In this document: in pieces, positions 1 to 56,310 of the stretch | Layout of the letters: every line of letters starts with the position of its first letter | Numbering within the stretch: position 1 is the first letter of the stretch | NCBI GenBank assembly: GCA_048940445.1 | Contig: JBHLON010000023.1 | Coordinates: forward strand, 1-56,310 | Direction of reading: 5' to 3' | Length of the DNA stretch: 56,310 bases | Source: Promethearchaeota archaeon | GTDB lineage: Archaea; Asgardarchaeota; Lokiarchaeia; Sigyniarchaeales; SOKP01 | Program-made: the position numbers and the translations under genes | The notes under the pieces: model-generated | The model's database searches: none | The model's input: only the letters and a program-made list of their open reading frames with translations | Told to the model about the DNA's origin: nothing

Positions 1-125
1 GCAAATACATTAAAACCAGATTTCTTTAATGTCATTGTAAGTAATTTTTCTACAGTCTGAATACCTTGACCAGCAGCGCCACAAAGAACTAAAGTAATAT
101 CTTTTTTACTAATTATGTTTTCCAT
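1..125 (-). CDS. korA: 2-oxoacid:ferredoxin oxidoreductase alpha subunit, N-terminal part (runs off window)
   Basis: Manual translation from ATG at 125: MENIISKKDITLVLCGAAGQGIQTVEKLLTMTLKKSGFNVF. The G-x-A-G-Q-G-I motif is typical of the fused gamma/alpha N-terminus. It sits beside TCA genes and is not in the ORF track. Confidence 0.75.
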   Translation of the reverse strand, partial: MENIISKKDITLVLCGAAGQGIQTVEKLLTMTLKKSGFNVF

Positions 126-414
126 TATCCTAGTTTTCCAGATTTATTGAAATAATATTATTTAATTTAATCTATTTTAGTACTGAAAATTAGAGTTAAA
201 AATAATTCTATAATAATTCATAAACGATTTTACATTTTAGAAATAGGTTTAGATTTGCGAGATTTATTTCATTCATTAATTTAAAGCCATTAGCTTAATA
301 AATTGCTATTTAGTAATTTCATTTATTTATCTTTGACCTTAAATTTTAATTAAAATTCTTAGCTTTTTAGAACATCAATTTTACAGACAAATATTATTCT
401 GATTTGCTTGTTTA

Positions 415-1578
415 TTAAAGCAAATTATGCTCGATTCGAAAGTAATAATTATGGAATAACGAAGAGATAATATATGATTTTATCAATCTAAAATCGTGCT
501 TATATCTTAATAAATCATAAACATAATAAGTTCTTTTAAACAACCAAGCTATGTATCCCCTTATCACAAATCTATTTAATAGATGTGCAACTCCATAATT
601 TTTTCCTAAAGATACAAACATGAACCTAATTGGCTTTAATCTTAGGGGATTTATTTTCTTTCCTTTTATTTTCCTTATAAGTAATTTTGCAAGATAATCT
701 GCCTGTATTTTAGCTACTTGGGCCAACATTGGTGCCCTCTCGTCTTTTAGATAAGGGAAATTGGCAGCATCTCCAATCGAATATACATCATCAATTCCTT
801 CAACTTCACAAAAATGATTTACCTTAAATGCTTTGTTGATTTGAAGATCTGAATTAATTATTACTGGTTTAGATCCAATACAAATAATGATAAACTCGAA
901 AGAATATTCTCCATTTTTCGTATAAATAGAATTATCTGCTATTTTTATTACTCTTTCATTGTAGAAAACATTAATATTTAGTTTTTTCAAATATTTATCA
1001 ATAATAGTATGAAACTCAGGGATATTTGGAAAAAGTTGTTTTTCTGCTACAAATAAATCAATTAAAATCTCATTCTTTAAAGTTTTTGCTAATGAGGCAA
1101 TTTCTGAAGCAAGTTCAACCCCTACAGCCCCTCCTCCAATTATTGAAATGACAGGTCGATATCTTCCAAACGCTATTTTCAAATGATCATTAATTCTAAT
1201 AGCATCAAATATAGTCTTCATTGTTGGGTAATTCTCTGAGCCTTCAATAACTTTTAAAGGAGAAGCACCAGGTGAAATGATTAAATAATCATATTTATAA
1301 AAATGAGAATTTTCTAATTCAATTTCTTTTTTCTTAAAGAAAATCTTCTTTACAGAAGATCTGATAAACAATGCCCTTTTTAATTCTTTTTTAATATCAA
1401 AAAGAGGTGTCTTTTTAGGAATTTGCCCAGCACACGCTTCATGTAATAAGGGATTATACAAAAAATGATTAGAAGGATTAACTAACAAAACATCAACATT
1501 TTCGTATAACTCGATTTTTTTAGCTAACCTAAAACCTGCGAAACCAGCTCCAACTATAATTATTTTTATCCGCTTCAT
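415..1578 (-). CDS. Type II NADH dehydrogenase-like FAD-dependent oxidoreductase
   Basis: Two Rossmann motifs (GAGFAG, GGGAVGVELA), YDYLI, IGDAA and the C-terminal AQVA / GYIAWL segment of the NDH-2 family. Confidence 0.8.
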   Translation of the reverse strand: MKRIKIIIVGAGFAGFRLAKKIELYENVDVLLVNPSNHFLYNPLLHEACAGQIPKKTPLFDIKKELKRALFIRSSVKKIFFKKKEIELENSHFYKYDYLIISPGASPLKVIEGSENYPTMKTIFDAIRINDHLKIAFGRYRPVISIIGGGAVGVELASEIASLAKTLKNEILIDLFVAEKQLFPNIPEFHTIIDKYLKKLNINVFYNERVIKIADNSIYTKNGEYSFEFIIICIGSKPVIINSDLQINKAFKVNHFCEVEGIDDVYSIGDAANFPYLKDERAPMLAQVAKIQADYLAKLLIRKIKGKKINPLRLKPIRFMFVSLGKNYGVAHLLNRFVIRGYIAWLFKRTYYVYDLLRYKHDFRLIKSYIISSLFHNYYFRIEHNLL

Positions 1579-1628
1579 TCAAAAATTCAACAATGAAGAT
1601 TAAATCTAAATGTATTACTTTTTAGTTT

Positions 1629-3581
1629 TCAAGCTTCACATAATCTATTTTCTAACTTTGGAGTTAAGTTAATGAGACTTCCTGCGATAACCGCTTCTAT
1701 TTGGCGTTCACTTAATTGATGCTTAGTATTATAGCTTTCATTTTTAGTTTCATTTATAACCTTAACTAAATTGCCTTTTTGAATCACATTTATAATGTTT
1801 TCAATTTTGAGAGTATTTCCTTGTTCAATTTTTTCCCAATCATCTTCATTTTCAAAAGTAAGGGGTAGTACTCCAAAATTAATTAAATTTTGCCAATGTA
1901 TTCTCGCAAAACTCTTTGCAATCACTAACCGTAAACCCATATATCTTGGAGCTAATGCAGCATGTTCTCGACTCGACCCTTGTCCGTAATTTTCTCCTCC
2001 AACTATAGTAAAACCTTTATCTTGAAATTTTATTGCTCTTTCGTAAAAATTAACATCAACAGTATTGAATACAAATTTACTAATTTCGGGGATATTACTC
2101 CTAAACGGTAATACTTTAGCTCCAGCAGGCATGATCTCATCAGTAGAAATATTATCTCCTACTTTCAATACCACATGTAATGTTAATGTTTTTGTTAAAG
2201 GTGTAAATTTTGGCAAAGCTTTAATATTTGGTCCTTTTCGTAAATCTATAGCTAAACATTTTTTAGGAGGTGGAACTAACATCGATGTATTTATAATTAA
2301 TTTGATTGGTTGCTTAAAAGTTGGATATTTCATGTCTAATGTTCGAGGATCAGTTATAACTCCAGTAATTGCAGAAGCAGTCGCTGTTTCAGGGCTACAT
2401 AAATAAACCATATCACCTTTAGTTCCAGATCGCCCCGGAAAGTTACGAGGAACTGTTCTTAAACTTCGACCATTAGTAGGAGGTGCTTGTCCCATTCCAA
2501 TACATCCATTACATCCTGGTTCATGTATTCTTGCTCCACCTCTAACTAAATAAGTGAAAAGTCCCATATCAATGAGGTTCTCTAAAACCTGTCGTGTTGA
2601 GGGATTTACATCTAATGATATCTTTTCCTGGACTTTTTTTTCTCTTAACATTAATGCACAAATCCCAAAATCTCTTAATCCAGGATTAGCGGATGATCCT
2701 ACATATGATTGGAGTATTTCATCACCAGCAATATCTGCCACGTTCTTAACGTTTCCTGGACTACTTGGTAAAGCAATTAAAGGTTCAAGTTCTGATAAGT
2801 TCAACTCTTCAATATAATCATAACGACAGTTGTCATCGGGTAAAATTTGATTATAATCATTAATACGCCCTTGTCTTTCCAGAAAATTCTTAACTTCTTC
2901 ATCTGCTGGAAAAACACTAGTAGTAGCTCCAAGTTCTGTTCCCATATTACAAATTACGTGACGGTCCATTGCTGTTAAATTTTTAACGCCAGGTCCATAA
3001 TATTCAATTATTCTACCGACACCTCCTTTAACATCATGCCTTTTTAGCATTTCTAAAATAACATCTTTTGCACTAACCCATTCTGGTAAGGAACCTATTA
3101 GTTTGACACCCCAAATTTCTGGATACTTGATATAAAGAGGCTTACCAGACATTGCCAGAGAGACTTCTAAACCACCTGCTCCAATTGCTAACATTCCAAG
3201 AGAACCTCCTGCAGGAGTATGACTATCGGATCCAATCATACTTTTACCTGGAATTCCAAATCTTTCCATATGAATAGGGTGACTAACGCCATTTCCAGGT
3301 CTACTAAACCATAGACCAAATCGTTGACAGCCAGTATATAAAAAGAGGTGATCATCAGAGTTTCTAAAGTCAGCTCTTATTAAATTATGATCAACATATT
3401 GAACAGAAATTTCTGTTTTAACCCTATCTAGTTCCATAGCTTCTAATTCTAGCATTACCATCGTTCCAGTGGCATCTTGTGTTAATGTTTGATCAATTTT
3501 GAGACCAATCTCTTCCCCAACTTCCAATTTTCCCTCTACTAAATGAGATTTAATCAATTTTTCAGCGACATTTAAACTCAT
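1629..3581 (-). CDS. acnA: Aconitate hydratase (short 650-aa type)
   Basis: QDATG, DHN, GSDSHT, CNGCIGMG Fe-S ligands, RNFPGR, STDEI, GSSREHAA, SFARIH. Confidence 0.93.
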   Translation of the reverse strand: MSLNVAEKLIKSHLVEGKLEVGEEIGLKIDQTLTQDATGTMVMLELEAMELDRVKTEISVQYVDHNLIRADFRNSDDHLFLYTGCQRFGLWFSRPGNGVSHPIHMERFGIPGKSMIGSDSHTPAGGSLGMLAIGAGGLEVSLAMSGKPLYIKYPEIWGVKLIGSLPEWVSAKDVILEMLKRHDVKGGVGRIIEYYGPGVKNLTAMDRHVICNMGTELGATTSVFPADEEVKNFLERQGRINDYNQILPDDNCRYDYIEELNLSELEPLIALPSSPGNVKNVADIAGDEILQSYVGSSANPGLRDFGICALMLREKKVQEKISLDVNPSTRQVLENLIDMGLFTYLVRGGARIHEPGCNGCIGMGQAPPTNGRSLRTVPRNFPGRSGTKGDMVYLCSPETATASAITGVITDPRTLDMKYPTFKQPIKLIINTSMLVPPPKKCLAIDLRKGPNIKALPKFTPLTKTLTLHVVLKVGDNISTDEIMPAGAKVLPFRSNIPEISKFVFNTVDVNFYERAIKFQDKGFTIVGGENYGQGSSREHAALAPRYMGLRLVIAKSFARIHWQNLINFGVLPLTFENEDDWEKIEQGNTLKIENIINVIQKGNLVKVINETKNESYNTKHQLSERQIEAVIAGSLINLTPKLENRLCEA

Positions 3582-3587
3582 TTTAAA

Positions 3588-4886
3588 TTACCTCTTGGAA
3601 ATAGGAATATATTCTCTATTGATTTTACCAATGTAACGTAGTCGAGGTCGGATTAATTTATTGTCTGAGAGTTGTTCTATAGCATGAGCAACCCATCCTG
3701 CACTTCTAGAAGCTGCAAATAATGGCGTAAACAATTTGGTCGGGACTCCAAGAGCATGAAGTAGTCCTGCAGAATAAAGATCAACGTTGGGATAAATCAT
3801 TTTTGTTTTTATCATAAAATCTTTAAGTATTTCTGTCATTTCATAGATATTATCAATTTTTTCATGGTACTTTGCATGTTCTATTTCAGGTATTTTTTCA
3901 AAAGTTTCACCACTATCGATTTTATCCCAAAAAATCTTAGATAAGTCTCTCAAAATTAAAGCACGAGGATCCCAAACTTTGTAAACTCTATGCCCAAAAC
4001 CCATGATTAAGTCTTTCTCTCCAAGCTTTCCCTTTGCCCAAGGAATTACGTTATCTTTTCTTTTTATTTCATCCAACATAGTTCTTATTACTCTTTCGTT
4101 AGCACCTCCATGTAGAGGTCCCCTAAGGGTACCAATAGCACTTGTAATACCACTATATATATCTGATAAGGTTGAGACGGTCACTCTGCAGGAAAATGTA
4201 GATGAGTTAATAGAATGATCTGCATGACAAATTAAGACTTTATCAAAAGCTGAGGTAAATTCATTATCAGGCTCATTGCCAGTCATCATATAATAATAAT
4301 TTGCTGCGTGTGACAACTCATCTGAAGGTTCTACTAATGGTAGATTGGATTGGATTCGATGGGAAAATGCTAAAATTGTGGGAATTTTTGCGATAATCCT
4401 AATTCCTTTTCGAATATTTGCCTCTTCAGAAAAGTCATAATCATCAGGATCATATAGAGAGAGTGCTGAGATTGCAGTACGAAGTAGTTCAATCCTTGTA
4501 GTTTCACGCGGAAAACTTTTTAAAATTACCAGAATGTTGTCTGGAATTTCTCTCTCTTCAATAAGTTTGCCTTTTAAAAGTTCAAGCTCAGCTCTAGTCG
4601 GTAATTCTCCATAAATTAATAGATAAATAACTTCTTCAAACGTAGAATTTTCCACTAGTTGCTCAAGTGAGTATCCTCTATAATATAGTTTTCCATGTAT
4701 TCCATCGATATATGTTATTTTACTTTCATCAACATAAATCCCAACTAATCCTTTATAGGTTTTTGAACGGTCAATATCACACAATTTTGCCTCTGTTTCT
4801 TCTTCATAATCTTCACAAGCAAAAGAGGTAGTAGTTTCGCATGGAACTAATCTCGAGTTCTCTTTATTCTTATTCACTAAACCCAT
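3588..4886 (-). CDS. gltA: Citrate synthase (citrate/2-methylcitrate synthase family)
   Basis: LYYRGY, HADH, GPLHGGANE, GFGHRVY, DPRA, PNVD, LIRPR. Confidence 0.92.
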   Translation of the reverse strand: MGLVNKNKENSRLVPCETTTSFACEDYEEETEAKLCDIDRSKTYKGLVGIYVDESKITYIDGIHGKLYYRGYSLEQLVENSTFEEVIYLLIYGELPTRAELELLKGKLIEEREIPDNILVILKSFPRETTRIELLRTAISALSLYDPDDYDFSEEANIRKGIRIIAKIPTILAFSHRIQSNLPLVEPSDELSHAANYYYMMTGNEPDNEFTSAFDKVLICHADHSINSSTFSCRVTVSTLSDIYSGITSAIGTLRGPLHGGANERVIRTMLDEIKRKDNVIPWAKGKLGEKDLIMGFGHRVYKVWDPRALILRDLSKIFWDKIDSGETFEKIPEIEHAKYHEKIDNIYEMTEILKDFMIKTKMIYPNVDLYSAGLLHALGVPTKLFTPLFAASRSAGWVAHAIEQLSDNKLIRPRLRYIGKINREYIPISKR

Positions 4887-5326
4887 TTTATATCTTTTTT
4901 GCTTAAAGTAGACTAGATTGATATATAACTCTAATTCTTTTAAATCATTAATTATATTTTTTTAGTATAAGCCCTATAATTCATAAAGTATGGCCCAAGA
5001 TTATCATTAATGTGAACTTTCATAAATTTTAATTTAATATCAGCTAAAAATGCTAAAAATTTTTGTTATTGGTTATATTGGTTGATTTATTACTTCCTAT
5101 CATTAAATTGAATCACACGGACTTACTATGTAAATCCAGTAAGACATGATTCTTTTTATTTGGATACAACAAGAAATTGATTTAAATTAAAATTCCTACC
5201 GGTTTATCAAGGAAAATCTATAAAAATGAAGCTAATTCACTTTATAGTTTATTATGAAAAATTTTATTAGTCAATATGAGAGACATAAATTAAGTTAATA
5301 TTTTCACCTTACATGAGGGATTTAAG

Positions 5327-6451
5327 ATAAGATTACTCGAATATGAGAGTAAAGAAATTTTTCGAAAATATAATATTCCTTTGGTAAAAAATATTTTAAT
5401 CCAAAAGAATGAAAATATTGAAGAAAAAACTAAGCAATTTATATATCCAATAATGATTAAATCTCAAATTGCCATAGGAAGTAGAAAGAAAGCAGGTTTA
5501 ATTAAGTTAGCCCATAATCAAGAAGAAGCAATTTCATTATGCAAAGAATTTTTTTCAAAAACCATAACAGGATTTAAGGTAGAAGCAATTTTAACTGAGG
5601 CGGCAGTAGAAATTCAGCATGAATATTATTGCTCTATTGCTCTGGATGCGTCAGGAAGGAAATTTTATATTATTGCAAGTAGAGAGGGAGGGATTGAAAT
5701 TGAAAATGTATCAAAGAAAAATCCCGAGGTGATTATAAAGGAAAGTCTTACTTTAAAGAATGGACTATCATCTGAATTAGCAGAAAAAGTATCATATAAT
5801 TTGGGTTTTTCGGGAAATAATTTGACTCTTGCTAAAGAAATTTTTTTAAAATTATGGAAAATAGTCGTAGATTTAGAAGCTCAGTTAGTGGAAATCAATC
5901 CTCTAGTAATGACAGATTCTGGATTAGTTGCTCTCGATGGAAAGATCATTCTTGATGATGATTCAGCATTTCGTCAACCTTTAGTGGAAGAATTACTAAC
6001 TAAAAAGTTAAGTGAATTAGAAAAAATTGCAAATGATGGTGGATTTTCATTTGTCGAATTAGACGGTGATATAGGTATTTTAGCTAATGGTGCAGGTCTT
6101 ACTATGGCTTTAATAGATGTACTTTCTAATAGAGGTCTTAAACCTGCTAATTTTTTAGATGTAGGAGGAGGTGCAAGCAAAGAAAGGGTTTATAAAGCTT
6201 TAGAACTACTTTTTAAAATAAATCCTAAAGTCATATTGGTAAATATTTATGGAGGAATAACTCGATGTGATGTTGTTGCTGAAGCAATTATTGAGGCATT
6301 AAAAAATTTCCAAAATACGCCTTCTATGGTTATAAGATTAACAGGAACAAATGAAACTGAGGGGATTAAACTACTTAAAATGAATAATATGATTGCATAT
6401 ACAGACATAATGGATGCTGTTAAAAAAGTAGAGGAGGTGCTAAACAAATAG
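5327..6451 (+). CDS. sucC: Succinyl-CoA synthetase beta subunit; start probably ATA at 5327, not TTG at 5381
   Basis: In-frame upstream sequence gives IRLLEYESKEIFRKYNIP, matching the conserved SucC N-terminus. Also EINPL, NGAGL, NFLDVGGG, GGITRCD, RLTGTN. Confidence 0.88.
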   Translation: MRLLEYESKEIFRKYNIPLVKNILIQKNENIEEKTKQFIYPIMIKSQIAIGSRKKAGLIKLAHNQEEAISLCKEFFSKTITGFKVEAILTEAAVEIQHEYYCSIALDASGRKFYIIASREGGIEIENVSKKNPEVIIKESLTLKNGLSSELAEKVSYNLGFSGNNLTLAKEIFLKLWKIVVDLEAQLVEINPLVMTDSGLVALDGKIILDDDSAFRQPLVEELLTKKLSELEKIANDGGFSFVELDGDIGILANGAGLTMALIDVLSNRGLKPANFLDVGGGASKERVYKALELLFKINPKVILVNIYGGITRCDVVAEAIIEALKNFQNTPSMVIRLTGTNETEGIKLLKMNNMIAYTDIMDAVKKVEEVLNK

Positions 6452-7312
6452 ATGTATATCAATGAAGATTCGAAGGTAGTTGTACAAGGAATTACTGGAA
6501 ATCAAGGAATGTTCCATACAAAATTAATGTTAGATTATGGTACGAATATCGTGGCGGGAGTTACACCCAATAAAGGAGGTCAAGAAGTTTATGGAGTACC
6601 TGTATTTAATAAAATGAAAGAAGCAAAAAATAAGACTGGATGTGATACGAGCATTGTACTTGTTCCAGCACAATTTGCTTTTGGGGCAGTAAAAGAAAGT
6701 TTATTTTCAGGCATGCAAATGACTTGCATTATAACTGAAAATATGCCAGTTTTTGATATGCTCAAATTAATAGAAATTGCTCAGGATAGACATCTGCATC
6801 TTATTGGACCTAACTGTCCTGGAATGTTAATTCCTGATAAAATTAAGCTAGGCATAATGCCAGGAGATATGTGTCATTACGGAGAGATAGCAATAATTTC
6901 AAAAAGTGGAACATTGTCTTATGAGATAACTAAAGCGGTTGGGAATGCAAAAATTGGAGTATCAGCATATATTGGAATTGGTGGGGATCCTGTAAGAGGT
7001 ACAACAATGAAAGAAGCTGTAGAATATTATTCAAAGGATACAAATACAAAAATTATCGTTTTAGTTGGCGAAATTGGAAGTGATGAAGAAGAAAAAGCTG
7101 CGGAGTATATAAAAAATAATGTAAGGAAACCTATTATAGCATATATTGCAGGTAAGAGCGCTCCTAAAGGAAAACGAATGGGTCACGCGGGAGCCATCAT
7201 TTCTGGTGACTTTGGGACGGCAGAAGGAAAAATAAAAACCTTAAAAGAAGCTAGAGTGTATATAGCAGAAAATCCTTGGGAAATTCCTCAATTAATCAAA
7301 GAAATCTTGTAA
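6452..7312 (+). CDS. sucD: Succinyl-CoA synthetase alpha subunit
   Basis: VQGITG, GPNCPG, SKSGTL, GIGGD, phospho-His MGHAGA; abuts sucC. Confidence 0.92.
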   Translation: MYINEDSKVVVQGITGNQGMFHTKLMLDYGTNIVAGVTPNKGGQEVYGVPVFNKMKEAKNKTGCDTSIVLVPAQFAFGAVKESLFSGMQMTCIITENMPVFDMLKLIEIAQDRHLHLIGPNCPGMLIPDKIKLGIMPGDMCHYGEIAIISKSGTLSYEITKAVGNAKIGVSAYIGIGGDPVRGTTMKEAVEYYSKDTNTKIIVLVGEIGSDEEEKAAEYIKNNVRKPIIAYIAGKSAPKGKRMGHAGAIISGDFGTAEGKIKTLKEARVYIAENPWEIPQLIKEIL

Positions 7313-7406
7313 ATTAGTAAAATATTGATTAGTTATAATTTTTGATTAATTAAATCTCAAAAAAGATAGATTCATTTTACCTATTCCACTATAAAAAGGG
7401 AACTCC

Positions 7407-7440
7407 TTCCCATATAAGCCATTTGGGAAAAATTTTTATA
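7407..7440 (+). promoter_or_regulatory. Inverted repeat TTCCCA-N11-TGGGAA immediately upstream of a TATA-like TTTTTATA before aclB
   Basis: Arms at 7407-7412 and 7424-7429; TATA-like element 7433-7440; aclB start 7507. Confidence 0.4.
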
Positions 7441-7506
7441 AAAACTTACTCTACACATATTAGTATATTTTTAAAATATAGTTTAAAGGCTAGGAGATAA
7501 AAGAAA

Positions 7507-8799
7507 GTGGCTCAAAAAAATATTTATGAATATGATGCTAAAAAACTTCTTGCGAATCAATTACCGAAATATTTTCCGGAATTTAATTATCATGATAAAC
7601 TAGTTTTAATCGATTGCGACACTGATATAGATAAAGCAATTTCTGAAAATCCTTGGTTAAAGACAGAAAAATTAGTAGCAAAACCAGACCAATTATTTGG
7701 AAAACGTGGAAAAGCAAATTTGATTCTATTAGATGCAAATTGTGATGAAATGAAAGATTTTTGTTATAATAATTTAGATAGAGTCTGTGAAATCGGGAAT
7801 ATACGAGGAGAATTGAAACGTTTATTAATTGAACCATTTATTTCTCATGAAAAAGAATATTATGTTTCTATCACAACTGAAAGAGATTATAATGTAATCC
7901 ATTTTAGTTTTGAGGGAGGAATCTTTGTTGAAGAAAATTGGGATAAAGTGGTGCATATTCCAATCTCTATTGGAACAGATATTAATACTTATGATTTAGA
8001 AAAAAATCTGCCAAATCTTGGAGAATTAAATGACATTATAATCCCATTTATTAAAGGTCTTTATAATGTTTTTGTTGATCAAGATTTTGCATTCTTAGAA
8101 ATTAATCCCTTTGCCATAACAAAAGATAAAACGATTGTTCCTTTAGATGTAAAAGCACGATTAGACGATACGGCGGCATTTTTACATCCTGATACGTGGG
8201 GTAATCCAGCTAATCCTATTGAATTTCCAGCAGGATTTGGGCAAGCAATGAGTACAGAAGAAAGTAAAATAAAAGATCTTGATGAAAAAACTGGGGCTTC
8301 GCTTAAACTCACAATTCTAAACAGAGAAGGCCGTATATGGACGATGGTTGCTGGAGGAGGAGCCTCTGTAATCTATACTGATACTATAGCAGATCTAGGG
8401 TTCTCTAAAGAATTAAGTAATTATGGAGAATATTCAGGAAATCCATCTCAAGAGCACACTGAAATATACGCACAAACTTTAATTGATCTTATTACAGAAC
8501 ATCCTGATCCTAAAGGAAGGGAAAAATATTTAATTATTGGAGGAGGTATTGCTAACTTTACTGATGTTAAGGCTACTTTTGGAGGAATAGTAAATGCGAT
8601 TAAGAAATCTGTAGAAAAATTGAAAAAGGCAAATGTAAAAATTTTAGTTCGTAGAGGCGGTCCAAATGAAAAACAGGGATTAGAATTAATGAGAGAAGTA
8701 GGAGAAGAAACTGGGATACCAATTGAAATTTATGATCGATACAATAGCATGACTCGTCCCGTATCCCGAATGGTTGAAAAAATGAAAGGTGAGAAATAA
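7507..8799 (+). CDS. aclB: ATP-citrate lyase beta subunit (ATP-grasp + citrate-binding domain)
   Basis: KPDQLFGKRGK, LEINP, ASLKLTILN, IWTMVAGGGAS, NYGEYSG, GGGIANFT, RRGGPN. Confidence 0.93.
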   Translation: MAQKNIYEYDAKKLLANQLPKYFPEFNYHDKLVLIDCDTDIDKAISENPWLKTEKLVAKPDQLFGKRGKANLILLDANCDEMKDFCYNNLDRVCEIGNIRGELKRLLIEPFISHEKEYYVSITTERDYNVIHFSFEGGIFVEENWDKVVHIPISIGTDINTYDLEKNLPNLGELNDIIIPFIKGLYNVFVDQDFAFLEINPFAITKDKTIVPLDVKARLDDTAAFLHPDTWGNPANPIEFPAGFGQAMSTEESKIKDLDEKTGASLKLTILNREGRIWTMVAGGGASVIYTDTIADLGFSKELSNYGEYSGNPSQEHTEIYAQTLIDLITEHPDPKGREKYLIIGGGIANFTDVKATFGGIVNAIKKSVEKLKKANVKILVRRGGPNEKQGLELMREVGEETGIPIEIYDRYNSMTRPVSRMVEKMKGEK

Positions 8800-8800
8800 A

Positions 8801-10636
8801 ATGGAAGATTATGAATTATTTGATGAGAATACTCAAGCAATAATTTATGGACTTCAAGCTGCTCCTGTCCAGAGAATGCTTGACTTTGATTATGTTTGTA
8901 GAAGGAAAAAACCTTCGGTTGCAGCAATGATTCAACCTACTCAAGGAGCTGCAATAACTTATCATAGGGCATTTTGGGGTAGTAAAGAAGTAGTTATTCC
9001 CGTTTATAAAACATTCGATATGGCAATTAAGAAGCATCCAAATGCTGATGTCATGATAAATTTTGCTTCGTTTCGGTCTGCTTACGAAACTAGTAAAGAA
9101 GCGCTTGAATCTAATACAATTAGGGTCGTTACAATAATAGCAGAAGGTGTACCAGAAAGACAAAGCCAATTATTAAATAAAATTGCTAAAGCACGAAATA
9201 AAGTAATTATTGGACCTGCAACAGTAGGTGGAATTAAGGCAGGAGCATTTAAAATTGGTAATACTGCAGGAACCTTAGAGAATATTATTTTATCAAAATT
9301 ATATCGCCCAGGCTCGGTTGGGTTTGTATCTAAATCTGGTGGTTTAAGCAATGAAATGAACTTTATGATTGCCCAAAACACAGACGGAGTTTATGAATCA
9401 ATCGCAATTGGGGGAGATCGATATCCCGGTTCCCGATTAATAGATCACCTTCTACGCTATGAAACAAATCCCAAAATAAAAATGCTAGTTTGTTTAGGTG
9501 AAATAGGAGGAACAGAAGAATACAAGATTGTTGAAGCATTAAAAAGTAGTAAAATCAAGAAACCTCTGGCAATATGGGTAACAGGAACTGCTGCAAGAAT
9601 ATTACCAAAAGGTTTACAATTTGGACATGCTGGAGCAATGGCTGGAAGTGATCGAGAAACTGCGGAGGCAAAAAATAAGGCACTTAAAGAAGTGGGAGCA
9701 TTAGTTCCTGATTCATATGAAGATTTTGATAAATTAATAAGGAGAACTTACGAGAAATTAAAACAATCAGGTAAGATTGAACCTATAAAAGAGATTGAAC
9801 CACCTGAAGTTCCTATGGATTACAACGAAGCTGTGAGGAAAGGGCTAGTGAGGCGTTCTTCAGATGTGGTGGTAACTATTTCGGATGATCGAGGTGATGT
9901 TCCAACTTTTGCGAACATTGGGCTTGATGAAATAATTCGTGAGAATAAATCTATAGGCTATGTAATCGGTCTTTTATGGTTTAAGAAAGAACTACCGGTT
10001 TTTGCTCAAGAATTCATAGAAATAGTAATAAAGCTTACTGCAGATCACGGTCCAGCTGTCTCGGGTGCACATAATGCAATTATTACTGCTCGTGCGGGAA
10101 AAGATTTGATGTCTTCATTAGCCTCAGGAATACTAACGATTGGTCCACGATTTGGGGGAGCAATCTCAGACGCTGCTAAATATTTTAGAGAAGCTCTACA
10201 AAAGAAAATGGCTCCTCATGAATTTGTTGCTTATATGAAGAATATTACACAAATAAATATTCCCGGAATAGGACATAGAATTAAATCTGTCCAAAATCCT
10301 GATGTAAGAGTGTCTTTATTGAAAGAATTTGTATTTAAGAATTTTAAGAAACATCCACATCTTGATTTTGCATTAGAAGTTGAAAAATTAACTACAGCAA
10401 AGAGAAATAATTTAATATTGAATGTCGATGGATGCATTGGAATTTGCTTTCTTGATTTACTCGAGAATTTGGATTTTACAGAAGAAGAAGTTGAAGATGT
10501 CATATATAGTGAGGCGTTAAATGGACTATTTGTATTAGGTAGGAGTATAGGGATGATGGGTCATGTTTTTGATCAAAAAAGACAACGTGCAGGACTTTAT
10601 CGACAACCTTGGGATGAAATACTTTTCGGAAGCTAA
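8801..10636 (+). CDS. aclA: ATP-citrate lyase alpha subunit (CoA-binding, pHis and citryl-CoA lyase domains)
   Basis: QRMLDFD, NFASFRSA, IGPATVGG, QFGHAGA, ADHGPAVSGAHN, IPGIGHRIKS, LNVDG. ATG at 8801 directly after the aclB stop is preferred to GTG 8789. Confidence 0.93.
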   Translation: MEDYELFDENTQAIIYGLQAAPVQRMLDFDYVCRRKKPSVAAMIQPTQGAAITYHRAFWGSKEVVIPVYKTFDMAIKKHPNADVMINFASFRSAYETSKEALESNTIRVVTIIAEGVPERQSQLLNKIAKARNKVIIGPATVGGIKAGAFKIGNTAGTLENIILSKLYRPGSVGFVSKSGGLSNEMNFMIAQNTDGVYESIAIGGDRYPGSRLIDHLLRYETNPKIKMLVCLGEIGGTEEYKIVEALKSSKIKKPLAIWVTGTAARILPKGLQFGHAGAMAGSDRETAEAKNKALKEVGALVPDSYEDFDKLIRRTYEKLKQSGKIEPIKEIEPPEVPMDYNEAVRKGLVRRSSDVVVTISDDRGDVPTFANIGLDEIIRENKSIGYVIGLLWFKKELPVFAQEFIEIVIKLTADHGPAVSGAHNAIITARAGKDLMSSLASGILTIGPRFGGAISDAAKYFREALQKKMAPHEFVAYMKNITQINIPGIGHRIKSVQNPDVRVSLLKEFVFKNFKKHPHLDFALEVEKLTTAKRNNLILNVDGCIGICFLDLLENLDFTEEEVEDVIYSEALNGLFVLGRSIGMMGHVFDQKRQRAGLYRQPWDEILFGS

Positions 10637-10756
10637 AAAGAGGTTATAAATATCATATTAAATGTTTTTTTATAAAAATAATAAATTTTAAGAAAAGCTA
10701 ATAATTAAAAAAAAAAGTCACATGCAATAAAAATGAAAAAATAAAGGAAATATAAA

Positions 10757-11968
10757 ATGGAACAAGTAATTGAAAAAGCAAAAGAACATTTTGAAGCACT
10801 AGTAAAAGCCCAATTAAATCGCATTGAAGAAATGAAAAAGGGTGCTGACTGGATTGATTACTCTTCATTAAAGCCAATTAATATTGGAGTAGCTGGTGGA
10901 GATGGTATTGGACCTGAAATTACTAAACATGCTGAAGCAATTCTGAAATTTCTATTAAAAGAAGAAGTTCAGAATGGGAAAGTTGTTTTCAAACATATTG
11001 AAGGATTGACTATTGAAAATAGAGCAAAAACAATGAAAGCTATCCCTGATGAGGTACTTGAACAATTAAAGAATTGTACTGTTATTCTTAAAGGGCCAAC
11101 GTATACACCGTCCTCACAAGATTTAGCATCTGGTAAATGGCCAAATCTCGAAAGTGCAAATGTAACCATGCGACGAGAACTAGATTTATTTGCTAATGTC
11201 CGCCCAGTTAAAGTCCCAGAGAAAGGAATTAACTGGATGTTTTTTCGGGAGAATACTGAAGGAGCTTATGTTTTAGGTTCAAAAGGTATTAAGGTAACAG
11301 ACGATTTAGCCTTTGATTTCTGTGTACATACCTTACAAGGTACAGATCGCATTTTAAGATTAGCATTCGAGCATGCTAAAAAGACTGGAATGAACAGAGT
11401 CTCGTTAGTAACAAAAGCAAACGTTGTAAAAACTACAGATGGAATGTATTTAAACATGGCAAAACAACTCGCAAAAGAAGAATATCCCGAAGTAAAATTT
11501 GATGATTGGTATATAGACATTATGGCAGCTAAATTAATAGACCCCGAACGCCAAAAAGACTTCAAAGTAATCGTAGCCCCAAACCTTTATGGAGATATTA
11601 TAACTGATGAAGCAGCCCAGATTCAAGGTTCTGTTGGTACTGCCGGTAGTGCCAACATTGGGAAGCGATACTCAATGTTCGAAGCTATCCATGGTACAGC
11701 TCCGCGGATGGTTGAAACTGGAAGGACAAAATATGCTGACCCAACGAGTATCATAAAGGCCGCAGCAATGCTTTTAAATCACATAGGTTTTGTTCAGAAA
11801 GCAAGAAAGTTAGAGATGGCTTTAGATATATGTGCAATTTATGAAAAGAAACTTAAAGTTACTGGAAGAGATACAGGTGCTACAGGAGAGCAATTTGCTG
11901 AATACATAATGGATACTTTACAAGATCCAGAACTAGAACGAAAATGGGAAAGATATCAAAAGAAATAA
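10757..11968 (+). CDS. icd: Isocitrate dehydrogenase (isocitrate/isopropylmalate dehydrogenase family)
   Basis: GDGIGPEI, SANVTMRRELDLFANVRP, RENTEG, KANV, NLYGDIITD, FEAIHGTAP; TCA context favours IDH. Confidence 0.8.
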   Translation: MEQVIEKAKEHFEALVKAQLNRIEEMKKGADWIDYSSLKPINIGVAGGDGIGPEITKHAEAILKFLLKEEVQNGKVVFKHIEGLTIENRAKTMKAIPDEVLEQLKNCTVILKGPTYTPSSQDLASGKWPNLESANVTMRRELDLFANVRPVKVPEKGINWMFFRENTEGAYVLGSKGIKVTDDLAFDFCVHTLQGTDRILRLAFEHAKKTGMNRVSLVTKANVVKTTDGMYLNMAKQLAKEEYPEVKFDDWYIDIMAAKLIDPERQKDFKVIVAPNLYGDIITDEAAQIQGSVGTAGSANIGKRYSMFEAIHGTAPRMVETGRTKYADPTSIIKAAAMLLNHIGFVQKARKLEMALDICAIYEKKLKVTGRDTGATGEQFAEYIMDTLQDPELERKWERYQKK

Positions 11969-11981
11969 GAATAGTAAATTG

Positions 11982-12000
11982 ATTTTTTATTTTTTTTTAT
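11982..12000 (+). terminator. Oligo-T tract after icd (archaeal-type terminator candidate)
   Basis: ATTTTTTATTTTTTTTTAT begins 13 nt after the stop at the end of the + strand gene run. Confidence 0.4.
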
Positions 12001-12274
12001 AGGTAATTTAATAACTATTAAGAAAATTGGATATAGATTTATTTTACAGGTTTATTTAATTTTTTTGTGTCTATTTCCCTAAATTATTCTTTTAAAAAAC
12101 TAGTAGTCTTATCTGGAAATTTATTTTTGATTTTGACTCCTAAAACTAATCCTAGTTATTTTATATCCTAATGGCTACCAAATAAATAACAGATTATCTA
12201 TTACAAATAAAAGAAGATTTATATACCACTCCATCCCAATTAATTATAATCAAATTTTAGAATGTGAAATTTTA

Positions 12275-12820
12275 ATGAAAGCAGTTAAATTGAATAAAGG
12301 ATTTCTCGTTCTACTTTCTCTTATATTTATTATATCCTTTGTGACCTATATTAAAGACTCAAAGGCAGCATGGGAAACGGAAACAATTGGACCTAATTCT
12401 GCTGTAGTCTTCAACATTCGAGGTCTTACAGCGGGTATGACAATAGAAGTCCAATATAACGTTATATCAGGTTCTGGTGGAGTTGACGCATATTTAGTAG
12501 AAGGAGTACATACTGGATTATTAATCTCCAAACCAAGTACTTATTTAATATACAGAGACAATTCTATGAGTGATAATTGGGTATATGAAGTCCCTGCTAA
12601 TAATGATTTTTGCGTCCAATTTTTTAATGATCATAATGAAGATATTACGGTGAGATTTTTGGTACAAACAAGTCTTAGTAAATTACTATTAGCTCTTATT
12701 ATTTCATCAGCTATTGCTGGACCAACAGTTGGTGCAATAGTTGCCATAATATTGGTAAGAAGGAGAAAAAAAAGAAAAGCATCTAAAGTTATCAAATCTG
12801 AACCTATAAATGCCAAGTAA
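12275..12820 (+). CDS. Type I membrane protein with p24/GOLD-like beta-sandwich
   Basis: N-terminal hydrophobic signal, ~100-aa beta-rich domain (IEVQYNVISG, VDAYLV, FCVQFFN, VRFLV), C-terminal TM helix and RRRKKRK tail. Confidence 0.55.
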   Translation: MKAVKLNKGFLVLLSLIFIISFVTYIKDSKAAWETETIGPNSAVVFNIRGLTAGMTIEVQYNVISGSGGVDAYLVEGVHTGLLISKPSTYLIYRDNSMSDNWVYEVPANNDFCVQFFNDHNEDITVRFLVQTSLSKLLLALIISSAIAGPTVGAIVAIILVRRRKKRKASKVIKSEPINAK

Positions 12821-12987
12821 TATTAAATTTCTTTTTTTAATTTTAAACCTTATTTCTATGTTCATTTTAATACTTCATCAAACCTAATTTTGAGGTTTGG
12901 TTTAATAAAAGTCGCACCAGTAATACCTAGAATCTTGCTTAATTGATAAAATTGTTAGAGATCTTATATTAAGGCGAAATACTATAT

Positions 12988-13881
12988 TTAGGAAAAAGTC
13001 AAAGTCATATTCATCAATATTATTGTTAAGATCAAGAATACCGTGCTGATTACTAGCGGGATTAACATTACACTGTACCCATATTTAGTTTGATCCAAAT
13101 GAGTTCTTCTGTGGATATAATAATAGAATATTGAACTTAATACAATTCCAAAAATAGCAAAAAGTAAAAATATCCAAAGTAAGTCGACTTTATCTCCATA
13201 TCGATTAGGAATGAGATTGGCACTGAAATGAAGTGGAACCGTTTGAGGCAATTGAAAGTAGATAATTAAGAAGTATGTTAAACCTGATATTGAGAGAATG
13301 ATTGAAATAATAAATAAAGTTAAAGCAAATTTAATGTCTTTCGAAGAGTTTATAATGGTTTTAAAGGGTTCGGGCTTTTCTATAACTTGAGACTCCACAC
13401 CTTTACTGATATCATTAAGAACTCTAATAAAGTCATCTTCTTGAGCTGGAGTTATTCCATATATTTTCTTTTTTTGGCCATTAGTTTCGACAAATAAAAG
13501 TTTCTCCAATTTGGTGGCGTATAAATTGACTGTTTCGAAATTTCCTTCGATTAAATATTTAAATTTTCCAAACAAGTATCCTGGAATCCCTACTCCACCC
13601 AATCTAATACCTTCATATTTATTTGTCTCAGGTTTAATTACTCTTTTTACATTTCCAATCGGAATTCTTGTAGTTTTTAATCCCCACTTAATTAAAAGAA
13701 AATCATTCGATATAATGTATTCCATTTCATAGTATGCATAGATTAATAATGAAAATATCGCAACGATTGCTACGAAAATACTTAACATAAGTACCAAAAA
13801 TGAAACATTTTGAAGTGCAGGATAAGTCGAAATTAAAAGTATTAAGAGTAGTATAGCAATGACTATCGTAGTAATAGTCAT
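12988..13881 (-). CDS. Membrane protein, bacterial PH domain (bPH_5-like) fused to DUF1648-like domain
   Basis: YIISNDFLLIKWG..IPI, GIRLGGVGIPGYLFGKF, ITP, LPQTVPLHF..PNRYGDK; GGAGGG upstream of the ATG. Confidence 0.65.
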   Translation of the reverse strand: MTITTIVIAILLLILLISTYPALQNVSFLVLMLSIFVAIVAIFSLLIYAYYEMEYIISNDFLLIKWGLKTTRIPIGNVKRVIKPETNKYEGIRLGGVGIPGYLFGKFKYLIEGNFETVNLYATKLEKLLFVETNGQKKKIYGITPAQEDDFIRVLNDISKGVESQVIEKPEPFKTIINSSKDIKFALTLFIISIILSISGLTYFLIIYFQLPQTVPLHFSANLIPNRYGDKVDLLWIFLLFAIFGIVLSSIFYYYIHRRTHLDQTKYGYSVMLIPLVISTVFLILTIILMNMTLTFS

Positions 13882-14151
13882 GTACTTCCCTCCATTTGAT
13901 TTTGCGGGTTTAAATATTCGATAGCTTGACGTATATTATCACTATTTTAACTTGTTTTAGCTTTTAAATTGCTTCAAATGAAAGGTGTAAATCAAACTAT
14001 TAAAGAAGGAGGATTACAATTTAAATACAGATTTGTGTTTATTTTTTAGATATGAAGCTTAAACTGAAAAAGAACTTAATTTTTATTAATAAAAAAACAA
14101 ACTAAATTATTTTTATAAAATATTTTATTTTCTTCCGATTTTATTGTATTA

Positions 14152-14973
14152 ATGATGCCCATAGATTTTCACCAAATTAAGTATGAAAAAGAAGAGAATG
14201 GAATTTTAACAGTTATTTTAAACTGGCCAGAAAAAAAGAATGCACTCTCACCTCTAGGTCTTTTAGAACTATGGTATGCCGTAGATCATGCTGAAAAGGA
14301 TAAGGAAGTCAAGGTAATGATATTAACTGGTTGTGAAGAAGCACGAGCTTTTTCTTCAGGGGGCTACTTTTCTGAAAATATGTTAAGTGATATTCCTGAG
14401 AAATATAGAAATGAGATCAATTTAAGAGATATGGCATCGAAACGGGTATGTCTTAAATTTTGGGATTTCTCTAAACCCGTAATATCAGTAATTAATGGTT
14501 TTGCTGTAGGTGGTGGGTTTACCCTTCCTGTAATCTGTTCTGATTTAGTTTATATGGCTGATGATGCTTGGTGGGCTCTTCTTTTTGTAAAAAGGGCTGT
14601 GATACCGGATTTTGCAACTACAGTGCTTTTACCACTAATGATTGGCATGAATAAAGCTAAAGAACTCTTTTATTTTGGTGATCGAATAACAGCAAAAGTC
14701 GCTGAAAATTTAGGTCTCGTTAACAAGGTAATACCAAGAGAAAAATTAATGCAATATGCGAGAAAGCAAGCTTTAAAACTCATTCCTCCTAATGGACCAT
14801 CACTATCTATCAGATTAATGAAAAAAGCAATACACACATATTTTAGAACTATTATAGAACAGCAATTGGATTTAGAAAATAAAATGTGGACTAAAGCAAT
14901 TTGTAGCAAAGATTTTGGTGAATCTCTAAAAGCATTGAAAGAAAAAAGAAATCCTATTTTTATTGGAAAATAA
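14152..14973 (+). CDS. Crotonase-family enoyl-CoA hydratase/isomerase (PaaG/isomerase-like)
   Basis: LNWPEKKNAL, FSSGG, KPVISVINGFAVGGG. Both hydratase Glu positions are replaced (GGGFTL, FVKRAVIPD) with an Asp retained. Confidence 0.85.
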   Translation: MMPIDFHQIKYEKEENGILTVILNWPEKKNALSPLGLLELWYAVDHAEKDKEVKVMILTGCEEARAFSSGGYFSENMLSDIPEKYRNEINLRDMASKRVCLKFWDFSKPVISVINGFAVGGGFTLPVICSDLVYMADDAWWALLFVKRAVIPDFATTVLLPLMIGMNKAKELFYFGDRITAKVAENLGLVNKVIPREKLMQYARKQALKLIPPNGPSLSIRLMKKAIHTYFRTIIEQQLDLENKMWTKAICSKDFGESLKALKEKRNPIFIGK

Positions 14974-15192
14974 GCATGATCTAGTTTATTCCGTAGATAA
15001 AACACTAGAATAGTTTTTATTCTGAATAGTTAAAAGAGAATGAAAGGGAAAAAGTACGAAGAATAATATGTAATTTTGAGTTTCGAGATAACTGATTTGG
15101 AGATTTTATTATTAGATTATTAAATCTTGGTCTAATTTTGTCCATTAGCTATTAAGAAAAAAATATAAAAAAAAGGAGAATTTAAGATGTAA

Positions 15193-17268
15193 TTAAGGCC
15201 TTTTCTTCCTTTTCCTTAACCAGTATATGCCTGCTAGAGCTATAAGAGTACCTCCACTTAAAGAAGAAATAACTATAATTAATGTAAGCGGAAATTCACC
15301 TGTAGGTTCTCCTTCACCTTTTAAAAGGGAATCGGGATCAACTGAAATGTATTTTTCATAATAATTATTTGCATATCCTGAGGCAGAAATAGTCATATTA
15401 AGGAGAATAGGTTCTTCGCCAGGAACTACAGTTATAGCATCAAGAGATATAAAATAGAGACCATTTTCCATACTTTGAATATCAGCAGAGACATCAATTC
15501 CGTTCCACCACATTTGTATTATTACATTATCAATTCCAGAACCCATCCTATTGTGAATAAAGAAAGTCATATTAAAGTATTCACTTGAGAAGGATTGCTT
15601 TATAATATCCAACTTTAATTTATCTTCTATTAAATCGTTTGAATGGACTGCTATGTAGGTTTTAAAATACCTGTCTTTATATCCCAAAGCAGAGATAGTC
15701 ATATTCAATAAAATAGGATCTTGTTCTAGAAGTATAATTATTGGAGTTAAGCTTATTGAGTAATTTCCGTTTCCATTATTTTTAATATTAGAAGTTACAT
15801 TTATCCCATTCCACCATATCTGAATTGTAGCATCATTAATTGGAGGTCCTGTACTGTTGCTTATATAGAAAGTTAAGTTAAAGTTTTCTGAGGAATATGC
15901 CCTCTCAACAATTTCAACATGAATTTCAGATAAATGAGGAATTATATCTATAATATCTTGTTGTAAATCACTTAAACCTTGAGCAGCAGATTTTTGACAA
16001 CTAATTATCTCTGAAAATCTTTGCGAAATAGCAGCACTAATTTCTGGATATTCTGGATGCTTTGGTCTAGCTAATGTGACATCTGAAGCTGCATAAAAAT
16101 CCGAAACATATTCAAAACCTGGTGGTAATGATGAATAAGTTTCTTTTAGCGCAGGAAAGTATCCATACGTTTGTAAATTATAATATTGAGAATAATTTAA
16201 GCAAAGCCATTTGGTGAGGTTAAAAGCGGCGTCCTTATGTTGACTAAAAGATGATATCCCAAAAATTGATCCTGCAGCAACAGATGACTTCTCATCTGGA
16301 TATCCATGAAAAGTAGGTATTGGAGCAACTCCAAATGAAGTGTTATATGGTGAATCTAGGGTTAATGAATACATATAGGGCCAATTTCTGGCAAAAAGAG
16401 CCTGTCCTGCTAACCATGTATTGTGAGTCGTTCCTTCATTATAGGTTAATGCATCACGTGAAATGATATATTTACTATTTATTAAATCAGGGGAACCAGG
16501 TGGTGCAATTAAGCCTTTTAAAAATGCTAAAGCATCAATAGCATCTGTTTGATTAACTAAAGGATTCCCATTACTATCAAATATATTTGTTACTCCATTA
16601 CTTCCAATCCATTCTTGAAAGTTGACCGTTCCACCTTCATAATTATCGAATTGGCCTATATAGCCCACTAAGTTAGGATTATTTTCTTGATGTAAAATGT
16701 CATTTGCTGTGGCATTTAATTCTGCCCACGTATCAATATCAGCAGTAGTATAATTATAGTAGGTTAAAAGATCCTTTCGATAGTATAAGGCTCCAAAATT
16801 AAGTGAATAAGGAAATGCCCAATAACTTCCTTGATATTCACATGAATCAACAATACCTGCAATATAGTTATTCATTTCATATGGGATTAAGTGGAAGTCT
16901 AGATTTTCAAGCCATCCGTTTTCAACGAATAGTGCAGTCCAAATTGCATCCAATGCCATTACATCTAAGGAAGTATCACCTGCTGCTAAATGGGTTTGTA
17001 AATAAGTCAATTGTTGGTCGGAAGTATCACCCGAGGAAATTACATTAACATCCGAAATTCCTCCTCCATATCTCGAATTTAGGAAATCAGGGATAAGATC
17101 CGATATCGGTGGTTTTATATAACTAGGTACAATAATATTTAAAATGGTAGATTGAGAGAGTTTTGGTTCTGAGGTTGCTGTAGCAGGAAAAATATAAAAA
17201 GGGGCTGAAAATAACATCAAAAACCCAATTAAAAGGATAGATAATTTCTTATTTCTATTACTTTTCAT
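15193..17268 (-). CDS. Carbohydrate-type ABC solute-binding protein with two C-terminal Ig-like repeats and TM anchor
   Basis: Signal peptide; DVMALDAIW, LYYRKDLL, QFDNYEG, ARNWPY, ARP.HPEY typical of trehalose/maltose-type SBPs; C-terminal GEFP + TM + RKRKK. Confidence 0.85.
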   Translation of the reverse strand: MKSNRNKKLSILLIGFLMLFSAPFYIFPATATSEPKLSQSTILNIIVPSYIKPPISDLIPDFLNSRYGGGISDVNVISSGDTSDQQLTYLQTHLAAGDTSLDVMALDAIWTALFVENGWLENLDFHLIPYEMNNYIAGIVDSCEYQGSYWAFPYSLNFGALYYRKDLLTYYNYTTADIDTWAELNATANDILHQENNPNLVGYIGQFDNYEGGTVNFQEWIGSNGVTNIFDSNGNPLVNQTDAIDALAFLKGLIAPPGSPDLINSKYIISRDALTYNEGTTHNTWLAGQALFARNWPYMYSLTLDSPYNTSFGVAPIPTFHGYPDEKSSVAAGSIFGISSFSQHKDAAFNLTKWLCLNYSQYYNLQTYGYFPALKETYSSLPPGFEYVSDFYAASDVTLARPKHPEYPEISAAISQRFSEIISCQKSAAQGLSDLQQDIIDIIPHLSEIHVEIVERAYSSENFNLTFYISNSTGPPINDATIQIWWNGINVTSNIKNNGNGNYSISLTPIIILLEQDPILLNMTISALGYKDRYFKTYIAVHSNDLIEDKLKLDIIKQSFSSEYFNMTFFIHNRMGSGIDNVIIQMWWNGIDVSADIQSMENGLYFISLDAITVVPGEEPILLNMTISASGYANNYYEKYISVDPDSLLKGEGEPTGEFPLTLIIVISSLSGGTLIALAGIYWLRKRKKRP
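15330..15935 (-). repeat. Two tandem ~100-aa repeats within the SBP (IQxWWNGIxV...PILLNMTISAxGY)
   Basis: Direct comparison of the two translated segments; boundaries approximate. Confidence 0.85.
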
Positions 17269-17799
17269 CTATTATTATTCACTTTTTTTATAATATTGGA
17301 TTAAATCTTCGAATCTTGCGAAAAGCAAGTTATTGAAATTTTACGATAAATTAGTTTATAAACTTAACTCTTTTTAAGATTCCAATAGAAAATTAAGTCT
17401 AGCTTTATTGTTATGATTATAAACTAATGATAAGTAGTTAGCAGGACTAAAGCTGAACTTTATTTCTCTAAAAAGTTCGATGAAACTGATCCTTTATGAC
17501 AAACTTTCATTCTAATCGGAAGATACTCGAATAGAATTATTCTAAATGGTTAAATGATCATGAAAAGAAAAAGATAAGAAATAAATAACTAATTCTTTTG
17601 GTCTTTGGCTAGATCTAGTGCCGTTCTCCAATCTTATAATGGATGAAAATTATTATTTTCTAATAGAGAGATATAGTATAAAAGAGAAAAATTAACTTCT
17701 TTTGGATTAATAACTCTATTTACTAGATTTAAAACCTAAAAGGAGTCTAGATAATTTAAATAATTTGTTATTGAAATGATCAATTCAATTTTTTCTTTG

Positions 17800-18849
17800 T
17801 TATAATTGATCTATAAATTTTTCAACAAAATTTTGTAAAACTGGTTTTAGATCCTCAATCCAAGCTTTACCTTTCAATCTAGTGTCTTGTAAATTTTTTT
17901 CAAAATTAACTATTACCAATGATAACTCATTTTGTATAGTTTCAATTGAAATATTATCATAATTTTGCGTTAAACCGGAAGTTATAAAATCTACGAAGCT
18001 TGAAATCAATTTTTCTTTGAATTCATCAAAATTATAAAATTTATTAAATTGGAGATAAGAAGATAGAAATCGGTTAATTGCGAGAGTAAACTCTTTTTTA
18101 TCAATTTTCCTTTTTTGAAAGCAATAGAATTTTATTAACCTCTCTATCATAGTCCCATCAAAATCATTCTCAGTGGCATTTTCATTTGAAAGTTTCTTGT
18201 CATATTTAATAATCTTGATATCTGAAGGTAATCCTTCTTCGTAATCATCTTTTATCATATCTGAAAGGCCCTCTCGAAGAGTATGAATCTTAGTATTAAT
18301 TCTCTCTCCATTTATAGTAACGCTAGGTACTCTAGCTTTGTTTTTCTCTAATAGTGCAATGAGATTAACAGGGGTTGATTGTTTTGGATTGAAAAAGATT
18401 TGATATAATGTAGTAAATTCATATTCTTCTATAGTATCTTTAAATAAAGGTCTTAATATCTCATCATACTTCAGAAAAAAGAGGAATATAAGTTCATCCA
18501 AAGCAATAGTATATGCTTTAAAATCACGAATATTTACATATTTTTTGTATTCCAAACGGATTTTATTAGCTCTTATCCATTCAAATGCAAAATCTAACAA
18601 ATCATTATCTTTAGAAAACTGTTTCTCAAAATAAGTTAGTATTTCCGAAATTACAATGATTGAAGAACCAATAGATTGATTATCTAAAAATTTAGCAATA
18701 ATTTCTATCGTGTTCGAATTTTTACTCATATTCTGAATGCGCTCAAAATTGGAATGCAATCGTTCTTTGTCTATATTGTAAAGTTTGCTAAATTGTATTT
18801 GCTCCAATGTTACATCTAACCTTTTGAAAATAATTTTTATTGTTTGCAA
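17800..18849 (-). CDS. Hypothetical helical protein
   Basis: 349-aa ORF; start overlaps the upstream gene stop by 13 nt. Confidence 0.7.
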   Translation of the reverse strand: MQTIKIIFKRLDVTLEQIQFSKLYNIDKERLHSNFERIQNMSKNSNTIEIIAKFLDNQSIGSSIIVISEILTYFEKQFSKDNDLLDFAFEWIRANKIRLEYKKYVNIRDFKAYTIALDELIFLFFLKYDEILRPLFKDTIEEYEFTTLYQIFFNPKQSTPVNLIALLEKNKARVPSVTINGERINTKIHTLREGLSDMIKDDYEEGLPSDIKIIKYDKKLSNENATENDFDGTMIERLIKFYCFQKRKIDKKEFTLAINRFLSSYLQFNKFYNFDEFKEKLISSFVDFITSGLTQNYDNISIETIQNELSLVIVNFEKNLQDTRLKGKAWIEDLKPVLQNFVEKFIDQL

Positions 18850-19880
18850 TCTAAAGATTGCTCGATCTTTTGAAGAGACTCATTGGAATTTAAATTCCAG
18901 TTATCAAAGGGATTTATCTTAGAATTTAACTCAATAACAGATCTTTCAAATTCCTCACTTTTATCTAACATACTCCGCAACTTCTTTTTATAAAAAAATA
19001 GATCTCCTGCTTCCTTAACTTTGCTGATGCTTGGGATTAGGATCAAACCGTAGCTTATCTTATTGTTCGCCTTAGATATGAATTCTTCTATATATAACAC
19101 CACCTTTTTTGGATTACTAATCTTAATTTTAATGATATTGGAGTACAGATTCTCTTTTCTAAATAACCTCAAAGTCTCATTCATTCTTTTTTCATAATAA
19201 TCGGGTAATATACCCATAAAATAATATGAAGGAATTTGGTTTAAAACTTCTGTTCTCAACGGATCGTCTAAATCAAAAGTAAAGAGATCAGATTTTAATA
19301 TTCCATCTCTTAAAGTTCTCTTTATTACGGCTACAGGTGAGTAAGTCATCTTTTCTTCCCAATAAATCTTTCTTGGAGATCCTAAAGTATGCTCAAGTAA
19401 ATCAATACCTCTTTTCATCTCTTTCTCTATTAAAGCATTAAAATCGAAATTAGGGCCATGAATTTTTTTTGCAATAAGTTTTTCTTGGATAAGACTGGGG
19501 TGAATATATTTATCGAGTCTTTCATAAATCATTGCTAAATCTTCTGTATAAGGTGATCCTATAAATGTAAAGAGATTGGTTATATATCCTGATGTTTTTC
19601 TTGATGAATTAAGACAGGCAAATGATTGCATAAGAGTATCATCAACTACCATGCTCATTTGGGGAGATAATGAAGTTTCAATATAATCTATCTTCCAACT
19701 TTTTTGTTTATATAATTCTCTTGTCATTAATAATGGACCAAGGAACTTAAATGACATTGACTTTAATTCTCGAATTGATTCTTCAGGTAAATTATAAGAT
19801 AATTTTATATTATCGTATACTAAAGTTTCTTCATCTGAATAAAATAATCCTAAAAGAAATTCAGATCCTTTCCTTAACAT
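18837..19880 (-). CDS. Hypothetical alpha/beta protein
   Basis: 347-aa ORF with TATA-like TTATATAAAT about 30 nt upstream. Confidence 0.7.
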   Translation of the reverse strand: MLRKGSEFLLGLFYSDEETLVYDNIKLSYNLPEESIRELKSMSFKFLGPLLMTRELYKQKSWKIDYIETSLSPQMSMVVDDTLMQSFACLNSSRKTSGYITNLFTFIGSPYTEDLAMIYERLDKYIHPSLIQEKLIAKKIHGPNFDFNALIEKEMKRGIDLLEHTLGSPRKIYWEEKMTYSPVAVIKRTLRDGILKSDLFTFDLDDPLRTEVLNQIPSYYFMGILPDYYEKRMNETLRLFRKENLYSNIIKIKISNPKKVVLYIEEFISKANNKISYGLILIPSISKVKEAGDLFFYKKKLRSMLDKSEEFERSVIELNSKINPFDNWNLNSNESLQKIEQSLDCKQ

Positions 19881-20042
19881 GTTATTGAGATAAATACAAG
19901 CGTATGTATTTATATAATCTTTTTACACTCAAATAAATCTTTTTATAGTTAAAGGTTTATATAGTATAAAGGAAATTTTAGCTAAAACATTATAATTACC
20001 ATTTTTTAACTTAGTCTTGTATTCTTGAGAGTGCAAAATTAT

Positions 20043-20363
20043 TTATTCATAGTTGAATTCATGAACAATTTCATAATGCTGTGATAATTTATCATGTCTT
20101 GAAAGAACCTTTTTCGCTTTTTGAGGAACATAGGAATTTTCATACTCTTCCCCCGCAAATTCTTTTACAGCACTTAAATCATCAAAGATCATTATTGTAA
20201 TAAACTCAACTTCATTTTTCAAGGGACGCCTTAAAAGACTTATTTTTCTATATCCTTTTATGTTTCTACTTTTAATAGATGGAAATATTTCATTTATAAG
20301 TAACTCCTCATAAGTATTCGCATTTTTAAGCGAAGTCCACCCATGCCAGATTCTTGCTATCAT
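20043..20363 (-). CDS. ABM-like dimeric alpha/beta barrel protein
   Basis: MIARIWHGWT, EFITIM, VKEFAGE, HYE family pattern. Confidence 0.8.
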   Translation of the reverse strand: MIARIWHGWTSLKNANTYEELLINEIFPSIKSRNIKGYRKISLLRRPLKNEVEFITIMIFDDLSAVKEFAGEEYENSYVPQKAKKVLSRHDKLSQHYEIVHEFNYE

Positions 20364-20533
20364 TTTTTAAAACTTATTAATACAATAATTAAATTATATT
20401 GATTTTATGTCTAAAAATTATGCTTCAAAAATATTAAATCTATGTTTTTCTTCTTATTTTAGTGGTATATTCTCTTTCTCTTTATAAGAAAAAATAATCT
20501 TAATGTTTAGTTCTATAAAAAAAGTTTAAGATT

Positions 20534-20848
20534 TTATAGTGTTTTCTTCCTCAGTCAATATGTATTTGTTCGTCCTATGATTTCTATTCTACTAATAGAT
20601 GAGATAATTATAATAAGAATACTTCGAAATTCTTCAGCACACTCATCTTTATCTTTTAGAAGAGAATCAGAATCAACAGCATTGTATGCCTGGTAATACT
20701 TACTTTCATATCCTAAAGCAAAAGGGGTTAAGTTAAGAAGGATTGAATCTCCAAAAGGAGTTACTATTAAATGCTCTAAACCATTTAAATAGAAATCATT
20801 ACCAAAATTCTGAAAATTAGTAGAAATTTCAATTCCAAGATTATAAAA
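20534..20848 (-). pseudogene. Decayed remnant of an Ig-like stalk repeat + TM anchor homologous to the C-terminus of the SBP at 15193-17268
   Basis: Translates as FYNLGIEISTNFQNFGNDFYLNGLEHLIVTPFGDSILLNLTPFALGYESKYYQAYNAVDSDSLLKDKDECAEEFRSILII, then after a frameshift IISSISRIEIIGRTNTY*LRKK. No start codon. Confidence 0.8.
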
Positions 20849-20882
20849 CTACACAATAAATTCCAAGAAAAATATTATAAAA

Positions 20883-22193
20883 TTAATCTATTTTTCTGAA
20901 TATTATTTTTCTTACCAAGAAAAAACTGCCAATGCTTAAAATCACTAGTATTATAAAGACATTATAACTTGGAATTGTAGTGGGAGCAACATATGGAATA
21001 TACTTTACCAGAACCATATCATACCCTCCTGCTCCGAAATTTTCTGTATAGCCTGCAAGATACACAGCATTTGATGAATCAATCGCTACACCCAAGGCAG
21101 TGTCATAGTTAGCCCCACCCCATGTATAATACCCATGTTCTACACCGTTGATATCATAATTCACCAGAACCATATCATAATCTCCCATTCCGAAACTTTC
21201 GGTTTCTCCCGCTAGATATACATTAGCTGAGGAATCTACTGCTATTCCATTACCAAAATCTTGGTCATTTCCACCCCATGTGCGATTCCATTGCTGTATT
21301 CCTTGTTGGTCATATTTTACCAGAACTATGTCCGCCTCTCCTCCTCCTAGACTCCATGTATGTCCTACAACATATATATTATCTGATTTATCCATTGCTA
21401 TATCAGAGCCAATATCTTGTTTAATTTCCCCCCATGTGCGATTCCATTGTTGTACTCCATTCAAATTATACTTTATTAAAACCATATCGCTATCTCCTCC
21501 TTCAACGCATTGTCCTGTAATATAAATATTACCCATTGAGTCTGTGACTATTCCATTTCCTTCTTCATAATCTATCCCTCCCCACGTTTGATTCCATAGT
21601 TGTTCACCATTTTTATCATATTTCACTAGAACTACATCATTATTTCCTAATCCAAAACTAGACGTAACTCCTGTAAGGTAAACATTTTCAAATGAATCTG
21701 TTGAACATCCATAACAACGATCAAAATCTATACCCCCCCATGTAGCGTTCCATAGTAACGTGCCATTTCCGTCATATTTCAATAAAAGCATGTCTTCATT
21801 TCCTGCTCCGAATCTCACTGTTGATCCCGCAAGATATATATTGTCTAATTGATCTATTGCTATATCAAAGCTAAAATCTCCGTTAATTCCTCCCCATGTG
21901 CGATTCCATTGTTGAACTCCATTTTTATCATATTTTACTAAAATTATATCCGCATCCATAGAACTAACATTATATCCTGTAAGATATACATTACTTAACG
22001 AATCTACTGCTACGCTTAAACCGTAATCATTTGTATTAGCTTCACCCCATGTACGATACCATTCAGATTTAATTGAATTGCTCGTAGCCAAAGAATTTAT
22101 ATTTACCTTCTCATTGTGTTTATTCTCGATACAATATGTTTCTTGTAGAAAAAAACCAACACACAAAATTAAAAGAAATACTGTTAAATACAT
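20883..22193 (-). CDS. Cell-surface beta-propeller (SBBP-type repeats) with Loki-CTERM-like sorting signal
   Basis: Signal peptide; about seven repeats of WNRTWGG..D.G..IA.D...N.Y..G....D..L.KY; C-terminal IPSYN + TM + RK. Confidence 0.88.
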   Translation of the reverse strand: MYLTVFLLILCVGFFLQETYCIENKHNEKVNINSLATSNSIKSEWYRTWGEANTNDYGLSVAVDSLSNVYLTGYNVSSMDADIILVKYDKNGVQQWNRTWGGINGDFSFDIAIDQLDNIYLAGSTVRFGAGNEDMLLLKYDGNGTLLWNATWGGIDFDRCYGCSTDSFENVYLTGVTSSFGLGNNDVVLVKYDKNGEQLWNQTWGGIDYEEGNGIVTDSMGNIYITGQCVEGGDSDMVLIKYNLNGVQQWNRTWGEIKQDIGSDIAMDKSDNIYVVGHTWSLGGGEADIVLVKYDQQGIQQWNRTWGGNDQDFGNGIAVDSSANVYLAGETESFGMGDYDMVLVNYDINGVEHGYYTWGGANYDTALGVAIDSSNAVYLAGYTENFGAGGYDMVLVKYIPYVAPTTIPSYNVFIILVILSIGSFFLVRKIIFRKID

Positions 22194-22492
22194 ATAAGTT
22201 GATTTTATGGTTTTTCACTTATCTTTTGTATTATACGATTAAGGTAGAGTTAGGTAAATCTTTTATTTATGTTTTTACTTTAAATCAAACAAACATCATA
22301 ATTTGTATTGAAGAAAAGTGTAAGTTAAAATTTACTGAGGAGTCATTATTTCTTTATTAAATCTTATTCTTTTTTTTCTAGTATCTTTTTAATATGGTCT
22401 TATTAAAATTAAAACATCAAATTAGAGACTGGTATTCATTAATAATTTAAACATAAATTATTTATCTTTTTTTTAATTTTCTGATATGAATC

Positions 22493-22810
22493 ATGGAAGA
22501 AGTTCCAGAAGAGAGAAAAATTGTAAGAATTGATCAAGTATATGTGGTTGGAGGAAGTTTTGATGATCCTTCAGATTTTACCAATAAGGTTAATCGAAAT
22601 CTTTTACTTTTACATGAAAGCAAAAAATATTATAGAATTAAAGATATAAAGTTCAATATTTTTAATGACCAACGATATCCTCAATCGACTCCTATTTATC
22701 TAGCCTTCATTGTTGCTGAAGTAGATGTAGATATTACCCCAGAACCAGAGAAAAAAAGAAAGAAGAAAAGAAAGCAAAAAAAAAAGAAAATGAGAAAATT
22801 ATTGTTCTAA
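22493..22810 (+). CDS. Small hypothetical protein (weak Cse60/DUF2758-like pattern) with polybasic tail
   Basis: FTNKVN..L, IKDIKF, YLAFIV pattern; tail KKRKKKRKQKKKKMRK. Confidence 0.55.
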   Translation: MEEVPEERKIVRIDQVYVVGGSFDDPSDFTNKVNRNLLLLHESKKYYRIKDIKFNIFNDQRYPQSTPIYLAFIVAEVDVDITPEPEKKRKKKRKQKKKKMRKLLF

Positions 22811-23045
22811 ATAATCTTTTAAATATGTTTTTAACAGCCGTTAATGAAATTTAATAATAAGTTAGTCTATTAATAATAAAGAGTAAGATCTTTCTTTTTC
22901 TTACAATTTCTCTTAGATCTACAAATAGTTTCGCAGAATCAAACCGATCTTGAGAGAATCTTTCTCTTATTTAAGATTAAATTTTAGGTTTTTTTAATAA
23001 AAATAAAGCAATAAACTTTTATTATAATATATTGAGGAAAATATT

Positions 23046-23378
23046 ATGACAAATGAGCTTGAAACTAAGACCAAAATTGATGAAATAGAAAAAAAATATA
23101 AAGAAAAGGAAGCTGAAATTCACGAAGAAATTTCAATAGAATATGATTCAGTACTCAACGAGATTTATTCGAAATATGAAAAAGATTATCGATATATGGG
23201 GAATGTTAAAAGAGAAGAAAGAGATTTAAAGGGGAGAATCTCTGAAATAAAATATGTTTTAAAGATATTTAAAAAAGAAATTTCAATTTTAAGCAAGAAT
23301 AAAAAGAGATTATTGAAACAAAGATTAAAAGAATTAAGAAGAGAGAAAAATGCAGAAATTATGAATTTGAAAAAATAA
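23046..23378 (+). CDS. Hypothetical coiled-coil protein
   Basis: 110 aa, K/E-rich heptad-like composition. Confidence 0.6.
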   Translation: MTNELETKTKIDEIEKKYKEKEAEIHEEISIEYDSVLNEIYSKYEKDYRYMGNVKREERDLKGRISEIKYVLKIFKKEISILSKNKKRLLKQRLKELRREKNAEIMNLKK

Positions 23379-23599
23379 ACTCTGCTAAAATGACCACTTA
23401 AATCAGATTTTCTTGAATACCAATCAGCTTTTTAATCTTATTTTATATGTTGGCTTATTCTTATTTTAACAACAATCTACCTATTAAGTGAATTCAGGTT
23501 ATCATTGCTTGTCCTATAAGTTCCTTCCAAAATAACAAATAGTACCAATTCATACAAGCAATTTAAATAATTACTTATGTTATATTAAATTGAAATACA

Positions 23600-23836
23600 A
23601 TGCAACAGTTATTCATAAAAAAATTAATATTCTGGATACTTCTATCTTTGAATGTATTATTCGCCTTTATAATCGGGCTCACAATTTCTTCAATGACATC
23701 AGAGAGTAGCCCTTTTCTTGGAATTATAGTCATTCCATTACTTGTAATACTTAACTATATCTACCTAGATCGATTCCATTTTTGGTTAAGAACAACTCCG
23801 AAAGAAGATAAAAAATCAAATAAGACTAGTAAATAA
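23600..23836 (+). CDS. Small two-TM membrane protein
   Basis: Two hydrophobic segments; TTTAAATA about 35 nt upstream; 12 nt before the sortase gene. Confidence 0.7.
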   Translation: MQQLFIKKLIFWILLSLNVLFAFIIGLTISSMTSESSPFLGIIVIPLLVILNYIYLDRFHFWLRTTPKEDKKSNKTSK

Positions 23837-23848
23837 ATAAAAGAAAGT

Positions 23849-24775
23849 ATGAGACTAGAAATTAAATTTAGAGGAAAAAAGTATAGTTTTTCAAATTTGG
23901 CTTTAATTGTATTTCCTCTGGGTTTAATAATATCAGTACCTTTTATCCTTCAATTTGATAAAACCACCGAACTTATATGGTTGCAAGAGTTATTTACAAA
24001 AAATGTTGTATTTTTTGAAAATCTTTTTTTCAATTTAGGAGTTTATGTAATCTATAACCCAACCTACTCCTGCCCCTGGCTTATTGGCTATTCTGATAAT
24101 GCTTTAGCATACGTAAATAATGGATGTACTGGATTTTTAACAATGAGTATTTTCGTTGCTGTAATTATTTTTGTACCTCATTCACAGGTTTCAAAAACTA
24201 AAGAGAACATCCTTTGGAGGAAGTCAATAGCTATTATTATTGCAATTTCATTTATTTATCTTTTCAATATTTTTCGATTAACAATACAAATCTATCTATA
24301 CACCCATGGATTTGCATGGAGCATTATTCATGATTCTGATGAGATGTTAGCTCTTACTGTTTCATTTCATATTGCTATTTTTTTACTCTGTTGCAAGTAT
24401 ATTCCAGAATTGTTTCTCTCAATTTTTTATTCGGGAAAACTCATAATCACTCAGCTTACAAAAAAAAGTATCGCAGAAACTATTTATGATATAAAGCATA
24501 GAGGCGAAAGAACCCAATATAACAAGGTTCGACAAATATTCAAAGATAAAGAAATGGACTTATATCTAATCAAAACAAATGATATTGACTTTCGCTTAAT
24601 GCAATTCCTAAGAAAAAGTAAAAATAAATATACAGTTAAAGCTATTAAAGATCGGTTATTTGGGCAACAAGAGAACATTTCTGAAGATTTACTTGATAAA
24701 ATGTTGCAAGTCTTTTCAGATATGAAATGGATACTTTCAAAAGAATTAGATGGCCAAATTTATTACTATATTTAA
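23849..24775 (+). CDS. Exosortase/archaeosortase family protein (ArtH-like) with C-terminal winged-helix-like extension
   Basis: Multi-TM; catalytic pattern Cys (NNGCTG), Arg (FNIFRL), His (IIHD); soluble C-terminal ~110 aa. Confidence 0.82.
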   Translation: MRLEIKFRGKKYSFSNLALIVFPLGLIISVPFILQFDKTTELIWLQELFTKNVVFFENLFFNLGVYVIYNPTYSCPWLIGYSDNALAYVNNGCTGFLTMSIFVAVIIFVPHSQVSKTKENILWRKSIAIIIAISFIYLFNIFRLTIQIYLYTHGFAWSIIHDSDEMLALTVSFHIAIFLLCCKYIPELFLSIFYSGKLIITQLTKKSIAETIYDIKHRGERTQYNKVRQIFKDKEMDLYLIKTNDIDFRLMQFLRKSKNKYTVKAIKDRLFGQQENISEDLLDKMLQVFSDMKWILSKELDGQIYYYI

Positions 24776-24849
24776 AAAATCTACATATATCTTGAAATTT
24801 TTAAAAAAAAATAGTTTTCAAGGATTTTTGATTTAAAATCATAACTTCT

Positions 24850-25929
24850 TTAAGTTATTTTTATAGGATAATAGCCATATTTTTCAATTGTTTTTGGAAT
24901 TGCTAAGATATTGGGAAGTGGTACTCCCCATGGTAGGCTACAAACGGGGCAACAAATATATCTACCCTCAGGAGCTAAGTTTAAGATATTTTCTTTTACC
25001 TTTTCTTCAACATCAGAAGGAGTTCCTGTGAACATTTCTCTACTTACATCAATATTAGCACCTATTATAGTAATTTTTGGATACTTTTTTCTAAAATCAA
25101 TCCAATATTCAATATCTAAAGGATGACTACCATTAACCGCAACAAAGTCAATTTCCTTAACGACCTTTGTAAAATATGGTGAAGTTCCACAATTATGGAG
25201 CATAAAAGGAACTTTTATTTTATTCATCATTCTCTTAATAAACTGCCCTTCATAGCGCATAGAATCTTGAAAACTCATCATATGACGATTAAATGAGTAT
25301 CCTGCAATAAAAACATTAGGAGGCATACCTACAATTTCAAGCCAATTCTCATAAATATCCATTTGAGATTCATAAATTTTTTCGCAGAGTTTTAACAATA
25401 AATCTGGATTTCGACGCATATCCTTATAAGCTTCTATTCCACGTAACTCCTGGACAACAGACCAAATACTTAAGCTGATTACCTGAGGAAATTTAATTTT
25501 TTCATGAATCATTTTGGCAGCTAGTAAAGACGTTCTCCATAGATTACACCTATTATGATCTGGAATTTCTAACTTTTCAATATCTTCTTCAGATTTACAA
25601 ATCTCTCCTTGTTTGCACATTAGAGGTTTATAATCAAACCATTTAATTGCTTCTAATTTGTTGTTCGCTTCCGCAAATGCTAATGCTTCACTTGGGCCTG
25701 CGTAGGCACTTGGGACATTTATAGAATCTGTATTTAAAAACTCAAAAGTGTTTATAATAGAATTAGCATAAATCTTTGGGGAACTATATAATTCTTTCAC
25801 AGTTTTTCCTGTTACTCGACAAATCATTTGTTCTCCTGCGAATGCAAGAAATGGAACTTTATCAACTCTTTTTGATCCTGCTATTACCCTAAATATTCTA
25901 TTAACAGAAGCAGTCCAATCTTTGCCCAA
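24850..25929 (-). CDS. Uroporphyrinogen decarboxylase-fold MtaA/CmuA-like methyltransferase
   Basis: DKVP, EALAF, ELRG, Zn-binding HNCG, GANID, CPVCSL; downstream of the corrinoid gene. Confidence 0.8.
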   Translation of the reverse strand: MGKDWTASVNRIFRVIAGSKRVDKVPFLAFAGEQMICRVTGKTVKELYSSPKIYANSIINTFEFLNTDSINVPSAYAGPSEALAFAEANNKLEAIKWFDYKPLMCKQGEICKSEEDIEKLEIPDHNRCNLWRTSLLAAKMIHEKIKFPQVISLSIWSVVQELRGIEAYKDMRRNPDLLLKLCEKIYESQMDIYENWLEIVGMPPNVFIAGYSFNRHMMSFQDSMRYEGQFIKRMMNKIKVPFMLHNCGTSPYFTKVVKEIDFVAVNGSHPLDIEYWIDFRKKYPKITIIGANIDVSREMFTGTPSDVEEKVKENILNLAPEGRYICCPVCSLPWGVPLPNILAIPKTIEKYGYYPIKIT

Positions 25930-25951
25930 TTTATTATTTCACCTCATAGAT

Positions 25952-26587
25952 TCAAATTAAAGTATTTATTTTTTTAACTCCTTCCCAACCATCTTTGGCA
26001 AAATCATCTGCTCCTATCATTTCACACGACTCTTTTGATAAAATTCCACCACCAACGATTATTCGAGACTTTATATTTCCATTCTTAAGTAAATTAACTG
26101 TTTCAACCATTTTAGAGATGCTCATTGTCATTAATCCACTTAATCCTATCAGTCTGGGATTTATTTCTTTTGCTTTTCGAAGAAATTCTTCTGGTGGAAC
26201 ATCAGATCCTAGATCAACAACTTCAAAGCCTTGTCCTTGCAAGAGTGAGACTACCAAACTCTTCCCTAGATCATGAATATCACCTTCCACAGTACCAATT
26301 AATATAGTACCTTTAGATTCTATTACAGATTTTTCATTTAATGAATTTTTCAATATCTTAGTAGCAGCATTTATTGCATCACCAGTCATGAGTAGATCAG
26401 GAAGAAAGTATTCATCATTTTCATATAAATTACCAGCTTCTTCAGCACCTTTAAGAATTGCTCTATTCAAAATCTCTTTGAATTTTATTCCCATTTTAAT
26501 AGATTCATTAACCAATTCAATTGAATTATTTGGATCTCCTTTTAAAATTGCGTTTTTTAATTTTTTTAATAATTCTTCTTCATCCAT
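25952..26587 (-). CDS. Corrinoid (cobalamin-binding) methyl-carrier protein, MtaC/MttC-like
   Basis: Cap domain EYFLPDL; GTVEGDIHDLGK, DLGSDVP, GLSGLM, VGGG. Confidence 0.93.
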   Translation of the reverse strand: MDEEELLKKLKNAILKGDPNNSIELVNESIKMGIKFKEILNRAILKGAEEAGNLYENDEYFLPDLLMTGDAINAATKILKNSLNEKSVIESKGTILIGTVEGDIHDLGKSLVVSLLQGQGFEVVDLGSDVPPEEFLRKAKEINPRLIGLSGLMTMSISKMVETVNLLKNGNIKSRIIVGGGILSKESCEMIGADDFAKDGWEGVKKINTLI

Positions 26588-26690
26588 AATTAATGTTCAG
26601 TCCTTTAATTTAAAAATTAACCAACCTCTATTTTATAGTTATAATTACTGTGTATTGCTCACTTTTTAAACTAAATTTCAACGAGGGTTT

Positions 26691-26760
26691 ACCATTCCCT
26701 TAGTAGAGTCGGTAATCTTAATAATTATTCCCAATTTAAATATATTGATCAATTAAAGGT
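26691..26760 (+). repeat. 70-bp non-coding element, copy 1
   Basis: 54/70 ungapped identities with 36971-37040 by manual count. Confidence 0.75.
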
Positions 26761-26870
26761 TTGAAAGCCAAAATCCTAAAGAATAAGCTTTCTTTCTGTA
26801 TATGAGGGTAATATTTATCCATGCTAAATTCTTATAAATATAATATAAAAAATTATGAGGATTAATAACA

Positions 26871-27683
26871 ATGCCATTTTTTGATAATGAAGGAGTTAAA
26901 ATATATTATGAAATTGAAGGGGAAGGGCCACCTGTGATAATGATTCATGGGTTTGCCGCAAATATCGAGGCTAATTGGAAATCTACTAATTGGGTAGATT
27001 TTCTAAAAGATGATTATGAATTAATACTTGTAGATTGTCGTGGACACGGGAAAAGTGATAAACCTAAAGATGCTACTCAATATGGAGAAAAGATAAATGA
27101 AGATATCGTTAAACTCCTTAATCATTTATCTATTGTGAAGGCTAACTTTTTCGGTTATTCTATGGGGGGAAGAATAACAACAGATATTTTACTTAAAAAT
27201 CAAGAACGCTTTATAAGTGCTATTATTGGAGGATTCCCACTCTATTATTCAAAAAAAAGAACAAAATTCATTGCTAGAGTAATGATGAAAAAATGGATAA
27301 AGGGTTTAAAAAAAGCAAATCTTGATGATATAAAAAATAAAGCTGCTTTAAGATTCCGAAAAGTAATTTCAGAATATGCTGATTCTCACTTACAAGATCT
27401 TGAAGCCTTAATTTACGTTTTGGAAGCAGATATTCAACGTCCGGATGGTATACTCCCAACTAATCCCAAAAGGAAAGAAGCTCTTAAAAAAGTTAATGTG
27501 CCAGTTATGACAGTTTTCGGAGCTGATGATAGTATTGTTAAAAGAGGTAAATTCATAGGAGCTCAATTAGTACCAGGTTCTTGTCATTTCCAAATCGAAG
27601 GAAAAGACCATATTACTGTTGTCGCAGATCCCAAATTTCACATGGTCGTAAAAGCTTTTCTAGATTATGTAAACAAGAATTAA
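26871..27683 (+). CDS. Alpha/beta hydrolase
   Basis: HGF, DCRGHGKS, nucleophile GYSMG, C-terminal KDH. Confidence 0.92.
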   Translation: MPFFDNEGVKIYYEIEGEGPPVIMIHGFAANIEANWKSTNWVDFLKDDYELILVDCRGHGKSDKPKDATQYGEKINEDIVKLLNHLSIVKANFFGYSMGGRITTDILLKNQERFISAIIGGFPLYYSKKRTKFIARVMMKKWIKGLKKANLDDIKNKAALRFRKVISEYADSHLQDLEALIYVLEADIQRPDGILPTNPKRKEALKKVNVPVMTVFGADDSIVKRGKFIGAQLVPGSCHFQIEGKDHITVVADPKFHMVVKAFLDYVNKN

Positions 27684-28110
27684 TCTTTATTTCCTTATAA
27701 GATAAATGGGTTCGGGAAAATTAATTAGCATTGAAAGAGTTTATTTGATTTAGAAAGTACTTAAAGTAATTATACGGCGTCGTATTGTTTTTAGGAATCT
27801 TTTTGGATAGGATACTTATACCAACAAACACAAAATCATCTAAAATATAGACAGGCTCTCAGGGACAGATGCTATCAATTCAGCTATTTATCATAATTGG
27901 ATTAAGTAGATCAGTTACGTTAACAATTTGAAATTCAAGTTCTTTAGCACAAATAAATAATAATTCTCCCTTCAATTAAAGAAATGCAGAAGAAATTTAA
28001 ATTAGATAGATAGTATTTACCTAAATGTTAAAAACAATGATCAATATTATGTTATAAAGTTCACAAAATAAAATCTAATTTAAAGCATAATAGAAAAAAA
28101 GGTGTAAAAA

Positions 28111-28398
28111 TTGGGAAAAACATTTGGGATTATTGCTCTATTAGCTGGATTAGCAGGAGTAATCTTACTCGCATTGTTATATATAGGCTTCTTTTTAGCT
28201 CCTATCCTTATTTTTCCTTATATTGGGCTTATTATAATAATTGCTGGTGCTCTTGGGATAATTTTCGGTATAATTGGGATAGCAAAAGATGATTCAAAAG
28301 GATTAGGAATCGTAGGTTTGATTCTTGGGATTATTGCTATAGCTCTATACTTCATACTTCCCTTTATCTTAGTTGGTGTAGCCATAACTTTGTTCTAA
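28111..28398 (+). CDS. Small multi-TM membrane protein (DUF4190-like)
   Basis: GIIFGIIGI..GIVGLILGII; AGGTG upstream of the TTG. Confidence 0.7.
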   Translation: MGKTFGIIALLAGLAGVILLALLYIGFFLAPILIFPYIGLIIIIAGALGIIFGIIGIAKDDSKGLGIVGLILGIIAIALYFILPFILVGVAITLF

Positions 28399-28466
28399 AC
28401 AAATTTTAAAATTCTTTTTTTTTTAATTTCTTTTTAAGCCTGTGGATTTATCTTTTAAAAGTAATT

Positions 28467-29675
28467 TTACTTTAATTTTGTAATAATTTCTCTTAGGTCC
28501 TCCAATTTCATGAACTTGGGAACCGGGTAAATTGGATGAGCTTCTTTATATGCTGATTTTGCGATGATATCGATATCGTCTTCTTTAATTTCCTTTATAA
28601 ATGAAGGGATATTCATTTTTTCATTCATGTCGCGAATAGCTTGTATAAACCGCTCTGCTAAAATTCTTTTTGATTCATTTTCACACCCAATTCCAGCAGC
28701 GATAGCTAATTTTGAAAGCTTTTTGTATACTTTTTCTCCATAATAATCCAAAACATACGGTAATACAACTGCATTGGCTAGACCATGAGGAATATTATAC
28801 ATTCCTCCTAGTTTATGAGCAATGGCATGAATATATCCTACAAATCCTACATTTATCGCCAATCCCGCACAAAAAGCTGCTTGAGCCATTGCTTCTCTGC
28901 CTTCTATTTGATTTCCATTTTCGTACAGATTTGTTAGATTTTCAAAAATTATTTTTACCGCTTTTATTGCATTTTCATTACCAAAATCACCGCTTAAAAT
29001 GTTTATGTATGATTCAACCGCGTGAGTTAATGCATCCATACCTGTCGTTGCGGTTACTTGAGGTGGTAATCTTAAAGATAATTCTGGATCTAATATAACG
29101 CATTTTGCTAATAATTTTTTAGATGCTACAGCAAACTTTCTTCGGTTATCAGTGTCAGTAATAATGGCACTAAAATTGGTTTCAGTACCAGTTCCTGCAG
29201 TAGTAGTAACTGCAAAAAATGGAGGCACATCACCTTTAATAGAAAAATATTTCCCCAGATCTTTTACTGTCTTTCCTGGTTTTGCAACAAGCCCTAAGGC
29301 AATTTTTGCACAATCTATTGGAGAACCTCCGCCAAATCCTATTATGCAATCACATCTATTTTCCAGATATGTATTTTTTGCTGACTCCACCATGGTAATT
29401 GTAGGATTGGGGGCAACATCGTCAAACACAATAAACTCAATGTTGTTTTCTTCGAAAGTTCGAAGCATCCCATCGAGTAACTTGATTTTTGTAAGTCCTT
29501 TATCTGTTACAATTAAAGGCTTACCAACTCCTTCACTTTTTAATTCTTTATAAAGATTTTTTATATTGCCTGGTCCAGCTAGCACTTTTGGTTTTCCCTT
29601 ACTCATTTGCCGAGAAAGTGAAATTACAAATAATTGTATTAATCTATAATATCCTTTCTTAATCATCCACATCAT
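28467..29675 (-). CDS. Iron-containing alcohol dehydrogenase
   Basis: GGGSPIDCAK, TTAGTGTE, GMDALTHAVES, HAIAH, HGLAN. Confidence 0.93.
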   Translation of the reverse strand: MMWMIKKGYYRLIQLFVISLSRQMSKGKPKVLAGPGNIKNLYKELKSEGVGKPLIVTDKGLTKIKLLDGMLRTFEENNIEFIVFDDVAPNPTITMVESAKNTYLENRCDCIIGFGGGSPIDCAKIALGLVAKPGKTVKDLGKYFSIKGDVPPFFAVTTTAGTGTETNFSAIITDTDNRRKFAVASKKLLAKCVILDPELSLRLPPQVTATTGMDALTHAVESYINILSGDFGNENAIKAVKIIFENLTNLYENGNQIEGREAMAQAAFCAGLAINVGFVGYIHAIAHKLGGMYNIPHGLANAVVLPYVLDYYGEKVYKKLSKLAIAAGIGCENESKRILAERFIQAIRDMNEKMNIPSFIKEIKEDDIDIIAKSAYKEAHPIYPVPKFMKLEDLREIITKLK

Positions 29676-29738
29676 TTTTGCTGCTCTTATTTCCTCCTAA
29701 TAAGTTAAAAACATCAAATATCGATTATTTGAATTAAT

Positions 29739-30389
29739 TCACCCAAAGAAATATTCCATTATGCTTCTTTCTGCTTTTTGAATATGATTTAAAATTGCTG
29801 AAGAACTAACCTGAAAATGTTCTGCAATCCTTTTTGTAGAGATTTCTTTAGGTACTTTAAAATATCCATTTCGAGTAGCATATATCATAATCTGTTTCTG
29901 TCTACTTGTAAGTCTTGGCATTGTATTAATTGAATTCGAGATTGTCTCATTGATATTTGCCACTGAGAGGATCTCTATAGATTTGAAGATCTTATTTTGT
30001 GTTAAAACAGTGTTTACTTCGTCATCTTTCGCGATAAGCCCAAATACGATAGCATCTGGATCAAAGATAATGGGGGGTAATAAGGCAAAAGATTTTGAAA
30101 GAAAAGCAGGCCAGAAACCTGAAGTGTTCTTTTGTTTCATAATACAGAGAATCTCGTTTGCTTTCTTCTCGAGAATCTTATATGATTGTGCAAAAAAAAG
30201 TTCTCGGAGGAATTTGTCCATTTCATCAATTTTTCCTTTTTTAAATATTATTTTATTCATCGCGAAGAAATTATTGGAATCATATTCATATATCTGAAGA
30301 ACCTCAATATAATCTACTACATCGAAGTAATTAGGTAGTCCAAAATCAAGAATTGTATTAGATGGGACTTTGATTTTTAGAATGCGCAA
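29739..30389 (-). CDS. Bat/HTH_10-type transcriptional regulator
   Basis: C-terminal LTSRQ..A...GYF.VPK......IA....S......HIQKAE. Confidence 0.88.
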   Translation of the reverse strand: MRILKIKVPSNTILDFGLPNYFDVVDYIEVLQIYEYDSNNFFAMNKIIFKKGKIDEMDKFLRELFFAQSYKILEKKANEILCIMKQKNTSGFWPAFLSKSFALLPPIIFDPDAIVFGLIAKDDEVNTVLTQNKIFKSIEILSVANINETISNSINTMPRLTSRQKQIMIYATRNGYFKVPKEISTKRIAEHFQVSSSAILNHIQKAERSIMEYFFG

Positions 30390-30510
30390 TTTTTTTCACC
30401 ATTATTTAAAGAGTTTTAGTTACCAAGTGCTTATTAGTAGAATATTATTTAAAAAGGTTTACCCAACAACCCTAATTGTTAAATTATTTTATTTTTATTA
30501 TAATACTAAT

Positions 30511-31551
30511 ATGGTTAAAAATTACACGTTAATCCCCTATCGGGAAGTGTATCATGGCAACTTTGACGAAGAATGGCCACCACATAAGAAAGCTTCTGGA
30601 TGGTGGTACATTACCGGATATTTGTCTGACAAACAAAACCCCGATCATCTTTATTCATACCAATACACAGTTGCACAAGGACGGGTACTTGGGAAAAAGG
30701 CATATATTTTACATATGGCTCTCTCAGATTTAAAAAATGATACACATCTATTTAAACAGGAAGTTAGATTGCGAAGAGGGAAGAAAATTCATGCAAATCA
30801 AGATAAAGTTGTATATGGACCGTATACAATTTTATCTAAAGAACAAAAACAGTTTAACCTCGAAATTACTACAAATGATTTCGACTTAAACCTGAAACTG
30901 CAAAAAGGAAAGGGAGCGATCTGGCATTGTGATAATGGCGTTCTTGTTATGGGTCTTCCCAATGATCCGAAACAACGTACTGTTTATTACTCATATACAA
31001 ACTTGCCGACTGAAGGATGTCTAATCATTCGGGATAAGTCAGGGCAAACTCGCAAGTTAGAAGTTGTTGGTAAATCATGGTTAGATCGCCAATATGGGCC
31101 ATTTCGCCTCCTTAATAGAGCGTCTCATTGGGAATGGTTTTCATTCCGTTTTTTCGATGAAGAAGAAATCATGTTATTTTATTTCCCACAGCATCCGTAC
31201 ATGGATGGAACATACATCGATAAGCAAGCACAGACTAGGAGATTGCAGAACTTCGATATCAAGCCTAAAGATTTCGTTACTAGGGGAAATTTTAATTATA
31301 CATTCTCATTTGGTTGGGATGTTATAATACCGGGGATTAAGGAAGAAAGATATGAGCTTAAACCTCTATCAAGGGGGCAATTTAATATTGCTTATTTTGA
31401 ATTATTGGCAGAAATAATAAACTCGAAAAATGAATGTGTTGGATATTGTTTCGTTGAATTAATTTGTGGCGCAAGGAATGAGCTACGATTATCTCAACAG
31501 ATTGTTAACTTGATGAAGAAAAAAAATGATTCTTTATTGTACAGGTGTTAA
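30511..31551 (+). CDS. CrtC/AttH-like lipocalin-fold protein (carotenoid hydratase-like)
   Basis: GWWYITG, YYSYTNL, SWLDRQYG, WEWF, YFE, FVEL. ATG at 30511 is preferred to 30370, which overlaps the divergent regulator. Confidence 0.78.
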   Translation: MVKNYTLIPYREVYHGNFDEEWPPHKKASGWWYITGYLSDKQNPDHLYSYQYTVAQGRVLGKKAYILHMALSDLKNDTHLFKQEVRLRRGKKIHANQDKVVYGPYTILSKEQKQFNLEITTNDFDLNLKLQKGKGAIWHCDNGVLVMGLPNDPKQRTVYYSYTNLPTEGCLIIRDKSGQTRKLEVVGKSWLDRQYGPFRLLNRASHWEWFSFRFFDEEEIMLFYFPQHPYMDGTYIDKQAQTRRLQNFDIKPKDFVTRGNFNYTFSFGWDVIIPGIKEERYELKPLSRGQFNIAYFELLAEIINSKNECVGYCFVELICGARNELRLSQQIVNLMKKKNDSLLYRC

Positions 31552-32522
31552 CTACATTGAAAGTTTTATTAACCGGAGCATTTGGCAATGTCGGTCAAAA
31601 CACTTTAAAGCAACTGATTTTGCGTGACCATGATGTAATCTGTTTTGATTTACCAAATTCCTCTAATAAAAAAATTTATGCTAAATTGTCAAAAAAACTA
31701 CAATTTAAGATCATCTGGGGAGACATACTTAGTAAAGATGATTTGAATAAAGCTATTAAGGGAGCGGAGTGTATAATTCATCTTGCAGCTATTATCCCGC
31801 CTTTAAGTGAGAAAAATCCAGAATTAGCTTATAGAGTTAATGTTGAAGGAACTCGAAATCTAATTGAGGCTGCAAAAGGATTACCGATTAAGCCAAGGTT
31901 TATGATGGCAAGTTCTGCGAGTGTTTATGGAATTACAATGCATTTAGAGCCTCCCGTGAAAGTAGATAGTCCCTTAAATCCTTCTGATAATTATTCACGA
32001 GCAAAAGTGGAATGTGAAAAAATGCTAAGGGAAAGTGGACTTCCATGGATAATCTTGAGACTTGCAGCTGTTTCTGTCGAAAAAATTCCACGTAACTTTG
32101 ACACTCTTTTATTTGAAATGCCACTTGATCAACGAATTGAATTTGTTTCTTCCAAAGATTGTGGAATTGCGTTTGCAAATGCAGCAATGATTGATGAGGT
32201 TAATAAGATTTTTCTCATTGGAGGTGGCAAGGATTGTCAACTTTTAGAAAGAGATTTTTTAAAAGGATTTTTTGATGCTTTTGGATTAAAAATACTTCCA
32301 GAAAAAGCGTTTAAAGTGGCAAAAAAAAAGGAAGATTACCTTTATATTGATTGGATGGAGACTAAGGAATCCCAAGAAATTCTTCAATTCCAAATGGAGA
32401 CATTTCAGCAATATGTTAATAGAGTGAAGCATGACTACCGAATGAGAAGATTAGGTATTAAAATCATTTCCCCTATTGCGAAATTAGCCTTACTTAGAAT
32501 GTCTCCTTATTTTAAATCCTAA
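31545..32522 (+). CDS. Extended SDR / NAD-dependent epimerase-dehydratase (3-beta-HSD-like)
   Basis: TGAFGNVG, HLAA, SSASVYG, YSRAK. Confidence 0.9.
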   Translation: MLTTLKVLLTGAFGNVGQNTLKQLILRDHDVICFDLPNSSNKKIYAKLSKKLQFKIIWGDILSKDDLNKAIKGAECIIHLAAIIPPLSEKNPELAYRVNVEGTRNLIEAAKGLPIKPRFMMASSASVYGITMHLEPPVKVDSPLNPSDNYSRAKVECEKMLRESGLPWIILRLAAVSVEKIPRNFDTLLFEMPLDQRIEFVSSKDCGIAFANAAMIDEVNKIFLIGGGKDCQLLERDFLKGFFDAFGLKILPEKAFKVAKKKEDYLYIDWMETKESQEILQFQMETFQQYVNRVKHDYRMRRLGIKIISPIAKLALLRMSPYFKS

Positions 32523-32604
32523 TCATTCTCTTTTTTTTTATGATCTAATAAGTTATTTCAGTTGCTAATTCTGGTTACTAAATATAAGCTTTCTTGCTAA
32601 AAAT

Positions 32605-33126
32605 TTAATCTTCCTCCAATTCAACCCTGTATCGACAGCATTTATCACCTTTGGTGAGTAATTTCGTGAACCCTTCGGTTTTAAACTTCGGGTTTAGCGC
32701 TTTGACAAAGCTTCTAAGAGATTCGCCAATTAATACTTCGCAAAGATCAGGTGCCTTCGACCATGGTTCCGTAACCGGACAAGTAAAGAGTTCTTTTTCA
32801 AAAGCTTTAGGTGTGTTTTCAACATACCCATCCCAGAAATTCGCATATCTATCATCTATGAAATCAACCATCTTGGGAATCTTCATGCAATCCTTGAAAT
32901 CCTCTGGTTTGCAACCTACTATTTTCATTATTGTTGCCGCATCTCTCTTACCCCTTTCTCGATTTTCTTCCTTAAGTCTTTCGACGAATTTTTCGCCTCC
33001 GACTTCCTTACCTACTGTATAAAGCAACACTGCCATCCGAGCCAAGGCTTTTGTCCAATTCTTATAACGTTTTCCCATTTCTTCCTCGCTAATCGGATAC
33101 TTTTCATAATCAGGTATTTCTTTCAT
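32605..33126 (-). CDS. ATC-hydrolase-like / V4R-related ligand-binding protein
   Basis: TCP...W, LC, NP.F, L.KGD.CC.Y pattern. Confidence 0.7.
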   Translation of the reverse strand: MKEIPDYEKYPISEEEMGKRYKNWTKALARMAVLLYTVGKEVGGEKFVERLKEENRERGKRDAATIMKIVGCKPEDFKDCMKIPKMVDFIDDRYANFWDGYVENTPKAFEKELFTCPVTEPWSKAPDLCEVLIGESLRSFVKALNPKFKTEGFTKLLTKGDKCCRYRVELEED

Positions 33127-33329
33127 AATATTTCCTCCTAATAAAAATAATTATCAGTAAAATAATACTCTAAATTTTGCTAATATATTGCAGTTTAAAT
33201 TACTTTTTATTTAAAGGACGATTTTAATATTTTTTTCTACGAAAAATTTTACTGATAGTACTTTTTGGGCAAGGTGTATAAAGATAATCACAATTAACTC
33301 GTTTGAAGTAATGACTATTGATTATCTAA

Positions 33330-33701
33330 TTATTCTTTCATACCAAAAGCTTCCTCAAGGTTTTTTCCTCTAAAATACGGATCATCTCGAGAGATTAATC
33401 CTTGCCTAATGGCAAACATGCATTTTTCATAGAGCATCTTGTTTAAGTCTCTCCCAATTTCTGTTAAAGAATATTCTATTTTTACCGGACTTTTACTAAC
33501 AATCTCTTTTCTAATGAAACCATAGTGCTCTAACCTTTTTAGTTGATCTGAGAGCACTCTGTTGCTTAAACCATTATGTACTTCTAAAAAATCGCTAAAT
33601 CTCTTACATCCAAGGAACATGGATTTAATGATGCTTATAGCCCATTTTCTTGATAGTTCATTATATCCATCCATCGTAAATTTAAATTGTGTGGTAATCA
33701 T
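33330..33701 (-). CDS. HxlR-family winged-helix regulator
   Basis: KW, RFS, GLSNRVLSDQLKRLE, PVKIEYSLTEIG. Confidence 0.88.
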   Translation of the reverse strand: MITTQFKFTMDGYNELSRKWAISIIKSMFLGCKRFSDFLEVHNGLSNRVLSDQLKRLEHYGFIRKEIVSKSPVKIEYSLTEIGRDLNKMLYEKCMFAIRQGLISRDDPYFRGKNLEEAFGMKE

Positions 33702-33710
33702 CTAATCACC

Positions 33711-33730
33711 TTGTAACTTGTAGCTTACAA
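33711..33730. promoter_or_regulatory. Inverted repeat TTGTAA-N8-TTACAA, candidate HxlR operator
   Basis: Lies between the divergent hxlR and cupin operon, 10 nt upstream of the hxlR start. Confidence 0.5.
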
Positions 33731-33836
33731 TTTCTTTTTAAGTAATTTTAATTTATTAAATTTTGTATTAAAACAAAGTAATAAATTAATACTTAATAAT
33801 CTATTGTTATAAAAATAAACAACAAAAAGGTTGAAA

Positions 33837-34237
33837 ATGGAAAAATTAAATGATTTGAACAAAAGTGTGATATTCCCCAAGGGAGAGAAAGCAACAAGTG
33901 AATATTTTACAGGAGATGTATGGGTTCAGATGCTGGTGACAGAGGAGTTATTTAATTGTCAAGTCTACAATGTAACTTTTGAACCAGGAGCAAGAACTAA
34001 ATGGCATTCACATCCAGGGGGACAAATTCTTCTTGTAACAGGAGGTAAAGGATATTATCAAGAAGATGGAAAACCAGCACAATCGCTTCAAGAAGGAGAT
34101 GTTGTGAAAATACCTCCTAATGTGAAACATTGGCATGGGGCATCAAAAGATAGTTGGTTTGTTCATATTGGTATAACTGCAAATCCTAATCTAGGAAATG
34201 CAGAATGGCTAGGACCTGTAACAGAGGAGGAATATAA

Positions 34238-34241
<4 letters not shown>
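33837..34241 (+). CDS. Cupin domain protein
   Basis: VTFEPGART.WHSHPGGQIL, HWHGA; ATG 33837 or TTG 33831. Confidence 0.9.
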
Positions 34242-36311
<2,070 letters not shown>

Positions 36312-36348
36312 AAAATCAAATAAAAACAAAAGGGGTAGATGTGAAAGG

Positions 36349-36876
36349 ATGATATCAGGAGAAAAAAAATGTTTGATTGCTTATTTTTCTAGAAAAGGCA
36401 ATAATTATGTAAATGGAAGAATTGTTAATTTAGCCATTGGCAATACTGAAGTTATAGCGAAGATGATATATGATATCATTAGAGGAGATATTTTTCGCAT
36501 CGATACGAAAAAACCTTACCCTAAAGATTATATGGAAACAACAGAAGTGGCAAAATATGAACTAAAGAACAATGCAAGACCAGAACTTACGGATCATGTT
36601 CCAGATATGGATTTATATAAAGTCATATTTTTAGGTTACCCTAATTGGTGGGGAACTCTACCAATGGCAGTACTTACTTTTTTAGAATCTTATGACTTCT
36701 CGGGAAAAACAATTATCCCTTTTTGTACGCATGAAGGAAGTGGACTTGGAAGTAGCGTAAGAAATATCGAAAAAATTTGTCCAAAAGCAGAAGTGATAAA
36801 TGCAATTGCTTTTCATGGAGGAAATGTAAAAAATGCAAGACAGGGAGTAGAAAAATGGATAAATCAGATCAATTAA
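36349..36876 (+). CDS. Flavodoxin (Flavodoxin_4-like)
   Basis: YFSR..GNT, GYPNWWG, PFCTHEGSG. Confidence 0.9.
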   Translation: MISGEKKCLIAYFSRKGNNYVNGRIVNLAIGNTEVIAKMIYDIIRGDIFRIDTKKPYPKDYMETTEVAKYELKNNARPELTDHVPDMDLYKVIFLGYPNWWGTLPMAVLTFLESYDFSGKTIIPFCTHEGSGLGSSVRNIEKICPKAEVINAIAFHGGNVKNARQGVEKWINQIN

Positions 36877-36970
36877 ATGAGAGTGTGATATTTCATAAAT
36901 GTGTAAAAATAACAAATGATTAAAAAAAATGCTAGTTTTGCATTTTTTCGCTCGAATTTAATAGTGGGTT

Positions 36971-37040
36971 ATCATTCCCTCCATAGAATTGATAATCTTA
37001 ATAATTAGTACCAAATTACTTATGATGAACAATTAAAGAT
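36971..37040 (+). repeat. 70-bp non-coding element, copy 2 (promoter region of the arcE-like gene)
   Basis: 54/70 ungapped identities with 26691-26760; ends 22 nt before the ATG at 37063. Confidence 0.75.
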
Positions 37041-37062
37041 TATCATTTGAAGGTTTCTTTGT

Positions 37063-38403
37063 ATGAGAAAAAAAGTTATTATCATTGGCGCACTAGGTAT
37101 GGACTTCTGGACATTTTTGCGAGTCTTTAAAGATAATGATGAATATGAGGTTGTTGCGTTTACTATCGCTGGTGAACAAAATGTCGGAACCACAGACGAA
37201 GCCGAAAGAAGATTTCCGGCAGAGTTGGCAGGTATCTTATATCCTAATGGAATCCCAATGGTTTCTGAAGAAGATTTAGAAGAATTAATTAAAAAGCATA
37301 ATGTCGATGAAGTGGTTTTTGCATATTCAGATGTTTCACATGAAGAAGTAATGCATAAAGCTTCGAGAGTCCTGGCAGCTGGTGCAAATTATCGATTAAT
37401 TTCAGGTCGTTTTACACAAATTAAAGCTAATAAACCTCTAATAGCCGTATGTGCGGTGAGAACAGGATGCGGAAAAAGTCAAGTATCAAGAGCAGTTTAT
37501 CGTTATCTTAAAGGAAAAGATTATAAAGTTGTAGCGATAAGAGAACCAATGCCTTATGGGGATTTAATTCAACAAAATGTAATGAGATTTGAAAAGTATG
37601 AGGACTTAGATAGGTATGATTGCACAATTGAAGAACGTGAAGAGTATGAGCCATATATTAAACAAGGCTTAGTTATTTATTCAGGTGTTGATTACGAAAA
37701 AATTATCCGTGAAGCGGAAAAAGAAGCAGATGTAATAATATTTGACGGAGGAAATAATGAGATTTCATTCTATATAACAGACTTATTATTTGTTGTTGTA
37801 GATCCTTTAAGACCGGGTCATGAAAATAAATATCATCCAGGAGAAGTTAATGCAAAGTACGCTGATGTATTTGTTATCAATAAAATGAATAGTGCTCGAC
37901 CAGAAGATGTAAAAATTGTAGAAAAAAATCTTGAGGAATTAAATCCAAGAGCAATAAGAGTATATACTAATTCAGTTGTTAAAGCAGAGGATCCCTTAAA
38001 GTTGAAAGGGAAAAAAGTTGTGGTCGTGGAGGATGGACCTACCCTAACGCATGGAGGGATGTCGATTGGTGCTGCTTATGTTGCAGCTAAGAATGCGAAT
38101 GCTAAAATTGTGGATCCTAGACCTTATTTAGTAGGTTCTATAAAGGAAGTATTTGAAGAATTTCCTCAAATTACTGAAATTGTACCTGCTATGGGTTATA
38201 CTGACCAACAAATTGATGATTTAGAAAAAACTCTTAATAACGTGAAATGTGATATCATATTAAATGGAAGTCCAATAGATTTAACAAAACTAATAAAGAC
38301 AAATAAGCCTATAGTAAAAGTAACATATGATATCGAACCAGTTAAAGAGCCTACCATAGAAAATGTGTTAGACAATTTTACTGAAAAGTATTTAAAGAAG
38401 TGA
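37063..38403 (+). CDS. Arginine synthetase (ArcE)-like / cDPG-synthetase-like P-loop protein, divergent
   Basis: FAYSDVSH, AVRTGCGKSQ P-loop, PMPYGDL, CTIEEREEYEP, DGGNN, EDGPTLTHGGM, PAMGY; OTC in the same cluster. Confidence 0.78.
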   Translation: MRKKVIIIGALGMDFWTFLRVFKDNDEYEVVAFTIAGEQNVGTTDEAERRFPAELAGILYPNGIPMVSEEDLEELIKKHNVDEVVFAYSDVSHEEVMHKASRVLAAGANYRLISGRFTQIKANKPLIAVCAVRTGCGKSQVSRAVYRYLKGKDYKVVAIREPMPYGDLIQQNVMRFEKYEDLDRYDCTIEEREEYEPYIKQGLVIYSGVDYEKIIREAEKEADVIIFDGGNNEISFYITDLLFVVVDPLRPGHENKYHPGEVNAKYADVFVINKMNSARPEDVKIVEKNLEELNPRAIRVYTNSVVKAEDPLKLKGKKVVVVEDGPTLTHGGMSIGAAYVAAKNANAKIVDPRPYLVGSIKEVFEEFPQITEIVPAMGYTDQQIDDLEKTLNNVKCDIILNGSPIDLTKLIKTNKPIVKVTYDIEPVKEPTIENVLDNFTEKYLKK

Positions 38404-38470
38404 TCTTTTCGCATAAGGATTGAAACCCTTTTACTTTATGATTAATTATTTTTAATATAAGTGATTTTAG

Positions 38471-40651
38471 ATGATTCTAAAAAGTATGCAATACCAATTT
38501 GACAAGGTTCAAAAAGGATATGCTAATCAAACATTATACATTGATTTAACCAAAAAAGAGATTCAAGTTAAACCTGTAACTAACGAAATGAAAGAAATTT
38601 TTGTTGGGGGCAAGGGATTTGACTTATACTTAATGTGGAATGGTTTACCCAAAGATAAGATTGTGAAATGGGATGATCCCGAAAATGAAATTTGTATTTG
38701 TTCAGGACCCTTGGGAGGGAGTATATTTTACCCGGGTTCAGGAAAATCAATTGTTACTTCAATATCTCCATTAACTGGGACTATTATTGATTCTAATGTA
38801 GGTGGCTATTTTGGTCCTTATCTTAAGTTTTCTGGTTTTGATGCCATTGAAATTCAGGGAAAATCTGAAAAGGAAGTGATTATCTTCATTGATGGAATAA
38901 ATCATATAGTTCATATTGAGTCTGTTGAGGAAGAAAATAATTTATCAGAATTTTCTCACGAATTGACCCAACAACTTACTAGGAAGTATGCAGATGACCC
39001 AAATGAAAAACAACGCGTTTCAGTTGTGAGTACTGGACCTGCAGCGCACCATACAAAATGGGGTATGCTGAATTTTTCTTGGTATGTTAAAGGAAGAGAA
39101 TGGGCATCATATAAACAAGCTGGAAGGGGTGGTATAGGTACTGTTTTTGCAGATAAAAAAATTAAAGCATTAGTGTGCCTATCTCCTAAAGCAACAGTTG
39201 GTTCTAATAATCCAGCAGATTTAGAAGCTGCGAGGAAAACTGGAATAAAGCATACTCAAGAAGTAATTAAACTTGATCCAAAACAAAATGAAATGCGAAG
39301 AGTAGGAACAGGTCATTTACCTGATATCATGAATGCTGCTGATCTTTTACCTACTGAAAATTTTAGGTATGGTGCTCATAAGGAGATATCTGGAAAAAAT
39401 ATACCTTTTGCACGAGATGTATGGAGAAAAGTTTATTCTGGGAAAGAAGGTGCTGATGGTTGCTGGATTGGGTGTACTGTAAGCTGTTCACATTATTCTG
39501 AAGGTTATGAAGTAATGACAGGTCCTTTTAAAGGGCAAAAAGTAATCGTTGATGGCCCTGAATATGAAACTATTGCAGGAGTGGGCTCCAATTGGGGTGT
39601 CTGGAACCCTAAATGGATATTAGAAACGTGTTTTTATTGTGATACATACGGATTAGACACGATTAGCCTGGGAACGGGTATTGCATTCGTAATGGAATGC
39701 TATGAAGCAGGTATTTTAAACAAAGAAATAACTGGTGGACTTGAGCTTAAATTTGGAAATGCCGAAAACGCTGTTGAATTAATTCATCAAATGGCTAACG
39801 AAGAAGGCTTTGGAATAGTTGTAGGACAAGGAATAAAAGAAATGAAAAAATTATTTGTAGAACAGTACGGGGCAAATCCGCAATTTGTCCAAGATATCGG
39901 AATGGAACATAAAGGATTGGAATTTTCTGAATATGTTACTAAAGAATCACTTTCCCAACAAGGAGGGTATGGACTTACAAATAAAGGTCCTCAGCATGAT
40001 GAGGCATGGTTAATTTTTGAAGATGTTATTAGACAATCAATCCCTACATTTGAGGATAAAGCAAAAGCATTATGGTGGTTTCCACTATGGCGCACTTGGT
40101 TTGGATTGTGTGGACTTTGTAAGTTACCTTGGAATGATATTCAACCAGAAAGCCAAGCAGATTATCCTATTAAGGATTCTAAAACAGGAGAGCTAATCAG
40201 AGCGAAAGTCCCTGATCATGTAAAATGGTATGCACAATTTTTCTCTGCGGTTACAGGACGTAAATCTACCCCGGATGACCTAATTAGAATGTCCGAAAGA
40301 GTATATAATTTTCAGCGAATATTTAATATTAGACAAGGGAAAGGACTTCGAGAACATGACTCTAATTTACCATATAGAGCTATGGGTCCAGTAACCCCAC
40401 TCGAATATGAAAGTCGTGTGGATCGATATGATACACAATTAAAAGATATCGGAATTAAGATTAACAACAAATCAACTGAAGAAAAGATTAAGCTTCTACG
40501 TAAGTATAGAGAAGAGCAATATCGAAAATTGCAGATTGCAGTTTATAAGGAAAGAGGTTGGAATGAAAATGGTTGTCCAACTCTCAAGAAGGTAAGAGAA
40601 TTAAGTATTGATTATGATGATGTTTTAAAGTATATTAAGCCTTATCAATAA
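38471..40651 (+). CDS. Tungsten-dependent aldehyde:ferredoxin oxidoreductase family
   Basis: SPLTG, DSNVGG, AGRGGIG, CWIGCTVSC, GPEYET, GLDTIS, GLCKL, YKERGW. Confidence 0.92.
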   Translation: MILKSMQYQFDKVQKGYANQTLYIDLTKKEIQVKPVTNEMKEIFVGGKGFDLYLMWNGLPKDKIVKWDDPENEICICSGPLGGSIFYPGSGKSIVTSISPLTGTIIDSNVGGYFGPYLKFSGFDAIEIQGKSEKEVIIFIDGINHIVHIESVEEENNLSEFSHELTQQLTRKYADDPNEKQRVSVVSTGPAAHHTKWGMLNFSWYVKGREWASYKQAGRGGIGTVFADKKIKALVCLSPKATVGSNNPADLEAARKTGIKHTQEVIKLDPKQNEMRRVGTGHLPDIMNAADLLPTENFRYGAHKEISGKNIPFARDVWRKVYSGKEGADGCWIGCTVSCSHYSEGYEVMTGPFKGQKVIVDGPEYETIAGVGSNWGVWNPKWILETCFYCDTYGLDTISLGTGIAFVMECYEAGILNKEITGGLELKFGNAENAVELIHQMANEEGFGIVVGQGIKEMKKLFVEQYGANPQFVQDIGMEHKGLEFSEYVTKESLSQQGGYGLTNKGPQHDEAWLIFEDVIRQSIPTFEDKAKALWWFPLWRTWFGLCGLCKLPWNDIQPESQADYPIKDSKTGELIRAKVPDHVKWYAQFFSAVTGRKSTPDDLIRMSERVYNFQRIFNIRQGKGLREHDSNLPYRAMGPVTPLEYESRVDRYDTQLKDIGIKINNKSTEEKIKLLRKYREEQYRKLQIAVYKERGWNENGCPTLKKVRELSIDYDDVLKYIKPYQ

Positions 40652-40687
40652 ACTTATTTAATAACAATATTCAATTTATGAGTACTA

Positions 40688-42769
40688 ATGGATAATATAA
40701 CTACACATCCTATTTTGGAAATTCCTGAACGAAAGAAGATTTCTTTTAAATTTGATGGAGAGAGTTTAACAGGATTCGAGGGTATGGTTATATCTTCCGC
40801 TCTCTTTTTAAATAAAATTAAGGTTTTTGGACATCATGTAAAAGATGAAAGCCCGCAAGGAATATTTTGCAGTAATGGTCAGTGTTCCCAGTGTAACGTG
40901 ATAGTCAACAAAATACCTGTTAAAGCATGTATGACTCCTCTAAAAAAGGATATGATTATAGAAAGTTGTAATGGGTTACCAGAATTACCCACTGATGATG
41001 AACCAGTAAGCGTGGGAAATGCGGAAATAATGGAGACAGAGGTATTAGTCATTGGTGCTGGGCCAGCTGGATTATCTGCTACAAAGTTTTTGGGAGAACA
41101 TAATATTAATGTAATCTTAGTGGATGATAAGCTTCAATTGGGAGGTAAATTAGTTCTTCAAACGCATAAATTTTTCGGATCGCAAGAAGATGTATATGCC
41201 GGTAAACGTGGCATTGAGATCGCCAAAATTCTTGGTAGTATTGTAATGTCCTTATCATCGGTAAAAATTTGGCTTAATTCAATATGTCTCGCAGTTTTTA
41301 GTGATGGATTTGTAGGAATCTTGAAAAATAATGAGGAATATGTACTAGTTCGACCTAAATACTTACTAATAGCTACTGGAGCGAGAGAGAAGATGCTGAT
41401 TTTTCCAGGGAATACCCTCCCAGGAGTATATGGAGCAGGTGCTTTTCAAACGTTAGTAAATCGAGATCTAGTTAAAGCTGCAAATAAAGTATTTGTTATA
41501 GGAGGTGGAAATGTAGGATTAATTGCTGGCTATCATGCTATTCAAGCAGGAATAGAAGTTGTAGGATTAATTGAGGCACTATCCTACTGTGGCGGATATA
41601 AGGTTCACGAAGATAAGCTTAGGCGTTTGGGTGTACCGATTTATACTAATCATACTGTTTTATCTGCTAATGGAGAAAAAAAAGTCGAATCTATTACAAT
41701 TAGTCAAATAGATCAAGACTTTAAAATTGTTTCTGGAACTGAAAAAACATTCGAATGTGATACTATTTTAATAGCAGTCGGTTTAAATCCTGTTGATGAA
41801 TTTTATCATAAAGCTAAAGACTTTGGATTTAAGGTGTGGGTAGCTGGAGATGCTCAAGAAATAGCAGAAGCATCCGCAGCTATTTTTACTGGAAAGATTG
41901 AAGCCTTAAAGATCTTAAAAGAACTTGGATTAAATATCTCAGAAAATATTAATGAACTTCAAGCGACTGCTGATATCATGAAAAAAAAGCCACCTCTACC
42001 TATTCAAAAGGATATTGAGTTTAAAAAAGAAGGGGTTTATCCTGTCTTTTATTGTAATCAAGAAATACCGTGTAATCCTTGTACATCTGTATGTGATCAA
42101 AATCAAATTGAAACAATTGACAACTTAATTACACAATTACCATATTTTAAAGGTGATAAGGAGTGTCTTGGTTGTGGTAAATGTGTTGCTGTGTGCCCGG
42201 GGTTAGCGGTTATTCTATTAGATTATAGAAAAGATAAAGATTATCCTTTGGTAACTTTTCCAATCGAGCTTACAGAAAAGAAGTTACAAAAAGGAGATAA
42301 AGTAATTGCTGTAAGTAATAATGGTGAATTAGGAGAATTCGAAGTTCATCGTTCAAGAATATTAGCTGAATTTCCTAAGACTCAACTTATAACACTTAGA
42401 CTTCCTTCAAATATAGCACAACGCGCTGTGGCAATTAAGTTATTAAAAAGCACCTATAATGAACCTATTGAATCATATCATCGTCCCTATACGGATGATG
42501 AGACAATAGTATGTAGATGTGAGCGTGTTTCTGTTGGAGAGATAAGGAAATGGATTAGATTAGGAATTCGTGATTTTAATGAATTAAAAGCTCTTACAAA
42601 AGCGGGGATGGGGGCATGTGGGGCAAAAACATGCACTCCTTTAATTGAGCAAATTTTTCGTGAAGAAGGAGTGCCTCTTGATAAAATTACTCCTGGAACA
42701 AAACGTCCTCTTTTTTTAGAGGTTCCCATGGGGATTTTTGCTAATGTAAAAGATAATAAAAAGGGGTAA
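40688..42769 (+). CDS. Fused 2Fe-2S / FAD-NAD oxidoreductase / 4Fe-4S ferredoxin / BFD-like protein (proline dehydrogenase / sarcosine oxidase alpha-like)
   Basis: FCSNGQCSQC, GAGPAG, ATGARE, CNPCTSVC, CLGCGKCVAVCPG, CRCE, GMGACGAKTC, RP. Confidence 0.85.
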   Translation: MDNITTHPILEIPERKKISFKFDGESLTGFEGMVISSALFLNKIKVFGHHVKDESPQGIFCSNGQCSQCNVIVNKIPVKACMTPLKKDMIIESCNGLPELPTDDEPVSVGNAEIMETEVLVIGAGPAGLSATKFLGEHNINVILVDDKLQLGGKLVLQTHKFFGSQEDVYAGKRGIEIAKILGSIVMSLSSVKIWLNSICLAVFSDGFVGILKNNEEYVLVRPKYLLIATGAREKMLIFPGNTLPGVYGAGAFQTLVNRDLVKAANKVFVIGGGNVGLIAGYHAIQAGIEVVGLIEALSYCGGYKVHEDKLRRLGVPIYTNHTVLSANGEKKVESITISQIDQDFKIVSGTEKTFECDTILIAVGLNPVDEFYHKAKDFGFKVWVAGDAQEIAEASAAIFTGKIEALKILKELGLNISENINELQATADIMKKKPPLPIQKDIEFKKEGVYPVFYCNQEIPCNPCTSVCDQNQIETIDNLITQLPYFKGDKECLGCGKCVAVCPGLAVILLDYRKDKDYPLVTFPIELTEKKLQKGDKVIAVSNNGELGEFEVHRSRILAEFPKTQLITLRLPSNIAQRAVAIKLLKSTYNEPIESYHRPYTDDETIVCRCERVSVGEIRKWIRLGIRDFNELKALTKAGMGACGAKTCTPLIEQIFREEGVPLDKITPGTKRPLFLEVPMGIFANVKDNKKG

Positions 42770-42774
42770 TTATT

Positions 42775-43938
42775 TTGGAATATGATGTCATAATCATCGG
42801 TGCAGGTAGTGTTGGCGTTCCTACAGCATTAGCAACATCAAAAGAAGGATTAAAAACTCTTGTTATAGATTCTCTGCCTTCTGTAGCCCAAGCAGATAAT
42901 AAACATGCAATTGGAGGTATTCGAGCAACACATTCTCAAAAGAGCAAAATCTGGCTATGTCAAAGGTCTATTGAAATTTTTTCAACATGGGAAGAAGAAT
43001 TTGGAGATGATATTTGGTGGAACCAAGGAGGTTATACCTTTCTTGCTTTTACAGAAAAAGATGAAGAATTGTTAAAAAGTACAGTTAAATTACAAAAAAG
43101 TTACGGACTCAATATTGAATATGTTGAACCTGATACAATTAAACAATTAATACCAGGAATTAATTCACACCAACTATATGGAGGAACTCATAGTCCAGAA
43201 GATGGTAATGCCTCACCGTTATTATCAGTAAATGCTTTTTATCGTCATTCAAAAAATTATGGAGCTGAATATAGGTTTAATGAAAGCGTGACAGGAATTT
43301 TAACAAGTAATGGAGAAGTAACTAAAGTACAAACTACTAAGAGTTCATATAAAACTCGAAATGTCGTTAATTCAGCTGGGGCATATGCAACTGAGATTAG
43401 TAGAATGATTGGATTCGATCTGCCTATAGCTCCTGAATCTCATGAAGCGGGGATTACAGAGCCTATTAAAAATTTTTTCTCTACTATGATTGTTGATATT
43501 CAACCTGCAAAAGACGATACATTTGGAGATTCTAAAAACTATTACTTTTACCAAAATAAGGAAGGAAAAATTATTTTTTGCTTAACTCCGAAACCAAACA
43601 TACGTGGAGTAGATAGAAGAGAAACAAGTTCATTCTTACCTCAAGTTACGAAACGTATGGTTAGATTAATACCTCGTTTGAAAAATATTAAAGTAAGGCG
43701 TACTTGGAGAGGTTTATACCCTATGACTCCTGATGGTAATCCAATTTTGGGAAGAGTTGATGATGTGAGAGGTTATACTAACGCAGTTGGGATGTGTGGA
43801 CAAGGTTTTATGTTAGGACCTGGACTTGGAGAACTAATAAGCAGAATCTTATCTGAGAATTTAACAGAGAAAGATAAAGAGATTCTTTTTGATCTTAGAT
43901 GCTCTCGTGAATTTTGCCAAGAAGAAGAGTTAAAATAA
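42775..43938 (+). CDS. FAD-dependent DAO-family amino-acid dehydrogenase (proline dehydrogenase / sarcosine oxidase beta-like)
   Basis: GAGSVG, GGIRA, RTWRGLYPMTPDG.PILG, GQGFMLGP. Confidence 0.87.
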   Translation: MEYDVIIIGAGSVGVPTALATSKEGLKTLVIDSLPSVAQADNKHAIGGIRATHSQKSKIWLCQRSIEIFSTWEEEFGDDIWWNQGGYTFLAFTEKDEELLKSTVKLQKSYGLNIEYVEPDTIKQLIPGINSHQLYGGTHSPEDGNASPLLSVNAFYRHSKNYGAEYRFNESVTGILTSNGEVTKVQTTKSSYKTRNVVNSAGAYATEISRMIGFDLPIAPESHEAGITEPIKNFFSTMIVDIQPAKDDTFGDSKNYYFYQNKEGKIIFCLTPKPNIRGVDRRETSSFLPQVTKRMVRLIPRLKNIKVRRTWRGLYPMTPDGNPILGRVDDVRGYTNAVGMCGQGFMLGPGLGELISRILSENLTEKDKEILFDLRCSREFCQEEELK

Positions 43939-43984
43939 ATTTTTATTTCTCAATTTATTATATGAAATAAATTAAGGTAATAAG

Positions 43985-44932
43985 ATGGTAATATACATGG
44001 TACGACATCTTACTAAAATATCTGATTTTTCAAAAGATGAATGCGAGAAAGTGATAAATCAAGCAATTAAGATAAAAAAAGATCCTGAAAAGCATCAGAT
44101 GGCTTTAAAAGGAGAAACTTTATTGATGTTATTTGAAAAGCCCTCGTTAAGAACACGAATATCTTTTGAAACAGGGATGCAACAATTAGGAGGTCATGCA
44201 ATTTTTTATTCTATAACAGATTCTCCTCTTGGAAAGAAAGAAAATATTCAAGATACCGCTAAAGTAGCATCTCGTTATGTAAATCTCATTGCTGCTCGAG
44301 TGTTTAAAAGACAAGATATTTGGGATTTAGCTAAATATTCAGAGGTTCCAGTTATTAATATGCTCGATGATTTCGCACATCCATGCCAGATTTTAGCAGA
44401 CTTTATGACAATTAAAGAGAAAAAAGATCAATTATCGAATTTAAAACTAGCATATTTTGGAGACGCCCATAATAACGTAACCTATGATTTAATGCGAATG
44501 TGTGCGATATATGGCTTGAGAATGGATATTGCATGTCCAAGCGGAGTTGAGTATACTCCAGAGCAAATAGTGTTAGATGAGGTTAAAGAATTATCAAAAC
44601 CGACTGGGGCAGAAGTAAAAGTAATGCATAATTCATTTAAAGCAGCAGAAGGTTCAGATATAATCTATACAGATTCTTGGATGAGCTATGGTATACCTGC
44701 AGAGAAAGAAGAAGAAAGAAAAAAAGCTTTTATGCCTTTTCAAGTAAATTTAAATGTGCTAAAATCAGCTAAAAAAGATGTCATTTTTATGAATTGTTTA
44801 CCAGCTATGCGGGGATATGAACAAACAGCTGAAGTGATCGATGGACCTCATTCAATTGTTTATGATGAGGCTGAAAATAGACTTCATGCCCAGAAGTCAT
44901 TAATGCTTTTACTAAGAAATAAATTTGATTAA
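43985..44932 (+). CDS. argF: Ornithine carbamoyltransferase
   Basis: KPSLRTR, HPCQ, NNVTYDL, TDSWMSY, MNCLP, EAENRLH; the start may be ATG 43997. Confidence 0.93.
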   Translation: MVIYMVRHLTKISDFSKDECEKVINQAIKIKKDPEKHQMALKGETLLMLFEKPSLRTRISFETGMQQLGGHAIFYSITDSPLGKKENIQDTAKVASRYVNLIAARVFKRQDIWDLAKYSEVPVINMLDDFAHPCQILADFMTIKEKKDQLSNLKLAYFGDAHNNVTYDLMRMCAIYGLRMDIACPSGVEYTPEQIVLDEVKELSKPTGAEVKVMHNSFKAAEGSDIIYTDSWMSYGIPAEKEEERKKAFMPFQVNLNVLKSAKKDVIFMNCLPAMRGYEQTAEVIDGPHSIVYDEAENRLHAQKSLMLLLRNKFD

Positions 44933-45078
44933 AATTTTCGTTATACTATAAAAAATAGGAGGAAATATGTAAGATACATATTTCCAAAAGAAAATTCATC
45001 TAATGAGTAGAAGTTGGAAAATTTGTGATCACTTTTCAATCAAGAAATAACTATTTAAAACCCTTGAAAATAAAAAGT

Positions 45079-45558
45079 CTAAAATAGTTTAGAACTTTTT
45101 TTACATTTAATCTTAGGGAAGAAATCATAATCAAAACAAGAAATGTGTTTTAATAATTCATTGGTATGCTTTAAATCAATTTCACTTAATATTAAGAAGA
45201 GTCTTATCAAATGGGAGCAAAAATGTTTATTAAATTTGTTCAAGAAACGAAATTCTTTGCACTTATGGTGAATATATTGCATTTTTTTATTTATTTCAAT
45301 AATACATTCCTTAGATGGTTGATTTTGAATTATACATTTAATTGTTCCACTATCTATATTTAACTCTATAAATTTAAATTGTGAAGATAACATACCCCCA
45401 CTTTTAATTAGAGTCTCCCTTTTAGAAAAAGATAGTAATAACCGCTTAAAATGATCTTTAAGGGGAGGTCCACCTTTAGTTAAAATTTGAGAAGACTTGG
45501 ATCTAGTTGCATTTCTTAATTGTAATTCCCAATCAAAAAATGAGAGGGGTTTTTCCAT
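45079..45558 (-). CDS. SWIM-like zinc-finger protein
   Basis: H-x-C..(x13)..C-x-H-L pattern (HKCKEF...FCSHL) after beta strands. Confidence 0.55.
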   Translation of the reverse strand: MEKPLSFFDWELQLRNATRSKSSQILTKGGPPLKDHFKRLLLSFSKRETLIKSGGMLSSQFKFIELNIDSGTIKCIIQNQPSKECIIEINKKMQYIHHKCKEFRFLNKFNKHFCSHLIRLFLILSEIDLKHTNELLKHISCFDYDFFPKIKCKKSSKLF

Positions 45559-45757
45559 ATATTTCTAAAAAGTCTTGAAATTTATAACTTAAAAGAGGGA
45601 AGAAGTTTTCTCATTTTTTTATTTTACCAAAGAGATTATAGAGTCGGAAAATTATGATATATTTTGTGAAATTTAGAGTCTTATAACATTAAACCCATTT
45701 TAACTCATAAAGGTTATATATGGTTGTAATTAAAATTTATAATAAGAAAATAATAGA

Positions 45758-47065
45758 GTGAGATTAATGAATGAAGAAAAAAAGAGTTTAAGGGAAAGAC
45801 TTTCTATAATAACTTCATTTCATAGATTATTTAGTCTCAGTCATATGGTATATACAATTCTATTCTTCATAATTCTTGTAATCATTACTATTTTGATACT
45901 TTTTCCAATAGAAGGAATTGGAAATACTGCTTTGTATATAACAATTTCATTTGCTCTCTCATATACTATTTTAATGATTATGGGGATCTTCCCTCAATTG
46001 GACCGGTATTTATTTCCTAAAGGAAAAAAAAGTGCTATTAAGAAATTCATTGTATTTATAATTATTTTTGTAGTTTGCCTTTTATTGATTTTGGTTTATT
46101 TCCAATACGGTTCTTCTGCTCAACTCTTTATCCAATTTTTAGGATGGGATATATTTCTTCCTTACTTATGCATATTTATTTTTTTTGGATGGAATTTAAT
46201 TCAGATCTTCTTTATTAGAAGAATATTCGAAGATATTGCTACTAAAGTAAATGAAAAAATAATTAGGAATCCAACAAATTCAGAGAAAAATAAGATTGCT
46301 AGTTATTTTATCTTAAGTATTGGTTTATTTTTGCCTATCTTACTCCAAATAGTTACTTATTTTGGTCTTATTAATTATTTTGAACCCCAAAGTCCATGGT
46401 TTCTTGGATGGAATATATGTATGTATGTTATAATAGTTTTAACTTCTTACAGGTTAATCACATTGTTTATGAAAAGTATGAAACATGAATCTCCCAATGT
46501 ATTTAGTTCAATATTTTATATTTTTATCTGGTTTTATTTATGGTATAGATCTTTTAGTTTTATCTGGTCATTTAGAAGAATTACATCTCCAGTTGGATTA
46601 GATATTTTTCGAATTATTACTGATATTTTCTTAATGATACTAACAGCGTTTATAGTTTTAAAGAGTCTCGGAAATAAGCTTTCCAAGTTTAAGATCTTTA
46701 ATCAAAATAATTTACCCTTCTTTTTATTTACATTTACAATCCTATACTTTGAAGGGCAAATAATAATGATTATGGGAGCAGGTTCGGTCCTTGGTTCTTA
46801 TACTAGTCAAAACCAAATTGATCTTGTAAATAATTTTTTGATTATATTAATCACTCTCATTTTTTATTGGTGGTATGCTGAAATAATTTTAGAAAGAAAG
46901 AATTTCATTTTCAAGCGAAGCTTTAAGCAGGAGGAAGTTATCACTCTCGTGAAGGAATTTAAAGATTATTTGGAAAATACTGGAGCACTTGAACCAGGCA
47001 AGATTAATGAATTTGAGTTTCAAGATTTTCTAAAAAAGAAAAAGCTGAAAGGAAAAGAATCCTAA
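45758..47065 (+). CDS. Polytopic membrane protein of unknown function
   Basis: About 10 hydrophobic segments in 435 aa; start may be ATG 45767. Confidence 0.75.
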   Translation: MRLMNEEKKSLRERLSIITSFHRLFSLSHMVYTILFFIILVIITILILFPIEGIGNTALYITISFALSYTILMIMGIFPQLDRYLFPKGKKSAIKKFIVFIIIFVVCLLLILVYFQYGSSAQLFIQFLGWDIFLPYLCIFIFFGWNLIQIFFIRRIFEDIATKVNEKIIRNPTNSEKNKIASYFILSIGLFLPILLQIVTYFGLINYFEPQSPWFLGWNICMYVIIVLTSYRLITLFMKSMKHESPNVFSSIFYIFIWFYLWYRSFSFIWSFRRITSPVGLDIFRIITDIFLMILTAFIVLKSLGNKLSKFKIFNQNNLPFFLFTFTILYFEGQIIMIMGAGSVLGSYTSQNQIDLVNNFLIILITLIFYWWYAEIILERKNFIFKRSFKQEEVITLVKEFKDYLENTGALEPGKINEFEFQDFLKKKKLKGKES

Positions 47066-47091
47066 TATTAACAAAATATTGATGATAAAAA

Positions 47092-47271
47092 TCAATCTTT
47101 AAAAAATTTAAGAAAATCTGATTTTTCTTGGATAGAAAGAATTTGATCATCACTAAACCTAGAAAAATCTTTTTTATGGAATTCCAATTTACAATTTGGG
47201 CATTCTATTGAATTTATATATTCAATTACTTTAACATTCTTGCATCTAGGGCAATGAAATTCCTTATCCAT
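47092..47271 (-). CDS. Small zinc-ribbon protein (59 aa)
   Basis: Manual translation MDKEFHCPRCKNVKVIEYINSIECPNCKLEFHKKDFSRFSDDQILSIQEKSDFLKFFKD; CxxC-x13-CxxC; TTTAAATA upstream; below the ORF-track cutoff. Confidence 0.75.
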   Translation of the reverse strand: MDKEFHCPRCKNVKVIEYINSIECPNCKLEFHKKDFSRFSDDQILSIQEKSDFLKFFKD

Positions 47272-47431
47272 TTTTGTAAATGGGATATGTATCTATAGAA
47301 AAAAGTATGATTCTGACTATTTAAATATCTCTATAATTCGATAATTTTCTTTTAAATAACTTTAATCTACATAAATGATATGAAATAAGATATGGAAAGA
47401 AATCACATAAAACAAGCTATAAGAAAAAATT

Positions 47432-48175
47432 ATGGAAACCAAGAGAAAGGAAATTAACTTTTTAGAAAAGAAGCAAAAATTAGAATCCTTAGTAAAATGT
47501 ATCTTTACTTTCAAAACTGAGCGGCTAAGATTAAAGGTTCTTGAAAAGATTTCTGTAATGAATTTGAGGAATTATGATCTATTTCCTATTTTAAAAAGAC
47601 TTATTTCAGAAGATCCTAATACAGAAATGCGAATTTTAGCCATTAAAATACTCCACAAACAATACCAAAAGAAATGTGAACATTTAGTAAAAGTAGCTAT
47701 AAAAAATGAAGATTATTTTGACATTCCAATTATCGTTTCAGGAAAAAGTAAGCGATACAATTTTAATGATCTGATAAGTTTTTCTATTGAGAAGATGAAA
47801 TATGGAGAGATTATGGTCAATAAGTTGCTTAATACAGAATTACTTGACTTTCTACTTGATTGGAGGCAATATAGGGACATATTTCATATTTATTATGACA
47901 TAAGGTTAGAGTGCTTTATATTAGTTTATAAAGCAAGTCTTAAGCTGGGTTATTTATGTTCTAACTATAATGATCATTTTTCTCACTTAAAAATTGAGAA
48001 TGAAGATAAAATTGAAGAATTTAGTCAAGATTCTATATTATATATTTTTGCTAATACTTTTCACACTTTGAAGAGTGAGATAAGAGTCGTTCATTTAAGT
48101 CAAAGTAAGAGTGAAATCTATCCTACCTTAAAGATCATTGATGAAGTATCACATATATCATGCTACATAGAATAA
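47432..48175 (+). CDS. Hypothetical protein with N-terminal HEAT-like helical repeat
   Basis: LRLKVLEKI / LISEDPNTEMRILAIKIL pattern. Confidence 0.6.
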   Translation: METKRKEINFLEKKQKLESLVKCIFTFKTERLRLKVLEKISVMNLRNYDLFPILKRLISEDPNTEMRILAIKILHKQYQKKCEHLVKVAIKNEDYFDIPIIVSGKSKRYNFNDLISFSIEKMKYGEIMVNKLLNTELLDFLLDWRQYRDIFHIYYDIRLECFILVYKASLKLGYLCSNYNDHFSHLKIENEDKIEEFSQDSILYIFANTFHTLKSEIRVVHLSQSKSEIYPTLKIIDEVSHISCYIE

Positions 48176-48226
48176 ATTATTTTTATCTTTACTAATTTCA
48201 ATAGAGAAACATAATAAACTCAAACT

Positions 48227-48910
48227 TTACCAAAAAATCAAATGGATACTATATGCGATTTGACTGAGCCCAATTGTTAAACTCCCGAAAAAATAGATAA
48301 ATCCTGCTACTTTTAATGAAGAATCATTATTAACATATGCATGAATCAATAGAAAAAGGATTGCTAATACATTGAAAATGCCTCCAAGTGAAAAAATTTG
48401 GAAAAGAATTGAATAAAGGTAGAAGCTGGAGAATTTAAAAACACGATCTAATATATATACTAGATTAGAGACATTAGAAAATGGTGAGAAAAGAGTAATA
48501 CAAGCCCATATTGTAAAAATAAGCCAAGAGATACCCGTGTACATAAGATAATTTTTAATTGAGCTTCGATTCTTATAGCCATAAATAAAAAATACTATTC
48601 CGAATGAATAGACTTTTGGAATATATGTAAGCAAAGAAGGTAAAATGTATAAAAACAGAATCAATGCCATCGTTTCCTCATTAGTTGGACTATATGAGGT
48701 AGCACTAATAGGAATGAAAAATAGGGAGATAATACTAATAAAATTAACTATTGCCGCAGATTTTAAAAGAATTTTCAATATAGGAGCTCTCTCTTTCTTT
48801 TGGCTTGCAATGATTAAAAAAATACTAAATGCGATCATATAAGCGCTATACATGGCTAAAGGTAAGAAAGAAGCAAAAGAATTAAACCAAAAATGAAAGA
48901 TTATTGTCAA
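48227..48910 (-). CDS. Six-TM membrane protein of unknown function
   Basis: About six hydrophobic segments in 227 aa. Confidence 0.7.
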   Translation of the reverse strand: MTIIFHFWFNSFASFLPLAMYSAYMIAFSIFLIIASQKKERAPILKILLKSAAIVNFISIISLFFIPISATSYSPTNEETMALILFLYILPSLLTYIPKVYSFGIVFFIYGYKNRSSIKNYLMYTGISWLIFTIWACITLFSPFSNVSNLVYILDRVFKFSSFYLYSILFQIFSLGGIFNVLAILFLLIHAYVNNDSSLKVAGFIYFFGSLTIGLSQIAYSIHLIFW

Positions 48911-49089
48911 TTTTCTTCCTTAGGTTAATTTTTAATAATTCTATTAATATAAGAGATTTCACATATAAATTCTTCAGTTTATAAGTAAGTTAACGAACCA
49001 TAAAAAGATAATTAATGATTTCTAATATAGAAGGAAATATTGGTATAAATTTACTGATTCTTTTCCTAAATCTTTTTCTTCAAAAACTT

Positions 49090-49470
49090 CTATTCCTGAA
49101 GAATTTTAATTCCTTGTATCAAATGGCGTGGGGAAATTCCATAAAGCAAAGCTTCATGTAGTACTTTAACATCCACCATATTTAACTTTATATTCGATCC
49201 TTTCAAATTGTGTTCTTTCATTAATCGAGTAATAACTTTATAGGATGTCTCATCCTTTAGTTTTCCAAAGCAACCTCCAAATGCTGTAAACATATTATAA
49301 ATTAACTCTCTTTCTTTATTTGTAAATCTCTCAGCACATTTACAGCAAATCACCTGAAAATCATTACCTATTTTGACAATTTGAGGTTGCATTCCCATAT
49401 CATTATGACATAATTTGCATACGACGGGTTTTAATTTCCTTTTCTCTGAAATTAAATCTTGTACGATCAT
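49090..49470 (-). CDS. Zinc-finger protein (CxxC...CxxC) with helical C-terminus
   Basis: CKLC and CCKC pairs. Confidence 0.7.
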   Translation of the reverse strand: MIVQDLISEKRKLKPVVCKLCHNDMGMQPQIVKIGNDFQVICCKCAERFTNKERELIYNMFTAFGGCFGKLKDETSYKVITRLMKEHNLKGSNIKLNMVDVKVLHEALLYGISPRHLIQGIKILQE

Positions 49471-49491
49471 ATTATTTCCTATTCTAGATTC

Positions 49492-49507
49492 TATTTAAAG
49501 GAAAAAA
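49492..49507 (-). promoter_or_regulatory. Shared promoter motif TTTTTTCCTTTAAATA before the Zn-finger gene
   Basis: TATA 21 nt upstream of ATG 49470; near-identical to the motifs at 52550 and 53536. Confidence 0.6.
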
Positions 49508-49512
49508 GTTAA

Positions 49513-51249
49513 CTAAAATAATTTTTCAATTAAGAGATTTAGTAGAAAAATAAATCTTGGAATGACAGGGAGAATTTCTTCAAGAAAAACTATTTTCTCT
49601 TCATGGACAGCTCTTCTAAGTGGTACAATAATCTCACATATTTCTCTTACAATACTTAAAGAAGAGTTATCAAATTTACTTTTCAAAATATTAAAAAAGT
49701 CTTGTACATCAGGAGGATTTTGCGGGTTATTTAGATCCCTTAAGATATGAAGCCATTTTCCAGAAGAAATATTTCTCTTTTTTCGTAGAAAACCGCCAAA
49801 TTTTTTTTCAAATTCCTTTGAAGTTTGATTAGTGGAAGATTTTTTTCTATATTGAGTAATGAATGGTCTAAATTGAACAGCAACTTTTCTTTTTAGGATC
49901 ATTTCGAACCCCTTATTATATTGTACAATTACGGGGGTTGCATCCATCTTAGTTTGAGTCTTTCTTGTCCCAAAGTCAAATTCTGCCGTTTGTAAGATTC
50001 TCTTAATAGTCTCATTAGGAATTTGATTAAGATTTAAAGCACCTAATTCAAGACTCTTCGGAGTTCTTCCCAAAAGGGTTTGGATTTCTCCTATTTCACT
50101 CAATAAATATTCAGTATTTTTACTCGACAGATCATTATCAATTAAATTCTCAATTTCGGTTAATTTCTCGAACATTGATTTGTCATCTTGATGTTCTTTC
50201 TTAGATATATCTTCGTGTATTTGACCATTAGTTAAAGAAGAATCATCAGTATGTGAGTCTTTGAAATCAAAAATCTCTATAATAGTATGGTTAGGCACTT
50301 TTAGCTTTTGTAACACATACTGAAAATCGATAATATCATCCTCATTAAGAACATATTTGGTTTTATCCATTGATACCCATTGGGTTAGAAATTCCTCATC
50401 GATCCCATTAACCCAATGATGATTGCGCAAATAATCATAAAGTTTGAGTGGATAATATAGCTGTTCAGTGCTTAAGTTAGCACTATTTACTTTCTGTTTA
50501 CGATAATCATGGATAAGTTGCATGAACTCTTTTCCAATCATTTTATTTTTGGAAACAATGAGATCATACTCATCTGAAAATGGATTTACATATATTGACT
50601 TTTCTACTCTTCCTAATGTATATAATCTAGATGAAATATCTGGAATTTCAATTTTGTAATAAAATCTAGTATAGTTTAGCACTTTATCCCAATGCTTAGG
50701 ATCAATTTCAGCTAATAATTTAGAAATAGTTCGGGCGTTTCCCGAATCATTCAATTCAGTATAGATATTAGTTGCAATAGTTCTAATCTTCAAGATTCTA
50801 TCCTGAAGAATCGATGTATTTTTTGAAGAAGAAATCAGAAACTTCTCAAATTCGAGGTCTTCAGGAGTTAAATTGAGAAATCTTTTACTTTTTTTATTGT
50901 AAAAAATGAACTTATCTTCCCTCACATGAGAAGATATATCTTCATGACAATTTATAACGCAATGAATATCTTCGAGACTGATGATCTCTTCAAGTTGAGT
51001 CTCATTTACATTTGTAATAAAAAAGAGAGAAGGATTCTGAGAATAAGAGTTATATTTCTCTAACTCAAGAACCTCTCGTACGTTATGGAGTGCAGTAGAG
51101 TCCAAATCAACAATATTGTATCCCACAGCAAAGATGTCTAAAGATCGTAAATGCTTCAGATCCACATAGGGAAAAATAACTACACTTTTTTGCTGAAAAA
51201 ATAAAATATTAAAAAATTCCGGTTGAATAAAGTCAAATGCAGTATCCAT
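49513..51249 (-). CDS. Multidomain hypothetical protein with C-terminal HEPN/Swt1-like helical domain
   Basis: LQTAE..DATPVIVQYNKGFEMIL..SSGKW..LRRAVH; start 14 nt after the mglA stop. Confidence 0.55.
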   Translation of the reverse strand: MDTAFDFIQPEFFNILFFQQKSVVIFPYVDLKHLRSLDIFAVGYNIVDLDSTALHNVREVLELEKYNSYSQNPSLFFITNVNETQLEEIISLEDIHCVINCHEDISSHVREDKFIFYNKKSKRFLNLTPEDLEFEKFLISSSKNTSILQDRILKIRTIATNIYTELNDSGNARTISKLLAEIDPKHWDKVLNYTRFYYKIEIPDISSRLYTLGRVEKSIYVNPFSDEYDLIVSKNKMIGKEFMQLIHDYRKQKVNSANLSTEQLYYPLKLYDYLRNHHWVNGIDEEFLTQWVSMDKTKYVLNEDDIIDFQYVLQKLKVPNHTIIEIFDFKDSHTDDSSLTNGQIHEDISKKEHQDDKSMFEKLTEIENLIDNDLSSKNTEYLLSEIGEIQTLLGRTPKSLELGALNLNQIPNETIKRILQTAEFDFGTRKTQTKMDATPVIVQYNKGFEMILKRKVAVQFRPFITQYRKKSSTNQTSKEFEKKFGGFLRKKRNISSGKWLHILRDLNNPQNPPDVQDFFNILKSKFDNSSLSIVREICEIIVPLRRAVHEEKIVFLEEILPVIPRFIFLLNLLIEKLF

Positions 51250-51263
51250 TTCATTATCCTTTA

Positions 51264-51941
51264 TTAAATTAGATTCAGTTTATTCTTGAAGTAATGAAAA
51301 ATCACTTGAATGATTAAATCTTCAAAACATTCTTTAACATTTTCACCTGTAAGAGCAATTACTGGATAGACTACTTGTGTTCCATCCTCATAGGATTCGG
51401 ATGTAGGAAGTCCTAATTGTTTTTTGAACTCATTTATCATAATGGCATTCTCTAAATCCCTTTTATTCAATTGAATCACATAAGGAATCTTGGTTTTCTT
51501 TGTAAAACTAACTAACTCTCGGAAACTTCTTTTATTCTGTTCAATCTCTTCAGGATTGGAATCAGCAACAAACACCACTCCATCTGCTCCATCTAGTACA
51601 TACTCTCTGGTCTGTAGAAACCTCTCTTGTCCTGTACACGTAACTATTTGAGTAATTACATTAAATTTAACTTCTCCTAAATCAATGAAAAATGATACTC
51701 TAATAGAGTCTTGCCATAGGGTTCTACCATCAGTAGTCTCAATTGAAATCCCTTTATTCAATAAAATCCCATTGAACTTCTCTCTAAGCCTAAAATAGTT
51801 GGTTGTTTTTCCACTCTCACCTGGACCCCAAAATACTATTTTGAATTGGAGTACATCCTTAAGGGTTTTAGGTGTAGTTTCTCTATTTATCACCATATCT
51901 TTCCTTTTTGACTTGCCTTTTATATTTGAATCTGCTGACAT
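51264..51941 (-). CDS. mglA: MglA-family small GTPase
   Basis: KIVFWGPGESGKTTN (G1), GRTL (G2 with intrinsic Arg), TCTGQ (MglA-type G3), GADGVVFVADS, QLNKRDL (G4). Confidence 0.88.
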   Translation of the reverse strand: MSADSNIKGKSKRKDMVINRETTPKTLKDVLQFKIVFWGPGESGKTTNYFRLREKFNGILLNKGISIETTDGRTLWQDSIRVSFFIDLGEVKFNVITQIVTCTGQERFLQTREYVLDGADGVVFVADSNPEEIEQNKRSFRELVSFTKKTKIPYVIQLNKRDLENAIMINEFKKQLGLPTSESYEDGTQVVYPVIALTGENVKECFEDLIIQVIFHYFKNKLNLI

Positions 51942-51966
51942 TTTATGCTACCCTCCCTTAACTGCC

Positions 51967-52500
51967 CTATGCAGATCCAAATATCTTCTGCTTTAGATTT
52001 TTCAAATAGTCTTTAAGTTCTGTTTCATTCATTTCTAGTTTGGTTAAGATCTCTCTACTCTCCTTAATTGCTTCGCGAATTCTTTCAGCGAATTTACTCA
52101 TTTGGAGGATTAACACGCCAATATTTACCTCTTTATCTACTAGAAGAATGACCAATATCTCCCTATTACCCTTATTGGGAAGGTCAATCTTCCCAACTGA
52201 CTTAACATAAAGTTGTAGATCCTTGAAAATGAGGGTAGCTCGTATCAAAGCTTGAGTTCCAAAAAAATCTTGTGCTTGTCTTGCTACACCATATAATGCC
52301 GCTCCGATAGAACTTAAATCCCAGTAATTCAGTTTTCTATCAAATCGAGAGTCAATAGCGATAATTTTGGCATCTTGGTCGATAGTAATAAGTCCATAAA
52401 TAAAGCCCCTTCTCGTGAGTTTTCCATAACTCAGACGAATCTCATCTAAGACATCTGAAATTTCATTATCATACAATACTTTTGGTACATAAAATGACAA
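51967..52500 (-). CDS. MglB-like roadblock/LC7 domain protein with coiled-coil tail
   Basis: IDQDAKII, LSSIGAALYGVARQ..FFG, LYVKSVG, NIGVL; 25 nt upstream of mglA. Confidence 0.8.
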   Translation of the reverse strand: MSFYVPKVLYDNEISDVLDEIRLSYGKLTRRGFIYGLITIDQDAKIIAIDSRFDRKLNYWDLSSIGAALYGVARQAQDFFGTQALIRATLIFKDLQLYVKSVGKIDLPNKGNREILVILLVDKEVNIGVLILQMSKFAERIREAIKESREILTKLEMNETELKDYLKNLKQKIFGSA

Positions 52501-52549
52501 TTTTTGTTATCACATCCTTTAATATTCTAAAAAGAGAATAAAAGATGAA

Positions 52550-52566
52550 TATTTAAAGGAAAAATT
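52550..52566 (-). promoter_or_regulatory. Shared promoter motif AATTTTTCCTTTAAATA before mglB
   Basis: TATA 49 nt upstream of TTG 52500. Confidence 0.6.
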
Positions 52567-52579
52567 GAAATAAGGTGCT

Positions 52580-53506
52580 TTAAATTATTTTAAGGGCTGA
52601 AATTTTAGTATAATAGAGTTCTTTCTGATTAGTATAGTTATTAACTCTGGCAGCAACGTTTCGTATCCTTATATAATATCCTTCATCAATATTTTTCAGG
52701 ACGCTGATTGCTTTCATCCCCCAAATATTAACTACCACAGAACTAGAATTATCGCTTAAAAGAAGTTTTAGTAGAAAAGTCTTTTCCCCATTTTTTTTCG
52801 TAATTTCTTTAAATTCTTCGATGTGAACTTTCCCTTGAATTGCTTTAATAAATTTATACCGTTCCATTAAGTCTTCGATATTAAGAGGAACTTGAGATGT
52901 ACCTTTTTCAGAAATATTCTCTGAAGGTTTTATATTGATTAGCTTTTGCTTGGTTTGAAAATTCATGACTTCTGGAGCTAAAATAAGTTTTCCTTTTTTA
53001 CTTATGTGAACCTCAATCTCACCGTCTCTATTACTCTTTGCATAATCACCAATGACCCGTACTAGACTACCCTTTAAAGTATTATTCTGAAGAGGCGCTG
53101 CTTTCTCATCCCATACGTTAATTTTTATTTCTCCCGTCTCATCTCCTATTACAAAAGAGTTAACCAAACCTTGAGAACCATCTTTTCTAGAAAATCCTCT
53201 TTGTGGGTATATTGCTATGATCTTTCCCAATAACACGATATTGACCATTCCTTCTTTTACTTTCTCAATAGGAACAGTGAGTTCATCATAATCAATTTTT
53301 CTCTCAATTTCTTCATAAAATTTAAGATCGGTTGCAGGATCTCGTATCTCAATTCCAAGATCTTTGGCGATAAGGAAGAGAACACCTTTCTTAGATATGT
53401 ATCCACTATATTCTTTAGCTTTCTTTTGAATTGCTTTTTTCAATTGTTCCTTAGGAATTCCCGAATCCAATAATTTTTGATAAATCTCTTCAGTTGAAGA
53501 ATTCAT
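52580..53506 (-). CDS. rpa: Archaeal replication protein A / ssDNA-binding protein, two OB folds
   Basis: GYISKKGVLFLIAKDLG N-terminal domain; FSRKDGSQGLV..IGDETGEI...WD; second OB LSDNSSS...WG; ATG 53506 or GTG 53512. Confidence 0.85.
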   Translation of the reverse strand: MNSSTEEIYQKLLDSGIPKEQLKKAIQKKAKEYSGYISKKGVLFLIAKDLGIEIRDPATDLKFYEEIERKIDYDELTVPIEKVKEGMVNIVLLGKIIAIYPQRGFSRKDGSQGLVNSFVIGDETGEIKINVWDEKAAPLQNNTLKGSLVRVIGDYAKSNRDGEIEVHISKKGKLILAPEVMNFQTKQKLINIKPSENISEKGTSQVPLNIEDLMERYKFIKAIQGKVHIEEFKEITKKNGEKTFLLKLLLSDNSSSVVVNIWGMKAISVLKNIDEGYYIRIRNVAARVNNYTNQKELYYTKISALKII

Positions 53507-53535
53507 AAGCACTACAAGCTAAAGTAAGATAAGAG

Positions 53536-53552
53536 TATTTAAAGAAAAAATT
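53536..53552 (-). promoter_or_regulatory. Shared promoter motif AATTTTTTCTTTAAATA before rpa
   Basis: TATA 23-29 nt upstream of the start. Confidence 0.6.
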
Positions 53553-53568
53553 TGATATTTAGACCATT

Positions 53569-54993
53569 TTAATCAATTTTATTCAGATTCTTTTTACTTA
53601 ATTCAACACTTCTTTCTTTTAGAATGGTCGAAATTCTTTCTACATCTTTATTTATCCATTTTGTAGCAAGCAACCATAATAAACCCCCAATAATTCCAAT
53701 TCCCATAGTTATTGAGACTGTAATTTGATAATTTTGATTAAAATAGGTTAACAGAAGTCCAGCAATAATAGGTCCTGTACCACTTCCGATCATTTCTAAA
53801 AGTTGATTTGCAGAGCTTACTCTTCCTTGAGATTCAGGTAAATTAATAGCTTGTAAAATTGGAGGCTGATTAATGTTCCATATACCTACTACTCCACGTG
53901 CGAGGAATGCTAAAACACCCATGACCCAAATTATTGGAAATGAAAAAACTAACGGAAAGTTTCTTCCTTGATCTTCACTAAGATGCGGAATTGGCAGATA
54001 GAATATTATAATATAGAAACTAAATAGAAGTACGATTGATAGGATTATAAAATAAATTCGATTCTTAATATTCCTTTTTCCTAACTTATCAGAAAGTTTT
54101 GCGAGTGCTAAAGATCCAAACAAGCCTCCAGGAAGCCCAAAAATTATCATATATAAACTAGTAACAGATGAAGACATATTATGAGGATCAGATTGGATAT
54201 ACGGAATAAGTAAAAAATCTGGTACCATTAAAAGAATTGTTGTAAAAATACCCTCTACAAACGCAATGATGTTAGTGGGCGCAAAAATCGTTGACTTTAT
54301 TGTCTCTTTGGTTAACTTATATTCATATGTTGTTTCTTCATCTAATAAAATATGCTTTAATTCATCTTGTGTCGCTGCTCGTTTTGGTTCTTTCCCTTTA
54401 ATTAAAATTAAAATCCCAAAGCCAACAAATATTAACCCAGTAACCCAAAAGTATTGTCTCCAAAAAAAATTTTGAAACAATATAGCAGATATAAACATAC
54501 CAATAATTTGAAAAAATTGAAATAATGCTTGTAAAATCCCAAAGAAGAGAGATCGCTCTTTTGCCTCTGTAGAATCATTTACATATGATATGATTATGGG
54601 ATAAAAACCACCGGTAGAAAAACTTCTAATTAAATTTAAGGTTAAAAAGAAATAGAAGCTTATTAAACCTAATTCTACTGGAGCGAAACCATTAAAAAAT
54701 AACCCCAGTCCAAATATTATTTCAGATATTAGCATCAGATTTTTACGTGAGTATCTATCTGCTAAAAAGCCATATAAAATCCCAGAAAACGCCATAATAT
54801 ACATACCAGTCCCAACCAAAATTCCAAATTCACTTGAATGGAAATCTTCTCCTGGCCACATTAAATTTGAAACAAAAACAAAATTAATGAAAATCATTGA
54901 GACGGTAAATGCATAAGAATTATATAATAAGAGTGCCTGCCATACCCTCTTAAAAAGACCCTCATGTTTTCCCATATTACTCATATTAATCAA
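53569..54993 (-). CDS. MFS transporter
   Basis: Motif A GFLADRYSRK and repeat LSDKLGKR; about 12 TM segments. Confidence 0.9.
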   Translation of the reverse strand: MINMSNMGKHEGLFKRVWQALLLYNSYAFTVSMIFINFVFVSNLMWPGEDFHSSEFGILVGTGMYIMAFSGILYGFLADRYSRKNLMLISEIIFGLGLFFNGFAPVELGLISFYFFLTLNLIRSFSTGGFYPIIISYVNDSTEAKERSLFFGILQALFQFFQIIGMFISAILFQNFFWRQYFWVTGLIFVGFGILILIKGKEPKRAATQDELKHILLDEETTYEYKLTKETIKSTIFAPTNIIAFVEGIFTTILLMVPDFLLIPYIQSDPHNMSSSVTSLYMIIFGLPGGLFGSLALAKLSDKLGKRNIKNRIYFIILSIVLLFSFYIIIFYLPIPHLSEDQGRNFPLVFSFPIIWVMGVLAFLARGVVGIWNINQPPILQAINLPESQGRVSSANQLLEMIGSGTGPIIAGLLLTYFNQNYQITVSITMGIGIIGGLLWLLATKWINKDVERISTILKERSVELSKKNLNKID

Positions 54994-55414
54994 TTAATTC
55001 TTCTTTAATTTGAATGGGTTTATTCTTAAGGACCGCATTATCATCAACCTCAATAGAATCGACATAATAAACAGTTTCTAAAACTTCTATCTTAGGTCCG
55101 ATATATACTTTTCGACCTCTTACATCTTTTTCTACAAGACTATTGATTAGATTAACTTTATCTCTTCCAAAAATGCTTGCATAGAATTTATTGGGATGTT
55201 TATATATGCTTCTTTTAGTTAAACCTTTATGACCTAGTGAGATATCAAATCTATTGACATCGCCATGAACAATCAAGTTTCCCTCCCCTCTCAAGGAGCT
55301 AGAGGAATGAAACCCATCACATTCAAAAGTCCCATTTAGTTTAATTGAGCCAGAAGCATTCAGCTCATCATTAATCTTTCCCTCAGAAAGGGTGCCTGAT
55401 CCTGATATTCTCAT
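54986..55414 (-). CDS. Beta-helical bactofilin/YhbE-like protein, apparently shortened
   Basis: MRISGSG, ASGSIKLNG, LIVHGDV, VRGRKVYIG..V..VYY..IEV....V pattern; GGTGG upstream. Confidence 0.55.
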   Translation of the reverse strand: MRISGSGTLSEGKINDELNASGSIKLNGTFECDGFHSSSSLRGEGNLIVHGDVNRFDISLGHKGLTKRSIYKHPNKFYASIFGRDKVNLINSLVEKDVRGRKVYIGPKIEVLETVYYVDSIEVDDNAVLKNKPIQIKEELID

Positions 55415-55718
55415 TTTTTTCCACCCTATCTAATAATATAGTTAAATGCTATCAATTCATATCTAATATCTAAATCTTCCTTCCAATTTTCTTTCATTTC
55501 TTTTCTCTTCATTTTTCTTAATTAGATACTATTCTATTTCTTACTTTTTTATTATTTATTCGTCAATTTTGGTTAGCATAAAAAAAATTTAAAAAAATTT
55601 TATTTAATGACACATTGGGCCAGTAAGTGCTCGATTAACATCATTTCTGGCCTTATTCTTCTTATAATACTCATAACTATTTTCCATTTTTTCTTTCCAC
55701 CTTTTTTTTATTTTTTTT

Positions 55719-55829
55719 TTGTGTATTTTATTGTGTATCTTTTTGTGTATCTCTGATCTTAAATAAACACAACTCATATTTAAATATTTCGAAAATTGTG
55801 TAGAATATTGTGTATTATTTGATGTGTAT
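55719..55829. promoter_or_regulatory. Array of TTGTGTAT direct repeats flanking a TATA box
   Basis: Copies at 55719, 55731, 55743 and 55796, 55808, 55822; inverted AAACACAA at 55765; TATTTAAATA at 55777-55786. Confidence 0.7.
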
Positions 55830-56310
55830 TATTTGTTTCTATTAAAATTTTAATTAAATATTCCACAGCCCAGATTGCATTCTTAGGAAGCTGAAAAAAC
55901 TTTATGACATAAATATTCAAATACGTAAAAGATAATGGTATACTTATGAGTTTTATATTTATAAAAGGGAAAAAGTATTACATTGTCGTGAGAATCTGTA
56001 AATCCTAAATTTCTAAAGACATAATTTATTACTGTTGATTTTGAGGAGAAGTTTAATAGTGCTTTAGGGAGTACAGATAATAATGCTTCACCATTTTTTA
56101 TTATATCAGGACGCACTAATATCTTATTCTTAACCAAATCAGCCGTGCACAACCCAATATTAAGAATTATAATTACTTGTTAAATATATTCAGTCCACAT
56201 TTATAAATGAAAATTAGCGATATTGATCCAAGTTAAATTGTAATTTAGGCTTTCTTCTATGGTTAAGAAAGTAAATTCGGCACTTTTCAAAGTTTTGGAC
56301 TAATTTTTTC

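What the first reader, a model, noticed from the sequence alone, without database searches (positions are those of the whole stretch)
23600..24775. Sortase fused to a cytoplasmic winged-helix-like domain, with a small 2-TM partner
Seen: after the last TM, IDFRLMQFLRKSKNKYTVKAIKDRLF..ISEDLLDKMLQVFSDMKWILSKELDGQIYYYI has the helix-turn-helix + beta-wing pattern of BlaI/Fur/MarR-like wHTH domains. A 78-aa 2-TM gene lies 12 nt upstream under the same TATA box. Known: the exo/archaeosortases I know are membrane-only enzymes. Inference: a possible one-component system linking surface-protein processing to transcription or DNA tethering, perhaps by self-cleavage releasing the wHTH; alternatively the wHTH is a protein-interaction module.
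Basis: partly seen in the sequence, partly recalled or inferred. Interest (0 to 1): 0.7.

Follow-up and report, generated by a model that had tools for sequence, protein, structure and literature searches.

The report
Loki archaeosortase with winged-helix tail
A Loki-type Asgard archaeon encodes its surface-protein-anchoring enzyme (an archaeosortase H relative) as a small membrane subunit plus a catalytic subunit with an undescribed, conserved winged-helix domain on the cytoplasmic side, which looks more like a docking module than a gene regulator.

Summary
A 78-aa two-helix membrane gene (23600-23836) lies 12 nt before a 308-aa archaeosortase gene (23849-24775). They share one conserved TATA-like box.

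The small protein belongs to a curated family, the archaeosortase H N-terminal module. It is fused to the enzyme in canonical ArtH and in some orthologs.

The large protein has the exosortase/archaeosortase core (Cys93, Arg143, His161), but it scores below the ArtH equivalog cut-off. It heads a separate Lokiarchaeial clade.

Residues 222-308 fold with high confidence as a winged helix. The best structural matches are Fur, PerR and ArsR. By sequence the domain occurs only in this clade. It evolves under purifying selection, was gained once and lost at least twice.

Its would-be DNA-recognition helix is conserved acidic. Sortase-type cleavage at the outer membrane face could not release it. The transcription and self-cleavage reading is therefore unlikely. 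I favour a cytoplasmic docking or positioning module, which is an inference.

This genome has at least 20 IPGY-type (Loki-CTERM) proteins and no canonical ArtH, so this enzyme is probably the general sorter.

Earlier notes of this scan report cytoplasmic winged-helix tails on Bathyarchaeial exosortases in other DNA. I did not recheck those notes. This is a new variant of a known system.

The parts
23562..23569 (+). TATA-like box (TTTAAATA), the putative shared promoter of the two-gene operon
   Evidence: Sequence. The TTTAAA core is invariant in 7 orthologous upstream regions while the flanks diverge. Function as a promoter is inferred; no RNA data were available.
23600..23836 (+). 78-aa two-TM subunit, a member of the ArtH N-terminal module family. 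Predicted topology is N-in/C-in, with a lysine-rich cytoplasmic tail.
   Evidence: NF041739 at 79 bits against a cut-off of 55. Two hydrophobic helices. Directly upstream of the enzyme in the window, L005-L009 and one further contig. Fused to the enzyme in L012, P0015 and canonical ArtH P0026. Invariant G26, S34 and P46.
23834..23848 (+). Single in-frame TAA stop plus a 12-nt spacer between the two ORFs; this is the split point of an otherwise fused architecture
   Evidence: A tblastn search with canonical ArtH runs across both ORFs in one frame at 38% identity over 289 aa.
23849..24460 (+). Archaeosortase core (residues 1-204). Motifs are C93-x-G (24125-24133), N140-x-x-R143 (24266-24277) and H161 (24329-24331).
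   Evidence: TIGR04178 at 34.4 bits against a cut-off of 23. NF041736 ArtH at 135.7 bits against a cut-off of 200, covering residues 4-204. C93, R143 and H161 are invariant in 27 homologs. Motifs match those defined for EpsH in PMC1569441.
24461..24511 (+). Basic cytoplasmic linker helix (residues 205-221) that continues the last membrane helix
   Evidence: The AF2 helix spans residues 164-216. Net positive charge.
24512..24775 (+). Winged-helix domain (residues 222-308, followed by the stop codon). It has two leading helices (224-243), H1 246-256, H2 263-271, an acidic H3 279-291, and a wing at 296-307.
   Evidence: pLDDT of about 90. Fold matches to Fur, PerR, ArsR, BlaI and Z-alpha, and to non-DNA-binding winged helices. 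Charge analysis. dN/dS of 0.25-0.40.
20883..22193 (-). Neighbouring SBBP beta-propeller surface protein with a Loki-CTERM-type tail (IPSYN + TM + basic tail). It is a likely substrate, but the adjacency is not conserved.
   Evidence: PF06739 at 1e-31. Loki-CTERM at 22.2 bits in the genome search, over the cut-off. Tail sequence. It is not next to the enzyme in L005-L007.

Best explanation
The locus is a two-gene operon that encodes an archaeosortase H-like enzyme in two pieces.

The 78-aa protein is the detached N-terminal two-helix membrane module of ArtH. The 308-aa protein is the catalytic subunit. By analogy with EpsH and ArtA, its Cys93, Arg143 and His161 lie at the outer membrane face. 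There they would cut the C-terminal 'IPG(Y/F) + membrane helix + basic tail' (Loki-CTERM) signal of secreted proteins and transfer the proteins to a new anchor.

The assembly lacks canonical ArtH, and its only other paralog sits beside a private IPGF-type target. This enzyme is therefore probably the general sorter for the 20 or more Loki-CTERM proteins of this genome.

The last membrane helix continues into a basic helical linker and an ~85-residue winged-helix domain in the cytoplasm. That domain is a clade-specific accessory module kept by selection.

I infer that it is a docking or positioning module and not a DNA reader. Its basic H1/H2 face would lie near the membrane. Its conserved acidic H3 face could bind a basic partner, such as the basic cytoplasmic tails of substrates or of the small subunit, or a localisation factor.

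Shown: the gene pair, family membership, catalytic motifs, the fold, conservation, and the pattern of gain and loss. Inferred: topology, substrates, operon status, and the role of the winged helix.
For: Family and motifs.

Partner: NF041739 is over its cut-off. Adjacency is conserved in loci with otherwise different neighbours. Fused forms exist. The two ORFs share a frame and are split by one stop codon. A TATA-like box is conserved.

Substrates: 20 Loki-CTERM hits are over the cut-off, with an IPG(Y/F) consensus.

No canonical ArtH in the assembly. The same is true of three other genomes that carry the winged-helix variant (G232, G240, G246).

Winged-helix fold.

Purifying selection: dN/dS is 0.25-0.40 for the winged helix and 0.23-0.33 for the core.

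Acidic H3 and basic H1/H2.

Topology: loops 62-92 and 146-165 contain no Lys or Arg. The N-terminus, loop 108-124 and the tail are Lys/Arg-rich. Cys-pair inserts occur in the 62-92 loop of some orthologs. The EpsH model places the triad at the outer face (PMC1569441).

Other ArtH lineages carry different cytoplasmic tails, namely a double zinc ribbon and an unrelated ~90-aa tail. This fits an interchangeable adaptor role.
Against: No experiment or RNA data exist for any ArtH-family enzyme. I found no paper on Loki-CTERM.

The protein scores below the ArtH equivalog cut-off, so its specificity could differ from that of ArtH.

The genome is 93% complete, so a canonical ArtH could be unassembled.

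The best fold matches are DNA-binding domains (Fur, PerR, ArsR), and K284 on H3 is conserved as K or R. DNA binding is therefore not excluded.

No partner for the winged helix has been identified. The domain has been lost in the closest sister proteins, so it is dispensable for catalysis.

Five winged-helix-bearing orthologs lack an adjacent small gene.
Confidence: 0.6

Rival explanations
1. Membrane-tethered one-component regulator. The winged helix binds DNA and couples surface-protein processing or envelope state to transcription, or it tethers DNA to the membrane, as ToxR and CadC do in bacteria or ArnR does in Sulfolobus.
For: The closest folds are DNA-binding domains: Fur, Zur, PerR, ArsR and BlaI/MecI, at Z 8-9.9. 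The whole tail is net positive, +5 on average. K284 on H3 is K or R in 18 of 22 orthologs. There is a weak sub-threshold Pfam FUR hit.
Against: H3 carries conserved E279, D280 and E283 at the positions that normally face the major groove, with a net charge of -1 to -4 in all 22 orthologs. The wing tip is acidic or neutral. No DNA-binding family reaches its threshold. Non-DNA-binding winged helices (ESCRT-II, cullin, O-methyltransferase dimerisation domains) score almost as well. The domain has been lost in sister proteins with no other change at the locus. Orthologous enzymes elsewhere carry unrelated tails instead.
Confidence: 0.12
2. The winged helix is a homodimerisation or structural domain that holds two sortase units together or stabilises the enzyme. 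It would have no external partner.
For: Winged-helix domains serve as dimerisation modules in plant O-methyltransferases, which appear among the matches. Many conserved residues are hydrophobic core positions.
Against: Charged surface residues (K260, K267, R269, E275, E279, E283) are conserved beyond the core. Sister proteins work without the domain. No dimer test could be run here.
Confidence: 0.15
3. Autoproteolytic release. The sortase cuts itself, and the freed winged helix acts in the cytoplasm.
For: None beyond the architecture. An H. volcanii ArtA substrate with an internal signal yields a long C-terminal fragment (PMC6098224).
Against: The enzyme has no IPG(Y/F)-like signal before its last membrane helix. 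Cleavage occurs at the outer face, N-terminal to a membrane helix, so the fragment would stay anchored in the membrane (PMC1569441). The IPE motif at the inner end of the last helix is invariant even in clades that lack the winged helix.
Confidence: 0.03
4. The tail is an evolutionary passenger with no present function.
For: It was lost at least twice, including in the closest sister lineage. The fusion is confined to about 9 of the 134 related genomes sampled.
Against: dN/dS is 0.25-0.40, about the same as for the catalytic core. Eight columns are invariant and 18 nearly so across 22 orthologs at 42-80% identity. The fold is predicted with high confidence.
Confidence: 0.05

Closest known systems
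Archaeosortase H (NCBIfam NF041736) with its N-terminal module (NF041739) and the Loki-CTERM sorting domain (NF033507)
   Same: The core is the same, with CxG, NxxR and His motifs, and the model aligns end to end over residues 4-204. The same two-helix N-terminal module is present. IPG(Y/F) + TM + basic-tail proteins occur in the genome. It comes from the same archaeal family.
   Different: It scores 135.7 bits against the 200-bit equivalog cut-off and forms a separate, well-supported clade. The N-terminal module is a separate gene here. It carries an ~85-residue C-terminal winged helix that canonical ArtH lacks. ArtH itself is a curated prediction with no experimental work that I could find.
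ArtA / PGF-CTERM system of Haloferax volcanii (the only archaeosortase studied experimentally)
   Same: Same superfamily signature (TIGR04178) and the same tripartite C-terminal signal logic. The PGF and IPGY/IPGF motifs are alike. Cys and Arg are needed for catalysis (PMC6098224).
   Different: The match to the ArtA model is weak, 16.5 bits against a cut-off of 75. The core is much smaller. ArtA has no split N-terminal subunit and no cytoplasmic winged helix.
Exosortases of Bathyarchaeia and Nitrososphaeria with a zinc ribbon, an EpsI-like ectodomain and a cytoplasmic winged-helix tail
   Same: An exosortase-family enzyme ends in a cytoplasmic winged helix that was judged unlikely to bind DNA.
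   Different: The core is a different subfamily (XrtD-like rather than ArtH-like), with additional modules. My winged-helix profile found no such protein by sequence. The tails are therefore either convergent or too diverged to detect. I did not compare the structures.
Fur/PerR/Zur and ArsR/BlaI winged-helix DNA-binding domains
   Same: The fold and helix order are the same, including the leading helices: Fur 2xig at Z 9.9, with 87 of 109 residues aligned.
   Different: Identity is 12-16%. The match is below the Pfam threshold (FUR 12.5 bits against 23.1). There is no metal-binding or dimerisation domain. The recognition helix is acidic. The domain is tethered to a polytopic membrane enzyme.
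Membrane-anchored HTH regulators (ToxR and CadC; ArnR of Sulfolobus), named from my own knowledge
   Same: A helix-turn-helix-type domain is held at the inner membrane face by membrane helices.
   Different: Those proteins have recognised DNA-binding families and sensor domains. Here the membrane part is an enzyme, and the helix-turn-helix lacks the charge pattern of a DNA reader.

Membership tests
Exosortase/archaeosortase superfamily (TIGR04178 signature; EpsH, PF09721) | Signature-region HMM above the curated cut-off | tested here: met
   TIGR04178 at 34.4 bits against a cut-off of 23, residues 89-185. Many orthologs carry precomputed PF09721. Pfam itself gave no hit for this copy.
Exosortase/archaeosortase superfamily (TIGR04178 signature; EpsH, PF09721) | Invariant Cys-x-Gly, Asn-x-x-Arg and His motifs at the ends of three consecutive membrane helices (PMC1569441) | tested here: met
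   C93-T-G95, N140-x-x-R143 and H161 are invariant in 27 homologs. They flank predicted helices 95-107, 115-152 and 164 onward. The Gly of H-x-x-x-G is Glu in this copy but Gly in most orthologs.
Exosortase/archaeosortase superfamily (TIGR04178 signature; EpsH, PF09721) | Several proteins in the same genome with a cognate C-terminal motif + TM + basic tail | tested here: met
   20 Loki-CTERM hits over the cut-off, with an IPG(Y/F) consensus.
Exosortase/archaeosortase superfamily (TIGR04178 signature; EpsH, PF09721) | Proteolytic or transpeptidase activity on those signals | not testable with these tools
   No biochemical data exist; this needs a reporter processing assay.
Archaeosortase H proper (NF041736 equivalog) | Whole-protein score at or above the 200-bit equivalog cut-off | tested here: not met
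   135.7 bits. Canonical members score about 320 bits.
Archaeosortase H proper (NF041736 equivalog) | Groups with canonical ArtH in a tree of the core | tested here: not met
   It forms a separate clade with SH-aLRT support of 100. Canonical ArtH forms its own clade with support of 99 (quick tree, rooted on the canonical sequences by choice).
Archaeosortase H proper (NF041736 equivalog) | ArtH N-terminal two-helix module present | tested here: met
   Supplied in trans by the 78-aa gene: NF041739 at 79 bits against a cut-off of 55.
Winged-helix fold | H1-b-H2-H3-b-b topology with confident structural matches | tested here: met
   (pLDDT about 90); every top match is a winged helix, Z up to 9.9.
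DNA-binding wHTH regulator families (Fur PF01475, BlaI/MecI PF03965, ArsR PF01022) | Family HMM above the gathering threshold | tested here: not met
   FUR scores 12.5 bits against 23.1. No other regulator family is listed at E up to 10.
DNA-binding wHTH regulator families (Fur PF01475, BlaI/MecI PF03965, ArsR PF01022) | Polar or basic recognition helix and wing suited to the major groove | tested here: not met
   H3 has a net charge of -1 to -4 in 22 of 22 orthologs, with conserved E279, D280 and E283. This is a sequence-based inference, not a binding assay.
DNA-binding wHTH regulator families (Fur PF01475, BlaI/MecI PF03965, ArsR PF01022) | Binds DNA | not testable with these tools
   Needs EMSA or anisotropy with residues 222-308.

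The most novel reading that the evidence does not exclude
The winged-helix tail is a nucleic-acid-binding output domain after all. In that case an archaeosortase would act as a membrane-tethered regulator that reports surface-protein load or envelope state directly to the chromosome. The repeated recruitment of winged-helix and zinc-ribbon tails by exosortase-family enzymes in Lokiarchaeia and, per unchecked earlier notes, Bathyarchaeia would then mark a general, undescribed link between C-terminal protein sorting and gene control in archaea.
Probability: 0.1. Interest if true: 0.8.

Novelty: new variant of a known kind. Interest (0 to 1): 0.45.

Why it matters
How Asgard archaea, the closest prokaryotic relatives of eukaryotes, build their cell surface is almost unknown. 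The ArtH/Loki-CTERM system exists only as curated database models.

This locus shows that one Lokiarchaeial lineage runs that system with a distinct paralog. The paralog is split into two subunits and has a selected cytoplasmic winged helix. Other ArtH lineages carry different cytoplasmic tails.

This points to an unstudied cytoplasmic step in C-terminal protein sorting, such as substrate-tail recognition, localisation or regulation. It also supplies a small soluble domain that can be expressed and tested directly.

It is an extension of a known system and not a new kind of system.

Tried and rejected
- **Complex prediction:** the 308-aa enzyme with the 78-aa partner, both as alignments, gave no verdict (score 0.00, controls not run). 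This says nothing for or against binding.
- **RNA evidence for co-transcription:** no RNA holder was listed. Only DNA metagenome runs hold the stretch, and I did not lay reads.
- **Pfam on the full 308-aa protein:** no family.
- **Pfam on the tail alone:** only sub-threshold hits (ssDNA-exonuc_C, GNAT_acetyltran, NGO1945_C, BpsA_C, FUR).
- **Exhaustive phmmer search of the tail against 1.84 billion representatives:** it returned only its own family and one repeat-protein artefact.
- **Profile of the tail against 5.8 billion proteins:** the shorter range gave only gene fragments and the longer range only the same archaeosortase clade. Word-index limits apply.
- **ESM Atlas by features:** scores of 0.79-0.82, which are leads only. 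The tail of another ArtH lineage gave nothing.
- **PDB by sequence profile:** no hits.
- **Foldseek with the full-length model:** it matched only the winged-helix part, so the membrane core has no solved relative.
- **Sigma-70 promoter and terminator scan:** uninformative for an archaeon, with counts at shuffle level.
- **Literature:** no paper mentions Loki-CTERM. One search term (ArtH) was swamped by 'arthritis'. Haft 2012 (PMC3256604) is not held.
- **Substrate adjacency:** I considered the adjacent SBBP propeller as a dedicated substrate and rejected it, because the adjacency is not conserved in orthologous loci.
- **Paralogs of 304-323 aa:** I checked whether these ArtH paralogs in other genomes hide divergent winged-helix tails. 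They do not; their extra length is an N-terminal module.

Full report
**What is there.** Two co-oriented ORFs fill the stated interval. The first, 23600-23836, encodes 78 aa with two strongly hydrophobic helices and a lysine-rich tail. The second, 23849-24775, encodes 308 aa. The quoted C-terminal sequence is residues 246-308. The spacer is 12 nt. The two ORFs also share a reading frame, separated only by one TAA and four codons. A tblastn search with a canonical fused ArtH runs straight across both at 38% identity over 289 aa. The window is about 30% G+C. Its homologs are labelled Promethearchaeota, that is, Lokiarchaeia.

**Family assignment.**
- The 308-aa protein matches the exosortase/archaeosortase signature TIGR04178 at 34.4 bits (cut-off 23).
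- It aligns end to end over residues 4-204 with NCBIfam archaeosortase H (NF041736), but at 135.7 bits, below the 200-bit equivalog cut-off.
- The 78-aa protein matches NF041739, the 'ArtH N-terminal-like domain', at 79 bits (cut-off 55).
- Canonical ArtH (P0026, 326 bits) carries that module, duplicated, fused in front of the core and has no C-terminal extension.
- C93, R143 and H161 are invariant in 27 homologs. They sit in the C-x-G, N-x-x-R and His motifs that define the EpsH family.
- For EpsH the triad was predicted to lie at the outer ends of three consecutive membrane helices (PMC1569441).

**Topology (inferred).** Loops 62-92 and 146-165 contain no Lys or Arg. The N-terminus, loop 108-124 and everything after residue 186 are rich in them. 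Some orthologs have Cys-pair inserts in the 62-92 loop. In the fused forms the basic linker after the N-terminal module leads into the core's N-terminus. Together with the EpsH model, this places the triad outside and the C-terminal tail inside. The status of helix 40-61, which is amphipathic with invariant E47, K51 and N58, is unclear. It may lie at the outer interface and not span the membrane.

**The C-terminal domain.**
- AlphaFold2 on the 27-sequence alignment gives pLDDT of 83-94 for residues 222-308. The tail alone (22 sequences) gives a mean of 83 and about 90-95 over the core.
- The topology is two leading helices, then H1, a short strand, H2, H3 and a beta-hairpin, which is a winged helix.
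- Foldseek finds only winged-helix proteins at the top: Fur, PerR, Zur, ArsR/SmtB, Z-alpha and O-methyltransferase dimerisation domains. The best E-value is 2.5e-3 with TM about 0.5.
- An exhaustive alignment against 48,161 chains gives Fur 2xig at Z 9.9 (87 residues, rmsd 2.9). All 50 top entries are winged helices. They include non-DNA-binding ones such as ESCRT-II and cullin.
- The ESM Atlas agrees, with Fur and BlaI/MecI at TM 0.62.

**Is it a DNA reader?** Probably not. Across 22 orthologs the H3 'recognition' helix has a net charge between -1 and -4 (mean -2.2). E279, D280 and E283 are nearly invariant at its N-terminal, groove-facing end, and the wing tip is acidic or neutral. The basic residues cluster on H1, H2 and the membrane-proximal linker. 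No DNA-binding Pfam family passes its threshold; FUR scores 12.5 bits against 23.1. The argument from charge rests on general knowledge of how helix-turn-helix domains meet DNA. It is not a measurement. K284 is conserved as K or R, so I leave about 12% for DNA binding. Release by self-cleavage is unlikely for two reasons. The enzyme has no IPG(Y/F)-type signal. A cut at the outer face would also leave the last membrane helix attached to the domain.

**Conservation and history.**
- The tail is present in about 30 homologs of 270-392 aa at 37-83% identity.
- By sequence it is found nowhere else. A phmmer search against 1.84 billion representatives and profile searches of 5.8 billion proteins return only this clade and fragments of it.
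- In 400 Asgard genomes the profile hits strongly in only 9, all in the window's taxonomic family (genera g1 and g12). It also hits weakly in a few small proteins.
- The two of these I examined (L017, 164 aa; L019, 150 aa) also carry N-terminal membrane helices. They are distant homologs by hhalign, with probabilities of 96.6% and 92.6%.
- dN/dS for the tail is 0.25-0.40, against 0.23-0.33 for the catalytic core in the same pairs.
- A quick maximum-likelihood tree of the core (45 rows, 204 columns, rooted on canonical ArtH by choice) gives three supported clades: canonical ArtH (99); a paralog clade that holds this genome's second copy (98); and the winged-helix clade (100).
- The three members without the tail are nested inside the winged-helix clade. 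P0014 and P0022 are sister to the window's protein plus P0002 (support 98). L025 is sister to L013 and L015 (support 88).
- This pattern means one gain and at least two losses. In L005 the tail-less P0022 still has its 77-aa partner, overlapping by 4 nt.

**The partner.** A 77-79-aa homolog lies directly upstream in the window, L005, L006, L007, L008, L009, L025 and a further contig, although the surrounding genes differ. It is fused to the enzyme in L012 (392 aa) and P0015. It is absent upstream in L011 and L013-L016. In three of those genomes the only ArtH_Nterm copy sits with the canonical ArtH. A TATA-like box is conserved upstream of the small gene. Its TTTAAA core is invariant in seven loci whose flanks have diverged. 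There is no room for a second promoter in the 12-nt spacer, although an internal promoter cannot be excluded. The partner is thus real, but it is an already-curated family and a common feature of ArtH systems.

**Role in this genome.**
- The assembly (3.64 Mb, 93% complete) has only two exosortase-family genes: this one, and a 232-aa paralog on contig 19.
- The paralog follows a protein that ends in an IPGFEP + TM + basic tail. I saw the same arrangement but did not test it further.
- The genome encodes 20 proteins over the Loki-CTERM cut-off, with the consensus IPG(Y/F)(N/D/S) + TM + basic tail. One of them is the SBBP propeller 1.4 kb away.
- Canonical ArtH is nearly universal in the family (125 of 134 genomes match the ArtH model). 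It is missing from this genome and from three other winged-helix-bearing genomes (G232, G240, G246). Five others have both forms.
- I therefore infer that the winged-helix paralog is the general Loki-CTERM sorter here.

**Context from other lineages.** Canonical ArtH in other genera ends in different cytoplasmic tails. One is a double zinc ribbon (L026; PF12773 at 30.1 bits against 27.3). Another is an unrelated ~90-aa tail shared by L028 and L029 (E 2e-12 to each other, no similarity to this winged helix). Earlier notes of this scan describe Bathyarchaeial and Nitrososphaerial exosortases with cytoplasmic winged-helix tails that were judged unlikely to bind DNA. My profile does not detect them, so homology is unproven. 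Interchangeable cytoplasmic tails on one enzyme family fit an adaptor role better than a dedicated transcription factor.

**Verdict.** The transcription-coupling interpretation is not supported. I found no literature on ArtH or Loki-CTERM in the held library, and no solved structure of any relative of the core. This is a new architectural variant of a known, though experimentally untouched, sorting system.

Noticed in passing
L002:506-1893 (G000 contig 19): The genome's second archaeosortase paralog (232 aa; ArtH model 99.5 bits; no tail). It directly follows a 213-aa protein with an N-terminal zinc ribbon, several membrane helices and an IPGFEP + TM + basic C-terminal signal.
   Followed up: partly
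L026:887-2599, L028:844-2223, L029:936-2276: Canonical ArtH of other Lokiarchaeial genera carries other cytoplasmic C-terminal tails. L026 has a double zinc ribbon, plus four N-terminal two-helix modules. L028 and L029 share an unrelated ~90-aa tail whose sequence pattern looks helix-turn-helix-like.
   Followed up: partly
L017:1450-1944 (-), L019:1270-1722 (+): Small membrane-anchored proteins (164 and 150 aa) whose cytoplasmic part is a distant homolog of the winged-helix tail. This suggests a Lokiarchaeial family of membrane-tethered winged helices. The L019 copy lies next to a rhomboid-like protease and a response-regulator receiver gene.
   Followed up: partly
window 23834-23848: The small and large ORFs are in one frame, split by a single TAA and four codons. 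The same holds in L006 and L009, and in L008 with two stops, but not in L005 or L007. The arrangement looks like a recent split of a fused gene. Stop-codon read-through to a fused protein is conceivable but untested.
   Followed up: partly
P0008, P0010, P0013, P0017 (alignment A1, columns ~250-261): Some orthologs have an 11-residue insert with paired cysteines in the loop just before the catalytic Cys. This fits an extracellular, disulfide-bonded loop.
   Followed up: no
G000, G232, G240, G246: Four genomes with the winged-helix paralog have no canonical ArtH, while nearly all other genomes of the same genus do. This suggests the paralog has displaced the canonical enzyme in a sub-lineage. 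I did not check the species phylogeny.
   Followed up: partly
window 22493-23378: Two small genes lie upstream: a 105-aa protein with a poly-lysine tail and a 110-aa coiled-coil protein. They are conserved next to the operon only in the closest relative (L006) and have no family hits.
   Followed up: no
window 24850-26587 (-): Convergent downstream genes encode a URO-D/MtaA-like methyltransferase and a corrinoid (B12-binding) protein. This is a methyl-transfer pair unrelated to the sortase operon, but it is syntenic in L006.
   Followed up: no
L024:46-519 (G163): Another ArtH paralog directly follows a small secreted protein that ends in PGFEP + TM + basic tail. This is a second example of the 'private target next to paralog' arrangement.
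   Followed up: no

Follow-up and report, generated by a model that had tools for sequence, protein, structure and literature searches.

A Lokiarchaeal gene cluster proposed to channel arginine and proline to a candidate glutamate-5-semialdehyde oxidoreductase

A five-gene cluster of a Loki-type Asgard archaeon, represented by a Lokiarchaeia MAG (93% complete), appears to belong to a route in which arginine, through ArcE, OTC, carbamate kinase and RocD, and proline, through a two-subunit flavin dehydrogenase (alpha-beta), converge on glutamate-5-semialdehyde, which would then be oxidized to glutamate by a protein of the AOR/WOR family. We put the probability of this reading, which is drawn from protein families, profiles and gene neighborhoods, at about 0.6. 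The carbon route and each of the protein families are already known. Literature searches, with subscription papers mostly outside their reach, returned no relevant match for an operon of such composition or for a semialdehyde-specific AOR.

Organization and conservation of the gene cluster

The window analyzed comprises 56,310 nucleotides, and the features of the cluster are listed in Table 1. The five co-oriented genes proposed from the sequence alone were confirmed as open reading frames, separated in order by 67, 36, 5 and 46 nt. The second ATG (44000) is probably the start of the OTC gene because most homologs have 310 aa. The run is followed by a convergent gene. A sigma-70 promoter scan gave scores at shuffle level, this model being ill-suited to archaea.

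Table 1 Features of the gene cluster
Feature	Position	Strand	Length	Remark
AT-rich gap upstream of the arcE-like gene	36877..37062	+	186 nt	presumed promoter region, from sequence only
arcE-like gene	37063..38403	+	446 aa	
AOR gene	38471..40651	+	726 aa	
Fused Fe-S/FAD alpha subunit gene	40688..42769	+	693 aa	
Flavin beta subunit gene	42775..43938	+	387 aa	TTG start
OTC gene	43985..44932	+	315 aa	probable start 44000

The window was also correctly read as containing neither ADI nor carbamate kinase: ADI was not found in a search of the whole genome, and the sole carbamate kinase gene lies on another contig (C42), together with a RocD ornithine aminotransferase that scores over the TIGR01885 cut-off. 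The genome further encodes ProC, TupABC and three full-length Glu/Leu/Phe/Val dehydrogenase-family proteins; carA is present and carB is truncated by a contig end. ArgG, OCD, ProA, Pro_dh and a TIGR01237-type P5CDH were searched for in this 93% complete genome and not found. Of the two enzymes proposed to act on ornithine elsewhere in the genome, a cyclodeaminase and an aminotransferase, only the latter was located, and ornithine cyclodeaminase was rejected as a link between ornithine and proline.

Of 25 related loci, 19 show the five genes in the same succession (arcE, AOR, alpha, beta, OTC), which is more than chance would give, and the arrangement persists at AOR identities as low as 67%. 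Additional genes frequently interrupt the succession, among them a D-aminoacylase-like gene after beta in five Loki loci. Carbamate kinase follows OTC in 13 of the related loci and RocD follows carbamate kinase in 12, while one sister genome has arcE-OTC-CK-rocD without the AOR-alpha-beta insert. Outside the Loki clade, AOR-alpha-beta occurs without arcE/OTC and arcE without AOR; arcE and AOR are unlinked in all 47 other Asgard genomes having both, and alpha-beta is distant from AOR in numerous Asgard genomes beyond this clade. The putative operon is modular, with an AOR-alpha-beta block inserted in an arcE-OTC-CK-rocD core, and is confined to one Lokiarchaeia clade, so that its full form counts as one event, which weighs against our reading. 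The linkage on which the sequence-only reading depended thus holds inside the order and breaks down outside it.

The ArcE-like protein and OTC

The ArcE-like protein, encoded by a single gene copy, belongs to a Loki subtype with a P-loop at residues 133-139, and a Pfam search returned no match. Its fold neighbors are cDPGS (Z 20.4, 20% identity) and Aquifex aeolicus LpxK (4ehx, Z 17.2), in agreement with the report on TK2200 of Thermococcus kodakarensis, where the nearest fold is LpxK (Z <19), and where ArcE is described as weakly similar to cDPGS and as occurring in Lokiarchaeota (PMC11032458). In sequence, the match to characterized cDPGS amounts to 24.5 bits (E 1e-4) and falls short of full-length similarity. 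Homologs carry the database names cDPG synthase or GTPase, and a 50%-identical one adjoins arcC on a haloarchaeal plasmid. The protein keeps 118 of the 145 columns conserved in distant Asgard homologs, most departures being common to the Loki subtype. Its N-terminal motif is altered: the His and Asn shared by nearly all relatives are replaced by Trp16, which recurs in a single close relative, and by Leu19, an uncommon residue at this position; this departure counts against our reading. The gene is found together with OTC and carbamate kinase, sometimes adjoining them, and ADI was not found in the present 93% complete genome. By fold, homolog names and context, it fits a predicted ArcE. The breadth of "guanidino" substrates suggested by the sequence-only reading is unsupported, since TK2200 acts specifically on L-arginine (PMC11032458).

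The OTC exceeds both NCBIfam cut-offs (TIGR00658, 365 versus 281 bits; PRK00779, 371 versus 306), and its carbamoyl-phosphate and ornithine motifs SLRT, DSWMSY and MNCLP are invariant in 23 homologs. Putrescine carbamoyltransferase was rejected for this gene (TIGR04384, 281 bits versus a cut-off of 500). The best PDB match is 3grf, which we take to be the Giardia OTC, and by its sequence the enzyme is of the Giardia/Metamonada-like type. Loki OTC was earlier placed with a Metamonada-containing clade, when no Loki deiminase sequence was available (PMC5052871).

The alpha and beta subunits

The alpha subunit carries the Pfam domains Fer2_4, Pyr_redox_2, Fer4 and Fer2_BFD and is a fused electron-transfer chain consisting of a [2Fe-2S] cluster, an FAD/NAD(H) domain, two [4Fe-4S] clusters and a BFD-type [2Fe-2S] cluster; all cluster Cys residues, the second GxGxxG and the downstream Glu296 are invariant in 45 homologs, and its PDB matches are sarcosine oxidase alpha and PH1363. 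The beta subunit has a DAO domain (Pfam) and is a candidate FAD amine dehydrogenase nearest the beta subunit of archaeal dye-linked L-proline dehydrogenase, with 1y56_B as best PDB match (E 2e-53; next 1e-25) and with Arg50, His223, Tyr257 and Met346 matching 1y56_B and invariant in 47 homologs. The pair does not score as a heterotetrameric sarcosine oxidase (soxA/soxB models, 155 versus 1164 and 106 versus 529 bits), beta lies far under the soxB and thiO cut-offs, and alpha has 693 aa against about 965 aa in sarcosine oxidase alpha, whose long C-terminal part is missing from it. A DAO-family beta closest to PH1364, together with an Fe-S/flavin partner, conforms to a heteromeric dye-linked L-proline dehydrogenase, and we infer, with support from context, that alpha-beta oxidizes L-proline to P5C. 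In two further Asgard families, a non-homologous TIM-barrel ProDH gene is found at a distance of 1-4 genes from the alpha-beta pair, which we count for the same reading. The proposed coupling to ferredoxin survives in part: proline oxidation alone, with a potential of about -0.12 V, cannot reduce ferredoxin, and only the AOR step could.

We compared the pair with the Thermococcales dye-linked L-proline dehydrogenases (P. horikoshii PH1363/PH1364, 1Y56; T. profundus alpha-beta-gamma-delta; PMC4364671), its characterized homologs. As in these complexes, alpha has flavin and Fe-S domains and beta keeps the aligned active-site residues; the differences are that a single chain unites the Fe-S, ferredoxin and NAD-flavin parts, and that the genes of the pair go together with an AOR gene.

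The AOR protein

AFOR_N and AFOR_C domains (Pfam) and four [4Fe-4S] Cys ligands place the protein in the AOR/WOR family. The ligands Cys331/335/339/550 and the second-shell residues Thr280, Glu364, Glu366, Tyr488 and His509 are conserved in 108-114 of 114 clade members, and Thr280, Glu366, Tyr488 and His509 align to 1AOR Thr243, Glu313, Tyr427 and His448, the second shell of aldehyde-oxidizing members (AOR Pf numbering, PMC12096430). The protein falls in a clade of its own (tree support 100), with 18-25% identity to all solved members, and could not be grouped with AOR sensu stricto, FOR, GAPOR, WOR5, BamB or YdhV (PRK09849, 97 bits versus a cut-off of 868; GAPOR, 53 versus 1300). No characterized member of this clade was found among solved structures or in searchable papers, and many AOR/WOR clades are without a known substrate (PMC12096430).

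P. furiosus FOR and AOR are the top two Foldseek matches, the structure model having low confidence at the cofactor-proximal residues 486-506. Fold, cluster ligands and second-shell residues are alike in these enzymes (1B25/1B4N and 1AOR), whereas 24-25% identity, a length of 726 versus about 610 aa, a Cx3Cx3C cluster motif and the separate clade set the protein apart. Its invariant Lys551 aligns with FOR Arg492 and its Arg541 with the FOR Arg479-481 stretch; Arg481 and Arg492 presumably anchor glutarate in FOR. This motif is mostly missing from the aligned paralogs, and we count the alignment for the semialdehyde reading. FOR itself is proposed to oxidize glutaric semialdehyde (PMC12096430). 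TupABC genes next to moa genes (contig C78) are indirectly consistent with a tungsten cofactor, and WtpA was searched for and not found; the protein probably contains tungsten and is a candidate glutamate-5-semialdehyde oxidoreductase.

Distribution of the AOR clade

The clade occurs in 72 of 151 Asgard genomes, in 37 of 121 Desulfobacterales, and also in Bathyarchaeia and Thermoplasmata. On separate branches of its tree, the neighbors are genes of P5C and ornithine metabolism, which we count for the semialdehyde reading: proC on at least three branches, an aminotransferase most similar to the PH1423 ornithine delta-aminotransferase, and OCD-family genes. The AOR-proC adjacency may partly reflect a pilT-proC-divIVA neighborhood, which counts against our reading, as does a formate-THF ligase gene after AOR in eight loci, largely in one Desulfatiglandales-like branch.

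Among the Desulfobacterales, the clade is present in 27 of 27 genomes carrying beta and in all nine that have Pro_dh solely as a complete stand-alone gene, against 37 of 121 overall; by eye, the Pro_dh genes of these nine fall into three sequence types, and no P5CDH was seen next to them. PutA-type genes are depleted with AOR (11/37 versus 52/84 genomes without it), although their retention in 11 AOR carriers counts against our reading; Fisher tests on these counts overstate significance because related genomes are not independent. Most of the AOR-carrying Desulfobacterota loci tested and five of five genomes of two Loki genera (g3/g6) keep ProA. AOR thus does not complement ProA loss, and a role as general ProBA replacement was rejected. 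AOR is also found without an evident semialdehyde source, which again counts against our reading: it is present in 28 of 32 genomes of one family (f7), where RocD, beta, ProC and Pro_dh are each found in none and the sole aminotransferase is more distant and PH1423-like, and in g3/g6 without arcE, RocD or beta.

Discussion

In the proposed pathway, ArcE would convert Arg, ADP and Pi to citrulline, NH3 and ATP, as shown for TK2200 (PMC11032458). From their family membership, OTC would then yield ornithine and carbamoyl phosphate, from which carbamate kinase would form a second ATP, and RocD would convert ornithine to glutamate-5-semialdehyde/P5C. Beta would oxidize L-proline to P5C with the fused alpha passing electrons onward, and ProC may divert P5C to proline. 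On the basis of context and profiles, AOR would oxidize the semialdehyde to glutamate and provide low-potential electrons for ferredoxin, taking the place of an NAD-dependent P5C dehydrogenase. The sequence-only reading had anticipated an ArcE-type arginine route combined with AOR and amine dehydrogenase steps and closing with the oxidation of a semialdehyde to an acid, which is retained; its link from ornithine to proline is replaced by RocD, making proline a parallel feed and not an obligatory intermediate. Proline-derived electrons have no obvious acceptor in a fermenting archaeon, which counts against this pathway.

The T. kodakarensis pathway (ArcE TK2200, OTC TK0871, CK TK2158, OrnAT TK2101) likewise combines ArcE, OTC and carbamate kinase without ADI and passes ornithine on to glutamate semialdehyde, but in the accessible parts of its reports ornithine feeds proline synthesis and semialdehyde oxidation is not described (PMC11032458, PMC13260591). 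The Lokiarchaeal genes differ from it in being clustered with AOR and a PDH-like pair, in the RocD-type aminotransferase, in the Giardia-like OTC and in the divergent ArcE subtype. As in Bacillus roc/put and PutA (RocD, ProDH and NAD-dependent P5C dehydrogenase), ornithine and proline are proposed to reach glutamate through glutamate semialdehyde; in contrast to these systems, ArcE/OTC/CK stand for arginase, a DAO-family complex for the TIM-barrel ProDH, and the aldehyde dehydrogenase would have its counterpart in a metallopterin enzyme.

Neither NAD nor ferredoxin can be reduced by the Pro/P5C couple, whose potential is too positive. Together with the four Fe-S clusters and the NAD(H)-type site of alpha, and with beta never occurring without AOR in the 121 Desulfobacterales, this raises the possibility that alpha-beta is a P5C reductase serving as electron sink while the role of AOR is unchanged. 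Half of the ornithine-derived P5C would then be oxidized to glutamate and half reduced to proline, so that the fermentation of arginine would be Stickland-like and balanced in redox, and electron bifurcation might take part in it. We consider this unlikely, since ProC is already encoded in the genome, stand-alone TIM-barrel ProDHs, which are oxidative, are equally AOR-dependent, alpha-beta lies far from AOR in many other Asgard genomes, and characterized homologs are described as proline dehydrogenases (PMC4364671). An equally doubtful alternative is that AOR-alpha-beta acts on another amine/aldehyde pair, involving either some other omega-semialdehyde or sarcosine or a different N-methyl amine with formaldehyde as intermediate and formate as product, and that it is only co-regulated with the arginine genes in peptide fermentation. 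Membership of alpha and beta in the sarcosine oxidase superfamily, the formate-THF ligase neighbors, the D-aminoacylase-like insert and the presence of AOR in f7 and g3/g6, which have neither RocD nor beta, point that way, but the Fhs link lies largely in one branch, alpha is shorter at the C-terminal end than sarcosine oxidase alpha, beta is far closer to 1y56_B, and the stand-alone ProDH association (9/9) and the recurrent proC and ornithine aminotransferase neighbors would be left unexplained.

The genes could also run in the biosynthetic direction, with AOR reducing glutamate at the expense of low-potential ferredoxin, RocD forming ornithine, and OTC and ArcE forming arginine in place of ProBA and ArgG/H. 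AORs are able to reduce acids (PMC12096430), and a biosynthetic ArcE is raised for genomes with a profile such as this one, with carA and a contig-truncated carB and without detectable ArgG and ProA (PMC11032458). This direction is improbable given the carbamate kinase within the cluster in 13 loci, the ProA kept by most AOR carriers tested, an OTC of the type used catabolically in Giardia, and a proline dehydrogenase that has no place in such a route. Gene 1 might instead encode cyclic 2,3-diphosphoglycerate synthetase, or be a drifted copy without arginine synthetase activity, in which case no ATP would be conserved in the first step; this is suggested by cDPGS being its best fold match, by the names of its homologs and by the off-consensus N-terminal motif. 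Such a reading is very improbable considering the low identity to true cDPGS, the OTC and carbamate kinase context without ADI, the retained conserved columns, and the cDPGS likeness and Lokiarchaeota occurrence already stated for ArcE itself.

Convergence of arginine and proline on an AOR-oxidized glutamate-5-semialdehyde is our preferred reading, and it gives this AOR clade a specific, testable candidate substrate. If true, it would represent a non-orthologous replacement of P5C dehydrogenase, would explain how anaerobes that have no RocA or PutA bring the breakdown of arginine and proline to completion and still save electrons of low potential, and would give peptide-fermenting Lokiarchaeia two ATP per arginine. 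A bolder version, which we hold only tentatively and think rather unlikely, is that the clade is a dedicated tungsten glutamate-5-semialdehyde oxidoreductase whose very low-potential electrons are wired by alpha to the high-potential proline/P5C couple, by confurcation onto NAD or bifurcation to ferredoxin; if so, Asgard archaea and sulfate reducers would possess a new energy-conserving fermentation of arginine and proline. Moreover, the pairing of ArcE with a Giardia-type OTC is relevant to how the arginine pathway of eukaryotes arose.

Operon layout and genomic context

The window spans one 56-kb contig from end to end, in an assembly of 3.64 Mb and 93% completeness. The sequence-only reading had described five co-oriented, close-set genes, which are borne out by five ORFs at the positions given, each on the + strand and separated by 67, 36, 5 and 46 nt. 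The nearest homologs of the encoded proteins are Promethearchaeota/Lokiarchaeota records. That reading had also named a carbamate kinase and an ornithine aminotransferase or cyclodeaminase as genes to be located elsewhere. Carbamate kinase (CK) and RocD ornithine aminotransferase were located 3.4 kb from each other on contig C42, while neither a cyclodeaminase nor ADI, ArgG, ProA, a TIM-barrel ProDH or a TIGR01237-type P5C dehydrogenase was found in the 93%-complete host genome. The genome does have ProC and members of the glutamate dehydrogenase family.

Positions and contents of features in the window and on contig C42
Contig	Position	Feature
Window	415-11968	Clustered aconitase, citrate synthase, succinyl-CoA-synthetase-like subunit, both ATP-citrate lyase subunits and isocitrate dehydrogenase; citrate synthase and ATP-citrate lyase adjoin
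Window	33831-36876	Just upstream of the operon: cupin-like, Zn-dependent alcohol dehydrogenase-like and aldo-keto reductase-like genes (all by eye) and flavodoxin; GC 0.41 vs about 0.31; possibly an acquired cassette
Window	37099-37119	N-terminal motif of the host ArcE-like protein (gene 1)
Window	43985-44932	Gene 5, OTC
C42	about 8900-16800	Lysine fermentation-like set by eye (cleavage enzyme, dehydrogenase, 2,3- and 5,6-aminomutases), ~7 kb from rocD

Characterization of the operon proteins

Gene 1 matched no Pfam family, and its homologs carry the database labels GTPase or cDPG synthase. By sequence it is only marginally similar to true cDPGS (E 1e-4); its predicted structure is confident (pLDDT 91), with a fold matching cDPGS (Z 20.4) and A. 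aeolicus LpxK (Z 17.2). A cDPGS/LpxK-like profile has been reported for TK2200, the ArcE of Thermococcus kodakarensis, and Lokiarchaeota are listed among the carriers (PMC11032458). Gene 1 resembles TK2200 in this published profile, a likeness by description rather than by sequence alignment. A haloarchaeal homolog, 50% identical to gene 1, adjoins arcC. The Loki ArcE-like copies constitute a subtype whose N-terminal motif is altered; in the host protein, Trp16 and Leu19 stand in place of the His and Asn of nearly all relatives. Trp16 recurs in one independent record, and Arg at position 13 is absent from all Loki copies examined.

Gene 2 was assigned by Pfam as an AOR/WOR catalytic subunit. 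Its identity to solved members is no more than 18-25%, the Pyrococcus furiosus formaldehyde:ferredoxin oxidoreductase (FOR) and AOR are jointly the nearest by fold, and its relatives form a separate clade on the AOR tree. Arg481 and Arg492 of FOR presumably hold the distal carboxylate of glutarate; the invariant Lys551 of gene 2 aligned with Arg492, and its Arg541 aligned with Arg479, two residues off Arg481. Four cluster cysteines are kept across 114 sequences of the clade, together with second-shell Thr, Glu, Tyr and His, a feature of aldehyde-oxidising AOR/WOR members (PMC12096430). Elsewhere in the host genome, a TupABC-type transporter adjoins cofactor genes, and there are eleven further AOR-family ORFs (two partial) with 23-31% identity to gene 2.

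In the product of gene 3 (alpha), a [2Fe-2S] domain, an FAD/NAD domain, two [4Fe-4S] clusters and a BFD cluster are fused in one chain, and every ligand is invariant. Gene 4 (beta) falls well under the cut-offs of the sarcosine and glycine oxidase profile models and, in PDB sequence comparison, is by far nearest to chain B of P. horikoshii 1Y56; this chain is the beta subunit in an L-proline dehydrogenase complex (PMC4364671).

Two modules joined in one lineage

The order arcE-AOR-alpha-beta-OTC was found in 19 of 25 Loki loci, with CK next in 13 loci and a convergent rocD in 12. Five Loki loci (L008, L009, L083, L086, L091) have a co-oriented D-aminoacylase-like amidohydrolase gene (540 aa) inserted between beta and OTC. 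The arcE-AOR linkage in the sequence-only reading holds in genomes of the host order, where the two genes lie within 5 kb in 15 of the 17 having both, but not in other Asgard genomes (0/47 having both), two of which, as single contigs, place them about 1.7 Mb apart. On the AOR tree, the arcE-linked copies all fall in one clade, and in one sister genome the AOR-alpha-beta insert is missing from arcE-OTC-CK-rocD. Therefore, the operon is genuine, specific to its lineage and composed of two modules.

The AOR module in other lineages

The usual arrangement in Desulfobacterota is GntR-alpha-beta-AOR, with arcE absent. AOR has proC, an aminotransferase and OCD-family genes as repeated neighbours; the nearest structure to this aminotransferase is the PH1423 ornithine delta-aminotransferase (7vno). 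Among 121 Desulfobacterales, whose kin are not independent counts, the AOR clade occurs in 37 and beta in 27, with AOR in 27/27 beta carriers; a complete stand-alone TIM-barrel proline dehydrogenase without PutA occurs in nine, and 9/9 carry AOR; and PutA-type genes are found in 11/37 genomes with AOR vs 52/84 without it. With a stand-alone TIM-barrel proline dehydrogenase, the semialdehyde has to be oxidised by another enzyme; the 121 genomes yielded no stand-alone TIGR01237 gene. In two other Asgard families (L181, L182, L183), TIM-barrel ProDH lies 1-4 genes from alpha-beta. Judged from gene content, P5C/glutamate semialdehyde metabolism is the putative role indicated by proline dehydrogenases of two unrelated folds and aminotransferases of two types.

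Against this role stand eleven AOR carriers keeping PutA, and AOR carriers without an evident semialdehyde source. In one family (f7) and two Loki genera (g3/g6), AOR is present and no RocD, beta or ProDH was found; in the f7 genomes examined, the sole candidate is a more distant PH1423-like aminotransferase, and g3/g6 (L143-L148) keep AOR without arcE, rocD or beta, with proA in 5/5 tested. Action of AOR on a C1 substrate is still a live alternative to glutamate semialdehyde, as a formate-tetrahydrofolate ligase gene lies downstream of AOR in one mostly Desulfatiglandales-like group (L016, L017, L020, L033, L052, L067, L069, L077), a neighbour that the proline model leaves unexplained.

Proposed pathway and its significance

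The analysis establishes the gene identities, their linkage and the profiles; all substrates and directions of the proposed glutamate semialdehyde pathway are inferred. ArcE would convert arginine to citrulline with formation of ATP, OTC would convert citrulline to ornithine and carbamoyl phosphate, and CK would use the latter to form a second ATP. RocD would convert ornithine to glutamate semialdehyde, the same compound that alpha-beta would produce from proline, and AOR would oxidise it to glutamate. Ferredoxin can be reduced by the aldehyde oxidation but not by the oxidation of proline (about -0.12 V), and thus alpha-beta may use a high-potential carrier, may have a reversed, P5C-reducing role, or may be coupled to AOR. 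Overall, the route first proposed, from arginine via citrulline and ornithine or proline to a semialdehyde and an acid with ATP formation and ferredoxin reduction, is supported in part only. None of the arginine synthetase pathway, the proline dehydrogenase complexes of archaea or the roc/put carbon route is new. In a literature search of incomplete coverage, neither a published account of the five-gene operon nor a description of an AOR-family glutamate semialdehyde oxidoreductase was found.

Gene 5 scored above the curated OTC cut-offs, and its nearest solved structure is the Giardia enzyme (3grf), with which it has the SLRT, DSWMSY and MNCLP motifs in common. Loki OTC has been grouped with a Metamonada-containing clade, and a Lokiarchaeum-Giardia-type relationship was already reported, in a study where a Loki ADI sequence was absent (PMC5052871). 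ArcE would fill this ADI gap in Loki.

Follow-up and report, generated by a model that had tools for sequence, protein, structure and literature searches.

Genes at the locus

All five open reading frames of the locus, rpa, mglB, mglA, a gene encoding a 578-amino-acid (aa) protein and a Zn-finger gene, lie on the minus strand of the window, a 56,310-nt stretch of DNA from an archaeon of the Promethearchaeota (Table 1). The intergenic gaps are 79 nt (rpa–mglB), 25 nt (mglB–mglA), 14 nt (mglA–578-aa gene) and 42 nt (578-aa gene–Zn-finger gene). The layout and the two short gaps described in the initial annotation were all present in the sequence, as were the strings TAE..D.TP...Y.K..E..L and RRAVH that it had pointed out in the 578-aa protein. 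The host genome (3.64 Mb, 93% complete) carries a single copy of the 578-aa gene, the named homologs of which come from Promethearchaeota; on that basis the host is placed in the Lokiarchaeia.

Table 1 Features of the locus, with positions in the window
Feature	Position	Strand	Remarks
Promoter element of rpa	53536..53549	-	Rank 1 and 3 of ~3,060 genes, two motif models
RPA-like ssDNA-binding protein, 310 aa, two OB folds	52580..53512	-	Own transcription unit, regulon member
Promoter element of mglB, head of mglB–mglA–DENN operon	52550..52564	-	Rank 2 in both models
Roadblock/MglB-like protein, 177 aa, probable GAP/scaffold	51967..52500	-	Weak profile match and position before mglA
MglA-family small GTPase, 225 aa	51264..51941	-	Best PDB relatives and motifs
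578-aa protein gene	49513..51249	-	DENN-like core, helical domain and HEPN-like tail
DENN-like core, alpha/beta plus helical subdomain, residues 1–200	50650..51249	-	Fold match of model
Family-specific helical domain (about 225–336), variable linker, amphipathic helix that ends tail-less homologs	50059..50649	-
HEPN-like tail, residues 398–578, RNase LS/LsoA-like; motif degenerate	49513..50058	-	R545-x3-H549 at 49603–49617
Promoter element of Zn-finger gene	49492..49506	-	Rank 4 and 1, two motif models
CxxC/CxxC Zn-finger protein, 126 aa	49090..49470	-	Own transcription unit, regulon member
FEN1-like gene, 3′ end	56199..56310	-	XPG matches; window end overlaps contig C124

The best relatives of the GTPase in the PDB are the MglA proteins of Myxococcus and Thermus, which make up its four best solved relatives (E ~1e-22 to 2e-20) and bear out its earlier labelling as MglA-type. 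It has the features of the MglA family, namely G1 (GPGESGKTT), an intrinsic switch I arginine (Arg73, matching MglA Arg53), a T-x-x-G-Q G3 (TCTGQ) and an NKRD G4, with residues that are invariant or nearly so across 32 GTPase homologs, and is a small GTPase distinct from Rag. A profile search with the 177-aa protein weakly matched a solved Roadblock/LC7 protein (E 0.041; family mean column identity 75%), and the same profile also matched typical roadblock genes of 155–165 aa that precede MglA-like genes in other classes. Together with the gene position, this weak match tentatively suggests that the protein is roadblock/MglB-like and the probable GAP or scaffold for MglA. The order mglB–mglA, the MglA motifs and the Arg53 equivalent are shared with the MglA/MglB polarity switch of Myxococcus xanthus and Thermus thermophilus; unlike there, a third, DENN-like gene follows, the roadblock protein is very divergent and no RomRX or motility context was seen at the locus.

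RPA gave OB-fold and replication factor A matches (E 3e-34), and among 46 family loci its gene is no more than four places upstream of mglB in 29, with the two genes adjoining in 12. The Zn-finger protein gave weak Zn-ribbon/TRASH matches; its gene directly follows the 578-aa gene in 11/52 loci, and a paralog is located inside the recombination cluster of relatives described below. The gene order is above chance: of the 54 family loci in which a gene precedes the large one, 48 have mglA immediately before it.

A DENN-like protein in a conserved operon

The top fold matches of the N-terminal model were folliculin, DENND10, SMCR8 and DENND1A, at 6–13% identity; DENN matches occupied the first five ranks and spanned residues 1–200, including the helical subdomain. 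This computational comparison shows the conserved part of the modelled 578-aa protein as a DENN-like domain. No Pfam DENN or folliculin match was obtained among 95 family members, nor any in PDB sequences, and searches of Pfam, NCBIfam and PDB sequences with the 578-aa protein and its N-terminal alignment returned no usable match. Matches to ARIH1 and Spo16 were discarded as noise. The central and helical DENN subdomains resemble those of the eukaryotic DENN/longin regulators (FLCN–FNIP, C9orf72–SMCR8, DENND1 and DENND10); unlike these, the Asgard chain has no fused longin (uDENN) domain and its model begins directly with the alpha/beta subdomain. The longin part may be supplied in trans by the roadblock gene. 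No eukaryotic DENN protein is known to carry an RNase tail.

The roadblock–GTPase–DENN triple was also found in two families of other classes and, with the DENN gene first, in a sister family; one of the other-class families has a stand-alone DENN core of 237–240 aa and the second one of about 290–320 aa. The mglB, mglA and 578-aa genes form one operon that encodes a small-GTPase switch and, given the DENN-like domain of its third product, this core corresponds to the operon of roadblock (LAMTOR-like), small GTPase and DENN genes predicted in Asgard archaea by Liu et al. (bioRxiv 10.1101/2020.10.19.343400). Both consist of three linked genes of like kinds conserved across Asgard groups, and their exact families are probably the same. 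That preprint calls the GTPase Rab-like, which does not fit the MglA-family protein found here; neither HEPN nor MglA appears in its text, and its operon passages describe no cluster of repair genes. In a predicted complex of MglA, two roadblock chains, GTP and the DENN part, the score was 0.39 and that of a control 0.34; the prediction was counted neither for nor against an interaction.

Exchangeable RNase tails and a degenerate HEPN domain

Among 228 homologs, a count that takes in fragments and near-copies, 180 had no tail, 18 had a HEPN-A tail, 16 NYN, 12 HEPN-B and two HEPN-C; about 79% are thus tail-less, ending after the short amphipathic helix, and about a fifth carry an RNase tail. 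The NYN tails pass the Pfam cut-off for Regnase-type NYN RNases (PF11977), and their acidic motifs are mostly intact. A profile comparison of the four tail types brought out nothing significant other than a weak match between HEPN-B and HEPN-C. On a quick tree of the DENN part, which contains long branches, the tail changes at least 23 times and strongly supported clades mix tails; strongly supported branches alone require six changes each for HEPN-A and NYN. At one and the same locus, between matching flanks, two related genomes differ in their tails: one has HEPN, the other NYN.

The tail studied here is of the HEPN-A type. It matches the C-terminus of the PADLOC TPR model PDLC02907 (E 1e-12 for this copy and down to 2e-25 among homologs), and the same type also terminates TPR proteins elsewhere in Lokiarchaeia. 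Its model has the four-helix HEPN fold with E-x3-K/R and resembles RnlA, LsoA and Csm6, in a tie with unrelated helical bundles; language-model features likewise indicate an RNase LS-like HEPN. A Foldseek search with the tail found nothing, and a short-word search with the isolated tail, too limited to show absence, found no stand-alone homolog of 98–314 aa. The HEPN-like character seen in the initial annotation stood, but the tail, judged from the homologs, is a swappable accessory that most of them lack and not the essential output of the module.

HEPN RNase motifs require a spacer of 4–6 residues, and N, D or H usually follows the Arg. R-N-x3-H is kept in 15 of the 17 other HEPN-A tails, the other two being degenerate as well. 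The active motif R-[NDH]-x3-5-H (Rx4-6H) is absent from this copy, which reads R545-R-A-V-H549, with the His one position early and the Asn lost; I563 replaces an Arg that is otherwise invariant in HEPN-A, and of the twelve tails compared this one shows the lowest mean identity (33.6%), with a DENN part that is average. An assembly error was ruled out by contigs from two other studies, one of which matches positions 49399–49746 without a difference and the other 49009–50341 with one. Because of the R-R-A-V-H spacing, the lost Asn, I563 and the low identity, the HEPN domain of this copy is probably inactive, and the suspicion that it is catalytically dead is strengthened. The helical fold, and in homologs E-x3-K and R-N-x3-H, are shared with HEPN RNases of the RNase LS/LsoA type (PMC3710099); here, in contrast, the domain is fused to a DENN-like GTPase partner, its motif is degenerate and no RnlB-type antitoxin was seen at the locus.

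A shared promoter element marks a recombination cluster

A T-tract followed by C directly abuts the TATA box TTTAAATA upstream of rpa, mglB and the Zn-finger gene, and is missing before mglA and the DENN gene of this locus. Across related loci the element stands before mglB in 42 of 48, before mglA in 0 of 50 and before the DENN gene in 4 of 51, and the TATA start lies at −29 from the ATG of the Zn-finger gene in 17 of 20. A matrix trained solely on 40 mglB promoters from other genomes ranked rpa first, mglB second and the Zn-finger gene fourth of 3,067 genes. A seedless motif derived from 48 upstream regions of eight other cluster genes, again in other genomes, put the Zn-finger gene, mglB and rpa, in that order, at the top of 3,062 genes, with mglA and the DENN gene near the bottom; as its genes were chosen after the first scan, this test is only partly independent. 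Outside the family of the host the element was absent, and a sigma-70 promoter scan stayed at chance level. Separate elements before rpa, mglB and the Zn-finger gene, together with insertions that often fall between these units, led us to reject a five-gene operon: the genes make up three transcription units rather than a single block. The proposed co-regulation of rpa with the GTPase module probably holds, by way of the common promoter element.

At 12 bits or more, the element precedes 12 of 26 genes of the cluster segments, compared with 9 of 3,041 elsewhere. The other top-scoring genes sit on contigs C42 and C124 and comprise Hel308-like and Hef-like helicase units, a helix-hairpin-helix membrane operon, an M50 protease and small membrane proteins. 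C124 overlaps the right end of the window by 77 nt inside the FEN1-like gene, and the operon is therefore joined to part of the regulon cluster. In eight relatives the segments come together in a single cluster, up to about 45 kb long, that has the operon in or next to it (in two of the eight the third gene of the operon falls past the contig end). The cluster contains RPA, a third RadA (a paralog), a RadB-like protein, Hel308, Hef, FEN1, membrane genes and a TFB paralog; in the relatives the element is present at most unit heads and missing from most inner genes and flanks. In another class, Hel308, RadB-like and FEN1 genes lie directly upstream of mglB. Hel308 orthologs carry the element in 9 of 24 cases and housekeeping RadA in 0 of 29; scores were also low for the two housekeeping radA genes and for mre11 and polB. 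These low scores give no support to a general DNA-damage regulon, one of the responses first suggested for the locus; for the other, an infection response, no link to infection was found.

The TFB paralog was detected in 30 of the 40 genomes examined from the family, compared with none of 160 sampled elsewhere; in the sister family a distant form of it adjoins the DENN gene. The paralog keeps both cyclin repeats and has R-M-S-T-I in the BRE-reading helix, where the seven other TFBs of the genome have T/S-E-x-T. The T-rich element, a predicted promoter, stands where the usual BRE would be at the heads of the cluster units. Pilin and VirB4 labels for membrane proteins of the cluster were not confirmed by searches; its 74-aa and 1,238-aa proteins had no solved-structure match, with one sub-threshold match to DUF87.

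In the DNA-damage regulon of Sulfolobales, Orc1-2 and TFB3 drive the Ups/Ced response and the promoter element is ANTTTC (PMC6061795). A T-rich common promoter element, an extra TFB, and recombination and membrane genes in one programme recur here. The present element differs in sequence and abuts the TATA box, both cyclin repeats are retained in the TFB, a GTPase switch belongs to the gene cluster, and no homology to CedA, CedA1, CedB or Ups was detected there.

Discussion

The best explanation of the whole, to which we give about even weight, is that the GTPase switch serves the recombination programme of the cluster, which suggests that a relative of eukaryotic trafficking regulators here works in DNA repair or exchange. 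The divergent TFB would read the element and switch the programme on in the manner of an alternative sigma factor. The programme would most likely be recombination repair using DNA taken up or exchanged between cells, and the membrane genes might, more tentatively, move that DNA. The GTPase, under the control of the roadblock and DENN proteins, would time or position the machinery, as MglA positions surface machines in Myxococcus, with the roadblock protein acting as GAP and perhaps rebuilding, with the DENN core, a full longin–DENN regulator. Where intact, the fused RNase (one of three HEPN types or NYN) would probably add translation or growth arrest or RNA clearance during the programme.

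Alternatively, the GTPase might gate a toxic RNase on infection or damage, with the RNase as the main output of a conflict or defence module, which we regard as unlikely. Conflict systems typically exchange unrelated RNase domains, and the HEPN-A tail matches the PDLC02907 C-terminus and resembles RnlA/LsoA in fold. Nevertheless, most homologs are tail-less, as are the DENN proteins that stand alone in another class, and two HEPN-A tails besides this one have a degenerate motif. Conservation of the three core genes, mostly present in single copy, is high. The five whole proteins, moreover, have no PADLOC match at E 0.001, and only the isolated tail matches the TPR model. Similarly unlikely is a folliculin/Ragulator-like regulator of nutrient sensing or membrane trafficking (a GEF for Rab/Rag), as Liu et al. 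proposed, with the repair genes as mere neighbours. The top folds (folliculin, DENND10, SMCR8 and DENND1A) and the combination of roadblock, GTPase and DENN, which mirrors FLCN–Rag–Ragulator, agree with such a role; the GTPase, however, is MglA-like and neither Rab nor Rag, a rare promoter is common to the operon, RPA and helicase genes, repair-gene neighbours are kept in other Asgard groups, and no nutrient or trafficking genes are linked.

We consider it very improbable that the cluster and the operon with it are what became of a conjugative or integrative element after domestication, with the promoter and TFB as the element's own switch. Presence in the family is patchy (about a quarter of its genomes have no match, some of them 95–99% complete), one genome has up to six TFB copies, and the membrane operon holds a possible HerA/VirB4 remnant, yet the GC content of the cluster (0.30–0.32) equals that of the genome (0.302), inspection of the cluster maps recognised no integrase or relaxase, and in other classes the operon is bordered by parts of the cluster. 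Least probable of all is an N-terminal P-loop domain of the AAA+/RecA type that has been inactivated and looks DENN-like only through an alpha/beta fold in common with the central DENN subdomain, as AAA+ matches span only residues 1–120, short of the 1–200 of the top-ranked DENN matches, and the operon context agrees with the published DENN operon.

Operon pairing of a GTPase with its likely regulators is rare in Asgard archaea (PMC10933270). The locus gives this pairing a concrete context: a recombination cluster, one promoter element and a candidate sigma-like TFB. The operon type itself is already published, and the interest is carried by the regulon context rather than by the HEPN domain of this copy; a literature search, with most subscription journals outside its scope, turned up no account of the cluster, of its promoter or of the fusions to RNases.

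Eukaryotic trafficking and mTORC1 signalling depend centrally on DENN proteins, roadblock proteins and small GTPases. A bolder version of the recombination reading, unlikely as it stands, is that Asgard archaea possess an alternative-TFB-driven programme for cell-to-cell DNA exchange and recombination, with its own RadA, RPA, Hel308, Hef, FEN1 and membrane channel; the ancestral task of the roadblock–GTPase–DENN module would have been to time or place this programme, with a GTPase-gated polymorphic RNase as checkpoint. If this were true, the membrane DENN regulators of eukaryotes would descend from an archaeal parasexual switch.

Genes carrying or accompanying the shared element

The element that heads the rpa, mglB and Zn-finger units also precedes the five-gene membrane operon of the repair cluster. 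This operon, which is kept in most of eight relatives, encodes a 649-aa HhH protein, two TM proteins, a 1,238-aa protein in which a HerA/VirB4 domain may persist in eroded form and a 124-aa protein, and we consider it a candidate DNA channel. In G015, G019, G178 and other genomes, the cluster further contains a third RadA paralog of approximately 400–430 aa that bears the element. This paralog was not found in the assembly of the window's genome (G000), where it possibly lies in the gap separating contigs C42 and C124. Beyond the cluster, strong copies of the element occur at three G000 genes, which are possibly selfish genes exploiting the regulon, and weaker copies occur at two more. Eight TFB-family proteins are encoded in G000, among them a full-length divergent TFB with an altered BRE-reading helix, which is present in as many as six copies in genome G213.

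Features identified in the window, its genome and related loci
Feature	Location
159-aa protein, C-x-C...C-x-H pattern, SWIM-like (by eye)	window 45079-45558
Five-gene membrane operon	G000 C42:30358-37957 (L187)
Divergent TFB	G000 C42:48858-50120 (L188:12859-14121)
Strong element; HNH/endonuclease VII-looking protein (by eye)	G000 C33:681-1097
Strong element; repetitive 763-aa protein	G000 C94:57156-59447
Strong element; LAGLIDADG-like protein	G000 C47:64787-66607
Weaker element; RPA32-like gene and ERCC4/XPF-like gene (latter label by eye)	G000 C139:11996-12703 and C84:64706-65443
Third RadA paralog	G015:C1; G019:C26:31027; G178:C36:40090
285-aa ORF, HEPN-B domain	L174:2005-2859
TPR proteins, C-terminal HEPN	L060:5923-8790; L061:6640-9516; L063:5651-8470

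Gene order and tail variants of the DENN gene

In close relatives, the 159-aa protein follows the Zn-finger gene. Loci of another Asgard class (L137-L141, L154) show the order Hel308, Zn protein, RadB-like, membrane protein, FEN1, mglB, mglA, 239-aa DENN, AsnC-type HTH regulator and large Ig-like protein, with a 4-nt mglA/DENN overlap in most. One 98-kb contig (L067 and L075) carries rpa-mglB-mglA-DENN-ZnF twice, approximately 13 kb apart: in one copy, the DENN gene bears an intact HEPN tail, is parted from mglA by an inserted gene and has its own TATA-like site, and the other copy has a tail-less DENN and a split mglB. Further architectures among five DENN-family homologs (P0211, P0204, P0136, P0152 and P0161) comprise a 658-aa protein with a C-terminal DENN-like domain, a Zn-finger tail and helical tails, given no class, that lack the HEPN motif.

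HEPN domains were also found apart from DENN. The separate HEPN-B ORF of L174, three genes from a DENN-HEPN-A gene, resembles an orphan toxin tip. The TPR proteins (approximately 950 aa), which match PADLOC model PDLC02907, end in a HEPN of the same type as the tail of the window's DENN protein, and are likely the reservoir of that tail.
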